IMG/VR virus record: IMGVR_UViG_3300045988_158927
Coordinates: 25,629 to 89,628 of that record
DNA from: a virus
Length of the DNA stretch: 64,000 nucleotides
Strand: one strand, 5' to 3'
How positions within the stretch are numbered: position 1 is the first letter of the stretch; each line of letters opens with the position of its first letter. A model generated the notes under the pieces. The model worked only from the letters and a program-made list of their open reading frames with translations, did not search any database and was not told where the DNA came from. The position numbers were made by a program, and so were the translations under genes. Below, one piece after another: positions 1 through 64,000 of this stretch.

Positions 1-779
1 GCGGGTCGATCAGCATCAGCAGTTTGTATCGCATGGCGATGGACAACGGCTGGCGCGGCGACACGGATACGGAGATCAAGCCACCGCCTAAGCGCGAGCT
101 GCCGCCTGAGCCGAAACGGCGCACGATTGACGTGCATAAACTGGCGGGCACGTTAGTTCCGGCCACCGCGAATCACCCCTACGCGCTGGCCAAGGGCGCG
201 GAACCCCGGTTCATGTCCGGCCTGTTTGAAGTGCCGTCCGGTCACTCGATGCGGATCATGGGTGAGCGCATCGGGGGATTCCTCGCGGTCCCAGCGTATG
301 AGGGCGAGACGCTGAAAACGTTCCAGATGATCGCGCCCCCGGACCGCGCCCGCGAGATGAAAGCCAAGGGCAAACCGTCGAAACTCAACCTGCCCGGTGG
401 GTTCGGAAGCGCCTACCTGATGCTGGGGCATCCTGAGCCGGAGATCATCTATCTGGCCGAGGGCATCGGGCAGGTATGGGCTATCCTGTCGTGTTTCGCA
501 GCGGTTGCCCATATTGCCGCGCCTCGTGTCGCGGCTATTGTCACGTTCGGTTGTGGGCGCACAGAAACAGTCCTACGCGAGGCGATGATGCGCCACCTTG
601 ACGCAATTTTCCGCATCGTTCCGGACCGTGGGCAAGAGGAAAAGATGCGCCAGATTGCCGCAAACTATTGTAATGTCAGCGTTTTTTCTCTTCCCGAGAG
701 CAAGCCGGCGAACTATGACGCGAACGACTACGCGCAAGAACATGGGATGTTTGCGTTGCTGGATTGCATCATGCCTTGA
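1..779 (+). CDS. DNA primase-like protein, C-terminal Toprim-type part (5' end lies upstream of window)
   Basis: The frame is open from the window edge to TGA 777-779; track ORF 24-779 begins at an internal TTG. HPYALAKG resembles the HPYLxxKG motif of P4/plasmid-type primases. LAEGIGQVWAI, VPDRGQEE and DANDY fit the Toprim E-G and acidic motifs. Confidence 0.5.
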   Translation, partial: GSISISSLYRMAMDNGWRGDTDTEIKPPPKRELPPEPKRRTIDVHKLAGTLVPATANHPYALAKGAEPRFMSGLFEVPSGHSMRIMGERIGGFLAVPAYEGETLKTFQMIAPPDRAREMKAKGKPSKLNLPGGFGSAYLMLGHPEPEIIYLAEGIGQVWAILSCFAAVAHIAAPRVAAIVTFGCGRTETVLREAMMRHLDAIFRIVPDRGQEEKMRQIAANYCNVSVFSLPESKPANYDANDYAQEHGMFALLDCIMP

Positions 780-806
780 TCAAAAACACACGTTCAAAAA
801 TTTTTC

Positions 807-835
807 TTGCATCTTCGGAACGTTGTCTGTATAGT
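807..835 (+). promoter_or_regulatory. sigma70-like promoter (TTGCAT-17 nt-TATAGT)
   Basis: -35 TTGCAT at 807-812, a 17-nt spacer, and -10 TATAGT at 830-835, about 50 nt upstream of ATG 884. Confidence 0.55.
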
Positions 836-883
836 TCTATCCATCGACACGGCGGACACGCCACCTTCCAACGAGGAAACATC

Positions 884-1522
884 ATGCAAGCCACTTCCCC
901 CCGCATCATCGTCGTTTCGTCCCTGAATGCCCGGAACGCCCGTAACATCCAATCCGTTCTGTTTGCCGAGAATGAGGCCGCCGAAGAGCACGCCATGCAG
1001 ATTTCCGGCCTCAAATCCCCGGCCATCGTTGAGCGCCTCGCCATCGTTAAAGGTCTGACCGAGAAGATCGAGGAGATCGCCCCGGAACAAAGCGCCCACA
1101 CTTTCATGCTGACCATTCTGAAAGTGCGCGAGATCAACGAGAATGAAGCCTTCTCGATGATGAAAACGTGGGCATGGAACCAAGAGTGTTACGTCGAAGC
1201 GATTCACCTTGCTTACGACTTCGCCAAAGCGTCGCATCTTGAGAACGCGGAATCAATCTGGTCTGAGTATCTGGATCGGTCGGTTGACATGCGCGAATTC
1301 CATGTAGCGCCGGTTACATACTCGATTGATCGATTCGGGAATTATGGCGTTCAGCATGAATCGTTCGTGTCGTGGCTGAATTCCATTCCGGGCGTGACGG
1401 CGCGTCTCGGCGACAAAGACGAGATTGTCGGCAACCGTAAGTCGGAGTGCCCAGTGAGTGACGATGATTATATCGGCGAACTCTGGTATTCCTACGCTGA
1501 TTGGGATATTGAGGCAGAGTAA
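884..1522 (+). CDS. hypothetical protein
   Basis: Track ORF 764-1522 trimmed to ATG 884 (MQATSPR), with RBS GAGGA at 873-877 downstream of the promoter. No motif recognised. Confidence 0.6.
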   Translation: MQATSPRIIVVSSLNARNARNIQSVLFAENEAAEEHAMQISGLKSPAIVERLAIVKGLTEKIEEIAPEQSAHTFMLTILKVREINENEAFSMMKTWAWNQECYVEAIHLAYDFAKASHLENAESIWSEYLDRSVDMREFHVAPVTYSIDRFGNYGVQHESFVSWLNSIPGVTARLGDKDEIVGNRKSECPVSDDDYIGELWYSYADWDIEAE

Positions 1523-1576
1523 TCGACCGTCCGGCGGCTGAAAGTCGCCGGGCATGTTGCTTCATCACAAAAAGCG

Positions 1577-1605
1577 TTGACACTGACCGGCCGAAGCTTT
1601 AAAGT
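1577..1605 (+). promoter_or_regulatory. sigma70-like promoter (TTGACA-17 nt-TAAAGT)
   Basis: -35 TTGACA at 1577-1582, a 17-nt spacer, and -10 TAAAGT at 1600-1605, upstream of ATG 1640. Confidence 0.6.
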
Positions 1606-1639
1606 TTCCCCATCGATTCACCAAACATCCCACGACATC

Positions 1640-2167
1640 ATGAAACGCACAATCCTCGTTCTCTCGATCCTGTCCACCCTTGCCGCTTGTGGCGGTGGCA
1701 GCGCCCCGGCCGGCCAACCCGTCAACCCGCTTGCCGTAGAATTCTCCGGCGAGATCATCGAACAAAAACAAACGGACGTTGCCAAGATCGAATCCACCGA
1801 ACGACTGGATATCGACGGCCTTGTGAGCGCCTACATGACGATGGCCCGTTTTGTCAGCGAGCCGGCAGACCGTGCGATGACGGACGGTGAGGCACGCGCT
1901 TTGGCCGGTCTGGAAATGTGGTATCTGGCGTCCAATACCGTTGTGTTTCGCACTGGCCCGGACGGAAAATCGACGCATGAAAGCCCGGCCGCCATCCGTG
2001 CGCAAATGGCGGCCATGAAACGGTCATTTGGTCCTCGGGACTATGCCGGCCGGATCATGGCTGAGGTCAAGCGCGGCATGATCACTCGCCCGGATTCTTG
2101 GCGCGAAGCAGTGCAGGATTACTACAAAAACTTTGACCGTATGGACGCTGAAGAAAAAAACTCTTGA
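1640..2167 (+). CDS. lipoprotein (signal peptide + lipobox), paralog of 2232-2885
   Basis: MKRTILVLSILSTLAAC gives a signal peptide with an L-A-A-C lipobox followed by GGGS. It shares the block ALAGLEMWYLASN / AVGHLMYWYMTRK with the next gene. Confidence 0.7.
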   Translation: MKRTILVLSILSTLAACGGGSAPAGQPVNPLAVEFSGEIIEQKQTDVAKIESTERLDIDGLVSAYMTMARFVSEPADRAMTDGEARALAGLEMWYLASNTVVFRTGPDGKSTHESPAAIRAQMAAMKRSFGPRDYAGRIMAEVKRGMITRPDSWREAVQDYYKNFDRMDAEEKNS

Positions 2168-2192
2168 CAGTTTCCGCACGTTTATTCATGCT
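2164..2192 (+). promoter_or_regulatory. weak sigma70-like promoter candidate (TTGACA-17 nt-CATGCT)
   Basis: Perfect -35 TTGACA at 2164-2169, but the -10 CATGCT at 2187-2192 is poor (compare CATACT at 38678). Confidence 0.3.
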
Positions 2193-2231
2193 TCCATACG
2201 CTGATTCACACAACCCACGATAGGAACAACC

Positions 2232-2885
2232 ATGAAACATACGATTCTGGCCGTTTCCCTTGCTGCAATCCTCGCCGCGTGCGGTGGCGGGTCCGATTCC
2301 ACTGTCTCGACCGTGAACGCCCCTGACCGGACGGAAGCCCCGAAGCTGGAATCCCAGCGTGTCGAGGCGCCGAAGGTAGAAGCGCCTAGCAAAGAGGATG
2401 AGCCGCGCCGCGCCCGTGATGAAGCCCCGGTCAAGGCGCAAGAGGTTGAGCCGCAAATGATCGTCGGTCATATCCGCACGACACCGGATGAGAAATTTGA
2501 ATCGTCGTGGTTCTCGATGCAGGACGCCCCGACGGCACGGCAAATCAGTGACGCCTACTTCACGGTTTTCCGCTGGCTGGCCACTGACCGCGAGGAACCG
2601 AACGATGCCGAGCAGGATGCGGTCGGACACTTGATGTACTGGTATATGACCCGTAAGGCCGTGCTGGAATCGGAAATCCGACACACTTACGCATCGTGTG
2701 CCATTCTGAAGCAGATCGAGGACGAAACGTTCCAAACGATGCTGAGTAGTTCGCCGCGCCAGTTTGCAACCTACATGCGTAACGCGGCCGAAACATCGCG
2801 GGACATCATCAGCAACCCGCAAAACCATGAAGACGAAGTGTCTTCTTACGTTAACTACTGCGTCGCTTGCGCCAAGAAGCAGTAA
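2232..2885 (+). CDS. lipoprotein (signal peptide + lipobox), paralog of 1640-2167
   Basis: MKHTILAVSLAAILAAC gives a lipobox followed by GGGS. A Pro/Glu/Lys-rich linker is followed by a domain similar to the preceding lipoprotein. Confidence 0.7.
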   Translation: MKHTILAVSLAAILAACGGGSDSTVSTVNAPDRTEAPKLESQRVEAPKVEAPSKEDEPRRARDEAPVKAQEVEPQMIVGHIRTTPDEKFESSWFSMQDAPTARQISDAYFTVFRWLATDREEPNDAEQDAVGHLMYWYMTRKAVLESEIRHTYASCAILKQIEDETFQTMLSSSPRQFATYMRNAAETSRDIISNPQNHEDEVSSYVNYCVACAKKQ

Positions 2886-2916
2886 CCATCAACCCCCATC
2901 ACAAGGAACCATCATC

Positions 2917-3714
2917 ATGAAAAAGACCATCATCGCCATTTCCCTGTTCGCCGCTGCCAGCCTCGCCCATGCAACCAACACGCCCGGCGCCGATTGTGTC
3001 GGCGTGAATGCCTGCAAAACCAACAGCGACAATGTGACCATGCAGCCGCACGCAACCGGCGGTAACGCTAACGCTTCTGGCGGCAGCCAATGGCAGCAAC
3101 AGCAGCAAAACCAAAACGCCAGCGCAACCGGCGGCAATGTCGGCGGCGTTAATGTCGCCCCGCAAACGTCCCTGTCCACTGGCGGCTACGTCTACAACAA
3201 TCGGTCTCTGTCCATTCGTCCGGTGCAGGCCATCGCCCCGGCCGTCGCTGCCCCGTCGGCTTTCGTGTCCCGAATGGTTGACGCAACGTGCGGTCCTCGG
3301 CAGGTGGTGGTCGCGGAAGACGTGCAAGGTCGGATTATTGGCGTGTTCAAGGACACGCAGCAGGTTATCGGCGAGGATCATTACCTGAAGCCTGCCGAGC
3401 TTGCCTATCGCCGCGTCGAGGTCATGCCGGGGCTGATTCAACTGATCGGCCACCGCGTCCACGAAACTACGTCTGTCGTTACAACGTCTACCAGTGGCGC
3501 GCTTGCCTTCGGGGCGAATGGGTCCAATTTTGGCGGCGGCAGCATCGGGGCGGCATCCGGTGGCGCGCTGCAACGTATGGTTACGACGATTCGCCTGCAA
3601 GAGTGTGTCGCGTATGAGCTGACGCCCGCGCCGCAACCCGTCGCAAAGCCGAAGCCTGCCCCGGTGAAGCGTAAAGCCGTGCGTCGCAAGCCGGTCGCTG
3701 ACAAGAACTGCTGA
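2917..3714 (+). CDS. secreted protein (cleavable signal peptide), Gly/Gln/Asn-rich N part, basic Pro/Lys tail
   Basis: Track ORF 2764-3714 trimmed to ATG 2917 with RBS AAGGAA at 2903-2908. MKKTIIAISLFAAASLAHA-TN gives an AxA signal-peptidase site. Confidence 0.65.
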   Translation: MKKTIIAISLFAAASLAHATNTPGADCVGVNACKTNSDNVTMQPHATGGNANASGGSQWQQQQQNQNASATGGNVGGVNVAPQTSLSTGGYVYNNRSLSIRPVQAIAPAVAAPSAFVSRMVDATCGPRQVVVAEDVQGRIIGVFKDTQQVIGEDHYLKPAELAYRRVEVMPGLIQLIGHRVHETTSVVTTSTSGALAFGANGSNFGGGSIGAASGGALQRMVTTIRLQECVAYELTPAPQPVAKPKPAPVKRKAVRRKPVADKNC

Positions 3715-3729
3715 TCAGACTTGAGAGAT

Positions 3730-3753
3730 CGCCCGGGGTAACTCGGGCGGTTT
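3730..3753 (+). terminator. weak rho-independent terminator candidate
   Basis: CGCCCG (3730-3735) pairs with CGGGCG (3744-3749) around an 8-nt loop, followed only by GTTT. Confidence 0.35.
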
Positions 3754-3757
3754 GAGC

Positions 3758-4036
3758 ATGAACAAACAGCAGGAATTGCCGCGTCAGTTTAGAGTGGCAG
3801 ATTACCAAAGCCGTGACGTTCGCTTTTTCTGCATAGAATTGGCGGGTAGCAAAATCCGCGATGATTGGAAGTTTTATGGTTTCGTTCATCGCGGAACCTT
3901 CAGAAGCTGCATGGATTATTTGCGTAGAGAGCAAAGGCAGTCTGGCGGCATCATTGAAGCAGGACGCAATAGCGCAAAACTCACGGCGCCGGGCTGGCAG
4001 GTTTGCCTAACCAAGAGTGCATCAAGGGGTGATTGA
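3758..4036 (+). CDS. hypothetical protein, paralog of 4037-4288
   Basis: ATG 3758 (MNKQQELPRQF). It shares NKQQE...Y, a Cys-containing central block and GGIIE..R....KLT with the next ORF. Confidence 0.55.
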   Translation: MNKQQELPRQFRVADYQSRDVRFFCIELAGSKIRDDWKFYGFVHRGTFRSCMDYLRREQRQSGGIIEAGRNSAKLTAPGWQVCLTKSASRGD

Positions 4037-4288
4037 ATGAATGGCATCGACAAACAGCAGGAAGTGTTCAAACAGTATCGTTTGACGCTTTACCGTGCAT
4101 ATGGGGTTGACCTTTACCGTGTCGAGCCTGAAGACGGTGAAGTCATCGAAGGTTACACGCTGGCCAAGATAATCTGCCGTGGCGATTACGGGGAATGTTT
4201 CTATCAACTGGCGCACGTTAAGGCCCGACACGGAGGAATCATTGAGCATGAGAGAGGCGGCATCACAAAATTAACGATTGTTTGTTGA
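4037..4288 (+). CDS. hypothetical protein, paralog of 3758-4036
   Basis: MNGIDKQQEVFKQY ... HGGIIEHERGGITKLT. The start abuts the upstream TGA. Confidence 0.55.
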   Translation: MNGIDKQQEVFKQYRLTLYRAYGVDLYRVEPEDGEVIEGYTLAKIICRGDYGECFYQLAHVKARHGGIIEHERGGITKLTIVC

Positions 4289-4521
4289 AACTACCGCGTC
4301 AATCATCGCTTGGTTATTGACGGCTACTGAAGAATGACGGAAGATTGATGCAAGGGCGCTTGATCAGCGTGAACGCCATAGAATGATGCGGATGAAAAAG
4401 GCCGCATAGAACGTGGCAATAGATCGGTTTACTGGCGAAACCATCGAGCGTACTACGGTCCCCCACCCGTAGATTTACAGACGCAGAAAAAGGCCAGACC
4501 ATTCCTACAATCCCACATCCA

Positions 4522-4989
4522 ATGAACAACGAAAAAGCGACCGTCAGCCGCATTACGGCCATCATGAAAACGCTTGAGGACATGAAACTTTCGGCGTGCG
4601 CTGAAGGTCAATGCCGCATCGGAAACCGTCGGTACTTTTCCGACGGAGTTACCCGGTTTGTCGCTACGCGAATGGCAAAACAGCCGGAAACGTACCCGTT
4701 CACGTCTAGCAGGCGAGACAGTGAAGAAAGCAGGTTCCTGCTTCTGCCGTTCACGTCTCTAGCATCGCTGGAAAAAGTGATGCACGAACTTCGGGAATTC
4801 ATCCTGCAATTTGGCACGGATGTTGTCGTGTTCAAGGACGCGCTGAATGAGCGATGCTATCCGGTGCTGATCTTGCGCGATTCTGGTATTCGGTCGGATA
4901 CGTGGAAGATCGTCTACGGCATCGGGAACGTTAAATCTCGCATCCATCGCACGATCATGATGATCGAACTGGGGGCGGCCTGCAAATGA
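4522..4989 (+). CDS. hypothetical protein
   Basis: Track ORF preceded by a 230-nt non-coding gap. No motif recognised. Confidence 0.55.
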   Translation: MNNEKATVSRITAIMKTLEDMKLSACAEGQCRIGNRRYFSDGVTRFVATRMAKQPETYPFTSSRRDSEESRFLLLPFTSLASLEKVMHELREFILQFGTDVVVFKDALNERCYPVLILRDSGIRSDTWKIVYGIGNVKSRIHRTIMMIELGAACK

Positions 4990-5132
4990 CGGAAAAGCAA
5001 TTCGCCCGGGTCATGGTCGGAATGGTTGTCGGTTTTGTGGCGGCTTTCGCGCTGCTGATCGGAGTCTCTTCCACGTTCCACGCTGACAAGCCAATCAAGC
5101 AACCCGGAAATGTGGTCTACGTAACGGAGTAA
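4986..5132 (+). CDS. small single-pass membrane protein (48 aa)
   Basis: Not in the track because it is under 60 aa. ATGA overlap with the upstream stop. MTEKQFARVMVGMVVGFVAAFALLIGV has one hydrophobic helix. Confidence 0.35.
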   Translation: MTEKQFARVMVGMVVGFVAAFALLIGVSSTFHADKPIKQPGNVVYVTE

Positions 5133-5135
5133 ACA

Positions 5136-5453
5136 ATGTCATTCAAATTCACACAAAGCGGCGTTGAATTCGATGGCGGCAAGCTGACGTTGGCGTACCT
5201 GCCGGAGTTTCAGACGATCATGGATGAACTGGTATTCATCATCAATGACCCGTCCATCAATGGCGTGCCCGTCGATCTCTCGCAGCGCCTGAACGGTATC
5301 GAATCCAAGCATGGCGAAGATATCGACGTTGTTGGAACTAGCGGCGATTACTTCACGTTTCGTCGCGCTGGCGATTCGGTGGCGGTCTGGTATACGTATC
5401 TGGACGAGGAAGACAACCCGCAACCCCCGATCTATATGGCGCGCATTGTCTGA
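5136..5453 (+). CDS. hypothetical protein
   Basis: Track ORF with RBS GGAG 6 nt upstream. Acidic; no motif recognised. Confidence 0.55.
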   Translation: MSFKFTQSGVEFDGGKLTLAYLPEFQTIMDELVFIINDPSINGVPVDLSQRLNGIESKHGEDIDVVGTSGDYFTFRRAGDSVAVWYTYLDEEDNPQPPIYMARIV

Positions 5454-5800
5454 TGGCTGAAATCAAGGTAGACCCGTTTCATGTGCTGGCTGACAGAGAA
5501 GGATTCTTCCTGCCGAGAAAGAACGGCATCGCTTTCTTCATCGACGGCAAATACCGATACCGTTCGTACTCCGATGAGTTTCGGGGATGGCTGGATGAGC
5601 AAGACGGAGACGTGCGTAACGTCTTTGGAAACGAGCACTACGCGGAGGTGCATTCAATCGAAACGTTCATGTTCGCAATCGGGCAATGCGTCTTTCTCCC
5701 GGCTTTGGTAGACGGTGATTTCTCGATCCTTTGTCGCCTTCCGGATCAGCAACTAATCGATGTTCTCAAGCAACCCACGAAAGAGGAAAACCATGGATAA
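5453..5800 (+). CDS. hypothetical protein
   Basis: Track ORF with a TGATG overlap to the upstream gene. Confidence 0.55.
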   Translation: MAEIKVDPFHVLADREGFFLPRKNGIAFFIDGKYRYRSYSDEFRGWLDEQDGDVRNVFGNEHYAEVHSIETFMFAIGQCVFLPALVDGDFSILCRLPDQQLIDVLKQPTKEENHG

Positions 5801-6461
5801 CAAAATGATCATTGATGCAGCGTTCAAATTCATCAAGAAACTTCCTTGGGGCGCATATCTTGTATGCGACCGAATTTTGGAAGCGGTTGATGAAATGAAC
5901 TGGAAGCTTGCATCTGTTCCTGCATACATGGAAGAGCGTGCATCTATCGATTACCTGACTGTTTTCGGGTATATCGAGGCGCGCAATGGCGGCAAAGAAA
6001 TTGGCCTGTCCCATATATTCTGGCAAGACGTAGAGGAATCCATGTTTATCTGCCAGAGTGACGTATTCGACATGCCGAAACCTGCCACCGACGGCGCGGC
6101 TTGCTTCGACATTCAATCGGCAACTGAGGCGGTGATTCCTGCTGGCGGCACGGCTATTCTGGATACCGGACTGCGATTCCATATCCCCGTCGGTCATGCA
6201 CTCATGGTCTACTCGCGTAGCGGGCACGGCTTCAAACATGACGTTAGCCTGTCCAATGGCACCGGCGTTATCGACAGTGATTATCGTGGCGAAATGAAGG
6301 TCAAGCTTCGCAACGATGGCGCGGAGCCGTTTACCGTCAAGCATGGCGACCGGATTGCGCAAGCCATGCTGATTAAATTGCCTAACCTGCATATGATTTC
6401 CGGAACTGTCGAAAATGACACGGCACGCGGATCAGGTGGTTTTGGTTCTACTGGAGTTTGA
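5793..6461 (+). CDS. dut: dUTPase with ~95-aa N-terminal extension
   Basis: All five trimeric dUTPase motifs are present: AACFD, YSRSGHG, GVIDSDYRGE, GDRIAQ and ARGSGGFGSTG. Start at ATG 5793 with RBS AAGAGGA. The first ~95 aa lie outside the Dut core. Confidence 0.85.
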   Translation: MDNKMIIDAAFKFIKKLPWGAYLVCDRILEAVDEMNWKLASVPAYMEERASIDYLTVFGYIEARNGGKEIGLSHIFWQDVEESMFICQSDVFDMPKPATDGAACFDIQSATEAVIPAGGTAILDTGLRFHIPVGHALMVYSRSGHGFKHDVSLSNGTGVIDSDYRGEMKVKLRNDGAEPFTVKHGDRIAQAMLIKLPNLHMISGTVENDTARGSGGFGSTGV

Positions 6462-6462
6462 T

Positions 6463-6954
6463 ATGCGAATCTTGGTTACGGGAAATCCCGGCGTGGGTAA
6501 AACTTCTGTCATGTATGACGTACTCGACGCGCTTTATGAGAAAAGCGATTGGATGTGCGTAATCCGTTATATGGACACTTTTCTATCCGAAGGTGAAGAA
6601 TCAGGGGTGATTAGTCACGTTAGTGCTGAAAGTACGTTGAAAGATGAGTTCAACGCAGTCAATGATGGATTCGCGTATAGTCGTGATTTGATCTATGCAG
6701 GTCTTAAATCAGATTCGGACTATATCTGCGAGTACCCGTTTGGCGAGAACCCGGCGCCTGAACATGCCGTGTTCTTTGATGTGATTCTCAAAGTATCAGC
6801 TAAAGATAACTGTGGAATGTCAAATGTGGAAGTTTTGAAAGACAGGCGTGGCACAAAACGTGGACAAAAATTTTATTTTGAATTCATAGACGGTGAACCG
6901 GAAGACAGGATCAAGTTACAATTTCGTCCCGTAAGGTTTGACCTTGGCGCTTAA
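6463..6954 (+). CDS. P-loop NTPase (possible nucleotide kinase)
   Basis: MRILVTGNPGVGKTS is an N-terminal Walker A. The size (163 aa) and the position between dut and thyX suggest a kinase-type NTPase. The gene is visibly AT-richer than its neighbours. Confidence 0.6.
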   Translation: MRILVTGNPGVGKTSVMYDVLDALYEKSDWMCVIRYMDTFLSEGEESGVISHVSAESTLKDEFNAVNDGFAYSRDLIYAGLKSDSDYICEYPFGENPAPEHAVFFDVILKVSAKDNCGMSNVEVLKDRRGTKRGQKFYFEFIDGEPEDRIKLQFRPVRFDLGA

Positions 6955-6985
6955 TGGAAAATGCTCTAGTCGTTTGCACCAATGG

Positions 6986-7014
6986 TTGACACCGAAAAAT
7001 TTTTGAGGATAATA
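6986..7014 (+). promoter_or_regulatory. sigma70-like promoter (TTGACA-17 nt-ATAATA)
   Basis: -35 TTGACA at 6986-6991, a 17-nt spacer containing the AAAAATTTTT palindrome, and -10 ATAATA at 7009-7014. Confidence 0.6.
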
Positions 7015-7020
7015 ATGGGT

Positions 7021-7096
7021 GCGTGCAGGGTTTCTTGTACGTCTCATTGATTGCCTCCAAAGCACTTTAATCCCGGGGCAACCCGGGATTTTTTTC
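7021..7096 (+). ncRNA. candidate short transcript (~75 nt) between promoter 6986 and terminator 7069
   Basis: The predicted start lies ~7 nt after the -10 and the predicted end at the T-run of the 7069-7096 terminator. The transcript contains TTGCCTCC, a CCUCC anti-Shine-Dalgarno-like stretch. Confidence 0.3.
7069..7096 (+). terminator. rho-independent terminator (9-bp stem, GCAA loop, T7)
   Basis: AATCCCGGG (7069-7077) pairs with CCCGGGATT (7082-7090) around a GNRA-type GCAA loop, followed by a T-run to 7095. Confidence 0.7.
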
Positions 7097-7105
7097 CTTT
7101 ACCCT

Positions 7106-7333
7106 ATGCGTTACTTCGCTCTCTCCACTGAAGAAACCCGTCTGGCAACGTTTCGTTGCGTGAATGAATTCCTGACGAAACAGGACAGGGACGCCTTCAT
7201 GGCGCTAAGTAAAGACGCCAAAGCAATCACTGAAACGGAAGCCGTCGCCATGACAGGCGGCGCTAATTTCTTTGAATTCAGGCGCGAAAACATCCAATAC
7301 ATGCGCGCTACCATTTCACACAAGGCAAAATGA
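7106..7333 (+). CDS. hypothetical protein
   Basis: Track ORF 7019-7333 trimmed to ATG 7106 because 7019-7096 is occupied by the promoter-proximal hairpin/terminator. No clear RBS. Confidence 0.45.
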   Translation: MRYFALSTEETRLATFRCVNEFLTKQDRDAFMALSKDAKAITETEAVAMTGGANFFEFRRENIQYMRATISHKAK

Positions 7334-7905
7334 ATCGACAAATCATCACTACCCAAATTGACGCCATGACGTGCCGCCTGTTTGCGCGTGACACGTATGT
7401 AGTCGTTCCCACTGTATCCCGCGAATTCCGTAACCGCATCGAGCGACGCGATATCTTCGCGTCATTCCGTAAGGTAGATACCCCGGTGGGTTCCGTGGTT
7501 CTGATCAATGATCAAGACCAAACAGTAACGCCTGTCGCAAGCGAATACTCAATGAGTACGGGTACCCGCGTATGGGACGGCTACGAAGAGACCGAGAGCG
7601 TGACCTACGATGAGCTGGCCGAGGTCATCAACAATCAGGCGGATATCATCGATATCGATCTAGCGGACTGTTACCTGACCGTCGCAACCGATCTAGATGG
7701 CGAGACCTACTATATCGAGATGATTGCAGGCGCTAAAAAGTCGCTGATCAAGGTTAAAGGCGGTTCCGTCGCCCTTGCTTTGGCAGAAGACTTCCTGCGC
7801 GGCGTTGCATCCATCGAGGAAGCCGCAAAACATATCGAGAAGCTGATCGATTTCATCGACGTTGACCCTGAAGACTTTACCGAAGAGGCTGAATACAATG
7901 TTTGA
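7330..7905 (+). CDS. hypothetical acidic protein
   Basis: Track ORF with an ATGA overlap to the upstream gene. Confidence 0.6.
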   Translation: MNRQIITTQIDAMTCRLFARDTYVVVPTVSREFRNRIERRDIFASFRKVDTPVGSVVLINDQDQTVTPVASEYSMSTGTRVWDGYEETESVTYDELAEVINNQADIIDIDLADCYLTVATDLDGETYYIEMIAGAKKSLIKVKGGSVALALAEDFLRGVASIEEAAKHIEKLIDFIDVDPEDFTEEAEYNV

Positions 7906-8143
7906 GTTTCGCCAGTTTTCCAATGAGGCCAGCGAGCTTGCCAACCTGCAAGCGCATTCCCTGCTGGCCGAGAGCGTTGCCACGGGCGGCTTTTTCGTGC
8001 GCGAGCTTGAGACTACGGACGGCACGCTTTGTGTCCACTACCACGGCCCTGATGGCGATTGTCTGGCCCGGTTTGGCAACAATGCCGCCGAGAACCGTGC
8101 GTTCTATAACGAGCGCGTGACGCGCCTTCAGGCCATTGCATGA
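7898..8143 (+). CDS. hypothetical protein
   Basis: Track ORF 7862-8143 trimmed to ATG 7898 (MFEFRQF), overlapping the upstream stop. Confidence 0.5.
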   Translation: MFEFRQFSNEASELANLQAHSLLAESVATGGFFVRELETTDGTLCVHYHGPDGDCLARFGNNAAENRAFYNERVTRLQAIA

Positions 8144-8535
8144 ACCTGCTACGGAAACTGTCGCTCTCGTTCACGCTGGCTACCACGATGACGCCCCGTC
8201 ATTTTGTGCTGGCGTGGAATGGCCGTTATGTGGCTGGCGTCGAATTCAAGGATGAGCGCGAGGCCGGGCGACAGTATCGGAAGTACGCCGACGAACGAAC
8301 GCACAATAGCCCGCTAATATGGGCTATCAGCATGGCAGGCGGAAGCATCCTGATCTCTTGGCATCACGCAGACGTGTATGACATCGAGATCACGAAGCCC
8401 GAAAGCCACTGTCTGAAATCTTGCCCGCGCATTGAGCTGGAAGCGTCTGTCATCAATGCGCTAAAGCAGATTGGATGCGCGAATCTTCCCGGCGCCGTTT
8501 TCGATTTTAAGCAGGCTATGAAAAAGCATGCGTAA
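8140..8535 (+). CDS. hypothetical protein
   Basis: Track ORF with an ATGA overlap. Confidence 0.55.
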   Translation: MNLLRKLSLSFTLATTMTPRHFVLAWNGRYVAGVEFKDEREAGRQYRKYADERTHNSPLIWAISMAGGSILISWHHADVYDIEITKPESHCLKSCPRIELEASVINALKQIGCANLPGAVFDFKQAMKKHA

Positions 8536-8905
8536 AGTCTTCGCAAAAGGCCGGATGCGTCACGTAACCGGTCAGATGAACAAGACCGAGGCGGCCTATC
8601 ACGCCCATCTACAGGCCCAAGGGCATGCGTGGATCGAGTTTGAGGCAATCACCCTCAAGCTTGCCGACGGATGCCGCTACACCCCGGATTTTGCGGTGAT
8701 GCAGCAGGATGGCGTGATAGAACTGCATGAGGTCAAAGGGTCCAAAGCGATCTTTCAGGATGACGCCAAGGTCAAGATCAAGTTAGCAGCCAAACTTTTT
8801 CCCTTCGTCTTCAAACTCGCTTTTCCCATTCCCATTAAACACGGTGGCGGCTGGACCGTCGAAGAGGTGAACGATTCCCATGGAACTGAAACAAGCAACC
8901 CCTAA
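8528..8905 (+). CDS. PD-(D/E)xK nuclease, DUF1064-like
   Basis: NKTEAAY ... CRYTPDFAV ... IELHEVKG matches the S/T-x-E, YTPDF and E-x-K pattern of DUF1064-type phage nucleases. Confidence 0.6.
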   Translation: MRKVFAKGRMRHVTGQMNKTEAAYHAHLQAQGHAWIEFEAITLKLADGCRYTPDFAVMQQDGVIELHEVKGSKAIFQDDAKVKIKLAAKLFPFVFKLAFPIPIKHGGGWTVEEVNDSHGTETSNP

Positions 8906-9662
8906 AGCGCGCATCGTCGCGTGGACTCACTACGATCAATCCGGCGTTGATGAAGCCCTTGCCGATTGCGGCATCTATGAATGGGCGCCGTCCGGGCCTG
9001 ATGACGCTTGCAACCTGATCGAGCTGGCCGGCAAAAGCTGCTATATGTCGTTCGATCTCGCGGCCAACAAGAACCTGACGATGGTTAACGGCCGAAGCAA
9101 TCACGATTACATTCAGCAGGGAATCATTGCGAACGGTCACACTAGCTGCCTTGAGCATGCAACCGTGTCCGTGATGTTCACGAACGTTTCCCGCATCGTT
9201 ACGCATGAGCTTGTGCGTCATCGGGCCGGTACCGCGTTTTCCCAGACTTCCGGGCGGTATGTCCGAAACGAGATTGACACGTTCTATGTCCCGGACGCCA
9301 TCGAGGCCAACCCGAAAGCCAAAGCCGCCTATCTGAAGGCCGTTGAGGGAATGAATGAAGCCCTCCGGGCCATGGAAGAGGCCACCGGCGTCGATTCCCT
9401 GCCGTTCGCTGAGAAGAAAGCCCTTACGTCAGCGTTCCGTCGCGTCGTCGGCAATGGCCAGCCTAACAACCTGCTGATGACGGCCAACCATCGGACGTGG
9501 CGTCACGTCATCGAGCTGCGAACGAGTGTCCATGCAGAAGAAGAGGTCCGGAAGGTTGTCCGTGACCTTGCCATCCAACTGAAGCACCGATTCCCGACGA
9601 TCTACGATGACATGAGCATCAACGATGCCGGGGAGTGTGTGTTTAAGCATTCCAAAGTGTAA
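8880..9662 (+). CDS. thyX: flavin-dependent thymidylate synthase ThyX
   Basis: HELVRHRAGTAFSQTSGRY matches the ThyX signature RHR-x8-S-x-R-Y. The length (260 aa) is typical. Confidence 0.9.
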   Translation: MELKQATPKARIVAWTHYDQSGVDEALADCGIYEWAPSGPDDACNLIELAGKSCYMSFDLAANKNLTMVNGRSNHDYIQQGIIANGHTSCLEHATVSVMFTNVSRIVTHELVRHRAGTAFSQTSGRYVRNEIDTFYVPDAIEANPKAKAAYLKAVEGMNEALRAMEEATGVDSLPFAEKKALTSAFRRVVGNGQPNNLLMTANHRTWRHVIELRTSVHAEEEVRKVVRDLAIQLKHRFPTIYDDMSINDAGECVFKHSKV

Positions 9663-9682
9663 AGTGATGTAACTTTGCAACA

Positions 9683-9708
9683 AGGCGGCTTGACGGCCGC
9701 CTTTTTTG
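9683..9708 (+). terminator. rho-independent terminator
   Basis: AGGCGGC (9683-9689) pairs with GCCGCCT (9696-9702), followed by T6, directly after the thyX stop. Confidence 0.7.
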
Positions 9709-9750
9709 CGTTCATACTTTCCGCACACTTTCCCACACAAGGACAACGAA

Positions 9751-10452
9751 ATGTCTGCACACTTCACATTCCTGAATCGTGACAAAGCCGCCGAGCTGCT
9801 GACCTTCGGCATGTTTGCTGAGGCCGCCGATATGCTGCTGCCGGGGGCGTCCGGCATGATCACTCTGTCCAAAGATATCGATGAGCTGGAGCGGAGAATT
9901 GAATTCGCGCTGCTGCACGATAACCTGACGTATGACGAAGAGTATGTTATTTCTAAATTCATGACGTGCCCGACGGTCTACAAGCCCGAGAACTGGACCG
10001 ATAAATTCATTGTCGTGGTTTCGTATTGCGACCTTGACAAGGCCGACCGAGATCACGTTCCCCTGAAAGTGAATGATGACGTGCAGCCTCGCGGCATGTT
10101 CGCCTATTCAAACGCTGGTGATGCCAACCGGCTGGCGCTGATGTATTCCAGTTCTGCCATGATGTGCTGTTCTGATGATATTCTCTTGGATAACGTCGAA
10201 TTCATCGCCCCGGAGAACTGGCAGGATGTTCTCACGTCTACGAAGGCATTCCAAATCGTGACCGGCGTTCTGTTGCCGGATCAGCGCGCCGAGCTTGACG
10301 AGACTTTCGCTACGTTGAGTCTGCATGCGTTTTTCAATTCTCCGGAAACCTATCGTCTTATCGTGGCATCCCCATATTACCGGGACGCCAAGGAATGCTA
10401 TCTGCACTCCCTGAGCAACCGTGTCTCTAAAATCAAGGCAAATCGCAAATGA
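9751..10452 (+). CDS. hypothetical protein
   Basis: Track ORF 9706-10452 trimmed to ATG 9751 (MSAHFTF), which lies after the terminator. Confidence 0.6.
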   Translation: MSAHFTFLNRDKAAELLTFGMFAEAADMLLPGASGMITLSKDIDELERRIEFALLHDNLTYDEEYVISKFMTCPTVYKPENWTDKFIVVVSYCDLDKADRDHVPLKVNDDVQPRGMFAYSNAGDANRLALMYSSSAMMCCSDDILLDNVEFIAPENWQDVLTSTKAFQIVTGVLLPDQRAELDETFATLSLHAFFNSPETYRLIVASPYYRDAKECYLHSLSNRVSKIKANRK

Positions 10453-10673
10453 AAACTACACTCAAAGGGCAGGTTGTCGAGTATGGCGGCCAAAAATACA
10501 CGTTCCACACGATCAACGATGCCCATCGTCATTTCATGTCGTGGTGTGAACGGACGGCCGGTTCTCCGGTGAAGCGTCCCTATGTCCTCGGGGATTCCTT
10601 CACCGTCATCACGTATGCAAAGCATATGATCCGTTTCTCTGATCCGGTCACGGCCGAGCTGGTGGAAGAGTGA
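10449..10673 (+). CDS. hypothetical protein
   Basis: Track ORF with an ATGA overlap. Confidence 0.5.
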   Translation: MKTTLKGQVVEYGGQKYTFHTINDAHRHFMSWCERTAGSPVKRPYVLGDSFTVITYAKHMIRFSDPVTAELVEE

Positions 10674-10999
10674 TGAACCTGAATCGTTACGGGTATGTGT
10701 GGCGATTCGAGAACGAAAGCGGCGTTGTGCTGGAGCTGCCGCTTTCGGAATGCGATGAAGTGCGCCGGAACCTTCGGAAATTCGGCGCGCAATGCACGGC
10801 TTTCTATCTCTGGAAGAGAATGGGTGAGCCTGTGCCGCGTGAAATTCCGGACTGCGAGAACTGTAAATCATATTGGATTCAGGGGCTTACGTTCAAGCCG
10901 AATACGTGCGCCACTGACGATATTTTGTGTGATATCGTTAACGCAATTGATTCGGCTTCCTTTGGCACGGAGTTTGCAAAGCATGATCAGCGAATTTGA
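10673..10999 (+). CDS. hypothetical Cys-rich protein
   Basis: Track ORF 10670-10999; ATG 10673 overlaps the upstream TGA. Confidence 0.5.
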   Translation: MNLNRYGYVWRFENESGVVLELPLSECDEVRRNLRKFGAQCTAFYLWKRMGEPVPREIPDCENCKSYWIQGLTFKPNTCATDDILCDIVNAIDSASFGTEFAKHDQRI

Positions 11000-11159
11000 C
11001 ATTATGTACATTGCCGCAAAGCAAGGTAATTACCCGTTAGTGGACATCGAAGCAGCGCGCTATGCCGAGCGAAGGAAGCGATGCGAGCTGAAAAAATGCC
11101 TTATCGGGATGACACTTTGGCTTGTCGCTCTCTTCGCTCTGTGTTTGGCATGTAATTAA
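10983..11159 (+). CDS. small tail-anchored membrane protein (58 aa)
   Basis: This is the C-terminal part of track ORF 10695-11159, starting from ATG 10983. It has a C-terminal hydrophobic helix (LIGMTLWLVALFALCLACN). The upstream part of the track ORF is Arg-rich alternative-frame noise. Confidence 0.4.
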   Translation: MISEFDIMYIAAKQGNYPLVDIEAARYAERRKRCELKKCLIGMTLWLVALFALCLACN

Positions 11160-11218
11160 ATTCATTCCACTGTTACACTTTTATATTGCGTCATGGTGGC
11201 GCATGTTGAGGTGTGGCG

Positions 11219-11629
11219 ATGGAAAATGAAGTGATGGCGGCTGCAAGTTCGATTATGGAAGAGGTGAGCGCGTTGCCATCAGGCATGAAACTCACCGGCG
11301 TGAGCGCGCTTGTGGTAGTGGCGTTCTATATCGGCAAGATGTTTCGTGCAAGCGCGAACGCTTTTACCGAAAACGCCGAGGCTTACCGTGAAACGATTCA
11401 CAATCTGCGCGAGGATAACCGCCTGATTCGTGAATCCAATCGTGGCGAGCGTGAGGAATCCAAGGCTGAACTGGCAGGCATGAAAGACATGATTACGAAA
11501 CTCTCGGATCAGATTTCCAGTCTGCAAGATGAAAACCGGGAACTTCGGCGCCAAGTCAAGGACTTGGCTAAAGAAAATGCCGGTTTGCATGATCAGATTC
11601 GGATTCTGAGCGACAAACTCGGGGCTTGA
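11219..11629 (+). CDS. membrane-anchored coiled-coil protein
   Basis: ATG 11219 lies 7 nt after GAGG. One TM helix (LTGVSALVVVAFYIGKMF) is followed by a heptad-like Glu/Arg/Leu-rich region. Confidence 0.55.
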   Translation: MENEVMAAASSIMEEVSALPSGMKLTGVSALVVVAFYIGKMFRASANAFTENAEAYRETIHNLREDNRLIRESNRGEREESKAELAGMKDMITKLSDQISSLQDENRELRRQVKDLAKENAGLHDQIRILSDKLGA

Positions 11630-11631
11630 TC

Positions 11632-12036
11632 ATGTGGCAGCTACTGATGAATCGTTACCTGTCCGGCTTTGCGCTTGTCGTTGCGGCAGTCTCTTCGGCG
11701 TATCTTTTCGGGGTCTATCGTGGCGCCGAAAGTGCGCGCTTGGATTGCGAGCGGCGAGAACAAAAACGGCTGATCGATGAATCGGCGGCTGCCCATGACC
11801 GGGCCATGGAAGAAGCAGCGCGTGTCATGGCGCTGCAAGCCAAAATCACGGAACAAGAACGTAACTATGTCACTGAATCGGCGCGTATTCGGAAAGAGGC
11901 GGCAGCGGCACGCGAAACTCTACGTCAGTACGTGGAAACTCGTGGCTTTGATGGCCGCTGTTCTCTTGATGCTGATGGGCTGCGCATCTGGAATGGTCAA
12001 GGAAGCCCCGAAACCGCCAAAGCCCCAAATCAGTGA
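11632..12036 (+). CDS. i-spanin (Rz-like)
   Basis: An N-terminal TM helix (YLSGFALVVAAVSSAYLFGVY), then a charged coiled-coil region, then a C-terminal Cys-containing part. It overlaps a lipoprotein ORF in another frame. Confidence 0.6.
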   Translation: MWQLLMNRYLSGFALVVAAVSSAYLFGVYRGAESARLDCERREQKRLIDESAAAHDRAMEEAARVMALQAKITEQERNYVTESARIRKEAAAARETLRQYVETRGFDGRCSLDADGLRIWNGQGSPETAKAPNQ

Positions 12037-12190
12037 AGCCCTTTTGCAGGATTGCCCGGAGCCGATTGCCCTTGAGCGCGGCGACATGGATGCAATGATT
12101 GGGAACCATATCGACAATATGGCAGCGTTTTCAGAGTGCCGTAGATTGCACCGATCATTGACCGATGCCGTGCGTCTGATGTTAGAATAG
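11951..12190 (+). CDS. o-spanin (Rz1-like lipoprotein), overlapped architecture
   Basis: Lies in the +1 frame relative to the i-spanin. MAAVLLMLMGCASG has an L-M-G-C lipobox, and the mature part is Pro-rich (KEAPKPPKPQ). Only the 3' part of track ORF 11777-12190 is credible. Confidence 0.55.
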   Translation: MAAVLLMLMGCASGMVKEAPKPPKPQISEALLQDCPEPIALERGDMDAMIGNHIDNMAAFSECRRLHRSLTDAVRLMLE

Positions 12191-12236
12191 TTCCGCTATC
12201 TCATGATAGTTTCCTTTCTGTCTCTCCTGAGACTTA

Positions 12237-12266
12237 GGAGGGGTAACTCAACCCCTCCCTTTTTTC
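12237..12266 (+). terminator. rho-independent terminator
   Basis: GGAGGGG (12237-12243) pairs with CCCCTCC (12252-12258), followed by CTTTTTTCC. Confidence 0.7.
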
Positions 12267-12278
12267 CAACCAAACCAA

Positions 12279-12572
12279 ATGATCATCGCCTACAGAACGT
12301 TCAGAATCGCAAACTTGGACGTATTCCCTTCGCAAAGCGCGGCCATCGTCTCGTATGCAAAGCGCGTCACCCCGCATCTTGCCGGGGCGCGTATCTGGCA
12401 CCGACAGACGACGAAATTCGGGACGGCCTCGCTCTACCAGAAAGCGGACGGGGAATGGCTTTGCATCATCTTCGATCATGCTGCCGATGAAGAAATGGCT
12501 TCCGTTCACCGGCAATATGTAAACGCGGCTAAAATGCACCGGAACAACCTGATGAGCATATGCGCCCGTTGA
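12279..12572 (+). CDS. hypothetical protein
   Basis: Preferred over the overlapping Arg-rich track ORF 12203-12490, which starts inside the terminator. Confidence 0.45.
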   Translation: MIIAYRTFRIANLDVFPSQSAAIVSYAKRVTPHLAGARIWHRQTTKFGTASLYQKADGEWLCIIFDHAADEEMASVHRQYVNAAKMHRNNLMSICAR

Positions 12573-12607
12573 TTTCTTTCATCCGTAAAACTCTCTTTGG
12601 AGATCAA

Positions 12608-13441
12608 ATGAAACCCACCGTCATCGTTCAAAACCCCACGTTCGGGCTTGTGGCGCACGGCTACAAGACTGCTGGCTATGATGTTCTCGGCTACCTGCCG
12701 GGCAAGCATACGCACGTCACGGCCGTGAAGGCTAACTGCAACCTGAAGGACGTTTCCGGCGAGAAGGCGCGTCCCAACCTTGTGCATATCACGATTGATT
12801 GGAGCAGCCCGACCGTTGAGGAACTGGCCGCCGAGATTGACCGTGCGCTGTCGTTCAAGCCGAAACTGATCGTCATTGACGCCCGTTACGATCTCGTTCT
12901 GCCGTACCTGAAAGGGATGTTTGTTGCCAAAGCGGCGCTTAACGAGCGCGATAAGGTCGGCGTGAACGCTTCCCGTCATCGCGTGCTGACCTTCATTGGC
13001 AAGCGCCTGAATGACGTGCAGCAAGCCACCAAGAACGTGCAGCAGCGCACACGCGCCAGCCTTGAAACGGTCAAGGACGTGATGCAGCCGGGGTACCGCT
13101 GGAAGAACATTGCGTCCATGAAGAGCGCACGCAACCGCAAGCACGTTGCTGAGGCTGCAAACCGCCTCGGAGCTGGCGTCGTGTCCATGAATGGGCGCCT
13201 CACCAAAGCGCGTGGGGCTAATGCAGTCTATCCGGAACTGTCGCCTAACCGTTCTCACCTGTTCTTTGACGGCATCAAGTACCGTATCGTTGAGATCGAG
13301 GACTACCGGAACGCGCTGGACGTGCCCGAATGGTTCGCCCTCGGATCATTCAAGAAGGATTCGATGCGCGGCCTTGCGCGTGGCACCGATCATAAGCTTG
13401 CAAAGCATATCGGCTTCAAGATCAAGGGCCTTGTTAAGTGA
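12608..13441 (+). CDS. C5-cytosine-methyltransferase-like protein with degenerate catalytic motifs
   Basis: Colinear with Dcm motifs. Motif I-like: VIVQNPTFGLVAHGYKTAGYDV. Motif IV position reads HITIDWSSPT, with no Pro-Cys. Motif VI position reads KPKLIVIDAR, with no ENV. Motif VIII-like: VGVNASRHRVLTFIGKR. C-terminal part: YRIVEIEDYRNALDVPEWF ... LARGTDHKLAKHIG, where ARGT replaces GNAV. Start at ATG 12608 with RBS GGAGA. Confidence 0.5.
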   Translation: MKPTVIVQNPTFGLVAHGYKTAGYDVLGYLPGKHTHVTAVKANCNLKDVSGEKARPNLVHITIDWSSPTVEELAAEIDRALSFKPKLIVIDARYDLVLPYLKGMFVAKAALNERDKVGVNASRHRVLTFIGKRLNDVQQATKNVQQRTRASLETVKDVMQPGYRWKNIASMKSARNRKHVAEAANRLGAGVVSMNGRLTKARGANAVYPELSPNRSHLFFDGIKYRIVEIEDYRNALDVPEWFALGSFKKDSMRGLARGTDHKLAKHIGFKIKGLVK

Positions 13442-13662
13442 GGTTCCGCTACATTTCCCCGGGATTGATTCGCGTCACTCTCGGGGAACATTCGGCCAAT
13501 CTCGTCCACGATGAGGAAATAGCCAAGCTGTCCGGCAGGGAAGAGAGCGTAAAGGCCGTGCGCGCCCATTTGGTTGTCACGTGCCCGAACATTGTCGATT
13601 CCCTGCTAATCATTCTCGATGCAATGAGCGAGGATAACCCTGTCATGGAGTTTTCAGCGTGA
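13438..13662 (+). CDS. hypothetical protein
   Basis: Track ORF with a GTG start overlapping the upstream TGA. Confidence 0.4.
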   Translation: MRFRYISPGLIRVTLGEHSANLVHDEEIAKLSGREESVKAVRAHLVVTCPNIVDSLLIILDAMSEDNPVMEFSA

Positions 13663-14093
13663 TTAACGCTAATCTGCAATCGTTCAAGGATTTGGTCCAG
13701 AAATGCGCATCTAAGGAAGATTCGCAAGCCTGCGACATGTTCCGTTCTGCCGTCGGCGTGGATTGCGCCGACGATGAGATCGGCCCGGCGCTCAAGGCCG
13801 ACGATATCGGCTTTGTCGTGGACGCGGTGGCCGAGCATCAGCCCATCGTGGAAGGTGAGAACATCCATACGCCGAAAGGGACCGTCCGTGTGGATGAGTT
13901 TTTGGCTATCCTTGACGCTCTGATGCTGAGTGAGGCCGATGCCGAGGAAAAGGCCGTCATTGAGACCGGCCTGACGTTCTCGCCGGAGGACTGGGAGGCT
14001 ATGCGCGTGGCCGTCTGGCGGCATCTTGGCCCGGTTGCAACCGCTGCCGCTGAAGCATTGTGGCGCGCTGACGAAGCGTGGAGTGAAGAGTGA
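13659..14093 (+). CDS. hypothetical acidic protein
   Basis: Track ORF with a GTGA overlap. Confidence 0.55.
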   Translation: MINANLQSFKDLVQKCASKEDSQACDMFRSAVGVDCADDEIGPALKADDIGFVVDAVAEHQPIVEGENIHTPKGTVRVDEFLAILDALMLSEADAEEKAVIETGLTFSPEDWEAMRVAVWRHLGPVATAAAEALWRADEAWSEE

Positions 14094-14105
14094 CGTAAAA
14101 AACAC

Positions 14106-14133
14106 AAGGGGGTTGCAAGCCCCCTTCTTTTTT
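14106..14133 (+). terminator. rho-independent terminator
   Basis: AAGGGGG (14106-14112) pairs with CCCCCTT (14120-14126), followed by CTTTTTTGG. Confidence 0.7.
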
Positions 14134-14184
14134 GGCATACTGTCTTCCATCGCAACACGGCATCCGCCGACACTTCCCACGATC

Positions 14185-14340
14185 ATGAAACAAGCTACCT
14201 TCTTCCAAGGTTCACAAGAACCCATCGCCAAGAAAAACAAGGATTTGCGCGAGTATCTGCGCGTCAATCGTGAGCGCCATAAGCGCAAGCTTGAGCGCGC
14301 TTTCATGAAAGCCACGCTTGCCGAATATGCGTCGGCGTAA
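14185..14340 (+). CDS. small basic protein (51 aa)
   Basis: The 3' part of track ORF 14026-14340 from ATG 14185 (MKQATFFQG), which lies after the terminator. Confidence 0.35.
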   Translation: MKQATFFQGSQEPIAKKNKDLREYLRVNRERHKRKLERAFMKATLAEYASA

Positions 14341-14362
14341 GTCTTGGTTCCGCATCTTCCTT

Positions 14363-14396
14363 GTGGCCCGCATCACTCTCTTCCGTAGCGGGCCAC
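14363..14396 (+). other. 9-bp stem hairpin without T-run
   Basis: GTGGCCCGC (14363-14371) pairs with GCGGGCCAC (14388-14396) around a 16-nt loop, in the gap before ATG 14431. Confidence 0.4.
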
Positions 14397-14430
14397 TGAA
14401 AACCTTCCTTTCCCTCGTATGGAGGCTCAA

Positions 14431-14619
14431 ATGAGCAGCGAGAAAGTAACCCACGAAATCAAAGAATACGCGGATATCTGCCGGGGTATTGTGGTCAGCA
14501 TTTATAACCGCAATATCGCTACCGGAGATTACGATGAAAAAAAGGCGCAAAACATGGAGCATGCACTTTCGCAATATTGGCTTTCTCTTGAGATCATGAA
14601 GCTTGAAAAAGAACTATGA
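14431..14619 (+). CDS. hypothetical small protein (possible distant member of array A)
   Basis: ATG 14431 is preceded by GGAGG at 14421-14425. IKEYADICRGI resembles the N-terminal motif of array A. Confidence 0.5.
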   Translation: MSSEKVTHEIKEYADICRGIVVSIYNRNIATGDYDEKKAQNMEHALSQYWLSLEIMKLEKEL

Positions 14620-14975
14620 TGTACGTTGAGTTTTTGACACAAGAAACGGCAAAGAAAATCCGCGAGATGACAGTTTCTTTTGACGCCTACACTCTTCTGC
14701 ATCCGATGAGATATGGCGACTATTGTGCCGTCTATCGTTCCTATTTGCGCGAAGTGCTGGCGCTGATTCGGAAGAACATCAAGGCATACGTTAACGGCGA
14801 AGCTGTCGAAACCTTTTATGCACAAATCATCGTCGATTCTGAAACCGTTTCAAAAATGCAAGACCGTGCCGAATACTTCATCAGGGTGAAGCTATTCAAG
14901 CCTGTCGAGTATCTGGGCGAGATCGCTGCCGCTTTGGCGCATGAACTGGGCGAGAAACAAGAGGAAACCAAATGA
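14616..14975 (+). CDS. hypothetical protein
   Basis: Track ORF with an ATGA overlap. Confidence 0.55.
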   Translation: MMYVEFLTQETAKKIREMTVSFDAYTLLHPMRYGDYCAVYRSYLREVLALIRKNIKAYVNGEAVETFYAQIIVDSETVSKMQDRAEYFIRVKLFKPVEYLGEIAAALAHELGEKQEETK

Positions 14976-15190
14976 GATACGAAAACATCAGCAACCCGCA
15001 ACAAAAGATGCTTGCCGCGCTTGGCGACATTGCTGCACGCAAGAAGCAAATCCGCGATGCAGTGGCCATCATTGACAACCTTGTGCAGCACGAATGGCAT
15101 GTTGAGGGCGCGGAGCTGCTGAAACTCTTCTCGGCCTCGGCCGCCCTTGTGACCATCGTTGAGATTCTGGACGAGGCATTGCCGGAGTGA
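14972..15190 (+). CDS. hypothetical small protein (possible distant member of array A)
   Basis: Track ORF with an ATGA overlap. Confidence 0.5.
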   Translation: MRYENISNPQQKMLAALGDIAARKKQIRDAVAIIDNLVQHEWHVEGAELLKLFSASAALVTIVEILDEALPE

Positions 15191-15194
15191 CGGA

Positions 15195-15434
15195 ATGAAG
15201 ATCGAAGAGTACGAAGCCGTCATGAATGGCATTTTTGTCCATGATACGGATGCAGCAAAAGAGATTGTCCAGTTTGCAAGCAATGTGCTAGAGGCGCTTC
15301 TCGATAATGACGAAGCGGAAGCGTATCGAATCGACGTTACAAGAGCAGCAAATATGCTTTACATGCTGAATTCAGAGATAAAGAACGGTCATCTTGACCT
15401 TGTTAAGGCGGCCGACGGAGTGAAACCGGAGTAA
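15195..15434 (+). CDS. array-A small helical protein (~80 aa paralog family)
   Basis: MKIEEYEAVMNGIFVHDTDAAKEIVQFASNVLEALL ... VTRAANMLYMLNSEIKNGHLDLV. This consensus is shared with 15440, 16114, 16349, 16576, 16831, 17442 and 17684. Confidence 0.55.
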   Translation: MKIEEYEAVMNGIFVHDTDAAKEIVQFASNVLEALLDNDEAEAYRIDVTRAANMLYMLNSEIKNGHLDLVKAADGVKPE

Positions 15435-15439
15435 GCGAC

Positions 15440-15664
15440 ATGAAAGACAACGAATACGATGCTCTTTGCGATGGAATCGTGAGGGGAAGGTGTGACGCCG
15501 CAAACAAAGTGCTTCAGTTTGTGGAGGACTTGCTGACTGTCATTCTCTAAGATGGATCGGCCGGTAAGCACGAAGTCAACGTGGATCAAGCGGCAAACTT
15601 GCTCTTTCTCTTGAATCAAGAAATCAAGATCGAGAGTCTCTGGTTTGAATCGGCAGCAGACTGA
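15440..15664 (+). pseudogene. array-A paralog interrupted by an in-frame TAA (15548-15550)
   Basis: MKDNEYDALCDGIVRGRCDAANKVLQFVEDLLTVIL-TAA-DGSAGKHEVNVDQAANLLFLLNQEIKIESLWF. Both halves align colinearly with 15195-15434 in a single frame. Confidence 0.5.
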
Positions 15665-15695
15665 ATTAAATCGGCGTAAGAGAAGAGAGGAAAGC

Positions 15696-16127
15696 ATGGG
15701 CATCAATTTTGAATCGATCAAGATCGAAACCGATTTTACGAAGGAACTGCAAGAGCTTGAGAAGGTATATGCCGAAAAAGAGACAATTGAGCTTGCCAAA
15801 AAGAAAGCGGCTTGCTTTGACGCTTTGATTGTCTATCTGGACGATTTGCGGCGCATCCGAGAGCAATACACGGCATTCCGCATGTATTACTTCGATGATT
15901 ACCCGGAAGGCGATGATGAGCCGCGAGTGAACAAGGATGAAATCATCTTGGATTCCATGATCAGGATCATGGACGCATCTAAGAGCGCGTTGCATAACCA
16001 AATTCTGGGGCGCGGGTATCGCAAGAATAACCCCAAATTTGAAGAGGAAATGAAGCGCATTCATAAAGCGATTGAAGCTAGATTTGGAGGTGAAAATTTT
16101 CGGCCTCAAAAAGATGAGCGATTTTGA
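15696..16127 (+). CDS. hypothetical protein
   Basis: Track ORF 15645-16127 trimmed to ATG 15696 (MGINFESI) with RBS GAGAGGAAAG. Confidence 0.55.
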   Translation: MGINFESIKIETDFTKELQELEKVYAEKETIELAKKKAACFDALIVYLDDLRRIREQYTAFRMYYFDDYPEGDDEPRVNKDEIILDSMIRIMDASKSALHNQILGRGYRKNNPKFEEEMKRIHKAIEARFGGENFRPQKDERF

Positions 16128-16362
16128 CGCGGTTTTGGCCGGCGTGAAGAACGGAGACCGTGATTCAATGCAGAAGGCCATCGCTCACGTCATTGATATT
16201 TTGGCGGAATTTCTGCCGAAAGATCGGGACTTTCTGATAGAAGGAGAAGGAGCGGTTTTCGAGACGGTTTACCTCATGGCTGAGCTGAAAGAATTGCTCA
16301 AAGGAAACCGGATTCAAATCGTTTCCGAAGGTGGCGCGGGGAAGGATAATGAACCAAAGTGA
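16114..16362 (+). CDS. array-A small helical protein
   Basis: MSDFDAVLAGVKNGDRDSMQKAIAHVIDILAEFL ... VYLMAELKELLKGNRIQIV. Confidence 0.55.
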   Translation: MSDFDAVLAGVKNGDRDSMQKAIAHVIDILAEFLPKDRDFLIEGEGAVFETVYLMAELKELLKGNRIQIVSEGGAGKDNEPK

Positions 16363-16573
16363 ATTTGAGGCGCTCTTCGACGGAATGTTGTCCGGTGACA
16401 CTGAGTGCATCAAAGAGATCATACAGAACGGCGCGAACATGTTGCTCGCACTCACTCAATGCATGTCCCCTGATCTTGTCCGCCAAGAACAACGAGACGT
16501 TGCGAGTCTGATGCTTGAGCTTTCGTCTTTGATCGAGATGGGCGGACTTCAAATCGTCGATGGCGAGAAATAA
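16349..16573 (+). CDS. array-A small helical protein
   Basis: MNQSEFEALFDGMLSGDTECIKEIIQNGANMLLAL ... VASLMLELSSLIEMGGLQIV. Confidence 0.55.
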   Translation: MNQSEFEALFDGMLSGDTECIKEIIQNGANMLLALTQCMSPDLVRQEQRDVASLMLELSSLIEMGGLQIVDGEK

Positions 16574-16575
16574 TC

Positions 16576-16827
16576 ATGGATGAATACGAAAGAATTGCAA
16601 GAAAAATCGATGCTTGGGACGAAAGCGCGGTTAAGGAAACTCTTCAGTTTGTGTATAAGACTTTGCAAAGCGTTCAAACCGAGATGCTCGATCTAGGCAA
16701 GTATAGTGATGATGTAGAAACAGCGAGCTGTCTTTCAATGATCTTGCTTGATGCTTTGGATTTTGGAAGTATCTTGGTCTCTTCCAAGCGCAAGCAACCC
16801 AAAAGCAAGAATCTCAAAACGGAGTGA
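16576..16827 (+). CDS. array-A small helical protein
   Basis: MDEYERIARKIDAWDESAVKETLQFVYKTLQSV ... ASCLSMILLDALDFGSILV. Confidence 0.55.
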   Translation: MDEYERIARKIDAWDESAVKETLQFVYKTLQSVQTEMLDLGKYSDDVETASCLSMILLDALDFGSILVSSKRKQPKSKNLKTE

Positions 16828-16830
16828 ACA

Positions 16831-17445
16831 ATGAAAATTGAAGAATACACTGCGCTTACAGAATCCATCGATAAAGGTGAGGTAAGGGCGGTCTATAACG
16901 CGCTCAAATTCTCTGCCGGTGTCTTGGAAAACATTGGCAAGCAATTGCCGCCAGATGTCCGCCGAGAAGAGGTAGAGCAGGCTCTTTACCTTACATGGAG
17001 ATTGTGTGACGTGGTTATGTTCCATACCATGCCTGCGAGCTACTGGCGCGGTCCGGAAAAGCAGGAACAACGTCCGCCAGTAGCAGACGATGACGATTTC
17101 ATCACGCGGTCGAGTTATGAAGATCACTGGCAGAACAAGGGCCGGCAATTCTTTGAGGATTTAGCAAAGAACATCCGCGAACGTGAAGCCGGCGACAAAG
17201 TGAAGGGGGTAGAAGAAGACACCCAGAAGGCCAAGCAAGAGCGAGCCATTCTTGAGCGGAAGGCGGCCGCGTTCGATGAGATCGCCGGGGAAATTGTCGG
17301 CCTTTACCGTGCAGTTAATACGGTACGTGCATGCGTGGATGGCGACTGCGACCAGTATAAAGTTCATCTTGCGATGATTGACGCTATGTTTTCGCTTGGC
17401 GTCGTTGCGCAAATCATCGTAAAAACCAAAGAGGACGCGGCATGA
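16831..17445 (+). CDS. array-A N-terminal domain fused to a ~120-aa C-terminal extension
   Basis: MKIEEYTALTESIDKGEVRAVYNALKFSAGVLENI ... is followed by a charged coiled-coil-like tail. RBS GGAG. Confidence 0.6.
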   Translation: MKIEEYTALTESIDKGEVRAVYNALKFSAGVLENIGKQLPPDVRREEVEQALYLTWRLCDVVMFHTMPASYWRGPEKQEQRPPVADDDDFITRSSYEDHWQNKGRQFFEDLAKNIREREAGDKVKGVEEDTQKAKQERAILERKAAAFDEIAGEIVGLYRAVNTVRACVDGDCDQYKVHLAMIDAMFSLGVVAQIIVKTKEDAA

Positions 17446-17684
17446 TGGTAAAGATTCCTTACGACACTGAAGAATTGGCTTATGGAATTGCCACCGACGA
17501 CAAGAATTCCATGAAAGTAGCAATAAACATTGTTACTAGTGTGTTATTCCATGCCTCGAATAACAGTAGCTTGAGCGAAGAGGACAAAGATTCAATCAAA
17601 AAGGCATTCCGGATTGCTTCTGTGTTTCAGTGGTGGATAGATAACGAAATGGTTCAGGTTCAAATGAAATGGGAGGATCAATAA
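17442..17684 (+). CDS. array-A small helical protein
   Basis: YDTEELAYGIATDDKNSMKVAINIVTSVL ... Has an ATGA overlap. Confidence 0.55.
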   Translation: MMVKIPYDTEELAYGIATDDKNSMKVAINIVTSVLFHASNNSSLSEEDKDSIKKAFRIASVFQWWIDNEMVQVQMKWEDQ

Positions 17685-17839
17685 TGCTCAACAAAGACGA
17701 ACTTGAAAAGCTCTACTCGCAACTGATCGAGGTCCGGCGTCATGGCGACATTGCGAAACTGAATGCAGCCATTCAGCTAGTGGCCATGGCCCTTGGCGAA
17801 TCAATTTCTACGAGCGACGAATGGGCGAGCGAGAGTTAA
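17684..17839 (+). CDS. truncated array-A-like small protein (51 aa)
   Basis: Not in the track. TAATG overlap. MLNKDELEKLYSQLIEVRRHGDIAKLNAAIQLVAMAL matches only the first half of the family. Confidence 0.4.
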   Translation: MLNKDELEKLYSQLIEVRRHGDIAKLNAAIQLVAMALGESISTSDEWASES

Positions 17840-18132
17840 TCACGCAGCACGCTATCTACGTCATCGCCCGGGCCGTGAACATCATGCAATCACGGCCACG
17901 CGATGAATGGAAAAGCGCCATGGCGGCAGATATCAGCGATAACGAAGGGCTGCCGTTCCAGCCCGTCACGTTCACGGAAGGGATGGCCGATGCGATGATC
18001 TCTTGGCTTCGGTCAGCCGACACCAAATGGTTTGACCTTCTTTCTGAAACAACAAAATTCCTGAAGCAATCCTATGCAAACACGTCCCCATCAGTATCTG
18101 GAAGCAACCCCGGAGATTCTGGCGGCGCTTGA
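17821..18132 (+). CDS. hypothetical protein
   Basis: Track ORF. Overlaps its neighbours by 19 nt and 59 nt, so the boundaries are uncertain. Confidence 0.45.
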   Translation: MGERELITQHAIYVIARAVNIMQSRPRDEWKSAMAADISDNEGLPFQPVTFTEGMADAMISWLRSADTKWFDLLSETTKFLKQSYANTSPSVSGSNPGDSGGA

Positions 18133-18562
18133 TGAATCAGCCCGCGTCTATCGTGGCGTCCCCCCGGCATTCGCCCTTTGGATTGAGCGCCTCGACGATG
18201 ACGCGATGATGGATGCCGTCGATTGCGTCTATGTCACGCGGGCATGTGCGCGTGAGCTGGCCGTCGATCCGCTGAACGTCGCGTCCGTCATGAATCAATC
18301 AGACCGCTACGGCGCGCTGGATCAGTGGATCAACCGGCAGGGGATGGCGCTAGTGGCCATGGCTGCGCTGGCAGACGGGCATGAGTACGCGCTACGATGG
18401 GTCCATCCGGACGATGTGGCTGGGGTGAAACGCCAGATTGACAAACTCAAGGGCAACCCGTACCATACATACACTTTCCAAGACGCCATAGAGGCAACAT
18501 CCCACCATGAAACGTATTCTTCCCCTGATCCTGATCCTGCCCGCGCTGGCCTCGGCCGGTGA
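18074..18562 (+). CDS. hypothetical protein
   Basis: Track ORF. No motif recognised. Confidence 0.5.
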   Translation: MQTRPHQYLEATPEILAALDESARVYRGVPPAFALWIERLDDDAMMDAVDCVYVTRACARELAVDPLNVASVMNQSDRYGALDQWINRQGMALVAMAALADGHEYALRWVHPDDVAGVKRQIDKLKGNPYHTYTFQDAIEATSHHETYSSPDPDPARAGLGR

Positions 18563-18752
18563 ATACGAGAAACTGACCGCCAGCGAGCAACAAGAGGCCG
18601 CACTGATGTGCCGTCTCTATCAGCCGGACACGGCTGATATGTCAGACTGCCTCGAATCCCGCGCATCGATGCTGTTGCTTGTGCGCGAGGTTGCCGAGGC
18701 ATACGAGCAATGCCTGAAGTCCGGCTACGCAGACTGCGAGCGCCGTATCTGA
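18507..18752 (+). CDS. small secreted Cys-containing protein
   Basis: MKRILPLILILPALASA-GE gives a signal peptide. The mature part has four Cys. Confidence 0.5.
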   Translation: MKRILPLILILPALASAGEYEKLTASEQQEAALMCRLYQPDTADMSDCLESRASMLLLVREVAEAYEQCLKSGYADCERRI

Positions 18753-18777
18753 TCAATCCCACGAACAAGGAACAATC

Positions 18778-19497
18778 ATGCTCTCCTTCAAACCCAAATT
18801 CAACTATTTCATTCAGGACATTATCATTTCTGACGTGACGCTTGAAAAAATCCGCGTCGGCAGCATCAAAGTGCCCGGACTGAACCATAAGCAGTTTATG
18901 GGCATGTCTCTCTCTTCCATTGGAAACACGGTTGCAGATCATTACGGAGAATTGATGAAAACCTATAGTCAAGACGAGCCGTCGTGGATGTCCGTTATCT
19001 ACGATACGGACGCCATTCCCTACGTTTCGATGGATAACGCATGGCGTGCAGCCGGATGGCATGATTACGTATTGACCGCTGGGGAGATCGCGTCAGATTC
19101 GCGGATCGGGCAAGCCGAGATGATCGGAAAAACCAATCTCGGGAAAACGAATGTCTACCTCGTAACCGAGTTTTCCAGCATCGATGCCCCGATGGTGGCC
19201 CGCGCAATCAATCACGCTTGCAACGTCATCCCCGGCTTTGAGCCGATTGCGCAGGGATATCGTGTGTCAATGGCAAGCACGCTTGTCGATGCACTGGAAA
19301 CTCTGAACGAACGTCACTATGTCGGTGTCGCGCTACGAGACCCAAGCGACGAAGACCGGCGGATGATGAAGGCGGCGCGTGTGCGATTTTTCGATACCAC
19401 AGACATACACGGTGAATCCGTCGTCATCATTGGATACAACACAATCCCGAATCCGTTCATTAAGCACGATCTTCAGGCCGTGGCGAAATACTTCTGA
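18778..19497 (+). CDS. hypothetical protein
   Basis: Track ORF with RBS AAGGAA. Confidence 0.6.
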   Translation: MLSFKPKFNYFIQDIIISDVTLEKIRVGSIKVPGLNHKQFMGMSLSSIGNTVADHYGELMKTYSQDEPSWMSVIYDTDAIPYVSMDNAWRAAGWHDYVLTAGEIASDSRIGQAEMIGKTNLGKTNVYLVTEFSSIDAPMVARAINHACNVIPGFEPIAQGYRVSMASTLVDALETLNERHYVGVALRDPSDEDRRMMKAARVRFFDTTDIHGESVVIIGYNTIPNPFIKHDLQAVAKYF

Positions 19498-19507
19498 GGA
19501 AACAACA

Positions 19508-19678
19508 ATGAACATCCTTCTCTTCTTCGCATTCTGGGCCGTCTGCACTGTGTGGGTTGTCGGATTCTGCACGGAAAAATTGGTCAACCTGCCGAAGGAC
19601 TGGGCGACGATCACGGCTTCGGCTCTTCTCGCACTCTGCTTGGCTTTCTGCCTGTTTGTCATCGCGGAGATTTTCTGA
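19508..19678 (+). CDS. small membrane protein (2 TM, 56 aa)
   Basis: The 3' part of track ORF 19379-19678 from ATG 19508. MNILLFFAFWAVCTVWVVGF ... ASALLALCLAFCLFVIAEIF. Confidence 0.5.
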   Translation: MNILLFFAFWAVCTVWVVGFCTEKLVNLPKDWATITASALLALCLAFCLFVIAEIF

Positions 19679-19679
19679 T

Positions 19680-19862
19680 ATGGACTTGATCATCTTCCTG
19701 TTCGTTGGCGTCACGGTCTTCTTTTTCGCCAATGTCAACGTGACGCTGCAACCCGGTGAAAGCCCGAGGGATGCCGTGCGGTACGAGATCGCGGGGAAAG
19801 TCATTGTTGCCGTCATCGCGGCGTTCGCAGCGGTCGGCTTCTTCTCGATCATCAATCTGTAA
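19680..19862 (+). CDS. small membrane protein (2 TM, 60 aa)
   Basis: ATG 19680. MDLIIFLFVGVTVFFFA ... VIVAVIAAFAAVGFFSIINL. Confidence 0.5.
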   Translation: MDLIIFLFVGVTVFFFANVNVTLQPGESPRDAVRYEIAGKVIVAVIAAFAAVGFFSIINL

Positions 19863-19871
19863 TCGGCCAAG

Positions 19872-19895
19872 GGCGCGCAATTGCGCGCCTGTTTT
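19872..19895 (+). terminator. rho-independent terminator
   Basis: GGCGCGC (19872-19878), loop AATT, GCGCGCC (19883-19889), followed by TGTTTT. Confidence 0.6.
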
Positions 19896-19907
19896 GGAGG
19901 AATCGTG

Positions 19908-20105
19908 ATGATTTACATCTACGCGGCTTGCGTTCTGTCATTGATCGGCGCGTTTACGGCGCGGCAGGTTAAGCGTGCCTTGAGCTATGAGAAAGGCGCA
20001 TCGTGGCAGTATTACCTTCTTTGCCTTGTGAAAGACGCGGCTGAAGTGGCGCTGTTCTCGTTCGCTATCGTTGAGCTGCTGGACTACGTAAAAGTAGCGG
20101 CATGA
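19908..20105 (+). CDS. small membrane protein (65 aa)
   Basis: Track ORF 19881-20105 trimmed to ATG 19908, which lies after the terminator. It has two hydrophobic helices. Confidence 0.5.
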   Translation: MIYIYAACVLSLIGAFTARQVKRALSYEKGASWQYYLLCLVKDAAEVALFSFAIVELLDYVKVAA

Positions 20106-20118
20106 TGGATGGTCAGCG

Positions 20119-20346
20119 ATGAAAACAAGCGATCTTCGTGAATTTTGGGATGCCTTTGGTCCGGTAATCATAGTTTTCGGGCCAACTCTTGTCTTTTATT
20201 TGTTTTTGGCATGGGTAGCAGTAACAAAGACGCCTAATGAAACTCATGTTTCAAAATCACACAATGCCACAGATCGCCATGTGACGTCATGTGCGACGAT
20301 ACGGGTAAATGTCGAGAATGGGCGAATTGTTGAGGGGCGGCAATGA
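20119..20346 (+). CDS. small membrane protein (75 aa)
   Basis: Track ORF with the helix GPVIIVFGPTLVFYLFLAWVAV. Confidence 0.5.
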   Translation: MKTSDLREFWDAFGPVIIVFGPTLVFYLFLAWVAVTKTPNETHVSKSHNATDRHVTSCATIRVNVENGRIVEGRQ

Positions 20347-20576
20347 ATATGCCGCCACGTTGGAAGATAGAAGATGCAATACTGAATTGCGTGTCCTATG
20401 CGTTCGTTGTTGCATTTTTCTCTCTTCCGATCATCGTGTTACTTTTCGTAAGTGACGCACCAAAACCGCCCGAATGTCTGGTCCAAACAACCGAACGCGG
20501 AAACCGCTTGCATATCGTGCTGGATTGCCCTATGATTCCTTCATCCGCTCTCGAAGCACCCACCGATGAGAAGTGA
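20343..20576 (+). CDS. small membrane protein (77 aa)
   Basis: Track ORF with the helix VSYAFVVAFFSLPIIVLLFV and an ATGA overlap. Confidence 0.5.
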   Translation: MNMPPRWKIEDAILNCVSYAFVVAFFSLPIIVLLFVSDAPKPPECLVQTTERGNRLHIVLDCPMIPSSALEAPTDEK

Positions 20577-20648
20577 CACGGCTTTTGCGGCCTTCGCTCT
20601 GGCCGCCACACTCATCTTTCAATCCCTCATCCTTTGCGAGTTACTCAA

Positions 20649-20741
20649 ATGATCATCAGCGAAATTCCCACGATTGGCGAGATCGTCCTCGGCCTTGTCG
20701 GCATCTTTGTCCTTTTCTTTTGGTTTGGGGAGGAATTGTGA
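20649..20741 (+). CDS. mini membrane peptide (30 aa)
   Basis: Not in the track. MIISEIPTIGEIVLGLVGIFVLFFWFGEEL. Its TGA overlaps the ATG of the next gene. Confidence 0.3.
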   Translation: MIISEIPTIGEIVLGLVGIFVLFFWFGEEL

Positions 20742-21358
20742 TGCTGGCTGATTCGATGAGATGGGCCGTTTCTAACGAAGAATCCCCTTATTTGGAGGGG
20801 AAAGGGCTTGGCGGCATTCTTCGGTTTAATGCCGATTCTGAACTTTCGTTTCTTGACATTGATTTGCGTGGCGTCAATCTGTCTTTTAGGCAAGAGGAAG
20901 ATATTTTCCGCCTGATAGACCGTGCGCGCAATGTCTTCGTGATTACGTCGAATCAGATATACAGATTCAACGGGTTAAAGCGAATCGATTTTCTGCACAG
21001 ATGCTCAAGCACGAAGAAAGGCACAAGAGTTACGCAAGTTTGGTTTGATGGAGATTGCATCGATGAAATCTGGAAGCGCGTCGTCCGGATCATGGATGCA
21101 AACAGTACGGCAGTCCGGGATATTGTGGACGTAATGGGGTATACGCAAGGAATCAACGTCTATACCACGCACATCAAATCGCAAGCGGATGTTACAAACA
21201 TCCGTGTCCCTGACGGCGAGCGAGTGTACCTGCACGATGTCCAGATCAAGGAAGACGGCACCGCAAGCGGGTCCATTGTCCATGCCGACAAGGATTTTTA
21301 TATTCCATCATCAACCGTAGAGATGTTCAAAGCAATCGGGGAAATCAATGCAAAATAA
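20741..21358 (+). CDS. hypothetical protein
   Basis: Track ORF 20573-21358 trimmed to ATG 20741. The upstream part is Arg/Pro-rich noise. Confidence 0.55.
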   Translation: MLADSMRWAVSNEESPYLEGKGLGGILRFNADSELSFLDIDLRGVNLSFRQEEDIFRLIDRARNVFVITSNQIYRFNGLKRIDFLHRCSSTKKGTRVTQVWFDGDCIDEIWKRVVRIMDANSTAVRDIVDVMGYTQGINVYTTHIKSQADVTNIRVPDGERVYLHDVQIKEDGTASGSIVHADKDFYIPSSTVEMFKAIGEINAK

Positions 21359-22073
21359 ACCACAATACATGGACCGATACTTCATCAGTCCTTTTGCAAT
21401 CCGTTTCAATTTCCAACCGCCTGAAGGCTTCCTGACCGATAAGGACGTTTTCAATTCCTACGGCCTCGAAGTCTTGGGGGGATACTGGAAGGCTGGTGCC
21501 GATCCTGATGTGGGTGCTTTCAAAAATCGCGTGTATGAGCGCATTGCCTATAACGAACGGCTGACCATGGACATCGGCGTCAATGCACCGATTGTGGCAG
21601 CCGTTATGACCGTCAGCAGTAATCGCACAGTGCCTCAATGGATGAAGCGAGGTATTGTTTTCTTCAACGATATCGACGATTTGCCGAAGGCATGGCAGAA
21701 GAACGTTGCCAGCACGACAGGCTGCGATGCTGGCGGAATCGCATGGAAGGGCGGCAAGCTTGGTGAGCTGCTGAATGATGCGAATGATTTGCTTCGTTCG
21801 GATGAATTCTACGGAATCGAAGATATCACCATGAGCCCCGAGGATGTCAAAGCGACCGGGATTAAGGCAAAATTCGGCTGGCTGAGTGACGCCAAAGAGG
21901 CCAAGAAGGCAATGTCTCTACGCAAGGGATGGTCAATGCGCCTCAAGGTTGCTGCCAGCGACGGCCATTTTGGCGGCGAGTTTCTGAAGGCAAAAGGCGT
22001 CCAGATCACGGACAATAACGAGGCGCTGATTCAAGCGTTTGCATCCCAATATGGAGAATTCGATGAGCAATGA
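21348..22073 (+). CDS. hypothetical protein upstream of recT
   Basis: Track ORF that overlaps the recT start. No nuclease motif recognised. Confidence 0.6.
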   Translation: MQNKPQYMDRYFISPFAIRFNFQPPEGFLTDKDVFNSYGLEVLGGYWKAGADPDVGAFKNRVYERIAYNERLTMDIGVNAPIVAAVMTVSSNRTVPQWMKRGIVFFNDIDDLPKAWQKNVASTTGCDAGGIAWKGGKLGELLNDANDLLRSDEFYGIEDITMSPEDVKATGIKAKFGWLSDAKEAKKAMSLRKGWSMRLKVAASDGHFGGEFLKAKGVQITDNNEALIQAFASQYGEFDEQ

Positions 22074-23088
22074 ACTTGCGGTCCAGCAGTCCGAATATGC
22101 TGTTCTGAACATGCCGCAAAGCACGGCAATCGCCACACTGAAGGCGTCGCTCTACCCCGGCGCCAGTGACGAAAGCGTTATCAACGTGCTGGAATACTGC
22201 CGCGCCGCGAAGCTGGACCCGATGCAGCGGCCTGTCCATATCGTGCCCATGTGGGACGCCAAGACAGGAAAAACCCGGGACACAATCATGCCCGGGGTGA
22301 ACTTCCACCTAACAGCAGCCGAGCGTAACGGCTGCGCGGGCATCGGTGAGCCGGAGTATGGTCCGGATGTTACGGAGGTTCTGGGCGAAGAGAGGATTAC
22401 CTATCCTGCATGGTGCAAGGTCAAAGTTTTGCGTCTGATCGATGGCGGCCGCATCGCTGAGTTTGTCGGATATGAGCGGTTCACTGAATGCGTCAGCACT
22501 AATAAAAAGGGCACGCCTAACGCCATGTGGAAGAAGCGCCCTTATGGGATGCTGGCCAAATGCGCTATGTCGCAAGCCCTTCGCAAGGGGTTTCCGTCTG
22601 TCGCTGGCGCGTACACGGCCGAGGAAATGGTGGGCAAGACGATTGGTGAAGACGACTATGACGGCTTCGTGGTCGATGAATCGGAAGCTGCCAAGCCTTC
22701 TCCTACGGCCGGAATCAAGACGAAATCCGAGGCTGCCGCCGAGAAAAAACGCGCCACGAAGGCTAAGGAAATCGTCGAGGCCGCACGTACCGGCGAGGCC
22801 GTGTCTGATGTCATCGAGGACGTGGAGTTTGTCGAAGCCGTTGCGGAGGCTTCAGCCGAAGCGGCGCCACCACCTGAACCCGCGAAGACCGAGAAGAAGC
22901 GGGAATACCTTCCCCAAGCAGTCCGGCCGTTCGGGGAGTCGCTCTACAACCAGCACGTCAAGCCGATTCTGGGCAAATGGACAGACCGCACGCTTCTCGA
23001 TCACTTCGGTCTGAACTATGAAAAGATCATGGATATCCCGCTGGAAGAAGCCCGCAACATCATGCGATTCCTGTGCGATGAACAATGA
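22063..23088 (+). CDS. recT: RecT-family single-strand annealing protein with C-terminal extension
   Basis: The N-terminal ~210 aa are RecT-like (VINVLEYCRAAKLDPMQRPVHIVPMWD ... MWKKRPYGMLAKCAMSQALRKGFP). They are followed by an Ala/Glu/Lys-rich linker and an extra ~60-aa C-terminal domain. Confidence 0.8.
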   Translation: MSNELAVQQSEYAVLNMPQSTAIATLKASLYPGASDESVINVLEYCRAAKLDPMQRPVHIVPMWDAKTGKTRDTIMPGVNFHLTAAERNGCAGIGEPEYGPDVTEVLGEERITYPAWCKVKVLRLIDGGRIAEFVGYERFTECVSTNKKGTPNAMWKKRPYGMLAKCAMSQALRKGFPSVAGAYTAEEMVGKTIGEDDYDGFVVDESEAAKPSPTAGIKTKSEAAAEKKRATKAKEIVEAARTGEAVSDVIEDVEFVEAVAEASAEAAPPPEPAKTEKKREYLPQAVRPFGESLYNQHVKPILGKWTDRTLLDHFGLNYEKIMDIPLEEARNIMRFLCDEQ

Positions 23089-23109
23089 GCATCAGCATGC
23101 GCTAACTCA

Positions 23110-23138
23110 TTGACATAATAGGCGGAAACCATTACATT
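23110..23138 (+). promoter_or_regulatory. sigma70-like promoter (TTGACA-17 nt-TACATT)
   Basis: -35 at 23110-23115 and -10 at 23133-23138, upstream of the XRE gene. Confidence 0.6.
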
Positions 23139-23172
23139 GATACGGTCTCATATCATTTGTTAATGGTTTCCG
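23123..23172 (+). promoter_or_regulatory. perfect 12-bp inverted repeat spanning promoter and RBS (operator candidate)
   Basis: CGGAAACCATTA (23123-23134) and TAATGGTTTCCG (23161-23172), separated by 26 nt. The left arm overlaps the spacer and -10, and the right arm ends 1 nt before ATG 23174. Confidence 0.55.
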
Positions 23173-23173
23173 T

Positions 23174-23749
23174 ATGGACCTTGTTTCAATCGGCAAGCGG
23201 TTTTCTGAAGCGCGCAAGATGTGCGACCTCACTACAACCGCTGCCGCCAAACTGATCGGCGCAAAGAATTCTGTCCACCTGATGCGGATCGAAGCCGGGG
23301 AGATTGCGCCTTCTCTTGAGTACGTCATTCTTTGCTCACGCGCCTATAGCGTGACAACCGATTTCCTTCTCTGTCAATCGTCCGACTTCGAGTTTGACCA
23401 GAATTTCCGCGAAGACCGGGACGTTAGCGCCTGTCTGTTTGAGTACTGGGAGAGAACCAGAAAGCGCGACCTTTGCGCCATTCGGTCCGTGAGCGACCAA
23501 ATCCACAAGATCAAGGAGAGCACCGAGGAACTGGCATCGGTGGTCGATAGCATTGCGCTTGCATTCCAGCAATTCGCGTCCGATAACCCCGAGTTTGAAG
23601 ACATGCGCAACGGCGCGAAACTTCAAGCCCGTATCTATGGCGGCCGTGAAAAGGTCTCGAATGTGCGCCTAAAAATCCGACGGTTTGAGTACGCCGGCGA
23701 GAAGGCCACCGAGTATCTCAATGACGAATTGGGCCGCAATTCGCCTTGA
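23174..23749 (+). CDS. XRE-family helix-turn-helix regulator with ~120-aa C-terminal domain
   Basis: IGKRFSEARKMCDLTTTAAAKLIGAKNSVHLMRIEAGEIAPSLEYVILCSRAYSVTTDFLL is a typical Cro/C1-type HTH. Confidence 0.75.
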   Translation: MDLVSIGKRFSEARKMCDLTTTAAAKLIGAKNSVHLMRIEAGEIAPSLEYVILCSRAYSVTTDFLLCQSSDFEFDQNFREDRDVSACLFEYWERTRKRDLCAIRSVSDQIHKIKESTEELASVVDSIALAFQQFASDNPEFEDMRNGAKLQARIYGGREKVSNVRLKIRRFEYAGEKATEYLNDELGRNSP

Positions 23750-24482
23750 ATGGGAACTGTCCCCCAGATATGGAAGCCGGTGGATTGCAGAGAAATACGG
23801 TCTACGCCGCTCTGATGTCCACCGGCATTACGTTTCTGAGGGCTGGAAGAAGTTCAAGGAACGCTTTACGCAGGCACTACCTGAAGAGGTTATAGATTCG
23901 ATCATGGCCAAGCGCGACGACGAGGAACCGGACGAGATCAACACTTTTCCCGATGACGTTCTGTCAGTGGGAGGGAAATACGTGCCCGGCATGCACAAGG
24001 TCGCCTATAAGATCGGCCTGTTAGGTGGCACGCTCAAGGATTTGGCCGACGCTTTCGACGTGGCCGAAGGTACTGTGGTCCGGTGGTGCAAGGAACATCA
24101 GGAATTCGGGGAGGCTGTCAAGCGCGCCCGGATGCTGGCTGATGCAAACGTGGCGCATTCCCTGTTCAAACGGGCGATGGGCTACCAGATAACAGAAATG
24201 AAAGTGGTGAATACGCAGAACGGGCCGGAAGTTTTCCCCATTGAAAAGGACGTGCTACCGGACGTGGCCGCTATCAAATTCTGGCTGACAAACAGGCAGC
24301 CCCATCTTTGGAAAGATAAGGTTGAGGTAAGGGAGGAAGTAACCTTCAACGCCGCCAACCTTGAGAGGCAGCTAGAGGGCGTGTACGAGCGCGTTACCGA
24401 AGAGATCGAAGAGAAGCAGCGCGCCATTGAAGGACGGGCAGCGCGCCTTGGCTTTGACGTTGAAGATATCGAGGTGAAGTGA
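23721..24482 (+). CDS. terminase small subunit
   Basis: ATG 23721 (the track starts at TTG 23685). It has an HTH-like segment (LKDLADAFDVAEGTVVRWCKEHQEFGEAVKRAR) followed by SLFKRAMGY, as in phage small terminases, and sits directly upstream of TerL. Confidence 0.65.
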   Translation: MTNWAAIRLEWELSPRYGSRWIAEKYGLRRSDVHRHYVSEGWKKFKERFTQALPEEVIDSIMAKRDDEEPDEINTFPDDVLSVGGKYVPGMHKVAYKIGLLGGTLKDLADAFDVAEGTVVRWCKEHQEFGEAVKRARMLADANVAHSLFKRAMGYQITEMKVVNTQNGPEVFPIEKDVLPDVAAIKFWLTNRQPHLWKDKVEVREEVTFNAANLERQLEGVYERVTEEIEEKQRAIEGRAARLGFDVEDIEVK

Positions 24483-25990
24483 TGGCGTTCATCCCGCTGC
24501 CAGAAGACCCGCGATGGCTGCCGTTTGTTGAGCGGTACGCCGGAAGCTGCTTCCGTTTTGCGGTCGAAGTGCTGAAGCTGAAGCCGTCCCTTCAACAGAA
24601 GGAATTGATGGATGCCGTCAGTGCCCCGGGTTGTCGTGTCAGCGTGGCGTCGGGGCACGGAACTGGGAAGTCGTTCAGTCTTTCTATCATCATCCCTTGG
24701 CTTCTCTTCACGCACTACAAGGCGTGGGTTCTCGTTACCGCCAACGATATCGACCAGATCAAGGCATCCACACTGAAAGAGATTGCGTCACAAATCGGGC
24801 GCCTCAAAGAAGGCCCGTATGCGTGGCTGGCAGACAAGATCGAGCTGATGGCGTCCGGGGATTTGCGCGTCAGAGGGTATGAACAAAACTGGCTGATGGA
24901 GCTGAAGACCGCTAACGCCAAGAACGCCAACAAGATGGCCGGCCGTCACGCTAAATTCCTGACCATCATTGCCGATGAAGGTTCATCCATCCCGGATACC
25001 GTCATGATGACTCTGAACGGCGCGCTGACCGAAGCGGCTAACAGGTTCATCATCACTTCCCAGCCCACGAAGAATAGCGGCTTCTTCTACGATACCTTTA
25101 ACCGCCTGAGCGAGCGTAACGGGGGGCATTGGCACAACATCACAATGTCATCCATCGATTCCCCGCACGTATCGGATGAATCGTTGAAAACGCTATGGGC
25201 CATGTACGACGACGATGAGCGGCGCGTGCGCATTCTAGGGTTGTTCCCGCAGGATTCGGCCCGTTTCTTTGTTGGCAGAAAGGCCGTCGAGAACGCATAC
25301 AAGCGCGGCAGGATCATCAACGCGAACGAGCACTACGGATACTTCATTTGCTGCGACATTGCATCCGGTGAGGGCTTGCGAGACAAGAGCGCGGTGTCGG
25401 TGTGTAGGGTGTATGGATACGGGGATGAGCGCCGTGTAGAGGTGGTGGACATTCCATTGTTCACGAACAACATTCGGTCCAATCAGTTTGCCCATTACAT
25501 TATCGAGGCGGCAGCGCCCTACCCTAACGTTACGTTCGTGGTGGACAGTGGCGGCCTCGGTATCAACGTCTGCCAAGACCTAGAGGACGCGGGGAAAATG
25601 GTCCAGCGCGTGAACTGGGGCAATCCGTGTTTCCGGAACGTGAACAAGGATCGGTACCTGAATTTGCGCGCTCAAGCCACGCATCAACTTGCCCGAGCAA
25701 TCAAGGAAGGGCGATTTAGTGTGCTGACAAACGATCATCGGGCGGTGGGCCTTGATCAGGTATCGCGTATCCCGAAGACGTTCACCGATAAGGGGCGCTT
25801 GAGGGTTCCCCCAAAGCACGGCCCGGAATGGGAAGGGATGGGATCGCCTGACCTTGCCGATACGTGGGCATTCGCGTTCCTTGAGACTTCCACGTACACG
25901 GCCAGCGGCGAAAGTGTGAGCGACAAGACGATGATTTCAGCCGCCGAGGCAGCAACCGAAGAGGCCGCTAATCTGTTCTCTGACCTTTAG
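24482..25990 (+). CDS. terminase large subunit
   Basis: Walker A at VASGHGTGKSFS and Walker B at LTIIADEGSS. The C-terminal nuclease-type part has conserved acidic residues. ATG 24482 overlaps the TerS stop. Confidence 0.85.
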   Translation: MAFIPLPEDPRWLPFVERYAGSCFRFAVEVLKLKPSLQQKELMDAVSAPGCRVSVASGHGTGKSFSLSIIIPWLLFTHYKAWVLVTANDIDQIKASTLKEIASQIGRLKEGPYAWLADKIELMASGDLRVRGYEQNWLMELKTANAKNANKMAGRHAKFLTIIADEGSSIPDTVMMTLNGALTEAANRFIITSQPTKNSGFFYDTFNRLSERNGGHWHNITMSSIDSPHVSDESLKTLWAMYDDDERRVRILGLFPQDSARFFVGRKAVENAYKRGRIINANEHYGYFICCDIASGEGLRDKSAVSVCRVYGYGDERRVEVVDIPLFTNNIRSNQFAHYIIEAAAPYPNVTFVVDSGGLGINVCQDLEDAGKMVQRVNWGNPCFRNVNKDRYLNLRAQATHQLARAIKEGRFSVLTNDHRAVGLDQVSRIPKTFTDKGRLRVPPKHGPEWEGMGSPDLADTWAFAFLETSTYTASGESVSDKTMISAAEAATEEAANLFSDL

Positions 25991-26010
25991 AATGACGGGG
26001 TGTACACACA

Positions 26011-26502
26011 ATGGGGCACCCCATGAAGAACGTTCTATTCAAGTTTGAAACGCTGTCGGAGAATGATCCGGCGGCCAAGAAAATCAAAAGCGCCTTTCTG
26101 AAGCTCGGCTGCAACGTCGTGGAAATGGCAGTGGGCAAGCCTAAGCGTAGTGCTGGCGTGAGTTACAAGGAATTCGACTTCACTTTTGCCGATTCCCAGC
26201 GCGTGACGGCCCGTATCAAGCCCACCGGAGACGTGTATCAAGTGCTGCTGAATGGCAGCGTTTTGCCGCTGAAGAATCAGGATGAGCACCAAAAGGCCAT
26301 CGAGGAAATTGCGTCGAAGCTGGACGGTGGGCGCGCTGCATTCCAGAAGAAGCTGGCACGTACCAAAGTAACTATCCCTGCTGGCATCCGTAACACGGTC
26401 AAGGAAACGGAGAAATCCCTGACCGAGAAGCGCGACGCTCTGAAAGAGGTTATTGCCGATCTCGATAAGAAGATCGAGGAAGCCACCGAGGCGCTGAAAT
26501 GA
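26011..26502 (+). CDS. hypothetical protein (coiled-coil C-terminus)
   Basis: Track ORF; an alternative start at ATG 26023 is possible. Confidence 0.55.
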   Translation: MGHPMKNVLFKFETLSENDPAAKKIKSAFLKLGCNVVEMAVGKPKRSAGVSYKEFDFTFADSQRVTARIKPTGDVYQVLLNGSVLPLKNQDEHQKAIEEIASKLDGGRAAFQKKLARTKVTIPAGIRNTVKETEKSLTEKRDALKEVIADLDKKIEEATEALK

Positions 26503-28829
26503 TTCACGGCCTAAAGATGCTGACCGAGGCGCAACGCAAGGCGCGCAACGGCAAGGTCCAGCGCACTACGTTCGGCCCGCTCTCGTTATGCGTGGAAATC
26601 CCGGCAGGCTGGAGGAAAGGGGCGTCGTTCCTGACGGCTCACTACGGCTACATTTCCGGCACGAAAGCCCCGGATGGCGCGGCTATCGATATGTTCCTGT
26701 CGCCGCAAGCAAGCGTGACGGCTGACGTGTTTGTCATCGACCATATGAAGGGCGGCAAATTCGACGAACCTAAAGTGTTCCTCGGGTTCACTTCCAAAGT
26801 GGATGCCGAGGAAACCTATCGGAATGTATACGCGCAACGTGCGCCAGCAACCAAAATGACGATGACGCAGTTTCAACAATGGATGAAGGAAGGGGGCGCA
26901 ATGCAACCGACGATCAAGGAAGAACCTAAGCTTCAAAAAGTCTACTGGGACAGTAACGGAGACCCGGATGTCCCGATGACGGAAATTCTCTACCAAATCC
27001 GCAAGACCGACCCTACTAGCCTTGCGCTTGAGCCGCTGACGCTTGACGACATCTACGGCGACGCTGACGAAATCGTGGAGCTTGATGCTCTGGTAGTGCC
27101 CATGATGCGCCTTGAGCGCGTGGCCGGCATCATGCAAAACCAGATGAAGCGGTACGGGTCCGAGGCGCTTAACTTCCAAGTGAGCAAGCCATTCAAGAAG
27201 AACGGCACGGCTCAAGTGGCGGTTGTCTATGAGCTTGCCGACGGCCAGACGATCGGCATCTACTTCCACAATCCGGACGTGACACCGGCCAAGATCGCGC
27301 CGCAAGATGAGCTGATTTCTTGGAAATGGATGCTCAACAAGAAGGACATTACGATCCTTGTGGCGCCGGAAAAAGGGCAGGATTTGGACCCGCGTGAAGT
27401 GATGCGCCGCGTGGCCAAGATCGCCATCAAAAATCGTCCGACGTTCGAGCGGAACAACGCTGCCCGCGTCGAGCGTGTGGCGCGTGTGGAGGCGCTTAAG
27501 GCTGAAATTGTCGTTCTTGAAAAGGAAGTGGACGACAAGACGCATGAGCTGGAAATTCTCCGCATGAAACTCGAAGAGAAGCGGAACATGCCGGCACCTG
27601 AACCTGAGCCCGCGCCTGAAGTGATGCCTGAACCTGAAGTTGCGAGCGGCTCGAATGATGCGCCTATTCAAGAAGTCAAGAAAGGTAGGATGAGTAAGTA
27701 TGATCCGGCGGTGGCAGCAGCCCTAGAGGAAAAGATTGCTAACCTTAATAGATTTTCTGATGTCAGAGACCTTCAGACTGCTATCCGTGACGCTGAACTT
27801 TCGCGCAATGATAAAAAGCGAATCAAGGAGATGTTGGAGCAGCGTGTAAGCGATATGAACCATGAGCGGTATCTGAAAAAACAGGAAATGCTTAAAGAAT
27901 TTGGCGAGCAATTGAAAGCCGCTGAATTTGAAGAGGAATTGTCTTTGGTTGAGGCGTTCATTCACAAAATCCCGGGTATTGATGAAGAGCATATGTCGCA
28001 TCTTTATACGAGTATTAGTGACAAGCGCAGAGAACTTCAAATAAAGAAGAAAGCGGAAGAACGCAAAGCCGCCGAACAAGCCAAGCAAGCCGAGCCCACG
28101 CCCGAAGATCCGAAGGAAGAAACCCGGGAAGAGCGCGTGACCCGTCTGCATGACGCGGTTATGGTCCTGATCAATTCGGCCACGTCCATCGAAGACATTC
28201 GGAAGCTGAAGAAATCCGCGACGTTCAATGAATTCCGCTATGTCACCGAGGACACTTCAAGGGCAGCCGATTTCAATCAGCAGCGCGAGAGCATCCGCAC
28301 GGCTCTCTACACCAAGAGCGCGGAACTGAACATGCCGCTCTACAACGAGATCATGCGCGAGATTCAGGCGGCTACTAGTGAGGCTGGTGTTTTGACGGCG
28401 CTTGAGAAGGTCGAAATGGTCCGGAACGACTTCCCGCCAGCCCAGCGTAACGAGATCACGCAGGCCGCCGAGGCACGCATTGAGGCACTGAATGCCGTTC
28501 CTGAGCCGCAAGCTACGCCGCTGCCTGAAGTGCAGTCGCCTATGCCAGAGGAACCCGCGCCAGAACCCGTCCATGAGCCGGCGCCAGAACCCGTCGCGGA
28601 ACAACCAGCCGAGGCAGTGAATGCTACGCCGCTGAATGCCCTGGTTAACCCGCAAGAAGCCGCCGACCGGGCCTATCTCGAAACGTTCGACCCGGCCACC
28701 GCTGACGATGCGCGCTTGGAAGAGATTGCTGCCCGCTACACGTCCGGCGAGATGTTGGAACTGCTGGAAAAGGCTTTGGCCAAATACGAGGAATACATGG
28801 TGGCTGCTGCCGAGGAATCGATGAAGTGA
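26499..28829 (+). CDS. 776-aa protein: N-terminal inorganic-pyrophosphatase-like domain (degenerate), central globular part, long Glu/Lys/Pro-rich low-complexity tail
   Basis: The N-terminal segments CVEIPAG, HYGYISGTKAPDGAAIDMFL and VFVIDHMKGGKFDEPKVFLGF are colinear with the family I PPase segments EIPxG, NYGYI...DGDPxDVLV and VGVLxMxDExGxDxKxxAV. PAPEPEPAPEVMPEPE and PEEPAPEPVHEPAPEPVAEQ tracts are present. Confidence 0.7.
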   Translation: MIHGLKMLTEAQRKARNGKVQRTTFGPLSLCVEIPAGWRKGASFLTAHYGYISGTKAPDGAAIDMFLSPQASVTADVFVIDHMKGGKFDEPKVFLGFTSKVDAEETYRNVYAQRAPATKMTMTQFQQWMKEGGAMQPTIKEEPKLQKVYWDSNGDPDVPMTEILYQIRKTDPTSLALEPLTLDDIYGDADEIVELDALVVPMMRLERVAGIMQNQMKRYGSEALNFQVSKPFKKNGTAQVAVVYELADGQTIGIYFHNPDVTPAKIAPQDELISWKWMLNKKDITILVAPEKGQDLDPREVMRRVAKIAIKNRPTFERNNAARVERVARVEALKAEIVVLEKEVDDKTHELEILRMKLEEKRNMPAPEPEPAPEVMPEPEVASGSNDAPIQEVKKGRMSKYDPAVAAALEEKIANLNRFSDVRDLQTAIRDAELSRNDKKRIKEMLEQRVSDMNHERYLKKQEMLKEFGEQLKAAEFEEELSLVEAFIHKIPGIDEEHMSHLYTSISDKRRELQIKKKAEERKAAEQAKQAEPTPEDPKEETREERVTRLHDAVMVLINSATSIEDIRKLKKSATFNEFRYVTEDTSRAADFNQQRESIRTALYTKSAELNMPLYNEIMREIQAATSEAGVLTALEKVEMVRNDFPPAQRNEITQAAEARIEALNAVPEPQATPLPEVQSPMPEEPAPEPVHEPAPEPVAEQPAEAVNATPLNALVNPQEAADRAYLETFDPATADDARLEEIAARYTSGEMLELLEKALAKYEEYMVAAAEESMK

Positions 28830-28851
28830 TAGGGTGATGGCCTAAAATCAG

Positions 28852-28885
28852 AACGGTCGGAAGAGATTCCGGCCGTTTTTTTTTG
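28852..28885 (+). terminator. rho-independent terminator (T9)
   Basis: AACGGTCGG (28852-28860) pairs with CCGGCCGTT (28869-28877) with one G-U pair, followed by T9. Confidence 0.7.
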
Positions 28886-28905
28886 CGCAAAAAAAGGAAC
28901 ATCCA

Positions 28906-31900
28906 ATGACAGTTATTGAGAAGCTGAAGCTGATCAAAAACCTGAAAGCTGCACAAGCCCTTCCCCGCGACACGATCCCTCAACGCCTCGCACGAATCAA
29001 GGCCATCAAGGCCGCGCTTGATGCGCTCAAAGGGGCAAAGGCTGAGGAACGTACCGCCGAGAAGGAATCCGTAGAAGCAGCGTTCAAGTTTGATGCAGAA
29101 CGCAAGACCGCCGAACGCAAGAAGGCCAATGATGCGGCCTATGCGCTGCTGCAAAGCCTCGATGAGGGCAAGACACTCACCGAAGAAGAAAAGGCCGTGC
29201 TGGCAGCGTATAGCGGTTGCGGCGGCGGTCTGATCAACCCGCTTACCGGAAAGACGGGCAGCGCGACGGAATACTACACGCCGAAGCCTATCGTCTCGGG
29301 CATGTGGGACATGCTGGGCGAATCGTTCGGGTTCAAAGGCGGTAAAGTGCTGGACCCGAGTAGCGGTACCGGCATTTTTGGGGCGACGGCGCCAAAGGGT
29401 GTCGTTATGCAAAGCGTGGAAATCAGCGAGGTTTCCGGCAAGATCAACAAGGCGCTTAACTCGAAAACCGGCAATAACGTTGCCATCGAGCCGTTCGAGG
29501 GCTTCGCAGCGCGCACGCCTGACGGCACGTTCGATGCTCTGGTAACTAACGTTCCGTTCGGTGATTCCGGTATCCGGACTGCCAAAGGAATGGACCAGAA
29601 ATATCAGGATCAAAGCCTGCAAGGCTACTTCCTGCTGCGCGGCCTCGATAAGCTGAAGCCGGGCGGCCTGATGGCCGTGATTCTGCCGGGTAGTGTCGTT
29701 GCCAATCGTGGGGCACGTGAAACCAAAGTGCGGACCATGATCAGCCTGAAGGCCGAATTTTGCGGCGCCATCCGCTTGCCTAACAGTGTCTTTGAGACAA
29801 CCGGCGCTGACGTGATTACGGACGTTGCCGTATTCAAGAAACACGGGACTGACGCGGCTGAAAAGATTGATGCTCTTTTCCGTGCGGGAAAATCCGATGA
29901 ACTGCGAGAAATGGGCGTTCTCTATGAGGAATTCATCGACGGCAATTGGTTCAAGGGCGAAGGACGCAAGTACCTGCACGGCGAGGAAGTGACCGTTAAC
30001 GGGCGCTGGGGCGAGACGCAGAAAGTCGTTTCAACCAAAAGCGTTACGGAAATCGGCCCCCTGCTGCGAGAGCTTCGCTTCAAATCGCGCATCAACTGGG
30101 ATGCTCTGGGGGCGGCTGATGTAAGCCTTGCCTATGACGTGGGCGACGAGATTACGGCACCAGATGGCACACTGATGCGCTGGGACGGTGAAACGTTCGT
30201 GGAGGTCCAGCGCGCCGAAGCGAAGGTCAACCCGTTTGCCAAGGTCATCGAGGCAATGGACCTGACCGCGCTTCAGTTCTACTACGCAGACTTCAGTGAC
30301 GATGAGGTGGCCGGCGCGCTGCAATACGTTGCAGACAATAACGTATCCGTCAAACCATGGGTCAATACGCTGAACCTTGGCAAGCGCATTGATGTTCTCG
30401 TTTGCGCGGCCGTCGAAGCGTTCGATGAGAAAGCCCCGACCGATAACCTTGGTGAAGAGCATCCGCGCCTGACCGAGGACGTGCAAGCTTCCATCAAGGC
30501 AGCACGCAACGTCACGCCGAAAGAGAGCGCGAAAGGCGTCTACAACCGATTCAAGGCGTTTACCGATAGTGGCGTTCTGTCGCCCGTTTGGTTCGGGCAG
30601 GTGGCCGAGCTGAAGACTATCGAGAGCAATGCAGCCAAATTCGAGGTCGCAAAAGGCAGTCAGAAATGGGTCGGCATCAATGAGATGCGCAAAGCCGGCA
30701 TTGACGTTGACGGTGAAGAATTCGTCCACAACGGCGACAAGGTTGCGCTGATGGATGAGGTCTGCACTGGCAAGGCCGCTGAAGTTATCGAGGCACTGAA
30801 GAACGCTGACGTACCGCCTGAGCGCAAAGCCCGTCAGATCGCGCTTGCGATGGAACGTATCGAGAAAATCGACGTTTCCAAGATGATCTTTACGCTTACG
30901 ACGAAGTACGTGTCAGCGGATGCTAAGGCGGAATTCCTGACCCTGTACGTGAGCAAATCGAACTATTCAGGCTTCCAAGCGCATGATGACATTGTTGTGC
31001 TGCCGGCGTCTGAGGTAAAGTATGTAGCGTTCGGGAACGTTGACAAACTGTTCGTGCGCGCACTTGTCGGCTACGTGAACGATGGTCGCGTGTCGTTCGG
31101 GAACCTGAAGATTGACGGCGTTTCTGATGATGAGCAAAAGCAGGCGAAGCGCGACCTTCTCGACGACTATCGTAAGTACCTGAACAAGCTTGATACGCAA
31201 TTCAACCTGTGGGTTCACTCGAATCGTGCGCTGAAAACCGCGCTGGATATCCGCCTGAATTCGGCTGAGAACGCCTTCTTCAAAACGCAAGCCAGCGACG
31301 GCCCGCTGACGATTCCCGGCCTGTCCGGTGATATCCAACTGCACGGCTATCAGCGCGCTTTCGTGCGCAAGATCGCAGCGCGATTCAATGGCATCAACTC
31401 GTTCGATGTGGGCCTCGGCAAGAGTTTCACGGCACTGGCCAGCGTGCAGTATGCGCAAGCCATCGGCGCGAAGAAAAAGACCGTTTTCGTCGTGCCAAAG
31501 TCCGTCATCACAAACTGGGTGAAGGAAGCCAACCGCCTGTTTTCCGCTGACGTTGCCAATGACATTCTGGTAGTCGGTGCCGTCGAGAAGAAAGGAAAGC
31601 TTGACGTTGATTCCAAGCGATTCGACGCAGATTTGCAGCGCATCGCGGATAACGTTCACTCGAAGATTTTCATGACGGCCGAAGCATTCCAGCGTATCCG
31701 CATCCGGGAAGAGGATGTTAAGGAATATCTGGACGCCATGCGCCTGAACGACCGCGATGCTTACGGGGACAAAATTTCTGACGCTGATAGCAATCGTGTA
31801 GAAAGCCGTCTGTATGCCATCGAGAAGATTCTCACGGAAGACGGCAAGAGCGAAGGCGCGCCGTTTTGGCATACGCTGGGCATTGATTCTGTCGTGTTCG

Positions 31901-34900
31901 ATGAGATGCACGTGAACAAGAATGCCGTGATTGCCATCGGTGTGCGCGGCGCCAAATTCCTGTCGCTGCCGCCTGCATCCAAGAAATCCGTGGACGTGAT
32001 GTGCAAGACTTGGCTGATCCGTCGTGACCATGGTTCCGGTGTGCTGGGCCTGACCGCTACGCCTATCACTAACTCGCCGCTGGAAATCTACGGGATGATG
32101 TCCATCGTGGAAGGCATGGACGCAGTGAATGATGCGTGCGGCGTCGCTGGACCGGGCGATTTCATCAAGGAATCTGTCATCGTCGAAAACCGTGCAGAAC
32201 TCGGCGTGGACGGCGAAGAGCGGATGATGGATGTTTTCGTCGGCTTGAAAAACACGCAGATTCTGGCGCGTCTCGTTCGTGGCGTGTGCGATATCAAGAC
32301 GGCCGCCGACGCCGGGAACATTGTCCAGCCTGACAGTGAAGAGGTGGTGCAAGGCGTGCCGCTGGATAACGACACGGACCGGCAATTGCGTCGGATGATC
32401 CTTGCCTACCAGATCATGCAGGGGGCGGTTGACGCAGGCCCGGAAATCCCCGAGCGCGTGGCAGAGGTTTATGGGTCCAAAGTCAAGACGCTGATGTCCC
32501 CGCTCAACCTTCTGTCGAATATGTCGAAACTGATGGTTGATGAGGACGCGGCCAAGAAACGCACGGTCTATATCGGTGGTTCCGAAGAGCTTACGGAGAA
32601 ATTCAACGGCCTGAAGATCAAGGAGAAACGCGCCTATGGCCCGCGCCTTGATGCAAGCGAGACGGTCAAAGTGACGGTCAATCCTGAAGACGAGGAAGAC
32701 GTTGAATTCATCGTCCAGATTGGGGCAGTCTTCGATGGTGGAAAGACGATCATCGATACAACGTCATGGGAGACTCAAGACAAATTCGAGGCACTTGCCG
32801 CGAAGCTTGACGTACCCTTGGACGTGAAGCCGTCGGAGAAATTCAAGGCCCTTATCGAGAACATGAAGGCCGAGGCTGCTAACGTGCGCGGCATCAAGAA
32901 TGGCGAGCGCATCGAGCATGCCAAGCAGATCGTCTTCTGCGACATGCTGGCAACCCATAACAAACTGAAGCGGTTCATTTGCTCACGTATGGGCATCCCC
33001 GCCTCGGAGGTCATCATCGTTACGGGTCAGCGTAACGGTTCGCCTGAAGAAATTCAGGACGTGCAAGACGGGTTCAATGACGGACGCTATCGCATCATCA
33101 TTGCCAACGAAAAGGCCGAGGTCGGCATCAACCTGCAAAAAGGCACGCAAGCTATCCATCACCTGACGATTGGATGGACTCCGGACAGTTTGCAGCAGCG
33201 TAACGGACGTGGCGTTCGGCAAGGTAACGAGACCGCGAAAGTGAACGTCTATTACTACGATGCCGAAGGTACTTTCGACCAGATGAAGCGGTCAATGGTC
33301 AACAAGAAGGCCGACTGGATCGAGAAGGTAATGACGGGCGAAGGCCGCACGGTGGCCGTGAATGCCGGCCTGACACGCGAGCAAATGGACGCGCTGATCG
33401 ATGGTATGGGCGACGCCGAGAGCATTGCCAAAGCGCAAGCCCAAGCGGAAGAGAAAGCCAAGAAGGAAGCGCGTAACCGTGCCGTCACTCAACAGATGAT
33501 CATGATTGAGGTTGCGCAAAAGAGCGAGGAAGAGCTGAAAAAGGCGGCCGATATGGCAAGCTGGGCCACGTCGATGATCAACAAGCTTATTACGCCGATC
33601 AATCAGCAACTGGAAGTCTCGCGCAAGCAATTGGCACTGTCTCGCAGTGATAAGACCAAGGAACGGCTTACGCAGACCATTGCCGAGCTTGAGAAGCGGC
33701 AGGGTGAAATCAGGACGCGCTATCGGAACTATTCTGATCCGTCCGTGCGTGAGGAATGGCAAAACGACATTGAGGCGCTGCAAGATAGCGTCAAGAGCGC
33801 CAATGAGCAGGTGGAGAACCTGTCTGGCGATGGCGGCCTGAATGAACGTGAAATCCAGCACGTCAAGGACGGAGAGTTCTTCAGGGTTGGCGATGAACTT
33901 GCTTTCCCGGGTCAGTTTGTCATGACCAAAAACGACGGTATCGGGGTTGTCGTGAAGAACATCAGGAAATCCCTTTGCCTCGCAACTCTTCGCAAGGATG
34001 ATAGCCGGCGTTCCGCTGCCTTGGATACCTCCCCGGTCGGCATGGAGCGACTGATCGATGAGGATAAGGTTCCTCACGACATTCTGAAAGAGTTTGCCAA
34101 GATCGATACGTATCAGGCGATGCAGGAAGAGGAAAGAACGTTCGAGACCGTTAAGGCGATCACGCAATACACGCAGGTTGTCGCCAAATGGAAGGGCGAC
34201 CTTGCTAACGTTCTGTGGAAAGAGGGCGTACCCGTTCTGATGATGGGTTCCTACGGTTATCCGCTGTTCGGGATTAGCCGTGATGCGCATCGGGATTCCG
34301 TCATCAATTACGATCCGTATAGCGTCGCCACGCTCAAAGATGATGGCACATGGACCGAGGTTGACATTGAAACGACGGCTGCTGCTGCCGCGCAATATCT
34401 GATCTCGATTGATGCTGTTATGAGCGATTTGATGGTGGTACGGAACGAGAAATTCCGGAAGCTTCTGTCCCAGAACATCGAGAACCATTACCTCAAAGAC
34501 CCGGCCATCGTTGAGCAGGCAATCGAACTGGCCAAGCAGGAATACTCGTCATACCGTTACGGTAGCTACGACATTCCAAAAGTGGCGCGGATGCTTTCAA
34601 TCCTTGGCCTTCGACGTGCGGCAAAACTGCACTACAACCTCTATTCGGCAGAGGATTTCCCGGGCGTGGAATCGATGCAGGGTCAGATGGAAGTGTTCGT
34701 CAAACAGGCCCGCGAAGAGGAGGAGCGCGTTAATCAGGAATGGGAGGAGAAGAAACGGCGAGAGCGCGAAGAGGCGGAAGCCAAGGCAGCACAAGATGCG
34801 GCGAACATGGAGAAATGGGTGTCCGAGGGCTTCCCGGCTGATCAGGAATTCGGCATCACTGGATTCCGCACGTTCGGCTTTAAGGATCGGATCAAGCAGG

Positions 34901-35046
34901 CTGAACAAGAGGCAGGCGGTAAAGCCCGCTGGCACGGTGACAGCAAGCAATGGATCATTCACGGGAAGGCGCTGGACAAACTGTTCAAGGATGAATCGTT
35001 TGCCGATGCCGTCAAGGAAAAAGAGCTGATCATCAAGCCCGTCTGA
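28906..35046 (+). CDS. 2046-aa polyvalent protein: N6-adenine-type DNA methyltransferase + SNF2-family helicase + long C-terminal region (DarB-like architecture)
   Basis: MTase motifs: YYTPKPIV, VLDPSSGTGIFG (motif I, nt 29347-29379) and VTNVPFG (motif IV, nt 29548-29559). SNF2 motifs: LHGYQ, DVGLGKS (31405-31425), DEMH (31900-31911), LGLTATPITNSPLEIY, GINLQ and QQRNGRGVRQGN (from nt 33193). The last ~600 aa are unassigned and include coiled coils. Confidence 0.9.
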   Translation: MTVIEKLKLIKNLKAAQALPRDTIPQRLARIKAIKAALDALKGAKAEERTAEKESVEAAFKFDAERKTAERKKANDAAYALLQSLDEGKTLTEEEKAVLAAYSGCGGGLINPLTGKTGSATEYYTPKPIVSGMWDMLGESFGFKGGKVLDPSSGTGIFGATAPKGVVMQSVEISEVSGKINKALNSKTGNNVAIEPFEGFAARTPDGTFDALVTNVPFGDSGIRTAKGMDQKYQDQSLQGYFLLRGLDKLKPGGLMAVILPGSVVANRGARETKVRTMISLKAEFCGAIRLPNSVFETTGADVITDVAVFKKHGTDAAEKIDALFRAGKSDELREMGVLYEEFIDGNWFKGEGRKYLHGEEVTVNGRWGETQKVVSTKSVTEIGPLLRELRFKSRINWDALGAADVSLAYDVGDEITAPDGTLMRWDGETFVEVQRAEAKVNPFAKVIEAMDLTALQFYYADFSDDEVAGALQYVADNNVSVKPWVNTLNLGKRIDVLVCAAVEAFDEKAPTDNLGEEHPRLTEDVQASIKAARNVTPKESAKGVYNRFKAFTDSGVLSPVWFGQVAELKTIESNAAKFEVAKGSQKWVGINEMRKAGIDVDGEEFVHNGDKVALMDEVCTGKAAEVIEALKNADVPPERKARQIALAMERIEKIDVSKMIFTLTTKYVSADAKAEFLTLYVSKSNYSGFQAHDDIVVLPASEVKYVAFGNVDKLFVRALVGYVNDGRVSFGNLKIDGVSDDEQKQAKRDLLDDYRKYLNKLDTQFNLWVHSNRALKTALDIRLNSAENAFFKTQASDGPLTIPGLSGDIQLHGYQRAFVRKIAARFNGINSFDVGLGKSFTALASVQYAQAIGAKKKTVFVVPKSVITNWVKEANRLFSADVANDILVVGAVEKKGKLDVDSKRFDADLQRIADNVHSKIFMTAEAFQRIRIREEDVKEYLDAMRLNDRDAYGDKISDADSNRVESRLYAIEKILTEDGKSEGAPFWHTLGIDSVVFDEMHVNKNAVIAIGVRGAKFLSLPPASKKSVDVMCKTWLIRRDHGSGVLGLTATPITNSPLEIYGMMSIVEGMDAVNDACGVAGPGDFIKESVIVENRAELGVDGEERMMDVFVGLKNTQILARLVRGVCDIKTAADAGNIVQPDSEEVVQGVPLDNDTDRQLRRMILAYQIMQGAVDAGPEIPERVAEVYGSKVKTLMSPLNLLSNMSKLMVDEDAAKKRTVYIGGSEELTEKFNGLKIKEKRAYGPRLDASETVKVTVNPEDEEDVEFIVQIGAVFDGGKTIIDTTSWETQDKFEALAAKLDVPLDVKPSEKFKALIENMKAEAANVRGIKNGERIEHAKQIVFCDMLATHNKLKRFICSRMGIPASEVIIVTGQRNGSPEEIQDVQDGFNDGRYRIIIANEKAEVGINLQKGTQAIHHLTIGWTPDSLQQRNGRGVRQGNETAKVNVYYYDAEGTFDQMKRSMVNKKADWIEKVMTGEGRTVAVNAGLTREQMDALIDGMGDAESIAKAQAQAEEKAKKEARNRAVTQQMIMIEVAQKSEEELKKAADMASWATSMINKLITPINQQLEVSRKQLALSRSDKTKERLTQTIAELEKRQGEIRTRYRNYSDPSVREEWQNDIEALQDSVKSANEQVENLSGDGGLNEREIQHVKDGEFFRVGDELAFPGQFVMTKNDGIGVVVKNIRKSLCLATLRKDDSRRSAALDTSPVGMERLIDEDKVPHDILKEFAKIDTYQAMQEEERTFETVKAITQYTQVVAKWKGDLANVLWKEGVPVLMMGSYGYPLFGISRDAHRDSVINYDPYSVATLKDDGTWTEVDIETTAAAAAQYLISIDAVMSDLMVVRNEKFRKLLSQNIENHYLKDPAIVEQAIELAKQEYSSYRYGSYDIPKVARMLSILGLRRAAKLHYNLYSAEDFPGVESMQGQMEVFVKQAREEEERVNQEWEEKKRREREEAEAKAAQDAANMEKWVSEGFPADQEFGITGFRTFGFKDRIKQAEQEAGGKARWHGDSKQWIIHGKALDKLFKDESFADAVKEKELIIKPV

Positions 35047-35057
35047 TTGACGTAACG

Positions 35058-35090
35058 AGGGGGCGCCGATATGATGAAGCGTCCCCTTTG
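35058..35090 (+). terminator. weak terminator candidate
   Basis: A 9-bp stem (35058-35066 with 35079-35087, one G-U pair) and a 12-nt loop, followed only by TTT. Confidence 0.35.
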
Positions 35091-35104
35091 CGGAGATTGA
35101 AACC

Positions 35105-35473
35105 ATGGATATCGAAGAGATCAAAGAGAACTTTGCGTACACCGAAGACGTTGCGAAGGGCTGGCGTGATTACTACCAGATGGACGACGCAGACACCGAG
35201 CGCGTGGCCAAAGTGATTGCAGGCCGCATCAGCGACAAGAAGACGGATTACCGTAACTACGGCCCTTGGTGGTGGCCCGTCAAGCGTGCATTGATCGCGC
35301 AAGGGCTGGCGGCGGGATACGTGGATGAGGAAGTAGCCGATGCTCTGTCGTTCGGGAATGGACTGGACGACATGCTTTGCGGCGACGCCTACAGAACGTC
35401 GTTCCTCGGGTCCAGCATCGCGGAGACGAAACAGCACGGCCAATACGTCATCCATGATCCGGACATGGAATAG
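35105..35473 (+). CDS. hypothetical protein
   Basis: Track ORF. No motif recognised. Confidence 0.55.
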   Translation: MDIEEIKENFAYTEDVAKGWRDYYQMDDADTERVAKVIAGRISDKKTDYRNYGPWWWPVKRALIAQGLAAGYVDEEVADALSFGNGLDDMLCGDAYRTSFLGSSIAETKQHGQYVIHDPDME

Positions 35474-35497
35474 TAAGCAGCCGAAGGGTTAGAATCT

Positions 35498-35525
35498 AAG
35501 CGCCTGTAGTTTGGGCGCTTTTTCA
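35498..35525 (+). terminator. rho-independent terminator
   Basis: AAGCGCC (35498-35504) pairs with GGCGCTT (35514-35520), followed by TTTTC. Confidence 0.6.
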
Positions 35526-35546
35526 TTTGCAAATGAGGAAAAGACA

Positions 35547-36266
35547 ATGGATTTGACTAGCTATCTGCGCCAAGATCGGCGCGTGAAATTCGATTCGGCC
35601 AAAGCAGAAAAGGCCGTCGTGGCCCGGGCTGAGCAAGAGAATGAAGACCTGAACCCTGCCGACAAGAATTCCATTCTGGACGCTGCCGCCGACTACGCTA
35701 CCCGAGATATCGGGCTGGCTGCCGTCAATGCCGTGCGCGAATGGGCAGAGACCGATGATCTCGATGCCGGCGAAACTGCTGCCGACCGCCTGATTGCTCT
35801 GTTCATCGGCATCGCTGACGAAGATAAGGATGGCGAAATCACGCCGGAGGAACAGGACCTGCTGGAGATCGCGCTGGAAGCGGCCTATGACTATCTGCTG
35901 AATCTGGGTGTGCCTGAAGACGATGTTTCGGCACTGCTGAATGACTTTGAGCCGGAAGTAGCAGACCGAGTTCTGGAGCTTGTTATCTCTTCGCTGCCTG
36001 AAGGCGATGCCGCCGACGCTGACGTGGATTCCTACGTGTTCGGTGAAGACGAGGATGAAGGCGCGGCGCTGGATGCCGTCTACAAGAAAAAACTGGTGGT
36101 GCGTAACGGCAAGAAAGTGCGCATCAACAAGCGCGTGAGCGGTACCGTGCGCCTGTCTGCCAAGCAGAAAGTGGCCATCAAAAAGGCGCGCCTGAAGTCG
36201 CACAATGCGCGTGCTATGCTTAAGCGTGCCAAGAGCATGCGCAAGCGCAAGCAAATGGGTTTGTGA
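35547..36266 (+). CDS. bipartite protein: strongly acidic N part, strongly basic C tail (scaffold- or internal-protein-like)
   Basis: Track ORF 35511-36266 trimmed to ATG 35547, after the terminator, with RBS GAGGAAAAG. The C-terminus reads KKKLVVRNGKKVRINKR...KRAKSMRKRKQ. Confidence 0.6.
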   Translation: MDLTSYLRQDRRVKFDSAKAEKAVVARAEQENEDLNPADKNSILDAAADYATRDIGLAAVNAVREWAETDDLDAGETAADRLIALFIGIADEDKDGEITPEEQDLLEIALEAAYDYLLNLGVPEDDVSALLNDFEPEVADRVLELVISSLPEGDAADADVDSYVFGEDEDEGAALDAVYKKKLVVRNGKKVRINKRVSGTVRLSAKQKVAIKKARLKSHNARAMLKRAKSMRKRKQMGL

Positions 36267-36288
36267 TAGCGTTCTGACCTAGGACGCC

Positions 36289-36318
36289 GGGGAGGCTTGT
36301 GCCTCCCCTTTTTTTTAC
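36289..36318 (+). terminator. rho-independent terminator (8-bp GC stem, T10)
   Basis: GGGGAGGC (36289-36296), loop TTGT, GCCTCCCC (36301-36308), followed by a T-run. Confidence 0.8.
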
Positions 36319-36325
36319 CCGTACC

Positions 36326-36357
36326 GATTGTTTCGATAATCGAGACAATCGATTGTT
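36326..36357 (+). promoter_or_regulatory. 25-bp near-perfect palindrome plus a third half-site
   Basis: GATTGTTTCGAT-A-ATCGAGACAATC (36326-36350, 11 of 12 positions symmetric) is followed directly by GATTGTT (36351-36357). It lies between the terminator and ATG 36384. Confidence 0.45.
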
Positions 36358-36383
36358 ACGCAAAACGGAACAATGAGGAAGAA

Positions 36384-37196
36384 ATGGCAATTACTGTCTC
36401 TCACTCGGCCGTCAAAGAAAAGCGCGACGTGCCGAAACGCGAACGCCTCGGCAGCCAATGGGACGGCCTGAATACAAACCTGCTGGCGACGTTCTTTGAA
36501 GTCGAGAAGGTGGGCAGCGAGTACAAGCGCAAAGAGGGCCTGTATGTAGTTGCGCCGCTCACGGATGCGAGCTGCGAACTCACCCAAAACTGGACATCGC
36601 CCTTTGAGCAATCCGGCGTAGACCAAAGCGCCCCCTACCTGACCGCCATGCTTCAGACTGGCGGGCTTTCGCAAGTGGTGGACGCGGTGGGATCGGCCCT
36701 TGGATTCGAGGGAGACGGCGGGATGGCGAACGAGGCGCTCAAGCAGGCGCAAGGCCGGTCAAGCGTGACGAAGCTTAACAGCACGCAAATTTTCAGCGGG
36801 ATGCCACCGGTCAAATTCAGCGTAACGGCCCTTTTCCGGGCGTGGTCGAATGCCCGGGATGAGGTCGAGCGCCCCATGGAAAAACTCGTGGAATGGTCCC
36901 TGCCGAAGGCCATCGTCAACGAAGGAACCCTGATCGAACGGGGGGTTCAAATCCAGAAAGGCAGCGCCGATTGGTGGTCGGCCATCATGCCCAGCAAGGC
37001 CCCTTGTCTGGTAGGAATGACGTACAAGGGGCGCACTTGGATGCCCATGGTCATCGAATCAATCAGCATCCCGATTGCGTCCAACGTGACGGGTTCCGGG
37101 GAGTTTGTAGAGCTGGCAATCCCGATGACGCTGGCCACGCTGACGGCTATTGACGCGAAAGACTGGACGGCTACGAGCGTCAATCATGGCCGATAG
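36384..37196 (+). CDS. hypothetical late protein, terminator-insulated monocistron (tail-tube-like guess)
   Basis: Track ORF 36297-37196 trimmed to ATG 36384 with RBS GAGGAAG. It is flanked by strong terminators on both sides, like the capsid and sheath genes. Its beta-rich pattern is weakly reminiscent of tube proteins, so the function is uncertain. Confidence 0.55.
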   Translation: MAITVSHSAVKEKRDVPKRERLGSQWDGLNTNLLATFFEVEKVGSEYKRKEGLYVVAPLTDASCELTQNWTSPFEQSGVDQSAPYLTAMLQTGGLSQVVDAVGSALGFEGDGGMANEALKQAQGRSSVTKLNSTQIFSGMPPVKFSVTALFRAWSNARDEVERPMEKLVEWSLPKAIVNEGTLIERGVQIQKGSADWWSAIMPSKAPCLVGMTYKGRTWMPMVIESISIPIASNVTGSGEFVELAIPMTLATLTAIDAKDWTATSVNHGR

Positions 37197-37219
37197 ACTG
37201 CACAAAACATAGGCAATTC

Positions 37220-37244
37220 AGCCCGCCGAGTGCGGGCTTTTTTG
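37220..37244 (+). terminator. rho-independent terminator
   Basis: AGCCCGC (37220-37226) pairs with GCGGGCT (37232-37238), followed by TTTTTG. Confidence 0.75.
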
Positions 37245-37318
37245 TGCCCGTCGCCGGCATCATCCGCAACGATTGGCGACGATTGGCTATGAGTGGGCAA
37301 TCACGATAAGCAATGTTA

Positions 37319-37340
37319 GAAAATTGGCGGTAATTTTTCC
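37319..37340 (+). repeat. 21-mer repeat copy 1 (GAAAATTGGCGGTAATTTTTCC)
   Basis: Read directly from the sequence. The core AATTGGCGGTAA is shared by all five copies. Confidence 0.9.
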
Positions 37341-37360
37341 TACCCCCCTCCCCCGGGGTG
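37333..37360 (+). repeat. left inverted arm with C6TC5G4 tract
   Basis: AATTTTTCCTACCCCCCTCCCCCGGGGTG. Its reverse complement reappears, split in two, at 37914-37935 and 37955-37973. Confidence 0.8.
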
Positions 37361-37376
37361 CATTTAACAGGTGTAA

Positions 37377-37397
37377 CAATTGGCGGTAAATTTTCAG
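37377..37397 (+). repeat. 21-mer repeat copy 2 (CAATTGGCGGTAAATTTTCAG)
   Basis: Read directly from the sequence. Confidence 0.9.
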
Positions 37398-37401
37398 TCG
37401 T

Positions 37402-37443
37402 GAGTTCAACATGAGTTCAACGTATACTCAATATGAGTTCAAC
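37402..37443 (+). repeat. three direct GAGTTCAAC repeats
   Basis: Copies at 37402-37410, 37413-37421 and 37435-37443, with a degenerate fourth copy (GTTAGTTCATC) at 37444-37454. Confidence 0.85.
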
Positions 37444-37480
37444 GTTAGTTCATCGTTGCGTAACATGTCCAAAAGAACAA

Positions 37481-37501
37481 GAAAATTGGCGGTAAATTTC
37501 C
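37481..37501 (+). repeat. 21-mer repeat copy 3 (GAAAATTGGCGGTAAATTTCC)
   Basis: Read directly from the sequence. Confidence 0.9.
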
Positions 37502-37559
37502 GCTCAACGTGGTAAATGAGAACGATTCTCGTGTGTCTCACAAGATTTAAATAATTCTT

Positions 37560-37581
37560 GAAAAATTACCGCCAATTTTTC
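37560..37581 (-). repeat. 21-mer repeat copy 4, inverted (GAAAAATTACCGCCAATTTTTC on + strand)
   Basis: Shares 22 identical nt (TGAAAAATTACCGCCAATTTTT) with copy 5. Confidence 0.9.
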
Positions 37582-37649
37582 TCTCATGTTTGGGAACGTT
37601 CGTTATACGATTAAGCCGAAAAACGGGGGTTTTTCTCATCTTTCGCAAC

Positions 37650-37658
37650 GTTGAACTC
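37650..37658 (-). repeat. inverted copy of GAGTTCAAC (GTTGAACTC)
   Basis: Read directly. It sits 7 nt upstream of inverted 21-mer copy 5, mirroring the left side of the island. Confidence 0.7.
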
Positions 37659-37664
37659 TTTCCT

Positions 37665-37685
37665 GAAAAATTACCGCCAATTTTT
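37665..37685 (-). repeat. 21-mer repeat copy 5, inverted
   Basis: GAAAAATTACCGCCAATTTTT on the + strand. Confidence 0.9.
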
Positions 37686-37860
37686 ACATATGTTAAATCG
37701 AATTGTTAAACGAGTGTTTATGCGGTTCTTCAGGCGTCGGACACAAAATTTAACGTTGTTAAAAAGTATTTTCCGAATTTCTATTTTTTTCTGTCGTGAG
37801 GGTCAGATATGAAAAAAGGTTTTTTTGAATAGACCCCTATATATATAAGGGGGAGAAATT
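37680..37860. other. strongly AT-rich block with CCCCT(AT)4AAGGGG palindrome (37834-37852)
   Basis: Contains runs such as TTTTTACATATGTTAAATCGAATTGTTAAA and CTATTTTTTTCTG. No ORF. It contrasts with the GC-rich flanks. Confidence 0.7.
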
Positions 37861-37913
37861 AGGGAAATTGCCCCGAGCCCCCCCCCGGAAGCGCGCACGG
37901 ATGGGGCGTCTCT

Positions 37914-37973
37914 CACCCCGGGGGGAGGGGGGGGGAATATTGCCGGCGAATTACGGAGGGGGTAGGAAAAATT
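37914..37973 (-). repeat. right inverted arm (C4G6AG9 tract ... GGAGGGGGTAGGAAAAATT)
   Basis: Reverse complement of 37333-37360, interrupted by AATATTGCCGGCGAATTAC and with G-run length differences. Confidence 0.75.
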
Positions 37974-38021
37974 CGGGGAAATTAGAGCAGGAATTTCCGG
38001 GCCGTGCGATGGCCTCGGGGA

Positions 38022-38074
38022 GGTCTGCCAGAGGAACGGGCGATGGGGCGGAAGCCCCTACTCTGGAAGAGACC
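38022..38074 (+). other. three-tier hairpin with GGAA tetraloop in GC-rich leader
   Basis: GGTCT pairs with AGACC (38022-26 with 38070-74), CCAGAG with CTCTGG (38028-33 with 38061-66), and GGGGC-GGAA-GCCCC forms the tip (38045-38058). Confidence 0.4.
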
Positions 38075-38150
38075 GCCGACGCATCGATGCCGGACCTGCT
38101 GGCGCGTGTCTGTCCACGTCATCCGTCTGTAGCTTGTGAGGCACGTTGGG

Positions 38151-38179
38151 TTGACGGCAGGCCGGGTACTAGAGAGAAT
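38151..38179 (+). promoter_or_regulatory. sigma70-like promoter (TTGACG-17 nt-GAGAAT)
   Basis: -35 at 38151-38156 and -10 at 38174-38179, about 35 nt upstream of ATG 38215. Confidence 0.5.
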
Positions 38180-38214
38180 GCAGCCATCCCACACACAAGC
38201 CGATGAGGCCAACC

Positions 38215-38658
38215 ATGAACAAGCCGTCCCTTTCCTACCTGCCCGCCTGTATGTCTTTCCGGACCCTTCGCGCCAAGAGCGACGCCTACCTGATCGGATT
38301 CCTTGGGGGCTTCGATGACGTGGACGCCATCCGTGCGGCGCTGGCGAAGTTTCGCGGCGCTTCCTATGTCCATCAGAACGACCTTCTGAGCGTGGCCGTT
38401 AGCGGGGCATCTACATTTGTGCGTCATAGCCGGCCGGACGATGCCAAGCGCTTGAATGCCCTTGCTGCCCGTCGGCGGGCCATTGTGGTCGAGATGATCG
38501 GGCAATACGTTGAGTGCTGGTGCCATCAAGTAGGCCCGGCTTACGTCACGAAAGAGGCGCGGGACTATCTGATCGGTTGCGCTGATGGTGGATGGTCGCT
38601 GCAACCCGTCCCAGTAGCCGTCCGTCTCTTCCCCGCATCGCCTGCCGATTTTGCTTGA
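38215..38658 (+). CDS. array-B protein (~150-aa paralog family), first member
   Basis: ATG 38215 lies 6 nt after GAGG. AYLIGFLGGFDDVDAIRAALAKF aligns with AFFAGYSGYQFDPWEMNALRAALQEE of 39423. C-terminal motif YLIGCADGGW. Confidence 0.55.
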   Translation: MNKPSLSYLPACMSFRTLRAKSDAYLIGFLGGFDDVDAIRAALAKFRGASYVHQNDLLSVAVSGASTFVRHSRPDDAKRLNALAARRRAIVVEMIGQYVECWCHQVGPAYVTKEARDYLIGCADGGWSLQPVPVAVRLFPASPADFA

Positions 38659-38683
38659 CACGCGGAACGGCAAGCTCCATACT
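38655..38683 (+). promoter_or_regulatory. sigma70-like promoter (GCTTGACACGC ... CATACT)
   Basis: -35 TTGACA at 38655-38660, a 17-nt spacer, and -10 CATACT at 38678-38683. Confidence 0.55.
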
Positions 38684-38716
38684 TCCAAACATCCCACTCA
38701 CCACAAAGAGAACATC

Positions 38717-39049
38717 ATGCGCTTCATTCTCACTTGGACCAAGAACAACCGGATGCGTTACGTCGTGGCGCATCGCATGGACGTTAAAGCGGATGTCGAG
38801 CTGATCCGCAAGATCGAAGAAGAGGAGCCGGATATCTGGCCGCTGCGCACGGCATCCGTTCATGAGGTCATCGAGAAGCTTATGCCCGAGCGCGCCAACT
38901 GGCTTTTGCGTGACCTTGACATGGTGTGCGAAGAAGGCGAGATGAACGGCCTGTCCCAAGAGCTGCGCACGCTGATTACCGGCCTGTCGGATATCGATAA
39001 CAAGGAATCGATGAAGAAGGTTTCCGCATATCTCGCCTCGATCCAATGA
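38717..39049 (+). CDS. hypothetical protein
   Basis: Track ORF 38651-39049 trimmed to ATG 38717 (MRFILTW), downstream of the promoter. Confidence 0.55.
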   Translation: MRFILTWTKNNRMRYVVAHRMDVKADVELIRKIEEEEPDIWPLRTASVHEVIEKLMPERANWLLRDLDMVCEEGEMNGLSQELRTLITGLSDIDNKESMKKVSAYLASIQ

Positions 39050-39423
39050 CGCCGATAACCATGGCCATCGTTAGGAACGCACACCCCGCGTTCCTTTACG
39101 CCTACGCCAGCCCACAAAATCCGGCCCATGGCTTCGTTGATTCGCCTAGCCTAGGCGATGACACTACAGTGACGCCGAAGGCCGTAGCGGGCTTTCTGGG
39201 GGCTTCTACGGCCGACACGCAAATTCAGGAACTCGACGGATGCACGCTTGATGCCATCGCCGCATCACTCGCTGCCGAGTATCGCAAGGAATACGGAAAA
39301 CTTTCATCAGCCGTCGCGGAATCGATCTATCAGGCATTCCGAGGGATTGTCTGGGGCGGCTGGCCCATTCTCAATGCACGGCACGTCATCGCTGCTGCCG
39401 TGCGCTTTGCAAAGGAGCAATAA
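39046..39423 (+). CDS. array-B protein (divergent member)
   Basis: VAGFLGASTADTQIQEL and the C-terminal GIVWGGWPILNARHVIAAAVRFA fit the family motifs. ATGA overlap. Confidence 0.55.
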   Translation: MTPITMAIVRNAHPAFLYAYASPQNPAHGFVDSPSLGDDTTVTPKAVAGFLGASTADTQIQELDGCTLDAIAASLAAEYRKEYGKLSSAVAESIYQAFRGIVWGGWPILNARHVIAAAVRFAKEQ

Positions 39424-39884
39424 TGACACCGAAACCGCTGATTCCGATGGGAATCGAAGCTTTCAAACTCGAAGAATCTGCCAATGACGATCACTATGCG
39501 GCTTTCTTTGCCGGGTATTCAGGCTATCAGTTTGATCCGTGGGAAATGAATGCGTTGAGGGCAGCACTTCAGGAAGAAGGCCGTGATGAATACCCCGGCC
39601 CTAACAGCATCTATAACCGATTCTTAAAGGGCGCATGGAAGCAGTCCTACAAGCATCAGGATTTCCACTGGGACGAAGAATGCGAAGAGAATCTAGTGAT
39701 GCTGGACCTTCTGGAGGTGGCCGCCGATAAGCTGGATCGAGACAAGGTAAGCGAAGAAAAGCGCAAGCTGATGGAAGCCTATCTGTCCGGATGGGCATGC
39801 GCTGGCAATTTCCTCGAATCCCCCATCTTCGCCTACTTCAAAGCCGAAGAGTACGTTAAGTCTGTTTTTGGTATCGAGAAATGA
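39423..39884 (+). CDS. array-B protein
   Basis: FFAGYSGYQFDPWEMNALRAAL ... EAYLSGWACAGNFLESPIFAYFKAEEYV. Confidence 0.6.
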   Translation: MTPKPLIPMGIEAFKLEESANDDHYAAFFAGYSGYQFDPWEMNALRAALQEEGRDEYPGPNSIYNRFLKGAWKQSYKHQDFHWDEECEENLVMLDLLEVAADKLDRDKVSEEKRKLMEAYLSGWACAGNFLESPIFAYFKAEEYVKSVFGIEK

Positions 39885-40411
39885 TCAAACACTCACGCTC
39901 AATCACGGCCGGCTACATTGTCCGTGCCTACAAATCGAACGGTCTTGGCACGCATCATGATTGTGTACACACGCTGTCCGGTTACTCTGGCCGTGTCATT
40001 CGGCCGGAACAATTGCGAGAGCTTGCAATCCGTGCTGCCATGCTGCCGGGAAATCGCCTGCTGACGCCCGACGATATCTTGCTGATGATGAAGGCCATTG
40101 ACGTGGGGTTGCTGGATGGCTGGCAGCATAGCATTCTGAAAAAGCCGAATCAGTCCAGATTTGCACGCGCTGGACGTGATGATGCGCATATCCTGCTGGT
40201 GCAATCGCTGTACGATATCGCGCACGAAAGAGCGGCCGAGATATGGGGGCGGTTTAAAAAGCACACCAAATACGCTTTCCCGGTCGGCGCGTGGCTTTCC
40301 GGCTGGCGTATGCGCGGCGATGATTCACTGAGCCCGGCCATCGCGGCCGTGGATGCCATCACGTATGCACGCGGCTTCATTGACTATCTGAATCTGAAGG
40401 TGAAGGAATGA
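39881..40411 (+). CDS. array-B protein
   Basis: HTLSGYSGRVIRPEQLRELA ... GAWLSGWRMRGDDSLSPAIAAVDAITYARGFIDYL. Confidence 0.6.
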   Translation: MIKHSRSITAGYIVRAYKSNGLGTHHDCVHTLSGYSGRVIRPEQLRELAIRAAMLPGNRLLTPDDILLMMKAIDVGLLDGWQHSILKKPNQSRFARAGRDDAHILLVQSLYDIAHERAAEIWGRFKKHTKYAFPVGAWLSGWRMRGDDSLSPAIAAVDAITYARGFIDYLNLKVKE

Positions 40412-40908
40412 CGGAAAAATGCTTGTCGCTGATTACTGTCGGCGCATTCCGAAAGATCGCAAGGTCGGGAAACATTGAAAGGATCGAGGAGCTTTCCCGC
40501 CAATTGACCGGGTTCATCCACACTTACCCCATCCATATCACGCCGCGACAAATCATCTGGATGGATGAGAAAATGAAGGTATGGCCCAGCAACAAGCGGT
40601 TATCTATCGATGACGTGATTCAGTTCATCGAAGGGGCGCGGCTCTATACGCCTAAGAATGTCTTTTACCGTTCCGGGTGTGAGGAATCCTATGCAATCCG
40701 GATGATGTCGAATCTCTACGATGCGGCGAGAGACTACGTGTACTAGAAATGCAAGGATACTGAATTGACAACCTATGCGCTGGACTATCTGTACGGATGG
40801 GAATGGTCCGGGCAGATTGACCGGACGCCTATGGCCATGGCAAAGGATGCTATCGGCTATGCAAAGTGGGTCAGAAAGCAAATGAAAGAAAGAGGGTTCT
40901 GCCGATGA
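40408..40908 (+). pseudogene. array-B paralog interrupted by an in-frame TAG (40744-40746)
   Basis: Track ORF 40408-40746 ends ...NLYDAARDYVY-TAG. The same frame continues KCKDTELTTYALDYLYGWEWSGQIDRTPMAMAKDAIGYAKWVRKQM to TGA 40906-40908. This continuation aligns with the C-terminal motif of 39881-40411. Confidence 0.5.
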
Positions 40909-41369
40909 AGTGCAAGTATTACGCCATTTCTGGCAAGGAAATTCTGAAGAAAATCGAGTATTGGCATGGCGTGGCGTACCTTAGCGGGTATTCTGGGGGA
41001 ACGATATCCCCATGGAAGCATGCCGAATATTTGCGCAAGAATCTCGCAGACTTCGCGCCAACCAAGAAATTTTCCCCGCGCTATGTCCATCTTCTCGCCG
41101 GCGACTTCATGCTGCTGGAAAGGCTGAAACGTTGCGAATCGATCCGCAACGGCCGCGACAAGATGCACGTCAAAACCGTAGATTCGATGCGCTGGCTCTA
41201 TGAATCGTTCGTGAACGAGGAATACGCACGCAGCCCGTACCATCGCGAGGCGCTGGAATACGTGCGCGGAATGGCTGATGCCGGCATCGTCATGGACCCG
41301 TTCCTCGTGATGGAGAAGGTGGGCGGCTATCTGGCAGAGATTAAGACTTTCAAGCAAGGGCCGAAATGA
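40905..41369 (+). CDS. array-B protein
   Basis: Track ORF 40866-41369 trimmed to ATG 40905. AYLSGYSGGTISPWKHAEYLRK ... ALEYVRGMADAGIVMDP. Confidence 0.6.
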   Translation: MKCKYYAISGKEILKKIEYWHGVAYLSGYSGGTISPWKHAEYLRKNLADFAPTKKFSPRYVHLLAGDFMLLERLKRCESIRNGRDKMHVKTVDSMRWLYESFVNEEYARSPYHREALEYVRGMADAGIVMDPFLVMEKVGGYLAEIKTFKQGPK

Positions 41370-41818
41370 TCATCTTCCACACCCCAGTCAAAAGCATGCC
41401 GATTCCCGGGGTATCGCTGAGAATGCTAGACCTTTCGTTCCTGTCTGGATATCTCGGTTTCGACGTGACAGACAAGCAGGAAAAGGCTTTGGCCAAGGGG
41501 CTTGGCTATCGTCGATGGGTTGATGCGCTCGATCTTGCTAACGCTCTTGGCGAGGGTATCAGCTACATCGACGAAACGAACATCAAGCCATTTAGCGTCG
41601 ATGAACGGTACAAAAAGCAAGAGCTGATCCTATCGGCGCTCTATGAGATTGTGGATAAAACCAAGCAGGATCACACAGTATCGGTGGTTCAGGAAATGCT
41701 TGCCGAAAGATGGATCGAAGGCGCGGTAATGGGGGCGTCTCTGATCGTGGACTTCACGCCAGAGGAACTGGCAAATGAGGCCGTCAAGCATGCACGTCGC
41801 AGGCGCCCCGAGAAGTAG
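41366..41818 (+). CDS. array-B protein
   Basis: SFLSGYLGFDVTDKQEKALAK ... RWIEGAVMGASLIVDFTPEELANEAV. Confidence 0.6.
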   Translation: MIIFHTPVKSMPIPGVSLRMLDLSFLSGYLGFDVTDKQEKALAKGLGYRRWVDALDLANALGEGISYIDETNIKPFSVDERYKKQELILSALYEIVDKTKQDHTVSVVQEMLAERWIEGAVMGASLIVDFTPEELANEAVKHARRRRPEK

Positions 41819-41834
41819 CGCGCAAGCAACACGC

Positions 41835-41863
41835 TTGACACGCAGTGAGGACGGACCTATACT
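41835..41863 (+). promoter_or_regulatory. sigma70-like promoter (GCTTGACACGC ... TATACT)
   Basis: -35 TTGACA at 41835-41840, a 17-nt spacer, and -10 TATACT at 41858-41863. Confidence 0.65.
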
Positions 41864-41872
41864 GTCCTCACT
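41844..41872 (+). promoter_or_regulatory. 9-bp inverted repeat embracing the -10 element (operator candidate)
   Basis: AGTGAGGAC (41844-41852) and GTCCTCACT (41864-41872). The 11-nt spacer contains TATACT. Confidence 0.5.
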
Positions 41873-41890
41873 TTCCAACGAGGCATCACT

Positions 41891-42331
41891 ATGCGTCCCA
41901 CTGTCCAAAAACCCTTGTATACGAACGCTTCCCTTCTCTACGTGATGAGCCGTGCCGAACTGGCCGGCTACGCCACGCAATCCATGACGCCGGCTCAATA
42001 TGATGCGGCACGCCAAAAACTCGCGTCCATGCCCGCCATGCAAATGGTTTCGCCCGACGCAGCGTGTGCGCTTGTTCTTGGCGGCAATCCGTTCGCTGGA
42101 TGGTTCGCTGCCGACGACCGTGAAGACGCGGTTGTGATGCGTCGGCGCGATCTCTACAAAGAGATCATCATGACTGAATCGAAGTGGCTGCGAGAGCGTG
42201 CAGATAGCGTCTATCTGGAAACGTTCGATGACGTGACGAACGGATACGTTCAAGGCTATATGCCGACATTGGACCCGCTGCGAGCGGTGGCGCTGATTGA
42301 CCAAATCACACGCGACATTCTTTCCAACTAA
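41891..42331 (+). CDS. array-B protein (divergent member)
   Basis: AELAGYATQSMTPAQYDAARQKL ... NGYVQGYMPTLDPLRAVALIDQI. Confidence 0.6.
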   Translation: MRPTVQKPLYTNASLLYVMSRAELAGYATQSMTPAQYDAARQKLASMPAMQMVSPDAACALVLGGNPFAGWFAADDREDAVVMRRRDLYKEIIMTESKWLRERADSVYLETFDDVTNGYVQGYMPTLDPLRAVALIDQITRDILSN

Positions 42332-42342
42332 TGAGGTGAAAC

Positions 42343-43065
42343 GTGGGTTTTGATACTGAAATTATCAAATCGATCAAGTTTGATGATCCTTCAATGGAAC
42401 TTGATTATGACGATTACGATATCTTGCTGCGGCAACTGGAAGAACTCTTCTCGACCGGAAAAGGCGAGTACCCCATTCCGGGCGTGAAAATCAAATGGAA
42501 GAAGTACGCAATTCCTGTGCCTGTCATGCTTGGCATGGTTAATGTTGAGCTTGCGAGAGAGTTTAGCGTTGTCGTGCTAGGCAAGGATTCCTATCTGCAA
42601 GATGGTCGGAAACTCGCAGATTCTAATGATCACAAAAGTAAGGTATATCGGAAGATCACGGATAACTACGGGTTGTTCATCAATGTTGCTGCCACTGAAC
42701 ATTGCGTCTTTGACGGCATCAATCAAATCCTGCTGATGGACCCGGCTGGCACTAACACTGCCTCGATTCCTAAAGAGCTGATCCATTTCCCACAAAATGA
42801 CCCGGTGTACATTGCCCGCGAGCTGGAATCACTGTCGTTTGGCAAGCATCTTGTGGCGTGCATTCCGGACCTGAACGATTTGCAGGTCAGCTACCTGTCT
42901 TCGGCATTCGAGGCGACGCATTCGGTGGGGCGCGTCATTCACAAGAAGATGGACATTAATCTGACCGTTTTCATATCGCAAAAACTGGAATGGAATACAG
43001 AAGTGGCTGTCTTTCGCTCCATCCAAAGCATTGTCGGTGTTCCTGCTACGAGAGGTCCGAATTGA
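42343..43065 (+). CDS. hypothetical protein
   Basis: Track ORF with a GTG start. The region is AT-richer than its surroundings. Confidence 0.55.
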   Translation: MGFDTEIIKSIKFDDPSMELDYDDYDILLRQLEELFSTGKGEYPIPGVKIKWKKYAIPVPVMLGMVNVELAREFSVVVLGKDSYLQDGRKLADSNDHKSKVYRKITDNYGLFINVAATEHCVFDGINQILLMDPAGTNTASIPKELIHFPQNDPVYIARELESLSFGKHLVACIPDLNDLQVSYLSSAFEATHSVGRVIHKKMDINLTVFISQKLEWNTEVAVFRSIQSIVGVPATRGPN

Positions 43066-43094
43066 ACTATCGGTTCAAGAAATGGCAAAAGAAG

Positions 43095-43373
43095 ATGATT
43101 TGCAGTCTCTACGGAGATCGAATCATCTTCGATCAGAACGACGAGATGCGCGATATCAAGGGCCGGTCCATCGAGTACCCGGACGCCTGCGAGCAATTCG
43201 GCATCTTTGAGGTTCGGACGACAGAACAAATGGGCGACCTTAAGCTAGTCGATAAGGTCATTTTCAAGTGCATGGACTATTGCGACGCTATGTCGTTCGC
43301 AAAAGCAGCGAGAGGCAAGCGAGAACTTGCCGTGATGAATCACTATTCTGGCGAGATCGTGGAGTACGTATGA
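43095..43373 (+). CDS. hypothetical protein
   Basis: Track ORF 42990-43373 trimmed to ATG 43095. A TTG at 43062 overlapping the upstream stop is an alternative start. Confidence 0.45.
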   Translation: MICSLYGDRIIFDQNDEMRDIKGRSIEYPDACEQFGIFEVRTTEQMGDLKLVDKVIFKCMDYCDAMSFAKAARGKRELAVMNHYSGEIVEYV

Positions 43374-44137
43374 ACCTGACCGAACTGAAACTGAATCGCA
43401 ACGAGTTTGACGTTTACGTGCGGGCCGACATTGTTCAGGCCATCGCAGACGGCAAGTATATTGCTGACCCGTCAAACGAGCATAAGGAATGGATCGATAG
43501 CATGAAGGGACTGCCGTTCATTCATGTCATGGAATCGATGGCCGATCTTGTCGAGGATCATATGCGCGAAACCTACGGTACGCCGCCTTTCATGGCATCG
43601 GTGGACTATAACGAGGACTTAGCGGCGATTTTTGACGATTACGAGAAGGCAATCCGTGCGCTGAAACGCTTCGATATGCCGATCGTGTACAAAGGGCATA
43701 TACCGAAAGATGCAAAGAGCGATAGTCTTTGCATCGGTGTCGTTAATGGCTTGCCACGTTGGTTCCTGTATCATGGCAAAATCCATTCCAAGAAGCTTGC
43801 TATTGCCTGCCAATACGTATGGCCTGATGCTTCTGATAAAAGCTTTTTGGATTTCCTTATCGTCACTGAAGGTGGCAACTGGCGTGATTTGAACGATATC
43901 GTCAATGGCGGCATGCTTGGCGTTGTTCTCAAAAACACCAAGAAAAACCTAACTGCCGCTGCAATGGCCGGACTGCGATATGAGACCGTCAAGTCTGCTA
44001 GAGATGGGGCCAGTTATATCATCGTCACGGCCGTTCCTCGGCATCACGACTATGACATGATCCTTGACCGTGCAATGAGCATTGTTGGCGGTCTGTATAT
44101 CCCTTGTGAATCCAACGAAGATGAGGACGAAGAATGA
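43370..44137 (+). CDS. hypothetical protein
   Basis: Track ORF 43268-44137 trimmed to ATG 43370, with an ATGA overlap. Confidence 0.6.
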   Translation: MNLTELKLNRNEFDVYVRADIVQAIADGKYIADPSNEHKEWIDSMKGLPFIHVMESMADLVEDHMRETYGTPPFMASVDYNEDLAAIFDDYEKAIRALKRFDMPIVYKGHIPKDAKSDSLCIGVVNGLPRWFLYHGKIHSKKLAIACQYVWPDASDKSFLDFLIVTEGGNWRDLNDIVNGGMLGVVLKNTKKNLTAAAMAGLRYETVKSARDGASYIIVTAVPRHHDYDMILDRAMSIVGGLYIPCESNEDEDEE

Positions 44138-44634
44138 AATTCATCCACCTGAAAGACCTGATTGACACCGAAAACGACAATTTCTTTTTGGTCGAGCACA
44201 CTATCGACAAACTCGACGGGTACATTCCGTACACCATCGGTACGGACCTCATGAAACAAATGATCCTTTACCGTCGTCTCGACTATCGAATGAACCCGGC
44301 GGAACTGACCATGTGCATCATGGCCGCAAAGGATGCCGGGATGAGGCGTTTTGATTGGGACAGCATCATGCAGAACTATGACGGATATCAGGCATTCCGC
44401 AACTATTCATCCGTCAGTTACGCGATTGACGGTATCCGTCGGCAGGAATGCGTTGTGGCCGTTTACCGTGGCGAAATGCGCGATTGGCAGCTAGAGGAAG
44501 TCCGCAAGAAAGAAGGAGAAATTCGGATGCTCTGTTTGCAGAATCAATACGATGAATTCATTACCCTTTTTGGGTATCAGCCGCTTTTCCTAGAGGCAAT
44601 TCAGAAATTCGACCACGATCAATCTTTCCTGTGA
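44134..44634 (+). CDS. hypothetical protein
   Basis: Track ORF with an ATGA overlap. Confidence 0.6.
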   Translation: MKFIHLKDLIDTENDNFFLVEHTIDKLDGYIPYTIGTDLMKQMILYRRLDYRMNPAELTMCIMAAKDAGMRRFDWDSIMQNYDGYQAFRNYSSVSYAIDGIRRQECVVAVYRGEMRDWQLEEVRKKEGEIRMLCLQNQYDEFITLFGYQPLFLEAIQKFDHDQSFL

Positions 44635-44641
44635 GGCAATC

Positions 44642-45451
44642 ATGATCAAATTCGACGGATACACTGCAAACGGCATCAAGAGCGTTAGCATCGATGATGG
44701 ACTGATCTTGCGTGCCATCCTTGGGGTTGCGAAACAAGAGGAATCGCCTTATATCGGTCAATACGCGCTTGATGAACTGAAGGGGGGCTCTGTATCCAGC
44801 GCCGTCGAAACTCTGGCGCAATGGTATGCAGAGGAGGTGATGGATTGTGATGCCCCGTATGTCGCCAAAAAGGACGGCCAGACGATCTTTGAGGCCGAGG
44901 CCGATAAGGACTATATCCCGCACGTCATGACCTTTGATGAGCTGAACCATTTCAAGCCGCATCATGACCGCATATTAGTTTTTACCCAAAAGAGTAATGA
45001 TGAAGATATGCGGGGGACAATGGAGTATGGTTATCAGCGTATCTACTATGACGATGAGTATGCAGATTCCGTCTATGCGTACATTCGATATCCATACTTT
45101 GGGCGCGCTCTCGCAGAGTGCATGGAGAGCGCCTACTGTCGGAGCAGAATAAAACGGCTTGAGCTTCCGGAATCTCACCCGGTCGAATTGAGCGATTGGC
45201 AGGTGTTTGAAGAGCTGAAGACTGGCAACCGCATCGCCGCGATGGTCAAGCCTGGGGACGTGAACTCCGCGTTCCTGAACGTGACGGAACTGCCTTATAT
45301 GCGCGGCAAGCATCCCGAACATGGGCATGTTCTGATCGTCGGGGCGGCGCGTTCTGGATCAATGGCTGCAATCGTGACGTATGCGCGGGCTTGCGGTGTT
45401 GAGCTTGAAAAGCCCAAAGAGCCGGAAGTTTTTGATGAGATTCCTTTCTGA
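44642..45451 (+). CDS. hypothetical protein
   Basis: Track ORF. Confidence 0.6.
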   Translation: MIKFDGYTANGIKSVSIDDGLILRAILGVAKQEESPYIGQYALDELKGGSVSSAVETLAQWYAEEVMDCDAPYVAKKDGQTIFEAEADKDYIPHVMTFDELNHFKPHHDRILVFTQKSNDEDMRGTMEYGYQRIYYDDEYADSVYAYIRYPYFGRALAECMESAYCRSRIKRLELPESHPVELSDWQVFEELKTGNRIAAMVKPGDVNSAFLNVTELPYMRGKHPEHGHVLIVGAARSGSMAAIVTYARACGVELEKPKEPEVFDEIPF

Positions 45452-45465
45452 AAGGTGGGTGAAAA

Positions 45466-45903
45466 ATGCTACTGCGAGAATTGCCCAATTGGGTTGCAAA
45501 GAACAAGGACCGGATCAATGAAACGGCCATCGACGGATGGAAAGTGTGCAACGATACGAAATGGATGCAAGCTACTCACGTTCTGGAGAACGTCAAAAAA
45601 CTGTCAGAAGAACTACGGCATGAAGTAACGGCTATCAACATTCCTTTCTTCGATATGTCGGAACTTGAGTTTAGTGAATGGAATGCCATTTATGAACTCG
45701 GTGCTGCAATGAGATTGCGTGACGATGACACAGGGCAATTTTTTCATGCACTGATGTATCTTGATGATGCTTCCCCGGCGCTGCAATTGCTGAAAGAATT
45801 AGAGATGTGGGAGATTGACAAAGCTTTTGCCCATGCGACGGATTACATCAAGCAATCGAAAGCAGAAGTCTATGAATTGAAAAGAATCGTAGACCTCGTT
45901 TAA
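45466..45903 (+). CDS. hypothetical protein
   Basis: Track ORF, followed by a terminator. Confidence 0.6.
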   Translation: MLLRELPNWVAKNKDRINETAIDGWKVCNDTKWMQATHVLENVKKLSEELRHEVTAINIPFFDMSELEFSEWNAIYELGAAMRLRDDDTGQFFHALMYLDDASPALQLLKELEMWEIDKAFAHATDYIKQSKAEVYELKRIVDLV

Positions 45904-45914
45904 GGTTTACAATC

Positions 45915-45943
45915 AAGGCCCACTAACGGGCCTTTTCTTTTTC
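45915..45943 (+). terminator. rho-independent terminator
   Basis: AAGGCCC (45915-45921) pairs with GGGCCTT (45928-45934), followed by TTCTTTTTC. Confidence 0.65.
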
Positions 45944-45944
45944 T

Positions 45945-46568
45945 ATGAGACCATTTCACACCCCGCGCCATCATGTCGATATGCACGAATTGACGCTAGG
46001 CGCTTGCATCAAGATTGCCCAAATCCAAGAGTACGAGCGCGGAATCTCTGAATTCCTGCGCGCATGCGGATGCGGGGAAACCCATGATTGGAGCGTGCAG
46101 GAACGCTATCTAGCCGTCGCCCACTACATTGCCTGTAACGGCGATGAGCCCGATTTTATGGTAGGGGCAAGCGCACGCTTTTCGGACTACCTGAACGATG
46201 GGGGCATGGAGCCGTCCGGACGCTATATCTCGGGCGCCACCGCCGAACTGGCCGAGCGCATGCGCACAGAATTCGACGATCTTCCCGGGACAACCTATTA
46301 CATGCTGGCCTACATGACCGAGGCGACCGACGATAAAGCCATGGTCGAGGGTATCCGGAAATACCTTGAGATGCCGGGTTCTGAATTCGAGGCCGCGTAC
46401 CGTGAATTCTTCGCCAGTCTGTCGCCGCATATCTTCACCTTGCGCGTGAGCGATGAAGGGCTTTGCATCGCCGCCAAAGAGAAGGAAGGACGGGGGGATG
46501 AGGTGCCCCCCGTCGCCCGATTTCCTGCCGCTGTCGCAATCCCGGGAATCATTGAAATCATTACGTGA
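45945..46568 (+). CDS. hypothetical protein
   Basis: Track ORF. Its 3' end overlaps a second open frame (46453-46782). Confidence 0.55.
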   Translation: MRPFHTPRHHVDMHELTLGACIKIAQIQEYERGISEFLRACGCGETHDWSVQERYLAVAHYIACNGDEPDFMVGASARFSDYLNDGGMEPSGRYISGATAELAERMRTEFDDLPGTTYYMLAYMTEATDDKAMVEGIRKYLEMPGSEFEAAYREFFASLSPHIFTLRVSDEGLCIAAKEKEGRGDEVPPVARFPAAVAIPGIIEIIT

Positions 46569-46782
46569 CACTATCCACGCGCTCACGCTCTATGCCGGAT
46601 GTTCTCTTCTGGAAGCCAAGGAAGTAACCGCCAGCGAGGCCGGGGATTTCTTCAACGGAACATCATTCGAGCAATGGAAGAAGGGGCGTGATGCTGATTT
46701 GAAAATCCAAACCGGCATCGCGTCACGATTGAATGAGGTTATCCGAGGCATCGGATTACTTCAGAAGGTCATGGGCCGATAG
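46552..46782 (+). CDS. small ORF (TTG start) or frameshift extension of 45945-46568
   Basis: The frame is open from 46453 and has no ATG. TTG 46552 is preceded by GGGAA. The ORF ends at TAG 46780-46782, just before a terminator. Confidence 0.3.
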   Translation: MKSLRDTIHALTLYAGCSLLEAKEVTASEAGDFFNGTSFEQWKKGRDADLKIQTGIASRLNEVIRGIGLLQKVMGR

Positions 46783-46789
46783 AATGATC

Positions 46790-46815
46790 AGGGGGCGACG
46801 GCCCCCTTTCTTTTC
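46790..46815 (+). terminator. rho-independent terminator
   Basis: AGGGGGC (46790-46796), loop GACG, GCCCCCT (46801-46807), followed by TTCTTTTC. Confidence 0.7.
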
Positions 46816-46828
46816 TGAAGGATGGATC

Positions 46829-47623
46829 ATGATCACTACGCCAAAAATCCGCTACAACCTGCGCGACAGGGGGCGGAAATTCAACGGGCAGGACCGTAAC
46901 TACAACGTTGCGAAACTGGTAGCTAACATCAATTCGCCGGCTACCCAAGAGACCGTCAACACTGGCGGAATGCTGGGGTATCTCGGGCATATGCCGCGTG
47001 TCCGGTACGGGCTTGAGGTCGGAGAAGCAGCAGTCGAGGGAAAGAACTATGTGCCCATCGAACCGGCTTTCGTCACGGAGTACCTGCACGCCGACAGTAA
47101 CGGAGACGTTACGCATGTGGCCCGGTTCCTCGACACGAATAGCGGCAATCTGGCCCAGAAACTCTGGGAAGAGAAGGTCGGCGGCTTTTCCTCGGCCATC
47201 GATTCCGCACGCTGGGCGCTGAAAGGCTTCGACTACGTGCATAGCCCGAACTTCCTGCAAAACTCGTTCCGGGGCGTGACGCTGGATAGCATCGAGGATG
47301 GCGGGGATATGCCGCTGACACTGGATGAGGCCGTGGAAGCCGAGCGCATGGAAATGGATGGCGCCATCCGTGAGGTTCTCGCGCAATTGACCGCTCAACG
47401 TGACGCGCTGGCCGCCGCTTTGGATGCTACCAAGGTCGAGAATCTGGAGCTGATTGGACTTCTGGCGAAGAAGGGCATTGAAAAGCCGGTGCTGGATCAA
47501 GCTTTCAAGCGTCCGGCCTTCGGGAACAAGCCGAATTTCAAGACGATGCGCCTTGATCCGCCCATGCGTGACGTGCGGGAAGAGCACTACGATTCAATCT
47601 GCCGTCTGATGGGGGTACGCTGA
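46829..47623 (+). CDS. prohead protease / scaffold-like protein (tentative)
   Basis: Track ORF 46733-47623 trimmed to ATG 46829 with RBS GAAGGA. GGMLGYLGHMP ... GGFSSAIDS resembles HK97-type prohead protease blocks. The C-terminus is coiled-coil-like (LAQLTAQRDALAAALDATKVENLEL). Confidence 0.45.
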   Translation: MITTPKIRYNLRDRGRKFNGQDRNYNVAKLVANINSPATQETVNTGGMLGYLGHMPRVRYGLEVGEAAVEGKNYVPIEPAFVTEYLHADSNGDVTHVARFLDTNSGNLAQKLWEEKVGGFSSAIDSARWALKGFDYVHSPNFLQNSFRGVTLDSIEDGGDMPLTLDEAVEAERMEMDGAIREVLAQLTAQRDALAAALDATKVENLELIGLLAKKGIEKPVLDQAFKRPAFGNKPNFKTMRLDPPMRDVREEHYDSICRLMGVR

Positions 47624-48378
47624 TGTTCGAGCCGGTCAAACACGCCTTTGGCCGGTTCATGGGAGACTTCTATGCTTCCCTTGTTCCGACCACGAAACCC
47701 ATGCAGGAATTTTGCGCCCGAGGGCTTGAGAAGAGCATCGGCATCGCCCCCGGGAAGATGGTTGATGCCGCCGAGAGCATGGTTAACTCTTGGATAAAGA
47801 ACGTTCAGGAATCCGAGAACGGGTCTACTCGCGGGCCGTCCAAAAACCATCAATTCCCGGCAATCATCGTAGCGTTCGCAAAGGATTCGCCAGCCTATGA
47901 GCGCGAGTACGGGCGCCCGCTATCTGACGCCGAGTTTGTGCAAATCCCCGATGATCCGCTCAAGCGCATCTTCAAGCTTCGCACGATTGGCATGGATATG
48001 CGCGTGCAGATTGTCATCATTTCTCACGATGAGCCGTCAGCGCGTAGCATCGCAGCGCAATTCCAAGCGTTCGTAGATCAGGGAGACAGGCGGCGCTTTA
48101 AGGCGGTCTATGAGTTTGCTCAAACGGAAACGCTCTGGCCGTGCCAGATTGAAAACACGTCCGTTCCGTTCCTGAACATCCCGAGCGAGGCCGATAACCT
48201 TACGCTATTGGCGAGCGACCTTACATTGCATTGCACGGTACCGCTCTTTGAAGCCTCGCCGGTTGGGAAGGGTGTTACCCCCTACGGATTCCCGACCGTG
48301 CGCGAGGTCCGTTATGATGGCTTCCACGAGCGCGAGCACGTCCGTCATGCAATCGTTGGGGAGAAACTGGTTCCGTGA
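47623..48378 (+). CDS. hypothetical virion-module protein
   Basis: Track ORF with a TGATG overlap. Confidence 0.6.
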   Translation: MFEPVKHAFGRFMGDFYASLVPTTKPMQEFCARGLEKSIGIAPGKMVDAAESMVNSWIKNVQESENGSTRGPSKNHQFPAIIVAFAKDSPAYEREYGRPLSDAEFVQIPDDPLKRIFKLRTIGMDMRVQIVIISHDEPSARSIAAQFQAFVDQGDRRRFKAVYEFAQTETLWPCQIENTSVPFLNIPSEADNLTLLASDLTLHCTVPLFEASPVGKGVTPYGFPTVREVRYDGFHEREHVRHAIVGEKLVP

Positions 48379-48866
48379 AACAGATACAAGCAACCATCGT
48401 AGGATTCGCGGGAAAGCCCGCCACTCTCTTTTCAGCCTACGATAACAAGAGCGGTGTATTGGTGATTGCTGTCGATTCCGAATACCGCCGAGAACGACGG
48501 GATGGGGCAATGGTTGTCAGCAATGACGTTACCGTTGACCGTGACGCCAAATTCGGGGAAGAGAACATCCTGAACGCCATCAAGGCATACTACCTGCTGA
48601 AGACCGGGGTTGCAATCGACGGCAAGAGTAGCCGCCTGATCGTGCAGGAACGGGCCATGCGCGCCAACCCGGAAAGCGGTATCGAGCGTGACGGTGTGGA
48701 CGCAAACGGGGCACGATACCGCGTGTCTGACGCCATCACTAACCTGCAAATGGCGGCACTTGCGACCTGCCTGCAAGCCATCAACAGCGATCAGGTGGAT
48801 ATCACCCTGTCGTTGCTCGATCAGGTGCAGGAAATGAAAAATCAACCGATGATCATCACGATATGA
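48375..48866 (+). CDS. hypothetical virion-module protein
   Basis: Track ORF with a GTGA overlap. Confidence 0.55.
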   Translation: MKQIQATIVGFAGKPATLFSAYDNKSGVLVIAVDSEYRRERRDGAMVVSNDVTVDRDAKFGEENILNAIKAYYLLKTGVAIDGKSSRLIVQERAMRANPESGIERDGVDANGARYRVSDAITNLQMAALATCLQAINSDQVDITLSLLDQVQEMKNQPMIITI

Positions 48867-49186
48867 GTAACGCCGCAATCTTTTGGTACGAAATCCGACG
48901 GTGGAAATGGAACTTCAAGCCGTTTGAAAACTCGGGCATTCTTTACGAGATCAAGCCCGACGAAAAATTGGACGCTACCCTAGTGAGTGAGCGCGTCTAT
49001 GGCCGTCGTGATGAGTATCTCGTAGTGTGTGCCATCACCGACACGGACCGCGTAGACAACCCGGTGCATAGCGGCCGCTATTGGTTCCCGTCCGATGAAG
49101 CACTGTTCGAGATCAAGCGCCGTATCGGATTCGAGACCCGCGCCGATCTCATCGATGATGAAGGGAAACCCGTATGGCAGAGGTAA
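48863..49186 (+). CDS. hypothetical virion-module protein
   Basis: Track ORF with an ATGA overlap. Confidence 0.55.
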   Translation: MSNAAIFWYEIRRWKWNFKPFENSGILYEIKPDEKLDATLVSERVYGRRDEYLVVCAITDTDRVDNPVHSGRYWFPSDEALFEIKRRIGFETRADLIDDEGKPVWQR

Positions 49187-50277
49187 AGCATCGCCTCGGC
49201 CCGTCCCTGAAACTGGCGGGCCATATCAAGGAAGCGGCAGACATTCGGATGGAGCATGCACGTTCCGCCGAAGCCGCTAACCTAGTCCGAGACCTGAACG
49301 ACACTTCTAACGGGGCACTGCTGGCGCGGGCCATTCAGAAAGGGGTGTCGCCGCATGCACTTCTCTCCGAATACCGTCGGAACGTAGCGCAGGCACAAAA
49401 GGAATTCGTCGGGTTCCAAAAGGGCATCACCGCACGCGAGATCATCCAAGTCTCGCGGATGAAGCCGCTAAAGTACAAGACCGATCAGAAACAGCCTACA
49501 TGGAAGAGCGACGTAGACAAGGCAAAGACCGAGATCACGCGCTGCATTCCTGCATCCATGCACGATGGCTTGATCCGATTCATCACTAATGCCGGTGTCG
49601 ATTCGCAGTCGAAACAGCACTATGTGGCCGTCGATATCGTCGGTTTCGCCCGGGAAATCGAGGCCGCAAAGCAGCAGATTGCCGACGGGAAAGAGGTAAG
49701 CGTTCTCGGCATCGTGCGTAGGCTCCGCCAGAAGAAGCTACGCATATCCTGCACTTGCGACCGCTGGCAGTACGTCTTTTCGTATCTCGCAACCATCGGC
49801 GGATACAACAATGGCCCGGCTCAAAAAGGCTATCCGAAGATCACTAACGAACGGCTGCAAGGTTGTGCATGCAAGCACGCAATCCGTGCCGCCATCGAGA
49901 TCGATTCTGGTAGTTCCTTCGGCAATTACCTCGGGCGTCACGTCCAGAACGCGCTACGCAACGTCAAGAAGACGAACCTGAAGGCCAAGGACAGGGACGA
50001 TATCGAGAACAAGCAGCGCACAAGCCCGACAAAGCTTGTGACGGCAGAAGAGCGTGCAGCACGCAATCAGAGAGACCGCGAGCGGCGCGCAATCCTGAAA
50101 GCCATCAATTCCAGCAAGCGCGGTACCGTGCCGTTCGCTCAACAAACCGCGACACAAAAGCGATGGGACCGAATGAAGCCGGATGCAGTGGCCAAAGAGT
50201 TTTCAACCATGTTCAATCTGCCGGCCAAGGTTCAATCTGCCCTTGCTAAGATGCTTTCCGTTTATAGGAAAAAATGA
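49174..50277 (+). CDS. SWIM-zinc-finger-containing protein with basic C-terminal tail
   Basis: ISCTCDRWQYVF ...(27 aa)... GCACKHAIRAAIE matches the SWIM pattern C-x-C-x(n)-C-x-H (nt ~49747-49878). The C-terminus is Lys/Arg-rich. Confidence 0.6.
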   Translation: MAEVKHRLGPSLKLAGHIKEAADIRMEHARSAEAANLVRDLNDTSNGALLARAIQKGVSPHALLSEYRRNVAQAQKEFVGFQKGITAREIIQVSRMKPLKYKTDQKQPTWKSDVDKAKTEITRCIPASMHDGLIRFITNAGVDSQSKQHYVAVDIVGFAREIEAAKQQIADGKEVSVLGIVRRLRQKKLRISCTCDRWQYVFSYLATIGGYNNGPAQKGYPKITNERLQGCACKHAIRAAIEIDSGSSFGNYLGRHVQNALRNVKKTNLKAKDRDDIENKQRTSPTKLVTAEERAARNQRDRERRAILKAINSSKRGTVPFAQQTATQKRWDRMKPDAVAKEFSTMFNLPAKVQSALAKMLSVYRKK

Positions 50278-50777
50278 TGCTGAACAATGTTCCGCTACAA
50301 ACCCAAATGCTGGCCCATCGCGTCGTTGTCCGGCATCCTAACTCGATGACGGCCGTTCTCTATCGGAAGCGTTCCAACCGCACGGACCCGCTGCATAGTG
50401 GCAACCCGACCATGGGCGGGCTGGCTGTTCTGTCTTCCACCGATGAGGAAGACTATTCGTATGACCGTAAAGGCATCGTCGCCATGCTGCCCGTCGTGGA
50501 CCGTTTCGCGCCTAGCGTGATGCAGAAGAGCATGGATGTTTCGGTGGGAGACGGGAACATAGAGGCGCGCTATCTGATCGTTTCCATCCACGATAGCGCA
50601 CACCCTGAGTACGTGAAGCCCAAGGATCACGATATCGTGTTTGTGCTGATGACGGGCGAGGAAGACGGGCCTAAATTCGCGTTCGAGATCGTCAAAACTG
50701 AAACGACACTCAACGTTCCGCCATTTACTGAACGTTACGTTCTCAACCGCAGGGAGGATTTGCTGGAAAACCTGTGA
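50274..50777 (+). CDS. hypothetical virion-module protein
   Basis: Track ORF with an ATGA overlap. Confidence 0.55.
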   Translation: MMLNNVPLQTQMLAHRVVVRHPNSMTAVLYRKRSNRTDPLHSGNPTMGGLAVLSSTDEEDYSYDRKGIVAMLPVVDRFAPSVMQKSMDVSVGDGNIEARYLIVSIHDSAHPEYVKPKDHDIVFVLMTGEEDGPKFAFEIVKTETTLNVPPFTERYVLNRREDLLENL

Positions 50778-50845
50778 TATAGAATCCGCTTATGTTCCGC
50801 ATGATGCGGGCATTTTGATTTCTTTTCCGGAAAAGGAAATAAACG

Positions 50846-52471
50846 ATGGAATACCTGAAGCAAAGCACTCAAGACGTGCATAAATACATGACCGCGCTGC
50901 AAGAAGCGCAAGCAGACGGCACCAAGCTGGACAGTGCTGCCGTCACCGATGAAGCCCCCCAGCAGTTCCAGATCGTGCTGGATGAAGCCGGTAAAAACGC
51001 TGACCTGATCGTGCGCGCTCTGCTGGACGGTTCCGCTCTGTATGAGCGTGAGCATGGCGTGAAAGTACCGGCTGACGTGGCCGAGAACGCCATTCAAATG
51101 GCCTACTCGACTACCCGCGACGCTTTCCGTCGTTATGGTCTGAAATCGCTGGCGCTGGATAGTGCAGACTCGAATCACCACGACCAAATCTCGCTGCAAC
51201 CTAACCGGGCGGTGGTCTCGATTCTGTCGGCATTTACCGAAGCAATCCCCTACGCTCACTACCTGCCTGCCGATATCGGTTCCAACGAAGCCAAGCTGGC
51301 GATCATGTCGCACCAAGCCGGCGTGAAATTCGGTCAGTATGAGCAAAACGGCAGTCTGGATGGTGCTGATAGCGGTGGTTCCTTTATCTCGGCCAAGCGC
51401 CTGCACACTTCCAACCCTGCCGGCGGTGGTGCAGTTACCGGCAAGCTGACCAAGATTCAGACTAACGCCAACACTTGCGACCCTTCGGCCGGCGATCTCA
51501 AGCTGCTGCGCGGCCGCGCCATCGTGTACGTGAACGGTATCCGCTGCGCTTCCGAAGCCGCTGTCACTCGCGGTTCCGGCAATAACTCCGTGAGCGGTTC
51601 CATTCGCATCGGCGGCATTGAGCACGTCATCGGTGGCACGATCAATACCGACACTGGCGAATACGCGCTGACCTCGACTCCGGCCCTGCCGACTACCGTT
51701 AATGTCGCAGTCGAATCGTCCATCGATTTCGAGCGCCAACCCGACCTGACCCCGAGCGTGATTAGTTCGGTTGAGACCTTCCCGCTGCTGGCCTCCCCGT
51801 GGCGCGTGACGACTCACAACACGATTGACACGCGCACGCAGATGGCAAACGAGCTGAATCTGGACCCGCATGCCGAAAGCATTCTGGCCATTCAGACGCA
51901 GTTTGCCAACGAGCGTCACCGTGAGGTCATCCGCAAGGGCCTGCGCATCGCGGTGAACAACACCACGACTTTCGACTGGGGCCAAGCCAAGACGCTGCAA
52001 GATTCGGGCCGTGCTGCCGTGTGGGCGGACCTGTCCTACCCGCTGGCCGCTCTGTCGCAGCAAATGGCGCTGAATACCATGAACCATGGTATTACTCACA
52101 TCTACGTGACCAAAAACGTTCTGGCCCAGCTTCGCGGCCTGCCTGCCACGATCTTCCAATCGTCCGGCATCGCTGATCGCCCGAGCGTCTACCGCGCCGG
52201 CCGTCTGTTTGGTCTGTATGAGGTGTACTACACCCCGTGGGAACTGGCTGAAACCAACACTTCCGCGCAAATTCTGTGCGTAGGCAAAGCAACCGACGTT
52301 GCCCGTAACCCGATTGTGCTGGGTGATGCCGTCGCCCCGATGGTCCTGCCGCTGGCCGTTAACTCGGACCTGCGCCAAGGTAGCGCGTTCTATGCCCGGA
52401 ACTTCACCGAGCTGAACCCGCATCAACCGTCGGCCATGGGCTTTGCCATGATCGAAGTCACGAACTTCTGA
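50846..52471 (+). CDS. major capsid protein (putative)
   Basis: A 541-aa ORF with RBS AAGGAAA, followed by a strong UUCG-loop terminator. Its composition and C-terminal half are typical of capsid proteins, and it lies downstream of the protease/scaffold-like gene. Confidence 0.6.
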   Translation: MEYLKQSTQDVHKYMTALQEAQADGTKLDSAAVTDEAPQQFQIVLDEAGKNADLIVRALLDGSALYEREHGVKVPADVAENAIQMAYSTTRDAFRRYGLKSLALDSADSNHHDQISLQPNRAVVSILSAFTEAIPYAHYLPADIGSNEAKLAIMSHQAGVKFGQYEQNGSLDGADSGGSFISAKRLHTSNPAGGGAVTGKLTKIQTNANTCDPSAGDLKLLRGRAIVYVNGIRCASEAAVTRGSGNNSVSGSIRIGGIEHVIGGTINTDTGEYALTSTPALPTTVNVAVESSIDFERQPDLTPSVISSVETFPLLASPWRVTTHNTIDTRTQMANELNLDPHAESILAIQTQFANERHREVIRKGLRIAVNNTTTFDWGQAKTLQDSGRAAVWADLSYPLAALSQQMALNTMNHGITHIYVTKNVLAQLRGLPATIFQSSGIADRPSVYRAGRLFGLYEVYYTPWELAETNTSAQILCVGKATDVARNPIVLGDAVAPMVLPLAVNSDLRQGSAFYARNFTELNPHQPSAMGFAMIEVTNF

Positions 52472-52510
52472 TGAGACGCAGGGGTAAAACCCTGCTGCAT
52501 TAGAATGCAA

Positions 52511-52538
52511 GGGCCAGCCTTCGGGTTGGCCCTTTTTT
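52511..52538 (+). terminator. rho-independent terminator (UUCG loop)
   Basis: GGGCCAGCC (52511-52519), loop TTCG, GGTTGGCCC (52524-52532), followed by T6. Confidence 0.8.
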
Positions 52539-52558
52539 CATCCTTGCAAGGAAGATTT

Positions 52559-53011
52559 ATGTCTGAATTCAATATCGGGGCGACGGCACTTGGCGCAAAG
52601 TCCGTTATTCCGTTCATCGAACAATACGAGGCAAGTCCTTACCCGGTGCAGGTTGCCGTGTTCAACCATACTTACCGGCGCATCACGATTTTCGGCACGC
52701 CTATCGACGTTGAGCCATGGACTGCCCAAACCACCCATGCCCGAGACTACAGTGAGCTGCATCGAATCGCCAGCAATCTGCAAGAGATTGCAGATCTTAA
52801 TCAATTCGAGAAAGTGGCCGCTATCTACGTTCAGGATATCGTTGATTACGTAGACGAAGTGCCGGGGCAAACTTATGAACCCGAGCCCGAACCCGTCGAG
52901 GAAGAGCCAGAGGAAATGGAACCAGAGGCCGTAGAAGATTCGGATGGCGTCGGAACTCTGGTGCCGAAAAAGCGCGGCCGTCGCAAAACTGAAGAGGAGC
53001 AAGCAGAATGA
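52559..53011 (+). CDS. acidic protein downstream of capsid gene (decoration/accessory guess)
   Basis: Track ORF 52505-53011 trimmed to ATG 52559, after the terminator, with RBS AAGGAAG. It has a Glu/Pro-rich tail (EPEPEPVEEEPEEMEPE). Confidence 0.55.
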   Translation: MSEFNIGATALGAKSVIPFIEQYEASPYPVQVAVFNHTYRRITIFGTPIDVEPWTAQTTHARDYSELHRIASNLQEIADLNQFEKVAAIYVQDIVDYVDEVPGQTYEPEPEPVEEEPEEMEPEAVEDSDGVGTLVPKKRGRRKTEEEQAE

Positions 53012-54621
53012 CCGTAGCATTCGTTCGCCAACTGGGGGCCGAGAGTGGCCTTCAGCTTAACCCGCTGATTGATTCCAGTGAAATCCCGTCGATTGGCAAT
53101 GACGATCAGGTGATGGGCATTGCCATGCGTGCCCTTCGCGGTCGCATTGACAAGCCGTTCAAGGTCACTCGTTCGGACGTGTACAAGAAGCTTGGCAAGG
53201 GCGAGAGCGTGCGCCTGAACAAGCGGAACGAAGCGTTTATCCATGTGGTCGAGGCGCTGAATAACGGCGTCTATGAGGTTGTCGTGCAGCGTATGACGAC
53301 TACGCAAGCAAAAATCAAATGGATTACCGTATCGAACTCATTCACCTATGCCGTGGCTGATGCACGCGACGATGACGCGATGATCAACATCCGGCATCTT
53401 GGCTGCTATAACGACGGTATCCGTGTGGCCTTCCACGCTGACCCGTCCGACGATGGTGCCTCGCCTGTAACCATGGTCTATTTCCGCGCAATCGACCCGG
53501 ACGGTGTGGTTGTTTTCGAGGCTAAAGGTTCTCTGGACCCAACCGCACGCGACGACTACAACGAATCCCAGTATCTGCCAGACGTGATTACCAAACTGTC
53601 GGATGAGTGGGAAATGGTCATCAAGGAAGGCGCGACCGTGACGCCGACTTCGGACGCCTACGGCTATGACACGTTCGGCAGCGAAAAATACGCCACGTCT
53701 GACGTTCTGCTGGCATTCGAGGAAGGCCCGACCGTCTACACGACTCAAGATTTCCAGCGTTTCCGCTCGAATCTGACGGCCACGCCGCACGATTACGCCT
53801 ATATCGCTGGTGGCGGCGAGACTGACGCCGAGTTTGTTAAGCAGATGGCGCAACTGGCGTATGACACCAACCGTCAATTGCGTATCGATGTCCCGGGCGA
53901 CCTGACCCCGGAACAAGCGATCACGAAAGCGAAAGAGTGGAATCTCGGCAGCAACAAGGCAGCCCATTTGGTGCATGTCTTCTGGGCGCCGCTCAAGACC
54001 GATGACCCGATTGGCCTGTCTGGCAGCGGCTATTACGGCACTTCCGCGCTGAATATCGCCCTTGCGTGCGAGCGCAATGCGCGCAAGAACGGCAAGGGGT
54101 TCGCGCCGAAGAACTACCCGATTGCTGGCCGTGAATACCCGCTTTCGGGCCGTACTCGCGTCAACCAGATGCAGCAGCTTACGTCGCAGCAACTGAACGC
54201 GCTTGCGAAAGCCAAAATCAACCCGGTGGTGTATGAGACGTACACCGGCGGCGGACGCTACGTCTTCCGGGACTGCCTTACTTCCGCGCAAGTGGATTCC
54301 TCGCTGAAGAAGCTGATTTCCGTGGTTGACATGAGCACGTCCATCGATGAGAGCGTGACCCGGGCCGGTAAGGATTTCCTGCAACTGCCAATGCAGGTTG
54401 CCATCAAGAAGATGGAAAACTTCCTGACCCGTCTTTTCGAGGACGCCGAAGCTTCCGGATGGCTTGTGCCGAGTAATGCGCCCGAGATGAAGGGTAAAGC
54501 GTCGCTCTTTAGTGTGAAGCCTAACGAGATTCGCCCCTATGACGTAATGGATGTCATGTACTGGCTTCGTTACGATGGTGTGGCGCGGCAAATCATGGTT
54601 ACGCAGACCATCACTCGTTAA
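53008..54621 (+). CDS. tail sheath protein (putative)
   Basis: A 537-aa ORF. The N-terminal GIAMRALRGRIDKPFKVTRSDVYKKLG and the C-terminal LTSQQLNALAKAKINPVVYETYTGGGRYVFRDCLT resemble conserved sheath blocks. It is followed by a strong terminator. Confidence 0.6.
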   Translation: MTVAFVRQLGAESGLQLNPLIDSSEIPSIGNDDQVMGIAMRALRGRIDKPFKVTRSDVYKKLGKGESVRLNKRNEAFIHVVEALNNGVYEVVVQRMTTTQAKIKWITVSNSFTYAVADARDDDAMINIRHLGCYNDGIRVAFHADPSDDGASPVTMVYFRAIDPDGVVVFEAKGSLDPTARDDYNESQYLPDVITKLSDEWEMVIKEGATVTPTSDAYGYDTFGSEKYATSDVLLAFEEGPTVYTTQDFQRFRSNLTATPHDYAYIAGGGETDAEFVKQMAQLAYDTNRQLRIDVPGDLTPEQAITKAKEWNLGSNKAAHLVHVFWAPLKTDDPIGLSGSGYYGTSALNIALACERNARKNGKGFAPKNYPIAGREYPLSGRTRVNQMQQLTSQQLNALAKAKINPVVYETYTGGGRYVFRDCLTSAQVDSSLKKLISVVDMSTSIDESVTRAGKDFLQLPMQVAIKKMENFLTRLFEDAEASGWLVPSNAPEMKGKASLFSVKPNEIRPYDVMDVMYWLRYDGVARQIMVTQTITR

Positions 54622-54643
54622 AATCGGTCCAATCGATCGATAT

Positions 54644-54670
54644 GGGGCGGCTTCGGTCGCCCCTTTTTTT
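54644..54670 (+). terminator. rho-independent terminator (UUCG loop, T7)
   Basis: GGGGCGGC (54644-54651), loop TTCG, GGTCGCCCC (one G-U pair), followed by T7. Confidence 0.8.
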
Positions 54671-54683
54671 ATGGGCTAATCAA

Positions 54684-56192
54684 ATGGCATTGTTCAACTT
54701 CTGGAAATCCAAGGAATGGCGCGCCGATAACGTCAAGCCGGCCGAGGACATTACGCAAACGACCGCGCTTGAATACGGCATGTCGAGCGCCCCCATTTCC
54801 TCGCTGCTGGGCGACGCCAACCGACCGCCTCGGGATAGGGTTCAAATCTACCAAAAGTGGGAAGCGATGGAAGGCGATCCCATTGTTTCGTCAGCCGTCA
54901 AATTGCTTGTCACCGGCGCCCTTGGTGGACACGAAACATCCGGGGACGTTGTGTTCATCGATGACCGCCCGGACCTGAAAGAGGGTGAAAAGAACATTGT
55001 TCAGGAAATCCGCGAGCATTGCGGCCCGATCATCAATAAGGTGGTGTACCAGATGGCCTATCTGGGCGCGATCTTCGGGGATTCCTACTCGCGCATCTAC
55101 GTGGACGGTAACGGCTTGGTGGATTTGGATTGTTCGGAAATGGTCCGTCCGCCATTGGTGCAGGCATACGAACAAGGGTCCAAGACTATCGGGTACTCGA
55201 TCAGTGTCGGGAAGTCGCTCTACGAGCGCCTTACGGCTGAACAGATGGCGCGCCTGAAAATGCCCCGAACGCAATACGTCCCGCAAAACACAGCACTGCA
55301 CAAGGCTATGCGCCTGAAACTGTCGGAGGACGATATCAATGCACTGCCCGTCATGCCCGCGCTTGTGGGCGGCTCTCTTCTCTATCCGGCCGAACAACCG
55401 TATTGGAACCTTGCGGCCGCGCTTCTGGGAATTGTCGGTCAGCGGTGGATAGACTCGATTGACGAACAAATCATCATGCCGAACATGGATAGCATGACCT
55501 CCGAGCATCGGAAGCAATTCATGGACGGCATTAAAGAGATGTTCCAAAGCAGCAAGGCGAACGCTGAAAAAGCCGTGAAAAGCGGCCTTCCGATCCTTGA
55601 GCGCATGCGGTATCTGATGCCCGTCTTTGGCGACAAGCAGATGATCACGGTGGCCCCGCTCAACGGCGGAAACCCGGGACGTGCCGGCCAGATCACAATT
55701 GACGACGTGATGCTGCACGCGAGGATGCTTGCTGGCGCGCTTGGTGTGGACCTTTCGATGCTGGGCTTTGCCGATCAGATGTCCGGCGGTCTGGGAGAGG
55801 GCGGTTTCTTCCGAACGTCAGCACAAGCGGCCGAGCAAGCACGCGCAATCCGGCAGGCGCTTACTGATTGGATCAATCATGTTCTGGATGTTCACTGCCT
55901 GCACAAATACGGTGTGGTCTACCAGAACAAACTGTGGGATATCAACTTCTACGGTTCAATCTCGGCGCTGGAAGCAGAGAAGCAGCGCACGATGGTCGAT
56001 AAAGCCAACTATGGTGGCCTGCTGATGCAATCCATGCAGATGATGAAGGATATGGGCGCGGATCAGCAATTGATGTCCGTTTTCCTTGAGAAGACGATGG
56101 GCCTTGATGAGGACGTGGCCAAGGAATTTGCCCGTATCGTTGACCTGAAGAAGGTTGATGATCAGGAACAAGAGCGAGGGGGTAAATGGTGA
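54684..56192 (+). CDS. portal-like protein (putative)
   Basis: Track ORF 54642-56192 trimmed to ATG 54684, after the terminator. DRVQIYQKWEAMEGDPIVSSAVKLL and LHARMLAGALGVDLSMLGF are typical of portal N-terminal and stem regions. Confidence 0.5.
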   Translation: MALFNFWKSKEWRADNVKPAEDITQTTALEYGMSSAPISSLLGDANRPPRDRVQIYQKWEAMEGDPIVSSAVKLLVTGALGGHETSGDVVFIDDRPDLKEGEKNIVQEIREHCGPIINKVVYQMAYLGAIFGDSYSRIYVDGNGLVDLDCSEMVRPPLVQAYEQGSKTIGYSISVGKSLYERLTAEQMARLKMPRTQYVPQNTALHKAMRLKLSEDDINALPVMPALVGGSLLYPAEQPYWNLAAALLGIVGQRWIDSIDEQIIMPNMDSMTSEHRKQFMDGIKEMFQSSKANAEKAVKSGLPILERMRYLMPVFGDKQMITVAPLNGGNPGRAGQITIDDVMLHARMLAGALGVDLSMLGFADQMSGGLGEGGFFRTSAQAAEQARAIRQALTDWINHVLDVHCLHKYGVVYQNKLWDINFYGSISALEAEKQRTMVDKANYGGLLMQSMQMMKDMGADQQLMSVFLEKTMGLDEDVAKEFARIVDLKKVDDQEQERGGKW

Positions 56193-56905
56193 GCTTCCTT
56201 GATAACCAAATCCAACTGAGCGTCGGCAGCCGCGTACAAGGGCGCATCCAAAGCCGCATCGCCGACAAGATGAATGAAGCCGTTCTGAGCCGGTCGGCTC
56301 AACGGTTGCTTGTCGCTGCACGTAGTCAACTGGGTGCGGCCGTCAACGAGGTGATGCGCAACCGCCCGAGCGAGCTTGTCGGGAACATCACGCTCAAAGA
56401 AGCGGAAATGATTCACGCCATTTCCTCAAGCATCGAGCGCGCCCGTAAGAATTACTGGATGCTGGAAATTGAAAGCCCAATCACGACGGACCGCGTGGCA
56501 GCACACTTCAACATGCTGGCCACTGATGTCGATTACACGATTGCGAACATTTCCGGAGATCGGAAAAGGATCGGCGGCGCGACCATTGATAGTCTGGTAG
56601 GAAGGGAACCTATCGAATTGCGCGTTACCTGCCTCGATGACGCAAGTGGGATGATCAAGAATTGGTTTCTGATGCACGTTGAGCAAGCGTCTCCGACCGA
56701 TGGCACGATCAACGTTCCGGCCTCATTTGCGATCAAGATTCGCGTCGTTCATAACGCGGTAACGGAACAAAGCAGGCGCAACGAATTCGAGACCTACGAA
56801 TACTTCAGGCCCATATCAATCGAGACTAGCCTGTCGCGTCGTGATTCCGCTTTGAGCGAGGTTACGATGACGTTTTCCCAGATGGATAGCTTTGTGAGGC
56901 CGTGA
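56186..56905 (+). CDS. virion protein; C-terminal half tube/baseplate-tube-like (weak)
   Basis: Track ORF. YWMLEIESPI ... FNMLATDVDYTIANISGDRKRIGG ... ELRVTCLDDASGMIKNWF is a pattern reminiscent of gp19-type tube folds. Confidence 0.45.
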   Translation: MVSFLDNQIQLSVGSRVQGRIQSRIADKMNEAVLSRSAQRLLVAARSQLGAAVNEVMRNRPSELVGNITLKEAEMIHAISSSIERARKNYWMLEIESPITTDRVAAHFNMLATDVDYTIANISGDRKRIGGATIDSLVGREPIELRVTCLDDASGMIKNWFLMHVEQASPTDGTINVPASFAIKIRVVHNAVTEQSRRNEFETYEYFRPISIETSLSRRDSALSEVTMTFSQMDSFVRP

Positions 56906-58980
56906 TGAAGAGCGACAAAGACGGGTTTCTTATCCTTGGCGTGGAAAGCGCTAGCAAGGACGATATCAGCAACCAGATTGCGAGCATGCGGAAGGACATT
57001 GCAGCCATCCGCGATGCCGTCCTAGGTGATGCCGGGGCATCCACTGCTAAATCGGTCGATGCCCTTCACGAAACGGTCAAGCGGGCGGCGCGTGAAGATC
57101 GCCACGCGAATCAGATAGCGCAACGTGCCCGCGTGGCAACCCCTGTGCAGAAAGTGCGGGTTGTCGAATCGCAGACGCAACTTTCAAACCGGGTTCGGCG
57201 CGAGAATGCGGCCAGTGCTGCACTGCCTGCACGCGGCGCCATGGGGCGATTTGTCGCGTCTGGTGGTGCGTCGTCCAATGTCGAATCCGTGTCCATCGGC
57301 CGGTCTCGTATCTCAATGGATGCCGTGGCCAATGCCGTGAAAAGCGGCGTCAGCGCGGCGAGTAATGCCGCAAATAGCGTGAGCGATCCGGCCATCAAGG
57401 CCATGGGAGAGGTCGCTACGCCGCTCAAGGGCATGATGTCGGGCGCCGGGGACGCATCGAACAAGACGCTTGGCAGAATCTGGCGCTGGCTTCGGCGCAA
57501 GGATGACCGCGAGCGCGTCGAGCAGCGCAAGCAGCAAGACACCCTGACAGACATTTCCCGCAAGCCGTTCGGCAAGGCTGGCGCCAAGGGAAGCATTCTG
57601 AGCGGCCTAGGGCTGGGCGCTGGCGCGTCGATCTTCGGCAGTGGGGCATCCGTACTGAAAGGGGCCGGCGGGGCCGTGGGCGGCCTTCTGGGCGGTCTGG
57701 GACGTGCTGCTGCAAAGGGCGGTCGCGGAATCGGTGGGTTGCTGAAGAAAATCCCGATCCTCGGCCCGCTTCTGAGCGCGGGAATGGCTGCATGGGACTA
57801 CAGTGAAGCCACAACCGATCAGGAGCGCCATAGAGCCATCGGCGGCGGTATTGGTGGTGTCGGTGGGGGCATCATCGGTGCGGCGCTTGGCGGGCCTATT
57901 GGTGCAGCCATCGGGGCATTCGCTGGCGACGCTCTCGGCAAATACGCTGGCGAGAAGTGGACCGAATGGGAGCCTACCGTTTCGGCGGCATGGAACAAGG
58001 TAAGGGATACCGCCACCGCTGCCATCACTGGCATCAGCGAGGCGGCCGGCAAACTCTGGACCGACGTTAAAGGATGGTTCGGGGACAAATTCGGCCCGGT
58101 GGTTGACAAGGTTTCCGAAGGAATCGAAGTGGCTGCAAAAGCCGCGTCGAGCTTTCAGGAAAAGGCGTCGGCGGCGTTCGGGAATGCTGTCGATTACGTG
58201 AAGGATATGGAGATCGTCAAGGCTGGCGGTCGCGTATGGGATAAGGTGAAGAGCATGTTAGGTGACACTAGTGCGCGGTTTGAAAGTAACGGGAAGGCAG
58301 GAACCATTTCTACGGGCCGGGGCGATTTCGGCGGCCGTAGTTATGGGGCTTACCAGTTTTCTTCCACGATGGGCGTGGCTGATGCGTATGCCGCGCAAAG
58401 CAAGTACGCATCGGAATTCAAGGGCCTGAAAGCGGGGACGGCTGCATTCGATGCGGCATGGGCCAGAGTGGCAGGGCGTGACCCGGCCGGGTTCAAGGCG
58501 GATCAGCACGCTTTCGTGATGGCCAAATACTACGAGCCGATGCGCAAATACTTTGCCTCGAAGGGCATCGATATGAGCAAGCGTAGCGAAGGTCTGGGGG
58601 ATGCAATGTGGTCAACTGCCGTGCAATTCGGGCCTGAGCGCGCAATGAAGATGTTCGAGACGGCTACGGGCGGTCTGAGCGCGAATCTGTCGGATGAACA
58701 AATCATTCGGGCGATTCAAGGCTACAAGATTGCGAAGAATGATATGCTTTTCTCATCGTCGAGCGCGTCCGTGCGTGCAGGTACGCTTGCGCGTGCATCG
58801 CTTGAGCAGCAGGCGTTACTGTCGAAAGTGAACGTTCCGATGGCGCCAAACGTAAGTGCGGCCCCGACTCTGCGCGAGCAACTCAATGTCAACGTGAAGA
58901 ATTCGCCGGCCACTAAGGACGTGGGGCAGGATGTGAAGGACCGGAACATCGCGCACGTTGCGACGGGGGGTAAAAAATAA
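56905..58980 (+). CDS. tape-measure-like protein with Gly-rich membrane-like segments and a C-terminal lysozyme-like segment
   Basis: Long Gly/Ala runs (GLGLGAGASIFGSGASVLKGAGGAVGGLLGGLG; GGGIGGVGGGIIGAALGGPIGAAIGAFAG). The C-terminal part reads FESNGKAGTISTGRGDFGGRSYGAYQFSS. It lies directly upstream of the baseplate genes. Confidence 0.55.
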   Translation: MKSDKDGFLILGVESASKDDISNQIASMRKDIAAIRDAVLGDAGASTAKSVDALHETVKRAAREDRHANQIAQRARVATPVQKVRVVESQTQLSNRVRRENAASAALPARGAMGRFVASGGASSNVESVSIGRSRISMDAVANAVKSGVSAASNAANSVSDPAIKAMGEVATPLKGMMSGAGDASNKTLGRIWRWLRRKDDRERVEQRKQQDTLTDISRKPFGKAGAKGSILSGLGLGAGASIFGSGASVLKGAGGAVGGLLGGLGRAAAKGGRGIGGLLKKIPILGPLLSAGMAAWDYSEATTDQERHRAIGGGIGGVGGGIIGAALGGPIGAAIGAFAGDALGKYAGEKWTEWEPTVSAAWNKVRDTATAAITGISEAAGKLWTDVKGWFGDKFGPVVDKVSEGIEVAAKAASSFQEKASAAFGNAVDYVKDMEIVKAGGRVWDKVKSMLGDTSARFESNGKAGTISTGRGDFGGRSYGAYQFSSTMGVADAYAAQSKYASEFKGLKAGTAAFDAAWARVAGRDPAGFKADQHAFVMAKYYEPMRKYFASKGIDMSKRSEGLGDAMWSTAVQFGPERAMKMFETATGGLSANLSDEQIIRAIQGYKIAKNDMLFSSSSASVRAGTLARASLEQQALLSKVNVPMAPNVSAAPTLREQLNVNVKNSPATKDVGQDVKDRNIAHVATGGKK

Positions 58981-59258
58981 TGGATGTCGGGGCAATGATT
59001 CGCCATTGGATCACAACCCCGGCTTATGGGTATCTGGGTAGTTCGTATGGCTGCCACGCGGCCGACCTTCTCCAGTTACCCCTAGGCGATGGGGCCGTAG
59101 CGGATGCTTTGATAGCAAAGCTTAAGGAAGACATTCCCCCGCTAAAATCTCTGCCAGTGAATATCTACGCGGTCGGGAATGGCGTGGATCAGCAACAAAT
59201 CATCATCGAATGCGCCGGGCAGGCCGTCGATATAACGGATCGGGTATTTAAGGAGTAA
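58980..59258 (+). CDS. baseplate wedge W/gp25-like protein (tentative)
   Basis: 92 aa. ITTPAYGYLGSSYGCHAADLLQLP resembles the gp25/W motif. It sits before a J-like gene. Confidence 0.4.
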   Translation: MDVGAMIRHWITTPAYGYLGSSYGCHAADLLQLPLGDGAVADALIAKLKEDIPPLKSLPVNIYAVGNGVDQQQIIIECAGQAVDITDRVFKE

Positions 59259-59260
59259 CG

Positions 59261-60829
59261 ATGCTCACCAAGGCGGATTTTTTGAAAGCGGCGGAACAAG
59301 AAATCCGCTCTAACCCATCGAAGTATTCGCAGCTATCCCCGCTGCTGTACGCGGGCGATCCTCGGCTTACGCAGGCCATCGGGTCCATTGCCACGATGCT
59401 TTCCATGCTCTCCCAGCAGATCGAGGCATCCACTGATGAGCAATTCAACCGGATCAAGAAAAGTACGGTTGACGCTTGGCTTGCGTCCCATGGCGTCTGG
59501 AAGAGCGCGAAGGCGGCCACGTTCAAAGTGAGGGTCAAAAACCCGCACCCGACCGCTAACGTATTGCTGGGGCTGTTCACTCAATTGGTGAGTGACAACG
59601 GTGTGACGTGCCGGACGATGGACCGTCGCGCCTATACCATCGAACCGAATCAATCGATTACGGTCGATGTGGGGCAATACACGCGCCGGAACAACAATAA
59701 CGACTTTGTACACACGGTCACGGAAACCAAACCGTTCTATCAGATTGAAATTCCTGTGGAAGAAGACGGGGAATACCGCGAGGATTTGCTTGTCTACGTC
59801 AACGATGAGGGATGGTCCTATCAGGCCGACTACATGAACCTTCAACCCGGGGACAAGGCTTACACGCTGACCGTCTCTTCCACTGGAAGACTGGTGGTCC
59901 AATTCGGGGATGACGCGCTGGGCGGCAAGATGCTCAAGGCTGGCGACGTTGTGCGCATGAATGCGTTCACCACAAAGGGCGCTGATCACGGCATCCGCGT
60001 CGGCACCAAGATGGTTACTGAAAACCCGTTCGACCATGGTGCGACGCTGGAATTCGAGGTTATCGAGATCACGTACCCGGGCGAAAACCCGATGAGCGAA
60101 GAGGCCAAGGCGCAACTGGCCAAATACCCGGCTCTCTACGATTCCAGCGCGGTCTATCTGGGAGAGTTTGAGGCCATGGTTCGGCGCAAGATGCCAAACC
60201 TGCAATTCCTGTCCATTTGGAACGAGATGCGGCACGAAGAAGCGACGGGGACGCGAGACGTGAAGAACGTCAATTGCCTGTTTATCGCTGCGCTGAACGT
60301 GAACGGCACCGGCTATCAATACGGCTATAACGGCAATGCGCGTGCCACGTCCGTGCAATTCACCGAGATTCCGACTACCCAAATGGCGCAACCAACTAGT
60401 CAATTCCTTTACGAGATTGAGAAGATCATCAAGGAAGCTGACGATTCATACCGCGTCCGTTTCTGGCATCCATGCGCCATCAATCCGGCTATCACGGTGA
60501 ACATTGAATGCGGTTCCTCATTCGATGCCGAACAAATCCGGACCAAGGCAAAGCAGGCCATCGTCAAACGGTACGGACGTTACTATGCCGGCAGTGAAAA
60601 CAGATCGCCGGCATACCCTAACCGCGCCATCCGTCGCCGGGACATCGTGAACATGATTCAGAACGAATGCCCGGAACTGCGCGCACCGGGGAGTGAGATT
60701 GATGTTCTGGTGGACGATCCTGCTGGATTATCGAGCCATCCGAATATCTATAAGTGGGTCCGAGAGCAAGACATCACGATCAACGTGAAGACCTCCGGTC
60801 TGGTCGGCGTGGCATGGGGTGAAGACTGA
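59261..60829 (+). CDS. baseplate J-like protein (tentative)
   Basis: 522 aa with RBS AGGAG. The call rests on position and the N-terminal block ...STVDAWLASHGVWKSAKAATFKVRV. Confidence 0.5.
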   Translation: MLTKADFLKAAEQEIRSNPSKYSQLSPLLYAGDPRLTQAIGSIATMLSMLSQQIEASTDEQFNRIKKSTVDAWLASHGVWKSAKAATFKVRVKNPHPTANVLLGLFTQLVSDNGVTCRTMDRRAYTIEPNQSITVDVGQYTRRNNNNDFVHTVTETKPFYQIEIPVEEDGEYREDLLVYVNDEGWSYQADYMNLQPGDKAYTLTVSSTGRLVVQFGDDALGGKMLKAGDVVRMNAFTTKGADHGIRVGTKMVTENPFDHGATLEFEVIEITYPGENPMSEEAKAQLAKYPALYDSSAVYLGEFEAMVRRKMPNLQFLSIWNEMRHEEATGTRDVKNVNCLFIAALNVNGTGYQYGYNGNARATSVQFTEIPTTQMAQPTSQFLYEIEKIIKEADDSYRVRFWHPCAINPAITVNIECGSSFDAEQIRTKAKQAIVKRYGRYYAGSENRSPAYPNRAIRRRDIVNMIQNECPELRAPGSEIDVLVDDPAGLSSHPNIYKWVREQDITINVKTSGLVGVAWGED

Positions 60830-61683
60830 TGAAGATGCTTCCATTGCAGGACTCGTTTGAACAAAGCGGGTTCGAGGATCAGATCAGAAGGCTTGCCATC
60901 AAACTTTACGATGACAAACTGTCGAGTGATGTTCAGGATATCGCCATGTCCGGCATCCCGTATCAGGATGGCATTTCTTTCAAGTATTTGCAGCGCGTCG
61001 TGCTGCGCGATGGCCTGTCGCTGCTGGATTTTGAATCGAGCCCGAACCGCTTGCGGCACTTGCTCCGTCTCTGGCTGTCGCAGAAAGGGACGCACAAGCG
61101 CGGATTGAAATTCCTTAAGAAGTACATTGACATTCTGTACCGTGGCGATGCCAAAGTAACCCAACTCTGGCTTGACGCCTCGCGCCCGTACCCCTCGACC
61201 ATTGATGACGTGGCCACGAATGAATTTAGATGGTGGCGCATCCAACTGAACGAGAGCGGCAAGAAAGTGCTGAATCGAGGCCTTCCCGGCGCGTTCATGC
61301 TGAACAAGGACTACATTGAAGAGAACCGGAAAGACAACCGTGTATCGAATAATCCGAATCTTTATCTTTCTTCTCGTGTTCGTGTCTCTCTGTCTCTGGA
61401 CGCAAAAGAGCAACGCGCTTCACGCATGCGGGAAACGTTCCGGCGCATCCTTCCTGCCCGGTTTGTCATCGACTTCAAACTTTGGGAAGCCGAGGCAATC
61501 GAGTATTACAAGAACTTCATGTCGGTGGACGTTTCCTTCGTCGCCACGCTCTATCCTGAAATCCAGTACCCATGGTCCGCGCCCGTGGTAACGTCTGATC
61601 GGTCACGCGCATTCCGTGTGACAAACCCGGGCACTACGCGCCTCGGCGGAAACTACGTTGACATTGAAATCAAGAAGGTCTGA
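60829..61683 (+). CDS. P2 gpI-like baseplate/tail protein (tentative)
   Basis: RLRHLLRLWLSQKGTHKRGLKFL resembles the gpI KGT block. Its position fits the W-J-I-fibre order. Confidence 0.45.
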   Translation: MKMLPLQDSFEQSGFEDQIRRLAIKLYDDKLSSDVQDIAMSGIPYQDGISFKYLQRVVLRDGLSLLDFESSPNRLRHLLRLWLSQKGTHKRGLKFLKKYIDILYRGDAKVTQLWLDASRPYPSTIDDVATNEFRWWRIQLNESGKKVLNRGLPGAFMLNKDYIEENRKDNRVSNNPNLYLSSRVRVSLSLDAKEQRASRMRETFRRILPARFVIDFKLWEAEAIEYYKNFMSVDVSFVATLYPEIQYPWSAPVVTSDRSRAFRVTNPGTTRLGGNYVDIEIKKV

Positions 61684-61685
61684 AC

Positions 61686-62075
61686 ATGTCCAGCAGCATC
61701 ATTACCGATTATTACCGTACCAAACTGGCCGATGCCGTCCTTAACGGCGGCTCCGTCCCCTCGCCCGTAAAACTCGTTCTGGGGAGCGGCGGCCATAGTG
61801 GCACGCAAGTAATTGACGTATCGTCATCGTCTACGGCCGTGCGGAACAAGGTGGGCGAGAAGAACGCAACCGTTCGCAGCAAAGCCGGCCCCATGGCCAT
61901 CGTGGTTGGGGCTGAATTTTCGGCTTCAGACATTGCAGCGACAGGCAGTCAGAAGGTCATTTCTGAAGCCGCCATCATCGACAATACTGGGCAGGCTATC
62001 GCTATCAAGAACTTTTCACCGAAGTTTATTGAAATTGGCGAGACCTACTCGATTACGATGCGCATCAATTTTTGA
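61686..62075 (+). CDS. tail-fibre N-terminal-domain-like protein
   Basis: IITDYYRTKLADAVLNGGSVPSPVKLVLGSGGH resembles the ITxxG...A..G..i.it....G.G motif of P2 gpH-type fibre N-termini. Confidence 0.5.
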   Translation: MSSSIITDYYRTKLADAVLNGGSVPSPVKLVLGSGGHSGTQVIDVSSSSTAVRNKVGEKNATVRSKAGPMAIVVGAEFSASDIAATGSQKVISEAAIIDNTGQAIAIKNFSPKFIEIGETYSITMRINF

Positions 62076-62083
62076 GGTAAAAC

Positions 62084-64000
62084 ATGGAAAAAATTCGGCC
62101 GCTTTCCAGCCATAACAGCGTATTTCCGGTTCAAGATGAGCTGAACGACAGGTTCAAACTCATCAATAAGAACTTTGAAATTCTGTCTGCCGTGGCTGGC
62201 CAGAATGGCGGGAATCTTGATAATCTGGTCACGTCCGTTAACGGACAGACCGGGGACGTGACGATCCAGACCGGCGCCCGTCCTAACGAGGAGCTTACCG
62301 GGGTTGTTACCCTGAACGGTGAGCCGATTGCTACGCAATCTTGGGTCCAAGGGAAGATCATCCCGCCTGTTCGTTATGCGCGTGCGACGACGCTTTCTGA
62401 CGGCCTGATGTCGGCCGACGATAAGCGTAAGCTGGACGTGCTGGACGTGGCGCAACTGATGAATTCCCCGTCTGATGTTCGGACGGTGAACGGCATGAAG
62501 GGCAACGTTCGGATCACGGCCGAAAGCCTGGGGGCTGCTACCCGCGTTGATCCTACGTTCACTGGCACGGTCAATGTCCCGACGCTGGACGCATCCGACG
62601 GCAATCTGCGCTTTGACAACCGCGCCGCCTCGATCAAGTTTGTCAAACAATACTTTGTCCGGGCCAGTGCAGAAGTTACGGATTCGCTGGAAAACGCGAC
62701 CAACCTTAAAGCCGGCCTCATGTCGCCGGAAGACAAATCGAAGCTGGACCGTCTGCCGGAAGGTGGGGCACAAAGCGCGGTTGTCTCCGTGAACTCGAAG
62801 ACTGGAGCTGTTCAGCTTGAAGTAGATGACATTCCGGGCGCTGCCCCCATCGAGGAGCCGCACTTCCGTCGTGCCGCGTTCGTCGATGGCAAAAAGGTTG
62901 CCACCGAAGAGATGGTTAACAGCGTGTCGGCGCGGGATCGCGGCGCGATCAAAGATGCCATCATGTCGGACCTCAATAACCGTTTGGTTACTGACAACCA
63001 AAACGGCCTGATGGATTCGACCTCGTTCAAGAAACTGTCAGACCTGCCCGATCCTAAGCGCGTCATTACCCGTATCAACGGCATTGAAGCAACCGGACGC
63101 ACCAATACGGTTACGCTGACGCCCGACGATATCGGGGCAGTGAGCCGCGCCAATCCGCGCATGGATTCGGAGCCCGCGATTGCTAACGTTCGTCTGTCCG
63201 ACTGGATTCGAGAGAACATCAGCGTATCGCGCATCACTGCCGGCCTGATGTCGCCGGCCGATAAGCGCAAGCTGGATAGCCTGAGCGTTACGCAGGAATT
63301 CAGCGGGGATATGAAGGGCAACAGGGTAACGAACCTCGGAACCCCCGAGAGCGTTAACGACGCTGCCACTAAAGCCTACGTTGATACTGCCAAGCAAGGC
63401 GCCATCGATGAATCCCGGCGTAGCGTGGAAGAGGCTAAATTCAACCTTGAAAGTGCAATCCGCGAAGCCAAAGAAACAGGTGCCGATGCACGCGCCGAGG
63501 CAGATAAAGCCAATCGTTCCGTGCGTTCCTTGGAAGCCAAGGCTTCGACTGCCGAGACTGGCATCAGCGACCTGAAATCGCGGATGACCACGCTTGAAGG
63601 TCGCGCCAATAACCCGGGCGTGGTCTCGTTTGACGGCAACATGGCCGGCAAGAAGATTACCAATCTTGCCGTGCCTGAGAACGACCGCGACGGCGCGAAC
63701 AAGGCTTACGTCGATAGCAAACATGATGCAGCTATCAACGTCGCCAAGCAGTACACCGATTCGGCAAAGCGTTCTATCGAGAGCGAGGTTTCTTCCGTCC
63801 AATCGACTATCGGCAACCTGAGCGGCCGTATCGATACGCTGGAGGCACGGCAGGATCGTGACACGGTGTACGACGATACCGAGCTAAAACGCCGCGTTAA
63901 GACGCTGGAAGATAAGCCCGGATACGATGATTCAGGCGTTAAGCAACGTATTCAGGCGTTGGAAACGAAGACGGACAAGGATACCGTCTATGACGATTCC
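62084..64000 (+). CDS. tail fibre protein (3' end beyond window)
   Basis: Not in the track because it is open-ended. I translated it by hand from ATG 62084 and found 639 codons with no stop up to the window edge. It contains three GLMS(A/P)xDK(R/S)KLD repeats, two (V/I)TNLxxPExxxDxxNKAYVD units, and a coiled-coil with repeated DTVYDD. Confidence 0.7.
   Translation, partial: MEKIRPLSSHNSVFPVQDELNDRFKLINKNFEILSAVAGQNGGNLDNLVTSVNGQTGDVTIQTGARPNEELTGVVTLNGEPIATQSWVQGKIIPPVRYARATTLSDGLMSADDKRKLDVLDVAQLMNSPSDVRTVNGMKGNVRITAESLGAATRVDPTFTGTVNVPTLDASDGNLRFDNRAASIKFVKQYFVRASAEVTDSLENATNLKAGLMSPEDKSKLDRLPEGGAQSAVVSVNSKTGAVQLEVDDIPGAAPIEEPHFRRAAFVDGKKVATEEMVNSVSARDRGAIKDAIMSDLNNRLVTDNQNGLMDSTSFKKLSDLPDPKRVITRINGIEATGRTNTVTLTPDDIGAVSRANPRMDSEPAIANVRLSDWIRENISVSRITAGLMSPADKRKLDSLSVTQEFSGDMKGNRVTNLGTPESVNDAATKAYVDTAKQGAIDESRRSVEEAKFNLESAIREAKETGADARAEADKANRSVRSLEAKASTAETGISDLKSRMTTLEGRANNPGVVSFDGNMAGKKITNLAVPENDRDGANKAYVDSKHDAAINVAKQYTDSAKRSIESEVSSVQSTIGNLSGRIDTLEARQDRDTVYDDTELKRRVKTLEDKPGYDDSGVKQRIQALETKTDKDTVYDDS

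Follow-up and report, generated by a model that had tools for sequence, protein, structure and literature searches.

A DarB-like methyltransferase-helicase gene in a probable Dar cassette of a distant P1-like myophage

The Dar system of phage P1 comprises the proteins Hdf, DarA, DdrA, DdrB, DarB and Ulx. DarB, which joins a methyltransferase to a motor, travels in the P1 head and is injected, shielding the phage DNA from restriction by the host. P1 DarB, a packaged protein of ~250 kDa that counters type I restriction, as an earlier note on the DNA analyzed here had stated in agreement with the literature (PMC9024508, PMC12810830), is the last Dar protein to be loaded and is present in ~40 copies per head, its N-terminal 30 aa being enough for capsid targeting (PMC9024508). 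The other Dar proteins depend on Hdf and DarA for their packaging (PMC12810830), and Dar acts in cis (PMC12707154). Papers from 2024-2025 still call its mechanism unclear (PMC11109961, PMC12707154), and published plasmid-based assays of DarB are confounded by Chi-site-driven restriction alleviation (PMC11109961). The locus presented here has exactly the architecture of the "DNA methylase-helicase dyad" of polyvalent proteins (PMC5512222; phrog_11801, phrog_10089) in its LPD36 domain, which was described together with its GxGU motif by Iyer et al. 2017 (PMC5512222), its EcoKI/TaqI-like methyltransferase with an N-terminal TP motif, and its SWI2/SNF2 ATPase, and it shares the phage late-gene setting with DarA_N and InPase domains in neighboring polyvalent proteins. 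Nothing categorical separates it from the dyad; its lineage adds a 289-aa orphan segment and has no peptidase-bearing partner in the window, i.e. the whole 64-kb stretch of viral DNA that was analyzed.

Judging from its genes, the source phage is a distant P1-like myophage. Only P1-type phages gave matches to its portal, capsid and tail proteins, and Xanthomonas phage Rb1 is the nearest of them (best matches of 52%, 57% and 56% identity for portal, capsid and tail tube, respectively), and sheath and baseplate genes are also present; portal, tail tube and sheath are P1-related. The cassette of interest is directly preceded by genes for the small (23685-24482, +; phrog_309 E 6.7e-36) and large (24479-25990, +; phrog_2 E 5e-33) terminase subunits and directly followed by a homologue of the P1 gp21-type tail tube (35511-36266, +; tblastn to P1 gp21 and P1-like tail tubes) and a PmgG-like morphogenesis gene (36297-37196, +; phrog_1114 E 8.9e-48), so the giant gene indeed sits between terminase and virion genes as first noticed. 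The "two other large or odd proteins" noted at 26011-28829 proved to be Hdf-like and DarA-like, both matching their P1 counterparts pairwise. The hdf-like gene (26011..26502, +) encodes 163 aa with a DarA_N-type domain (Pfam DarA_N E 1.5e-11; phrog_1620 "Hdf-like antirestriction" E 1.5e-39; P1 Hdf E 1e-7), 53% identical to the Rb1 homologue. Its stop is overlapped by 4 nt by the start of the darA-like gene (26499..28829, +; 776 aa; Pfam DarA_N E 1e-37, InPase E 6.6e-22; P1 DarA E 4e-17), whose product carries InPase at aa 10-130 and DarA_N at aa 194-313 and continues in a long tail that is helical and rich in Pro and Glu. Among solved structures, the InPase part finds a counterpart in the phage portal 9b41 gp19, namely in its C-terminal domain (E 2e-9). 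Directly 3' of the giant gene, as in P1, lies a ulx-like gene of 122 codons (35105..35473, +; phrog_1629 "Ulx-like anti-restriction" E 7.3e-13), which matches P1 Ulx pairwise with E 7e-7 over only 30 aa and is 31% identical (E 1.7e-9) to a 141-aa Rb1 gene in the equivalent position. With these neighbors, one cassette therefore holds counterparts of four of P1's six Dar components. Rb1 carries the same cassette, and so do a metagenomic scaffold of 89 kb (97% identical) and prophages from Vreelandella, Ectopseudomonas and metagenomes; the four-gene order is kept over about 60% sequence divergence, always inside morphogenesis or lysis modules.

The darB-like gene itself is a single ORF (28906..35046, +) of 2046 codons, whose ATG is the earliest possible start downstream of an in-frame stop and which encodes an LPD36-like region, an N6-adenine methyltransferase, an SNF2 helicase and a C-terminal extension. 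An ORF of this length with homologues at E=0 (phrog_11801; DarB-like phrog_10089 follows at E 2.5e-78) is far beyond what chance would produce. The earlier description of a 2046-aa methyltransferase plus SNF2-helicase protein stands, every quoted motif of both enzymes having been located, and the Pfam search that it proposed, counting only matches that pass curated cut-offs, returned N6_Mtase, SNF2-rel_dom, ResIII and Helicase_C, with the Eco57I model staying below its cut-off. The family is very large, with members of ~2,100-2,200 aa, and tblastn with the 2046-aa protein recovers darB of P1, P7, D6 and SJ46. The first ~59 aa (28906..29082, +), with an amphipathic-looking start MTVIEKLKLIKNLKAAQAL, are a candidate capsid-targeting region; a stretch "RL.L.KRA" is loosely conserved there in the family alignment, but sequence comparison gave no significant similarity to the targeting sequence of P1 DarB, which counts against the explanation that we favor. 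In the following LPD36-type region (29083..29271, +), which runs into the invariant YYTP motif, no Pfam model matches, and the assignment was therefore made by motif reading in the family alignment (GxG[GAS] motif LTEEEKAVLAAYSGCGGGL).

The gamma-class N6-adenine DNA methyltransferase domain (aa 117-321; 29254..29868, +; Pfam N6_Mtase E 4.8e-13) contains YYTPKPIV (aa 123-130), VLDPSSGTGIFG (148-159) and VTNVPFG (213-219). Motif I is LDPSSGTGIF, and motif IV reads NVPF instead of the canonical NPP[YF], a variant that, like the remaining methyltransferase motifs, is invariant in all 107 aligned family members including P1 DarB. Among solved structures, HsdM subunits of type I systems come nearest (2okc at 3.7e-6, also 7eew). 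The inter-domain region (aa 322-800; 29869..31305, +) is weakly conserved according to the family conservation profile, matches relatives with BLAST E ~1e-12 and has no Pfam match; its aa 434-755 gave no BLAST alignment with P1 DarB. It is possibly a DNA-recognition or linker module. The SNF2-type SF2 helicase/translocase module (aa 801-1500; 31306..33405, +) was recognized by Pfam (ResIII at aa 810-941, SNF2-rel_dom at 826-896, Helicase_C at 1337-1440), by homology to P1 DarB and by its motifs DVGLGKS (834-840), DEMH (999-1002), LTATPITNSPLEIY (1049-1062) and QQRNGRGVRQGN (1430-1441), which include Walker A GLGKS, TATP and QRNGRGVRQG and are likewise invariant in 107/107 sequences, P1 DarB among them. 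Both catalytic centers are thus strictly conserved and under strong purifying selection, dN/dS relative to the 97%-identical relative being 0.03 in each of the two modules and 0.07 for the whole gene. Alignment with P1 DarB gave 39% identity across 371 aa of the methyltransferase part (E 1e-64) and 28% identity across 880 aa of the helicase part (E 2e-69). This homology, the Hdf-, DarA- and Ulx-like neighbors and the P1-related virion genes uphold the proposal of a Dar-like candidate, and we consider it very probable that the gene is an orthologue-grade relative of P1 darB, encoding the large catalytic part of a Dar cassette.

The C-terminal part, about 600 aa of which had been left unassigned, is composite. 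The largely helical post-helicase region (aa 1501-1686; 33406..33963, +) is common to the wider family (hhalign against the profile of relatives, probability 98.8%, E 1e-16), and so is a small C-terminal alpha/beta domain (aa ~1976-2046; 34831..35043, +; 96.5%, E 1e-9, supported by alignment); the 289 aa between them (aa 1687-1975; 33964..34830, +) are a lineage-specific orphan segment. This segment bears no resemblance to the corresponding stretch in relatives (hhalign E 0.48), and an exhaustive phmmer search over 1.84 billion representatives gave one match, an 83%-identical fragment. Its dN/dS is 0.21, with an unusually low dS of 0.07. Structure prediction, which the earlier note had suggested for this part, succeeded for the C-terminal domain (AF2 pLDDT 93.4; a helix, then beta-alpha-beta-beta-alpha-alpha-beta) and failed for the orphan segment (pLDDT <50). 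The C-terminal domain has no Pfam match and its model no structural neighbor (best Foldseek E about 0.1), yet its dN/dS of 0.02 is the lowest in the gene. The C-terminal ~545 aa show no significant similarity to the C-terminal part of P1 DarB, which counts against our preferred explanation.

As in P1, the LPD36-like region, the N6-adenine methyltransferase with NVPF and the SNF2 helicase follow each other in the same order, and so do darB and ulx, with hdf before darA. However, the hdf-darA-ddrA-ddrB and darB-ulx operons of P1 are separate and about 10.7 kb apart, whereas the window has one cassette adjoining terminase. The DarA-like protein carries an extra N-terminal InPase domain, and the giant protein has 2046 aa instead of 2255, without significant similarity to P1 DarB at aa 434-755 and past about aa 1535. 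Unlike in P1, the darA-like and darB-like genes are split by a terminator-like hairpin found by pattern scan in their 76-nt gap (28850..28879, +; 13-bp stem, T9 tail), with a folding energy of -19.6 kcal/mol (z -4.1; none of 200 shuffles as stable), and the gap is 99% conserved in comparison with sequence L004, against ~92% in the flanks. It may be speculated that this hairpin cuts read-through and so lowers the dose of the giant protein. A second such hairpin closes the cassette after the ulx-like gene (35498..35520, +; pattern scan; -12.6 kcal/mol, z -2.8), and with further stable hairpin and T-run elements at 36289-36308 and 37220-37238 it bears out the earlier description of terminator-insulated late genes. 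Two negative results count against the best explanation: P1-type late-promoter boxes were not above chance, and no homologues of DdrA and DdrB, both of which P1 has, were found within the 64-kb window (tblastn, E<0.01), although they could sit outside it because only 64 kb of the phage are covered. In P1, DdrB aids incorporation of DarB; given its absence here, the loading pathway cannot be identical to that of P1. The closest annotated phage relative, Rb1 DHCFNIPB_000058 (PQ569993.1, "chromatin remodeling complex ATPase"; 39% over 1646 aa), shares an hdf-like gene, an InPase plus DarA_N "internal head protein" and a Ulx-like gene after the giant gene. It differs in several extra genes between its hdf-like and DarA-like genes, in having its giant gene immediately preceded by a gene for an M12B metallopeptidase, which is probably DdrB-like, in a 2238-aa protein with about 140 more N-terminal residues, and in a middle section of the C-terminal part that is unrelated to the orphan segment.

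The missing DdrB and the divergent N-terminus would suit an unpackaged intracellular enzyme, either a maintenance methyltransferase plus motor acting on progeny DNA or a recombination/replication helicase, with the virion-gene neighbors incidental. Both domains are generic DNA enzymes, and RecT is encoded, along with other DNA-metabolism functions, only a few kb 5' of the gene. We nevertheless regard this as unlikely: the genes on either side are homologues of P1 head-cargo loaders, their order survives divergence within morphogenesis or lysis modules, and the P1 homologue is a proven virion protein (PMC9024508).

A prophage-borne enzyme of host defence (single-chain R-M-like, DISARM, BREX or Zorya-type), guarding the lysogen instead of countering defence, is brought to mind by methyltransferase-helicase fusions in known defence systems (PMC5512222) and by weak domain-level PADLOC matches to DrmD (53 bits), BrxHII, ZorD and type I methyltransferase models. 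Type I HsdM, type III, type ISP and DrmD systems likewise join an ATP motor and adenine methylation on one DNA-tracking machine, and SNF2 modules of DrmD, BrxHII and ZorD type resemble the helicase C-lobe of the 2046-aa protein. But these matches span only the generic C-lobe or methyltransferase core; the NCBIfam DISARM DrmD match reaches 48 bits, far below family level (cut-off 610); the protein has neither an HsdS-type subunit nor a nuclease domain; it is not accompanied by any further component of DISARM, BREX or Zorya, the five neighboring proteins being without a PADLOC match; and strand and position place it in the late morphogenesis block, from terminase to tail tube. This origin is therefore very improbable. 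The least probable reading that we considered takes the protein mainly as a "filler" inside the head or in the scaffold that has to do with how capsid size is set, its enzymatic domains being relics. P1 Hdf and DarA influence head size, and the large P1 head was suggested to accommodate Dar cargo, but the effects on head size have been traced to these two proteins and not to DarB (PMC12810830), and the invariant catalytic motifs and low dN/dS of both enzymatic modules, undercut only by the C-terminal domain, are not those of relics.

Returning to the DarB-like reading, homology and synteny suggest that the 2046-aa protein is packaged in the virion and acts against restriction. By analogy with P1 experiments, the Hdf-like and DarA-like proteins would enter the procapsid first during head assembly and then permit loading of the 2046-aa protein via its N-terminal targeting region, the Ulx-like protein helping; tens of copies would be kept in the head, exit with the DNA at infection and work only in cis, on the DNA with which they arrived. 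The SNF2 motor would then track along the entering duplex at the expense of ATP, the methyltransferase modifying adenines meanwhile, and the moving enzyme would also occlude or displace translocating type I (possibly BREX-like) complexes before they cut. Tracking combined with methylation and occlusion is the most likely biochemical step, carrying somewhat less than half of the weight within the best explanation; alternatively, the essential activity may be that of the motor, which would evict or block restriction complexes, with methylation secondary. What determines protection in P1 is the family of the type I enzyme and not the particular site (EcoB/EcoK versus EcoA), which in our view agrees with interference at the protein level no less well than with methylation. 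The cassette is very probably a further example of the known Dar system, because its darB-like gene adjoins relatives of Hdf, DarA and Ulx.

The darB-like gene occupies 28906-35046 on the + strand as one open reading frame of 2046 codons, in agreement with the earlier note, which had read a 2046-aa gene there. Its start is the earliest one that a preceding in-frame stop allows, and a Shine-Dalgarno-like AGGAA lies 6 nt 5' of it. Every motif of the methyltransferase and helicase series quoted in that note was located in the DarB-like protein, namely the methyltransferase motifs YYTPKPIV (aa 123-130), VLDPSSGTGIFG (aa 148-159) and VTNVPFG (aa 213-219), and the SNF2 motifs DVGLGKS (aa 834-840), DEMH (aa 999-1002), LTATPITNSPLEIY (aa 1049-1062) and QQRNGRGVRQGN (aa 1430-1441). 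A Pfam check for the same functions recovered N6_Mtase (aa 117-321, E 4.8e-13), SNF2-rel_dom (aa 826-896), ResIII (aa 810-941) and Helicase_C (aa 1337-1440), all four exceeding the curated Pfam cut-offs. Three antisense ORFs on the - strand are found inside the gene (28645-29979, 444 aa; 30967-32385, 472 aa; 33292-34488, 398 aa); these are presumed shadow ORFs, the coding frame opposite them being GC-rich and strongly conserved.

What had been proposed as a "Dar-like candidate" proved to be a homologue of P1 DarB in both enzymatic modules, with 39% identity over 371 aa in the methyltransferase block (E 1e-64) and 28% identity over 880 aa in the helicase block (E 2e-69; both BLASTP). Among the PHROGs, phrog_11801 ("DNA methyltransferase", with a profile of length 2269) covered aa 8-1588 at E=0, and phrog_10089 "DarB-like antirestriction" was matched at 2.5e-78. 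When the protein was compared by tblastn with 50,697 phage records, 139 were matched; Xanthomonas phage Rb1 came out on top (39%), followed by darB of P1, SJ46, RCS47 and D6, while darB of P7 and many "DarB-like antirestriction" genes in Ralstonia, Burkholderia and Erwinia phages were also recovered. In a large protein collection, 654 relatives were found at E<1e-10; they are typically 2,100-2,200 aa long and 37-40% identical, and they carry names such as "N-6 DNA methylase", "SNF2-related protein" and "HsdM" in their source databases; one cluster, of metagenomic origin, is 97% identical. The Rb1 gene itself (11461-18177 of the Rb1 locus; accession PQ569993.1) is labelled "chromatin remodeling complex ATPase". 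These labels, in Rb1 as in bacteria, look like an under-annotated Dar cassette.

In an alignment of 107 relatives with P1 DarB and Rb1, the YTP motif, motif IV (N-V-P-F-G), GLGK, DExH and QRxGRxxRxG were each invariant (107/107). In relation to the 97% relative, dN/dS is 0.07 for the whole gene and 0.03 in each enzymatic module. An LPD36-type GxGU motif could be read in the family alignment, at a place where no Pfam model matches. The architecture is therefore that by which the DarB family is recognised, an LPD36-type N-terminus followed by a gamma-class N6A-MTase and a SWI2/SNF2 ATPase with intact catalytic motifs, and, judged by sequence and architecture, the protein fits both this family and the "methylase-helicase dyad" class of polyvalent proteins. 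Similarity of its N-terminus to the N-terminal capsid-targeting sequence (~30 aa) of P1 DarB is not significant; the authors of the P1 study saw no consensus among Dar N-termini (PMC9024508), so sequence is no guide to capsid targeting here. Several DarB-like relatives reach ~2,500 aa (P0030, P0056, P0075, P0079, P0093-P0095, P0116 and P0118), and their extra length is explained by the intein/homing-endonuclease domains PF14890 and PF14528.

It is the neighbouring genes that decide the interpretation of the giant gene. The two upstream proteins previously described only as large or odd are Hdf-like and DarA-like. The hdf-like gene (26011-26502) matches phrog_1620 (1.5e-39), encodes a DarA_N domain and resembles P1 Hdf in pairwise comparison (E 1e-7); it directly precedes, with a 4-nt overlap, the darA-like gene (26499-28829), whose product contains Pfam DarA_N (aa 194-313, 1e-37), is similar to P1 DarA (pairwise E 4e-17) and carries an InPase domain at aa 10-130 (26526-26888, E 6.6e-22). 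Directly 3' of the darB-like gene lies an ulx-like gene (35105-35473; phrog_1629, 7.3e-13), with a pairwise match to P1 Ulx at E 7e-7 that spans 30 aa only. The position of the giant gene between terminase and virion genes was also borne out: terS and terL directly precede the cassette, and genes for a P1 gp21-type tail tube protein and a PmgG-like protein directly follow it. P1 DdrA and both parts of P1 DdrB, compared with the whole 64-kb window by tblastn, a search which a very divergent small DdrA, or a copy located beyond the window, could escape, gave no match at E<0.01, and neither did the M12B peptidase encoded 5' of the giant gene in Rb1. By sequence, the cassette fits the Dar system in its predicted Hdf, DarA and Ulx and departs from it in DdrA and DdrB. 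In Rb1, whose cassette is similar, the DarA-like partner is labelled "internal head protein", and the "metallo-peptidase family M12B" is a probable DdrB-like partner.

Five differences set the window apart from P1: a single cassette, the InPase fusion, a divergent C-terminal third of the DarB-like protein, a lineage-specific 289-aa insert within it and a hairpin 5' of the giant gene. P1 has the order lydA-lydB-hdf-darA-ddrA-ddrB, with darB-ulx about 10.7 kb away, whereas both gene sets are merged in the window into hdf-darA-darB-ulx; likewise, P1 DarA is without an InPase domain, which is N-terminal in the window's DarA-like protein. The 97% relative is encoded on an 88,992-bp scaffold (ERZ28634757 scaffold_272), whose gene order is identical to that of the window. 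More distant cassettes, with giant proteins at 37-40% identity, are present in Vreelandella aquamarina (L006), on a chromosome of Ectopseudomonas oleovorans (L007) and on a metagenomic contig (L008), all three within lysis or tail modules and all in the order ~160-aa DarA_N protein, large DarA_N polyvalent protein, ~2,150-aa methyltransferase-helicase and ~137-aa protein. The last of these stands in the ulx position, where Rb1 also has a gene. Since the single cassette recurs in such distant relatives, the split arrangement of P1 looks like the exception.

The InPase (type I pyrophosphatase-like) domain changes its carrier among the Dar proteins from genome to genome: in the window and in Rb1 it is N-terminal in the DarA-like protein, in Vreelandella (L006 6389-9988) it lies within a 1199-aa DarA_N+ddrB-ParB+InPase protein, and on the metagenomic contig (L008 10001-17296) it is fused to the N-terminus of the 2431-aa DarB-like protein. 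A phage portal of solved structure, 9b41 gp19, has a C-terminal domain of this type as well (E 2e-9). The differences from P1 are variations on a documented theme; DarA-N and InPase have already been listed by Iyer et al. as phage-type polyvalent-protein domains (PMC5512222). A small PAAR-motif gene adjoins the hdf-like gene in L006 (5978-6268) and L007 (5233-5520), and none was seen in the window's cassette.

Portal matches were confined to P1-type phages (Rb1 52%; P1 Prt and the portals of P7, D6 and SJ46 about 27%), and the major capsid protein shares 57% identity with its Rb1 counterpart. Genes for a myovirus sheath, a baseplate and a tape-measure-like protein are present together with the gp21 homologue and the PmgG-like gene, and a region related to P1 Pro was found at 46850-47257. 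Judged from these matches, the phage is a distant relative of P1 with a P1-like myophage virion module, the divergence being large. At the nucleotide level the window matched nothing in phage and plasmid collections, and a scan of GTDB genomes found no close relative. The portal (54642-56192) and major capsid (50846-52471) genes are situated 25-30 kb 3' of the terminase genes, and head genes are mixed with tail genes, the sheath (53008-54621) lying between capsid and portal and tail/baseplate-like genes at 46733-50277. Such a terminase-distant, tail-interleaved order is unusual when set beside that of most tailed phages; the P1 portal gene adjoins darB. The early/middle region 5' of the terminase contains genes for a thymidylate synthase (8880-9662) and a RecT-family annealing protein (22039-23088), and many ORFs in 1-22 kb are without a PHROG match.

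P1 DarB has no significant similarity to the C-terminal third of the DarB-like protein: homology stops near aa 1535, and the C-terminal region of P1 DarB, compared by hhalign with the window and with the relatives' profile, gave E 0.04-0.6. An "ARW...WWII" motif seemingly common to both C-termini was rejected on these values. The C-terminal ~600 residues had been called unassigned; a comparison of profiles divides them into three stretches. The first, aa 1501-1686, has its homologue in the wider family's post-helicase region (hhalign 98.8%, E 1e-16). It is followed by aa 1687-1975 and aa ~1976-2046, neither of which could be given a function. Modelling, which the earlier note had suggested for these residues, was successful only at the extreme end: the AF2 single-sequence model of aa 1640-2046 had a pLDDT of 49 and was usable only for the last ~110 residues, while AF2 with an alignment confidently predicted aa ~1976-2046 as a helix followed by β-α-β-β-α-α-β (pLDDT 93.4). 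Rb1/Vreelandella-type relatives have kept this small domain at their very C-terminal end (hhalign 96.5%, E 1e-9), and it is common only to them and the window protein. It belongs to no Pfam family, and Foldseek against PDB and BFVD returned generic ferredoxin-like matches only, at E about 0.1 or worse.

The segment between, aa 1687-1975 (33964-34830, 289 aa), stands in place of a region conserved in all other family members and does not match the relatives (hhalign E 0.48). An exhaustive HMMER search of 1.84 billion representative proteins gave a sole match, an 83%-identical fragment from the same clade. Constraint on this orphan segment is weaker (dN/dS 0.21 in relation to the 97% relative), and its dS is 0.07 versus 0.24-0.32 across most of the remaining gene, from 13 synonymous and 10 non-synonymous differences. 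The low dS and higher dN/dS could reflect a recent recombinational swap of the module between these two phages, or small-number noise. One may speculate that the segment is a recently acquired effector or specificity module which retargets the protein to another host defence, for instance a BREX-, DISARM- or Dnd-type system, although we consider this unlikely; if true, the orphan segment, the loss of DdrA/DdrB and the InPase-fused DarA-like protein would together make the cassette a pared-down Dar variant of four genes whose range of targets is new.

The darA-like and darB-like genes are separated by 76 nt (28830-28905) that contain a hairpin with a 13-bp stem and a T9 tail (-19.6 kcal/mol, z -4.1), after which comes an A7 run. 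The gap is 99% conserved in relation to a close relative of the window (L004), whereas the surrounding DNA is ~92% identical. It is missing in L006-L008, where the two genes abut. Transcription that enters the giant gene may be attenuated by the hairpin. Sites resembling terminators show no overall excess in the region (20 versus a shuffled expectation of 17.9), and only four intergenic + strand hairpins are individually notable. A sigma-70-like match, TTGACG-17-TATGAT (10/12), is present at 35047-35075, one base past the darB-like stop and 5' of the ulx-like gene, and the ulx region of P1 likewise has annotated promoters; across the region overall the count of promoter matches is not above chance. 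The Lpa-type late-promoter box AAGTKAYT-N5-TANNNT, which we derived from three annotated P1 promoters, occurred once versus 1.24 expected. P1-type late promoters were therefore rejected, the box being either unused here or diverged past recognition.

Homology, synteny, invariant catalytic centres, purifying selection and a P1-type virion module were computed here, and from the first two we infer that the DarB-like protein would be present in the virion and co-injected with the DNA. In P1, according to PMC9024508, DarB is a ~250-kDa head protein present in roughly 40 copies, loaded last among the Dar proteins and targeted by its N-terminal 30 residues; Hdf and DarA enter first and are needed for every other Dar protein, as stated in PMC12810830. 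By analogy, an Hdf-like/DarA-like platform in the procapsid would receive the 2046-aa DarB-like protein, with the Ulx-like protein helping. That the giant gene instead encodes an intracellular enzyme which is never packaged is quite improbable, as genes for the head-loading partners are conserved on its flanks. An inert head filler is the least credible reading, given the invariant catalytic motifs and a dN/dS of 0.03. Scarcely more credible is a prophage-borne defence enzyme: PADLOC matches to DrmD, BrxHII, ZorD and type I methyltransferases were weak and partial (<=53 bits), the NCBIfam DrmD model, whose cut-off is 610 bits, reached 48 bits and covered aa 1308-1595 only, and five neighbour proteins had no PADLOC match, leaving such an enzyme without partner genes. 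Membership in DISARM (DrmD), BREX (BrxHII) or Zorya (ZorD) was rejected on these matches. Type I restriction-modification was rejected as well; the catalytic core alone is HsdM-like (2okc, 3.7e-6; Pfam N6_Mtase), and no HsdS or HsdR gene was found among the neighbours scanned.

The P1 Dar system shields only the DNA packaged with it, as PMC12707154 reports, and by analogy the DarB-like protein would leave the head with the DNA and work in cis. As the SNF2 motor tracks along the incoming duplex, the adenine methyltransferase fused to it would modify the same DNA, and the moving complex might additionally obstruct type I enzymes. For the chemistry, this coupling of methylation and translocation, a model of Iyer et al. 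(PMC5512222), is the one we tentatively favour, the main alternative being that evicting or blocking restriction complexes is the essential activity. The invariance of both catalytic centres argues that both activities are used. Our confidence in coupled methylation and translocation nevertheless stays somewhat short of even, because the mechanism of P1 Dar is explicitly unresolved (PMC11109961, PMC12707154). Plasmid assays of P1 DarB are confounded by Chi sites and restriction alleviation (PMC11109961).

In kind, little of what the window shows is new; it documents a compact four-gene version of Dar (hdf, darA, darB, ulx) which is widespread in proteobacterial prophages. To our knowledge, the way in which DarB protects DNA has lacked an explanation since 1987, and P1 DarB is hard to study, as a protein of 250 kDa reliant on five partners. 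The parts that do not vary are the methyltransferase motifs YTP, LDPxxGxGxF and NVPFG, all motifs of the SNF2 motor and, within the Rb1/Vreelandella-type subfamily, the small C-terminal domain, while InPase placement, the orphan insert of ~290 aa and the occurrence of DdrA/DdrB are exchangeable. Anyone asking if methylation, translocation or both are needed thus has a minimal list of parts, and concrete point mutants to work with. For annotation, "chromatin remodeling complex ATPase", "HsdM" and "SNF2-related protein" on prophage genes of ~2,100 aa would be better read as DarB-like.

Follow-up and report, generated by a model that had tools for sequence, protein, structure and literature searches.

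A duplicated five-site DNA module in an uncultured ~89-kb phage lineage, probably a replication origin or master control region served by an exchangeable recognition protein of its own

The replication origin of phage lambda consists of a phased array of sites, an AT-rich region and a palindrome, and specificity is set by the N-terminal part of the O protein, the rest of which is conserved. In RK2 oriV the order is iterons, AT-rich region and GC-rich region. Mixed site orientations occur in iteron systems, boxes for DnaA and IHF are common in iteron-type origins without being universal, and distant second iteron arrays (P1 incA, P4 crr) and distant origins (R6K) are known. In lambdoid immunity, two operator regions share one specificity, which varies between phages with the N-terminal domain of cI. 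Phage SPP1 carries two distant regions of like design, with repeats and an AT-rich unwinding element, that are bound by the phage protein gp38; one lies at the replication genes and the other is intergenic in the late region, with transcription signals around it and moron genes beside it (PMC6316719). In the PLE satellites of Vibrio cholerae, RepA variants are exchanged together with their cognate origins, giving replicon types (PMC8263062).

The locus described here belongs to an uncultured phage lineage with genomes of ~89 kb and was analysed in a stretch of 64,000 nucleotides (the window, to which all coordinates refer). It lies downstream of an operon of head and anti-restriction genes, including a PmgG-like gene (36384-37196), that is closed by an intrinsic terminator kept at every copy-B locus. 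The features from this terminator to the next gene are as follows.

37220..37245, + strand: intrinsic terminator, 7-bp stem with 6 G-C pairs, then TTTTTTG
37320..37944, + strand: module copy B, a 625-bp unit homologous to copy A
37319..37339, + strand: site F1, GAAAATTGGCGGTAATTTTTC; type-II equivalent AAATTGATCATCTTTT
37342..37358: C-rich tract after F1, highly variable among genomes
37375..37396, + strand: site F2, AACAATTGGCGGTAAATTTTCA; type-II equivalent AAATTAATCATCTTTTT
37400..37465, + strand: tandem array of six 11-bp units, consensus RTGAGTTCAAC, present in both site types
37481..37501, + strand: site F3, GAAAATTGGCGGTAAATTTCC; type-II equivalent AAATTAGTCATCTTTTT
37526..37556: central block TTCTCGTGTGTCTCACAAGATTTAAATAATT between the forward and reverse sites, nearly invariant
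37559..37580, - strand: site R1, + strand TGAAAAATTACCGCCAATTTTT; type-II equivalent AAAWNGATGACTAATTTTT
37608..37631: invariant CGATTAAG ... AAACGGGGGTT, a small hairpin with a T-rich tail
37644..37658, - strand: end of the 11-mer array repeated in inverse orientation, CGCAACGTTGAACTC (inverted repeats I1, I16 and I19)
37664..37685, - strand: site R2, 22 nt identical to R1
37686..37860: AT-rich block, candidate DNA-unwinding element, GC 33-36%
37834..37853: palindrome CCCCTATATATATAAGGGG (inverted repeat I17)
37862..37944: G/C-rich tract (C9 and G-runs) closing the module (inverted repeats I2 and I6)
37935-37951: degenerate inverted site AATATTGCCGGCGAATT, extending just beyond the end of the homology between the copies
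37945..38150, + strand: copy-B-specific leader, GC-rich, 80-95% conserved among genomes
38151..38179, + strand: sigma-70-like promoter TTGACG-17-GAGAAT for the downstream orphan-gene array
38215..38658, + strand: first gene of the orphan accessory array, 147 aa, called in >20 contigs

All the elements listed in the first-pass annotation were found where it had placed them, far above chance. The motif, of 20 nt and in both orientations, contains AATTGGCGGTAA, exact at 37322, 37378 and 37484 (+ strand) and at 37566 and 37671 (- strand), and the two reverse copies do share 22 nt. With at most one mismatch, AATTGGCGGTAA has six matches in the 64-kb window, against 0.34 expected, and 0 of 100 shuffled sequences reached six. 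Iteron-type origins have at least three repeated sites of 17-22 bp; each of the two modules of this phage has five oriented sites of 18-20 bp at fixed spacing, three forward and two reverse, every one with an invariant 12-nt core. The GAGTTCAAC repeats are likewise real (direct copies at 37402, 37413 and 37435, an inverted copy at 37650; five in the window, 0.52 expected), the direct copies being part of the 11-bp tandem array, in which AGTTCAACATGAGTT is invariant among modules. One relative (L175) lacks five of the 11-bp units and has the flanking sites intact. In the central block, CGTGTGTCTCACAA and ATTTAAATAATT are invariant over both site types and both copies.

The AT-rich stretch was confirmed (GC 33-39% at 37400-37850, ~55% in the flanks), as was its palindrome, of which CCCCTATATA is invariant in all modules; a second invariant element within the AT-rich block is GAATTTCTATTTTT at 37775-37788. 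The least stable 50-bp duplexes of the whole window lie at 37741-37870 (-55.5 to -57 kcal/mol; mean -72.2, s.d. 4.4), and in copy A, too, the duplex is least stable in the homologous part, so that an easily melted AT-rich region of the kind found in iteron-type origins adjoins the sites. The module alignment contains no conserved TTWTNCACA or WATCARNNNNTTR, the boxes looked for as DnaA and IHF sites. We considered and rejected a long-range pairing between the C tract that follows F1 and the closing G tract: the match is 16/16 in the window, yet the tracts do not covary (mean complementarity score 17.3 within genomes and 18.0 between genomes). An RNA reading of the central hairpin GAGAAnnnTTCTC was also discarded, the hairpin being lost in alternative alleles. 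Matches to Rfam covariance models were all under the gathering thresholds, leading us to reject an RNA gene, and a search for tRNA and tmRNA found none. In copy A, a weak terminator-like match occupies the position equivalent to 37608-37631.

The absence of a credible ORF from the gap was upheld: a 112-aa ORF (37868-38206) is of low complexity and is broken by single-base indels in relatives. The copy-B leader contains AAATT-(GC core)-AATT motifs that are independent of site type, and it is only 41% identical to the leader of copy A. The promoter reported at 38151 is present, with hexamers kept and a variable spacer in relatives (L005, L006); its predicted transcription start is near 38186, and the first gene of the array has a GAGG ribosome-binding site at 38206-38209; its 147-aa product has no family match in Pfam or PHROG. 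GC skew has no origin-type switch at the module and is uninformative here, since nearly all genes lie on one strand and gene orientation dominates the skew.

The window holds no further exact copy of AATTGGCGGTAA, in agreement with the first-pass annotation, but the motif is not unique genome-wide, a second full module (copy A) being located 43.3 kb upstream. Copy A lies outside the window at 1830-2480 of L142 (window -5939 to -5289), between the gene for a 297-aa AT-hook protein and the primase-helicase operon. The two copies align by blastn with 73% identity over 662 nt, the homology setting in exactly at F1 and fading after GGAATATTGCC; inter-copy identity is 69-73% in the window genome compared with 94-99.5% in other genomes. 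Each ~89-kb genome has two modules, as direct repeats 43.3 and ~46 kb apart. The motif is confined to these two places, contrary to what would be expected of a phage-specific promoter or operator motif recurring upstream of genes throughout the genome.

The module scaffold is retained in related metagenomic genomes of ~89 kb. Among 12 type-I modules none of the 60 site-core columns varies, compared with 298 of 601 scaffold columns (p = 3e-17); judged from this alignment, the sites are under strong purifying selection. Indels between sites measure 10-12 bp or 56 bp, that is ~10-11 bp or multiples of it, and the helical phase is therefore kept. Probing with the central block recovered only this phage group. 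The site pattern and the invariant block had no match in 185,579 species genomes searched for hosts and prophages, a 14-mer scan of viral contigs gave chance single matches only, and comparison of the gap DNA with phage and plasmid collections gave one 38-nt match (3% of the query). The primase-helicase had no match in the same collections. Xanthomonas phage Rb1 has head and Dar genes in common with this phage; its early region is lambda-like, with CI and a serine recombinase, and Rb1 is for that reason uninformative on the module.

All five sites in both copies switch jointly between a type-I core, AATTGGCGGTAA, and a type-II core, AATTRRTCATC, on a conserved scaffold. In the five genomes with both copies typed, copies A and B agree (I/I in four, II/II in one), and in 11 of 11 genomes the site type corresponds to the allele of the N-terminal domain of the AT-hook protein, which is encoded beside copy A and divergently from the primase-helicase operon. 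The first 300 nt of the AT-hook gene carry 43 and 19 fixed differences between the types per 150 nt, and the rest of the ~10.5 kb to the left carries 0-10 per 150-nt window. The N-domain lies ~170 bp from copy A, so that part of the association could be due to linkage. However, the distant copy B and a decoupling of scaffold and sites would argue against this in the five genomes with both copies typed: the copy A scaffold of the window genome resembles type II more (68-72%) than type I (65-67%), and its site cores are 35/35 type I, like its AT-hook protein.

The AT-hook cores of this protein (NRRGRPKK and KRKRGRPAK), with the R-G-R-P core and basic flanks of the AT-hook family (PF02178), are invariant in 23 homologues, and the Pfam AT_hook score is below threshold (15.5 bits, cut-off 17.4). 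The protein matches no PHROGs family, searches of the PDB gave nothing significant by sequence (E >= 0.49) or by fold with Foldseek (E >= 0.048), and its AlphaFold model (pLDDT 60) has no recognisable initiator fold. AT-hook proteins that read specific sequences are, to our knowledge, uncommon in bacteria and phages. The binders suggested earlier (the XRE protein, TerS and the primase) find no support as such. The primase-helicase has no type-specific segment; its residues 425-575, which look linked to type in four genomes, were rejected as specificity determinant because the type-II genome L158 carries the 'type-I' variant. The HTH proteins of the leftward operon were rejected with no or almost no fixed type differences, and an exact-protein look-up of the XRE protein returned the window genome only.

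The likeness to SPP1 lies in two far-apart modules, one at the replication genes and one between transcription signals. In contrast to SPP1, in which oriL lies inside gene 38, the AT-hook protein is unrelated to gp38, specificity types are not described for SPP1, and an AEP-primase/DUF3987 helicase takes the place of a DnaB-type helicase and loader. The order of site array, AT-rich region and palindrome, and the location of specificity in the N-terminal part of the protein, recall lambda ori and O; however, lambda ori is a single-copy element inside gene O with internally symmetric iterons that are all direct, whereas here the sites are asymmetric, three are forward and two reverse, and there are two modules. 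As in the PLEs, a DNA-binding domain and its sites change together, but the PLE protein is of the RepA_N family and acts at a single origin with three ~30-bp iterons, whereas here ten sites at two loci switch on an unaltered scaffold. The order of iterons, AT-rich and GC-rich regions is that of RK2 oriV, and a second distant array is shared with P1 incA, P4 crr and R6K. Unlike in these systems, the module lacks DnaA boxes, the phage has no protein of Rep_3, TrfA or P4-alpha type, and the second array is a full duplicate of the module 43 kb away. Finally, one specificity over two regions, matched to the N-terminal domain of the binder, is reminiscent of lambdoid cI, OL and OR, although lambdoid operators overlap promoters, are pseudo-palindromic and lie 2-3 kb apart, whereas the sites here are far upstream of promoters and within a large conserved architecture.

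As the five sites vary in step with a single domain of the AT-hook protein, an origin of replication (or a master control region) served by an exchangeable recognition protein of its own is the likeliest identity of the module. The more specific proposal, that of a two-copy iteron-type origin which resembles the oriL/oriR pair of SPP1 and is recognised by a new AT-hook protein, has in our estimate about an even chance of being correct. The earlier suggestion that iterons next to an AT-rich unwinding block mark a candidate origin or control hub gains from the selection on the sites, the specificity switch, the phasing and the unstable duplex, whereas its packaging-site or genome-end part finds no support. 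Under the origin proposal, the origin would be recognised by the AT-hook protein, with the variable N-domain reading the asymmetric core and the AT-hooks holding the A/T flanks. By bending or wrapping the DNA, several protomers on one helix face could melt the AT-rich block next to them, and the neighbouring primase-helicase would then be loaded there. Copy A would be the origin beside the replication genes, and copy B either another origin or a region of secondary binding that blocks forks or serves in pairing, as SPP1 oriR does; copy B sits between the terminator and a separate promoter, at 38151, that would drive the orphan-gene array. Copy A adjoins the genes for the primase-helicase, a helicase and PriCT_2, and a distant homologue of the AT-hook protein, in an integrase-bearing element, is again separated by a gap, here of 1.25 kb, from the divergent gene of a homologous primase-helicase of full length. 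The distance of copy B from replication genes counts against an origin, and the location of both copies 200-250 bp upstream of rightward promoters heading long gene arrays suits transcriptional control equally.

Transcriptional control is a possible, if doubtful, reading, in which the AT-hook protein would repress or activate its own leftward operon and two long rightward operons (the replication genes; the orphan array and structural genes), with the modules as its operator arrays. The site and protein types would then be immunity-like specificity groups, like OL/OR of heteroimmune lambdoid phages. Both copies head gene arrays, copy B between a terminator and a conserved promoter and copy A flanked by divergent promoters (AT-hook gene, TTGACA-18-TACYAT; primase operon, TTGACT...); an adjacent, divergent regulator gene is the typical autoregulatory layout, and the distant homologue, beside an integrase and divergent from a replication operon, occupies a position like that of satellite master repressors. 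F2 and R2 are overlapped by weak promoter-like hexamers (9/12 matches), the leftward TTAACA-18-AAAAAT (37709 to 37680) overlapping R2 in both copies. However, the one good sigma-70-like promoter (38151-38179) is 470-830 bp downstream of the sites, which do not overlap its -35 and -10 elements as operators would. The entire 625-bp architecture is kept in both copies, far beyond the needs of an operator, and the sites are asymmetric and oriented, like iterons and unlike the operators of dimers. The AT-hook protein has no HTH or S24 repressor features, so that no repressor of known fold adjoins the sites; genes for an integrase or for lysogeny were not seen, and none of the 185,579 species genomes contains the element.

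The other explanations account for parts of the architecture. Phased repeats in both orientations together with 11-bp tandem units resemble parC-type centromeres, structural relatives of the phage head genes are found on plasmids of 80-95 kb, and the specificity types resemble incompatibility groups, all of which would suit partition or genome-organising sites (centromere-like or pairing, 'handcuffing', arrays) in a plasmid-like prophage state. This is nevertheless unlikely: no NTPase of ParA, ParM or TubZ type occurs among the genes scanned or with precomputed Pfam matches, the element is absent from the isolate and species-representative genomes searched, and a centromere needs no unwinding block. 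It is very unlikely that the 625-bp unit is a non-autonomous mobile element or recombination substrate inserted twice, with F1 and the C tract at one end and the G tract and degenerate site at the other. Imperfect terminal inverted repeats (I2, I10), two copies per genome and a sharp left homology boundary would fit, but both positions are conserved in all relatives examined, neither target-site duplications nor, in public collections, further copies at other loci were found, the terminal complementarity is without covariation, and the internal sites co-vary with a resident protein. A pac or cos site, marking packaging or a physical end of the genome, is extremely improbable, even though many contigs end in the gap (at ~37338-37555 and 37883 from the left, at ~37320-37362 and 37764-37857 from the right). 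Copy A breaks contigs equally, giving half-genome contigs of 42-46 kb; breaks at both loci are what a repeat present in two copies produces. The full-length contigs are circularly permuted, with arbitrary break points, and a 131-kb contig crosses the module and rounds the whole genome with a period of 89,037 bp. Defined ends or a packaging series, usually near the terminase, are thus not seen in the contigs, and the terminase genes (23.7-26 kb) lie 13 kb from the module.

If the origin proposal is correct, this human-associated lineage may, tentatively, use two equivalent, almost opposite origins, licensed by an undescribed initiator family that would read asymmetric sites through a swappable N-terminal domain and two AT-hooks; near-identical direct modules and the RecT of the phage might then allow genome pairing or splitting into half-genome replicons. 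The two-copy module also accounts for the breakage of assemblies into halves of 42-46 kb. A cis element and a candidate trans factor are now at hand for a lineage without a cultured relative and with mostly orphan early genes, providing an entry point to its replication and control. The natural swap of ten sites and one protein domain on a shared scaffold offers a system for the co-evolution of specificity and target, and bears on whether phages form replicon or incompatibility groups like those of plasmids and satellites.

Every element that the first-pass annotation had listed for the ORF-free gap at 37197-38214 was found in place. The core AATTGGCGGTAA occurs five times in the gap (three forward sites, F1-F3, and two reverse sites, R1-R2) and nowhere else in the 64 kb; allowing one mismatch gives six matches in the window, against 0.34 expected. 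The sixth, AATTGGCGGGAA (40494-40505, minus strand, one mismatch), is the only other in the window and is probably a chance match, located inside a coding region without A/T flanks. GAGTTCAAC is present in the gap as three direct copies, part of an 11-bp tandem array of six units (37400-37465), and one inverted copy; GC content falls to 33-39% over 37400-37850. The gap matched no Rfam family or tRNA, and its sole long ORF (37868-38206) is of low complexity, with single-base indels interrupting it in relatives. The genes on either side are P1-like, with head and anti-restriction functions, and a PHROG 1053 gene and a PmgG-like gene lie 3′ of the anti-restriction cluster. The main features are as follows.

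26011-35473, P1-like anti-restriction (Dar) cluster: DarA_N/InPase proteins, a 2046-aa N6-methylase + SNF2-like helicase (DarB-like) and a Ulx-like protein
37220-37245, terminator, one flank of the gap
37834-37853, palindrome CCCCT(AT)4AAGGGG
38151-38179, promoter-like site TTGACG-17-GAGAAT, other flank of the gap

Directly 3′ of the gap lie ∼8 kb of orphan genes (38215-46568; ∼15 small genes, none assignable to a Pfam or PHROG family), whose content and lengths vary even among otherwise near-identical genomes, as in an apparent accessory or moron region.

The sites belong to a 625-bp module (copy B, 37320-37944), of which a second copy in direct orientation (copy A) was found in DNA fetched from upstream of the window (contig L142, 1830-2480; window position = L142 position - 7769). 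Homology between the copies begins precisely with the first site and extends through GGAATATTGCC. The two copies are 73% identical overall in the window genome, and copy A keeps all five sites in the same order and orientation. In both copies the AT-rich block adjoining the sites has the lowest duplex stability, in copy B the lowest of the whole window, and 3′ of each copy come a conserved GC-rich leader particular to it and a σ70-like promoter. Additional motifs of the form AAATT-(6-7 nt GC-rich core)-AATT lie in the leaders (window 37950-38005; L142 2520-2595), among them GAAATTCGGCGCGAATTATT, which the copy-A leader has twice; these motifs resemble type-I sites (see below) yet are unchanged in type-II genomes. 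In other genomes copies A and B are 94-99.5% identical, which points to gene conversion between them; the window genome is the informative exception, in which the copies have diverged and the sites are identical.

Copy A lies within a 1.1-kb divergent region between a minus-strand gene for a 297-aa protein and a replication operon whose products are an AEP-primase/DUF3987 helicase of 850 aa, a second helicase and a PriCT_2 protein. The second helicase (L142 5329-7563; window -2440 to -206) is 744 aa long in the window genome and L144, with a Hint/intein-like insertion (Hom_end_hint), and 612 aa, lacking ∼400 bp, in contigs L146, L158, L165 and L166. The rightward operon starting at copy A also encodes dUTPase/dCTP-deaminase-like, ThyX and RecT-family proteins (window 5793-6461, 8880-9662 and 22039-23088). 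Exact-protein look-ups identified an 89,692-bp metagenomic contig identical to the window over the compared stretches and many close relatives of 88-90 kb from human-associated samples. In the phage and plasmid collections searched, no cultured phage or plasmid carried the replication genes, and the module was absent from all 185,579 species-representative genomes searched.

Among 12 type-I modules, variable columns number 0 of 60 in the site cores versus 298 of 601 in the remaining scaffold, a contrast that marks the sites as being under selection. Spacings are nearly constant (F1-F2 55-57 or 65-68 bp, F2-F3 106, F3-R1 82, R1-R2 104-105), and the exceptions differ by 10-12 or 56 bp, about whole helical turns. 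Related genomes (primase-helicase 87-89% identical) keep the scaffold, including the 11-mers, an invariant CGTGTGTCTCACAA/ATTTAAATAATT block, CGATTAAG, AAACGGGGGTT, GAATTTCTATTTTT and CCCCTATATA, and carry another core, AAATT(A/G)(A/G)TCATCTTTT, in all five sites (type II). Both copies of a genome have the same site type. In one type-II module (L175 3084-3300) five units of the 11-mer array, 56 bp in all, are missing and the F2-F3 distance is 50 rather than 106, so the full array would seem to be dispensable or variable in length. Copy B at the end of contig L172 (12380-12420) has type-II F1-F3 followed, right after the invariant block, by a type-I-typical R1 sequence, the result either of chimeric assembly in a sample with both types or of natural recombination at that block.

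Apart from two AT-hooks, NRRGRPKK and KRKRGRPAK, both invariant, the 297-aa protein beside copy A belongs to no family that could be recognized. Two alleles of its N-domain (the first ∼90 residues) occur, with ∼35% identity between them, against ∼90% over the rest of the protein, and the N-domain type equals the site type in 11 of 11 genomes. Fixed type I/II differences are concentrated at the 5′ end of the gene, within its first 300 nt, with almost none elsewhere over ∼10.5 kb leftward. Site type covaries with neither the primase-helicase nor the HTH proteins encoded in the leftward operon. Linkage alone would appear insufficient for this match, because copy B lies 43 kb away and because copy A of the window genome has type-I cores (35/35) despite a scaffold that is more like those of type-II modules (68-72%) than those of type I (65-67%). 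The family is an orphan: a single distant homologue was found among 1.84 billion representatives, P0025, which lacks clear AT-hooks and is encoded on an integrase-bearing chromosomal element in a 771-kb metagenomic scaffold (L168 6009-12116). Transcribed divergently from its gene, across a 1.25-kb noncoding gap that has direct repeats spaced ∼400-470 bp in place of the module, are a 117-aa gene, a full-length homologous DUF3987 primase-helicase and an AlpA-like gene.

Many contigs stop within the gap, and the same assemblies also stop ∼43 kb upstream, giving 42-46-kb halves. A packaging site or physical genome end, among the options raised for the gap, is contradicted by contig topology: a 131-kb contig runs across copy B and all the way round the genome, repeating after 89,037 bp, so the breaks are repeat-induced and not physical ends. 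This contig (ENA ERZ28633989 scaffold_104; 131,227 bp, ∼1.46 genome lengths) has two copies of the PmgG-like gene at a distance of 89,037 bp, which fits a circularly permuted genome in circular or concatemeric form. Strict positional conservation likewise speaks against packaging and termini and, together with the topology, against a mobile-element origin of the module.

What the genome comparisons establish is a duplicated, structured site array with phasing and apparent AT-hook co-specificity, and it is likely that the AT-hook protein binds the sites of the array specifically. Whether those sites form an iteron-type origin we regard as an even call. The main rival, a transcriptional control hub, could account for the long operons headed by both copies and for the AT-hook gene lying divergent from copy A; we consider it rather doubtful, since the only good promoter is 470-830 bp from the sites and operators would not need the whole 625-bp architecture that both copies retain. 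A centromere or pairing site would be expected to have a partner NTPase, but none was seen among the genes checked, nor was any sign of a plasmid state. Being asymmetric and oriented, the sites look more like iterons than like dimer operators.

As an origin, the module might be recognized by the AT-hook protein, which would recruit the neighbouring primase-helicase, and the convergent forward and reverse arrays round an invariant centre could build two oppositely oriented complexes. The origin-binding protein of the Bacillus phage SPP1 also binds a second origin-like region, oriR, whose proposed role is to stall forks and so bring about the switch to concatemer synthesis (PMC6316719); copy B has a similar setting, with a terminator on one side and a promoter on the other, in the structural region beside accessory genes. 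In PLE satellites of Vibrio cholerae the initiator DNA-binding domain is exchanged along with the iterons (PMC8263062). Phased iterons with an unwinding element and a cognate specificity protein, together with replicon types, are already known. New here are the family of the AT-hook protein, the AT-hooks in a candidate sequence-specific phage DNA-binding protein, the duplication of the full module at near-opposite genome positions and what appears to be a clean natural specificity swap on a common scaffold.

Follow-up and report, generated by a model that had tools for sequence, protein, structure and literature searches.

Tandem, highly diverged copies of a predicted small helical protein in a P1-like phage

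Immunity arrays against polymorphic toxins are typically built of tandem, highly diverged paralogues that encode small, cytoplasmic, non-enzymatic proteins. Phage T4 Ip1, Ip2 and Ip3 are inhibitors of GmrSD, each of its own variant and with no cross-protection, and T-even relatives carry at least 10 Ips (PMC12373910). T4 also gains tandem amplifications of tifA, a counter-defence gene against toxIN, under selection (PMC9391042), and regulatory sequences have served before to discover anti-defence genes (PMC11065993). The locus described here resembles each of these systems in part. As judged from its sequence, it consists of seven or eight copies of a single small helical protein, highly diverged and arranged in tandem, at positions 38215-42331 of the window (the whole 64,000-nt stretch of DNA analysed).

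The source is a metagenomic, distant P1-like, Dar-encoding myovirus of roughly 89 kb. It is probably a phage-plasmid of a proteobacterial host, and its relatives are phage-plasmids (the 88-kb plasmid of Burkholderia vietnamiensis G4 and an Ideonella plasmid). Two DarA_N-domain proteins and DarB are encoded at 26.0-35.0 kb (DarB homologue: PHROG 11801, E = 0; DarB-like PHROG 10089), forming a Dar-like anti-restriction module 3-12 kb upstream of the array. Two terminators (36289 and 37220) and head-morphogenesis-like genes intervene, and the array itself lies between the head and tail modules, co-oriented with the lytic genes.

An ORF survey of the window placed all array ORFs on the + strand. 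Member A (38215..38658; 147 aa) is basic (pI 9.2 for the 151-aa ORF that begins at an ATG at 38203); it starts at 38215, the alternative ATG at 38203 being lost through a 1-nt deletion in most relatives. Genes B (38717..39049; 110 aa) and C (39046..39423; 125 aa) follow, then D (39423..39884; 153 aa; acidic, net charge -12), E (39881..40411; 176 aa; basic), F (40408..40908; 166 codons), G (40905..41369; 154 aa; basic), H (41366..41818; 150 aa) and I (41891..42331; 146 aa; acidic). The charge of the members is mixed (pI 4.7 to 9.7). SD-like sequences are present, 4-nt overlaps (ATGA) mark the C/D, D/E, E/F, F/G and G/H junctions, and the gene order is fixed and the set near-complete in all 11 related genomes.

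Profile comparisons, ORF ranking and shuffles agree on a tandem family of diverged paralogues, as the earlier note had proposed. When hhalign was run on orthologue profiles of each gene, with the downstream genes J-N as controls, D, E, F, G and H emerged as clearly homologous: E-F reached an E value of 9.4e-7 over 144 columns, D-H 1.6e-5 over 115 columns, G-H 7.5e-5, E-G 5e-4, and D-E and D-G 1e-3 each, against 0.02 for the best control pair. The adjacent E and F are the closest pair, and an intact F orthologue aligns with E across 162-164 aa (BLASTP, 1e-8). Against the merged D-H profile, I scored 9.8e-5 over 99 columns, A 1.2e-3 over 97 columns with both motifs in register, and C 0.011 over 39 columns with its C-terminal motif and last helix in register. 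In single-sequence ranking, I, A and C came first to third among the 97 other + strand ORFs of the window. An A orthologue also matches G by BLASTP (6e-5), and the core HMM picks up A orthologues at 8e-4 to 0.06, I at 0.0096 in the window and I orthologues at 9e-6 to 6e-4. C scored 7.4 bits against the seven-member HMM, a value reached by 2 of 3000 shuffles (P about 0.001); its N-terminal motif is weak (VAGFLGAS), and it is, more tentatively, a probable shortened or degenerate member. B was rejected as a member (hhalign, 0.44; its score was reached by 1008 of 3000 shuffles). It is highly conserved (91-99% identity, omega 0.06), has no Pfam or PHROG match, and no HTH was detected in it. The proposal of eight or more consecutive members stands for A and D-I, holds only as a probability for C, and gives way at B, an interposed non-member.

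The two colinear motifs claimed earlier were both recovered in that order in MAFFT alignments, as (aromatic)-L-S-G-Y-x-G...P and (aromatic)-L-x-G-W-x-x-x-G...P. The paralogues are mutually 14-25% identical. The nearly invariant columns are only M1 and three glycines, which makes an enzyme unlikely, and no polar residue is conserved among members. AlphaFold2 models of E (nine helices; pLDDT 77.6, pTM 0.76) and H (confident; pLDDT 87.9, pTM 0.84) are all-alpha and, obtained independently, have the same helix order, with each motif placed where one helix ends and, after a turn, the next begins. The motifs are modelled as fold-defining glycine turns, predicted to be buried, and each product as a small soluble bundle of eight or nine helices. 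The first ~20 alignment columns are not conserved and thus hold no shared N-terminal targeting peptide. A likeness between the N- and C-terminal motifs that would indicate internal duplication was not significant (E value 0.18).

The family appears lineage-restricted, with no known relatives or fold, and the earlier statement that it matches no characterised family held across every collection searched. Array members had no match in Pfam, PHROGs, PADLOC or PDB sequences, and Foldseek with the E and H models found none in PDB or BFVD; a phage 186 transcriptional regulator appears among the highest-ranking Foldseek rows, which fell short of significance. Among 1.84 billion protein representatives, an HMM search picked out only nine genuine clusters, all orthologues from the window's own rare metagenomic phage clade, and the family is absent from all other P1-like phages. 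Searches of phage, plasmid and isolate-genome collections yielded none. The members match no Dar component or P1 protein, no PADLOC defence model, no Pfam immunity family, and no HTH or other DNA-binding domain; no known Acr or Aca matches them or their neighbours, and the adjacent genes include no toxin.

Comparison of 11 related loci, a small sample from one clade, bore out the rapid divergence. Across these genomes, flanking structural genes are 93-100% identical (dN 0.004-0.02, omega 0.01-0.05), whereas array genes are 37-100% identical (dN 0.06-0.34, omega 0.14-0.29, C at 0.14), a dN 3-60 times that of the flanks. Every member has omega below 0.3, and the members are real protein-coding genes under constraint. 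H is the most variable (37-93% identity between genomes, dS 1.75), and G falls into three allele classes (58-88% identity). At synonymous sites, F, G and H (dS 0.75-1.75) have diverged further than the flanks (dS 0.19-0.53), and D (0.62) only marginally so, a pattern suggestive of long-standing alleles passed between genomes by recombination. From genome to genome, D, G and H are found in different combinations of their allele classes, in a mosaic. Variability is concentrated in the central segment between the motifs, such as residues 51-100 of E and residues 81-120 of I (pN/pS 0.56-0.89, peaking at 0.83-0.89 around residues 91-120); in D, the N-terminal two-thirds vary and the last 30 residues are almost invariant. 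No sliding window exceeded an omega of 1 (maximum 0.89, in I), and relaxed constraint plus recombination, with no arms race, could be an alternative source of this variability. The members are also dispensable, as natural nonsense, deletion and loss alleles attest. F, rightly flagged as interrupted, carries a single in-frame TAG at 40744-40746 where eight relatives have TGG and an intact 165-166 aa protein, and is therefore truncated or a pseudogene in the window genome. TAG recoding was rejected, TAG being the ordinary stop of terL, u122, pmgG and H. D is absent from one relative (L012), and in another (L003) A and D are broken, D being a 51-aa in-frame deletion allele (P0048).

An intrinsic-terminator-like hairpin at 37220..37238 (+), after the PmgG-like gene, has a 7-bp stem with six GC pairs and then TTTTTTGT; the upstream unit ends there, and the array therefore needs its own promoters. 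Three sigma70-like sites had been proposed. P_A (38151..38179, +; TTGACG, 17 nt, GAGAAT; 9/12 match) lies 36 nt upstream of the A start codon, and each of its -35 and -10 hexamers is kept in 10 of 11 relatives, with a spacer that diverges in L003 and L012. P_B (38655..38683, +; GCTTGACACGC ... CATACT; 10/12 match), in the A-B gap, is kept in all 11. P_I (41835..41863, +; TTGACA, 17 nt, TATACT; 11/12 match) occupies the sole sizeable gap within the array and is likewise kept in 11 relatives, but its upstream flank is not. Exact copies of the 11-mer GCTTGACACGC occur in the 64 kb only at P_B and, for P_I, at 41833. Promoter-like sites are no commoner in the region than in shuffled sequence (7 against an expectation of 8.2); host-RNAP promoters are nonetheless credible because the hexamers are conserved while spacers and flanks vary. 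Straddling the P_I -10 hexamer is a perfect 9-bp inverted repeat (41844..41872, +; AGTGAGGAC, 11 nt, GTCCTCACT), unique in the window and conserved in relatives, one of which (L004) has a paired A-T to G-C change on both arms. This repeat is a candidate operator for a dimeric repressor. Downstream, six co-oriented genes (J, K, L, M, N and a 145-aa gene; 42343..45903, +) apparently belong to the array's transcription unit, the first + strand terminator-like hairpin beyond the array lying at 45915..45934. None of the six belongs to the family or contains a recognised domain. K is conserved, and presence/absence polymorphism together with hypervariability is seen in J, L, N and the 145-aa gene. 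Promoters of the strong sigma70 type are as compatible with lysogenic or constitutive expression as with an early lytic programme.

Our preferred reading, held tentatively and at a little under an even chance, is that of a fast-evolving accessory family whose products form a repertoire of binders, each specific for variable host (defence) proteins. The family would have grown by serial tandem duplication inside an accessory operon. Host sigma70 RNAP would transcribe A from P_A, B-H from P_B, and I plus the downstream genes from P_I as far as the first terminator at 45915, and the ATGA overlaps may couple translation along C to H. With no polar residue conserved, the proteins are most likely stoichiometric binders rather than enzymes, each paralogue or allele perhaps matched to its own variant of a variable partner, on the model of T4 Ip1, Ip2 and Ip3. 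The array products are probably directed at the host, and their most likely partners would be host proteins of anti-phage defence or proteins from competing mobile elements. Binding, expression timing and target identity are all inferred here, and the pointers to anti-defence (the upstream Dar-like module, the dispensable members and the hypervariable region) are indirect.

An unlikely alternative is that the array is lysogenic-conversion cargo, expressed from constitutive host-type promoters while the phage is a plasmid-prophage and protecting the lysogen, either as immunity- or antitoxin-like proteins against competitors' polymorphic toxins or as superinfection-exclusion or anti-phage factors. 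Near-consensus sigma70 promoters that need no phage factor, the phage-plasmid lifestyle of the relatives and the typical make-up of immunity-gene arrays would suit it, and it accounts equally well for hypervariability, allele shuffling and dispensability. It sits less easily with the inverted repeat over the P_I -10, which suggests repression rather than constitutive expression, with the position between head and tail modules in lytic-gene orientation, and with the lack of an adjacent toxin gene or of any PADLOC defence or Pfam immunity match.

It is improbable that the proteins are virion-internal cargo, loaded into the head and delivered along with the DNA as T-even internal proteins or P1 Dar proteins are, with the conserved motifs serving packaging or contact with a common head component. 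The array does lie just downstream of the Dar-like module and the PmgG-like head-morphogenesis gene, and T-even Ip loci are also variable sets of small proteins with one short conserved signal (PMC12373910). Here, however, there is no shared N-terminal targeting peptide, the motifs are internal, predicted buried turns, and strong terminators (36289 and 37220) lie between the head genes and the array. The array promoters, moreover, have a good -35 hexamer, which P1 late promoters are not known to have.

More doubtful still is a housekeeping role, as regulators, replication/recombination accessory factors or assembly chaperones. The conserved, near-complete order in 11/11 relatives, the low omega of every member and the phage 186 regulator among the non-significant Foldseek rows would be compatible with it; nonsense, deletion and loss alleles, amino-acid divergence that is 3-60 times what the structural genes of these genomes show, mixed charge, the lack of any DNA-binding domain match and the absence of the family from all other P1-like phages speak against it. 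That the motifs arose by chance, or that the ORFs are not genes, is refuted by full-length, significant profile comparisons, the top ranking of the three weakest members among 97 ORFs, omega far below 1, confident models and orthologues retained in all relatives, even though window members alone give weak pairwise BLAST (best E value 0.006 in a 15-sequence database).

Set against the known systems, the array shares with Acr and anti-defence operons the variable small ORFans behind a recurrent strong promoter motif, here GCTTGACACGC...YATACT with two occurrences, and the conserved associated gene has its counterpart in B and K among variable genes; unlike those operons, the array has no Acr/Aca match, and B has no detectable HTH. 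Polymorphic-toxin immunity arrays are alike in architecture but differ in that this array has no adjacent toxin and no Pfam immunity match, and is carried in a phage lytic-module region. Gene accordions also duplicate a small accessory gene in tandem, for tifA under host-defence pressure (PMC9391042), which is a documented way to arrive at such arrays, but accordion copies are recent and nearly identical, whereas those of the array are ancient and of fixed order across the clade. The Dar system of P1 belongs to the same phage type, and DarB and DarA_N-domain homologues are encoded upstream; two terminators lie between, and the array has its own sigma70-type promoters. Like the array, T-even Ip loci encode small, non-essential, very diverse proteins of one phage lineage with a short conserved element. 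No sequence or fold similarity to Ips was found; the Ips are packaged proteins with a capsid-targeting signal common to their N-termini, whereas array N-termini are unconserved and the motifs are internal turns. Unlike Ips, the array members are demonstrably homologous over their full length, and it is the T4 Ips that illustrate why multiple diverged copies would be retained by a phage.

The array at 38215-42331 holds a tandemly duplicated gene family, confined to one phage clade, whose products are small soluble proteins predicted to be all helical. Every ORF named in the earlier note is present on the + strand: A (38215-38658, 147 aa), C (39046-39423, 125 aa), D (39423-39884, 153 aa), E (39881-40411, 176 aa), F (40408-40908, 166 codons), G (40905-41369, 154 aa), H (41366-41818, 150 aa) and I (41891-42331, 146 aa). 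The proposed run of tandem paralogs is a real family, but it is interrupted by an interposed non-member, B (38717-39049, + strand, 110 aa), and its support is weak for C. The start of A at 38215 also stands, as most relatives lack an intact ATG at the alternative position 38203. ATGA overlaps join C/D, D/E, E/F, F/G and G/H, a pattern found in translationally coupled operons. The reported interruption of F proved to be one in-frame TAG (40744-40746); the position is TGG in all eight aligning relatives, in which F is intact (165-166 aa). Since TAG terminates four other genes of the window, this codon is read as a nonsense allele, and recoding of TAG in F is ruled out on that ground together with the TGG of the relatives.

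BLASTP among the window sequences alone links the array proteins weakly (best E value 0.006). Orthologs were therefore collected, and one profile per gene was compared with all others by hhalign, the co-oriented genes J to N lying 3′ of the array serving as controls. The shared colinear motifs that had been noticed by eye hold in this HMM-HMM comparison, with significant pairs among D to H at E values from 9.4e-7 to 1e-3: E-F (9.4e-7, 144 columns), D-H (1.6e-5, 115 columns), G-H (7.5e-5), E-G (5e-4), and D-E and D-G (both 1e-3, over 131 and 104 columns). The A-G pair follows at 0.005 over 102 columns, and the best control pair among J to N reaches 0.02. Plain BLASTP also connects intact F orthologs to E (1e-8, 162-164 residues) and an A ortholog to G (6e-5). 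Against the merged D-H profile, I scores 9.8e-5 with 99 columns in register, A scores 1.2e-3 over 97 columns covering both the N-terminal motif 1 and the C-terminal motif 2, and C scores 0.011 over the 39 columns of its C-terminal motif and last helix; B scores 0.44 and the control genes 0.018 or worse. In a single-sequence ranking, I, A and C occupy the first three places among the window's 97 other ORFs on the + strand. The score of C against a seven-member HMM (7.4 bits) is reached by 2 of 3000 shuffles (P about 0.001), and that of B by 1008 of 3000. The profile comparisons, ranking and shuffle tests thus make A and D to I seven firm members as judged from sequence, C probably a shortened family member, and B a non-member. 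Chance similarity and noncoding ORFs are excluded as explanations, and paralogs retain 14-25% identity.

A and C to I are homologous and colinear over their full length, weakly so in C, and share two turns, (aromatic)-L-x-G-[YF] in the N-terminal part and (aromatic)-[LVI]-x-G-[WYM]...G...P in the C-terminal part. In the family alignment, motif 1 reads (A/F)-Y-L-S-G-Y-S-G followed by x-x-x-P, and motif 2 reads A-x-W-L-x-G-W-x-x-x-G...s-P; between them lie a central glycine, an F-x-x-x-x-R element and a helix of the S-L-Y-E-I type. The only nearly invariant columns are M1 and three glycines, and the family has no conserved stretch of 7-10 columns. An internal duplication, considered because the two motifs look alike, was not significant (E value 0.18 over 10 columns). 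Predicted structures of E (pLDDT 77.6, pTM 0.76, nine helices) and H (pLDDT 87.9, pTM 0.84, eight helices) show an identical helix order. In both models, each motif corresponds to the C-terminal end of a helix and then a glycine turn, the next helix starting near the conserved proline. Foldseek returned no match at an E value of ≤0.001 for the E model against PDB and BFVD or for the H model against PDB; its best rows include nothing below 0.5, with top TM-scores of about 0.2-0.3. Bcl-2-like helical bundles recurred among these rows (E values 0.9-9, probability ≤0.14, TM-score 0.17-0.25) and were set aside, as these values fall short of a TM-score above ~0.5 with a significant E value. The array represents a new protein family and a new predicted fold within a familiar type of phage locus, the hypervariable accessory operon.

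Database searches agree with the claim that the family is uncharacterized. An exhaustive HMMER search with a 27-sequence profile against 1.84 billion cluster representatives retrieved 11 proteins at an E value of ≤0.001. Nine, of 144-176 aa, correspond to A, D, E, F, G, H and I as orthologs or allelic variants, and one is P0048, a 51-aa deletion allele of D, so that orthologs and alleles from the clade are the only matches besides one artifact. The latter, P0047, is the lone nonorthologous match, a repetitive coiled-coil protein of 1801 aa hit in 10 stretches and discounted as compositional. Searches of Pfam, PHROGs and PADLOC with single members and with all 27 members of the alignment gave scattered matches at E values of >0.006, none recurring across paralogs. 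Known antirestriction or antidefense families in Pfam and PHROGs (e.g., Ocr, ArdA, ArdB/KlcA and described Acr proteins) gave nothing below 0.01 with the 27 members, and PADLOC-DB defense proteins gave one isolated match (0.0064, one of 27 members). The best match of the profile to PDB sequences had an E value of 0.84, and tblastn found no match for E in phages or for D in plasmids.

Comparison of the window with 11 related loci set the array apart from its structural flanks. Flanking structural genes are 93-100% identical to the window (dN 0.004-0.02, dS 0.19-0.53, omega 0.01-0.05), and array genes are 37-100% identical (dN 0.06-0.34, dS 0.26-1.75, omega 0.14-0.29). The rapid divergence previously ascribed to the members is borne out, their amino acid divergence being 3 to 60 times the backbone value, and their omega values indicate that they are protein coding and constrained. 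Synonymous divergence exceeds that of the backbone in F, G and H and marginally in D (0.62), which suggests old alleles imported by recombination. Genomes carry the allele classes in different combinations: one related locus (L002) matches the window at 100% in A and 99% in I, at 58% in D and at 54% in H; L009 combines the D class of L002 with a window-like H (93%); and L012 has a window-like G (88%), an H at 37% and no D. Within genes, change concentrates between the two motifs, at residues 51-100 of E (pN/pS up to 0.58), 41-80 of G (up to 0.69), 81-120 of H (about 0.6) and 81-120 of I (up to 0.89), with pN/pS exceeding 1 in no sliding window. Natural knockouts comprise the amber allele of F in the window, a split A and a 51-aa D in L003, and the D-less L012. 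The family therefore combines a conserved scaffold with a middle that evolves fast, and its members are individually dispensable and shuffled among cocirculating phages.

The deletion allele of D (L003, 8361-8516; P0048) is in frame, joins GYSGYMF just after motif 1 to the post-motif 2 tail KAEEYVKSVFGIEK, and recurs in the protein database as a separate cluster. Hypervariability similar to that of the array is seen at 42343-45903 in J, L, N and a gene of 145 aa, which are 55-94% identical to the window, with pairwise minima between genomes of 52-64%. One relative (L009) lacks J, two (L004 and L008) have a truncated L, and three (L005, L007 and L010) lack the 145-aa gene. Both K (103 aa) and B (110 aa) remain conserved (omega 0.06-0.08). 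No known domain was detected in J, K, L, N, the 145-aa gene or B.

Terminator-like hairpins at 37220, before the array, and at 45915, the first after it, delimit an apparent transcription unit running from A to the 145-aa gene, ~7.7 kb of genes with no known domain. The second hairpin (45915-45934) ends 10 nt before the ATG (45945) of the next, tail module gene, which has no visible Shine-Dalgarno sequence and no space for a promoter after the hairpin. The three promoter sites assigned by the earlier note are phylogenetically conserved in relatives, though a generic scan found promoter-like sites not to be in excess (7 versus 8.2 expected). All lie on the + strand. The one before A (38151-38179) consists of TTGACG, a 17-nt spacer and GAGAAT; those in the A-B gap (38655-38683) and before I (41835-41863) both carry GCTTGACACGC plus C/T-ATACT, and the 64 kb contains no further exact copy of the 11-mer. 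A perfect 9-bp inverted repeat (AGTGAGGAC/GTCCTCACT, 41844-41872), unique in the window, spans the −10 hexamer of the site before I and shows a paired change on both arms in one relative, making it a candidate operator.

Between a PmgG-like gene and the array lies a repeat island (37300-37700) with two repeat sets. AATTGGCGGTAAATTT occurs five times (forward at 37322, 37378 and 37484; reverse at 37562 and 37667; chance expectation 0.03), and 11-bp units (TGAGTTCAACG/AT) form a tandem run at 37401-37456. There is a pair of inverted arms of 49 nt (37362-37410 and 37650-37698), and each arm contains a promoter-like site with its −10 hexamer overlapping the AATTGGCGGTAAATTT 16-mer, so that the two promoters would point towards one another. 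As a lead, the 16-mer resembles the asymmetric C1 operator of P1 (ATTG...TAAATTT). Inverted repeats rich in G/C homopolymers occur at 37320-37360, 37834-37851 and 37870-37975 (e.g., 37343-37358 versus 37917-37932), and the palindrome CCCCTATATATATAAGGGG is also present. Contigs of six related assemblies (L004, L005 and L007 to L010) end at points scattered over 37516-37916, many of them being half genomes of ~45 kb; the scatter was read as an assembly-fragile zone, and a defined genome end or telomere was rejected.

All large ORFs of the window are on the + strand. PHROG and Pfam scans identified dUTPase, thymidylate synthase and a RecT-like protein, the small and large terminase (23685-25990), the PmgG-like head morphogenesis protein (36384-37196) and, past 45.9 kb, genes for baseplate, tail, sheath (53008), portal (54642) and tape measure. 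A Dar-like antirestriction module (26011-35046) comprises two DarA_N proteins, one of 163 aa (26011-26502) and one of 776 aa that also carries InPase (26499-28829), and a 2046-aa DarB homolog with methylase and helicase parts (28906-35046; PHROG 11801, E value 0). The small ORF at 11593-12033 may be a duplicated fragment of the DarB homolog: over 85 residues it shares 31% identity with residues 1690-1771 of the stop-to-stop ORF (28846-35043) in which that homolog lies (E value 2e-4, window-only database), at about residues 1670-1751 of the DarB homolog itself. Other paralog pairs of small, adjacent or nearby + strand ORFs are 1523-2164/2205-2882, 3725-4033/4037-4285 and 15153-15431/16289-16570 (BLASTP 1e-5 to 1e-8, window-only database), with 16519-16824 and 16828-17442 as weaker cases. 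Tandem duplication of small genes is thus a general habit of this genome, and none of these pairs is related to the array family. Rfam and tRNA scans of the window detected nothing.

At the DNA level, megablast of 37000-43000 found no near match in a set of 50,697 phage records. DarB matches those of P1, P7 and Xanthomonas phage Rb1 in short pieces only (73-76%), and the sheath protein is 55% identical to that of Rb1, 56% to that of an Ideonella plasmid and 40% to that of an 88-kb plasmid of Burkholderia vietnamiensis G4. Together, these comparisons assign the window to a Dar-encoding myovirus that is distantly P1-like and has proteobacterial phage-plasmids as its nearest relatives. The clade to which it belongs is known from metagenomic contigs only (~88-91 kb, or ~45-kb halves); neither of two scans through 185,579 species-representative genomes turned up a relative, and a metagenome scan anchored on B yielded just six loci, mainly contigs already collected. 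Synteny with Rb1, the nearest isolate, was rejected, as Rb1 lacks a comparable array and the gene that precedes the gap there does not resemble PmgG.

The array proteins are probably nonenzymatic and, in the preferred reading, would act as a repertoire of stoichiometric binders against variable proteins of the host or of rival elements, most plausibly defense proteins. Tentatively, and with more doubt than confidence, we consider that the phage may carry a repertoire of specific inhibitors on a previously unseen helical fold, in which a scaffold was duplicated seven or eight times, the central surface diversified and alleles swapped between cocirculating phages, each copy disabling a different host immune protein or variant. 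The nearby Dar module is a weak pointer to function, by guilt by association; the array members have no Pfam or PHROG match that would indicate homology to DarA, DarB, Hdf, DdrA, DdrB or Ulx, and the same tools detect DarA_N and DarB in the neighboring genes. Alternatively, the array could encode immunity or exclusion proteins that protect the lysogen; the promoter sequences fit the host sigma70 polymerase, and expression could be early lytic, lysogenic or both. The proteins could also be cargo injected from the virion, as are the T-even internal (Ip) proteins, which travel inside the head and are injected together with the DNA. The latter share an N-terminal capsid-targeting sequence of ~10 residues that is cut by the prohead protease, whereas the first ~20 alignment columns of the array family are unconserved beyond M1. 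A housekeeping role in the phage is disfavored by the natural knockout alleles and the high divergence of the members.

New counterdefense proteins are discovered mainly in phage accessory regions, where most candidates are single ORFans without internal evidence. This locus offers eight related sequences and natural alleles, which separate scaffold residues (the two glycine turns) from the fast-evolving central segment. The prediction of the fold is confident, no relative of it is known, and since the locus is cleanly bounded and promoter tagged, it could be synthesized and screened. Were the inhibitor repertoire real, it would deliver several new antidefense proteins together with a new binder fold, and would show a temperate phage-plasmid building and maintaining such diversity through duplication and recombination; if the members are not inhibitors, the array is ordinary phage dark matter of a rare uncultured clade. 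The logic of a repertoire is supported by two precedents in T4, in which Ip1, Ip2 and Ip3 inhibit distinct GmrSD variants, one each (PMC12373910), and the counterdefense gene tifA is amplified in tandem under toxIN pressure (PMC9391042).
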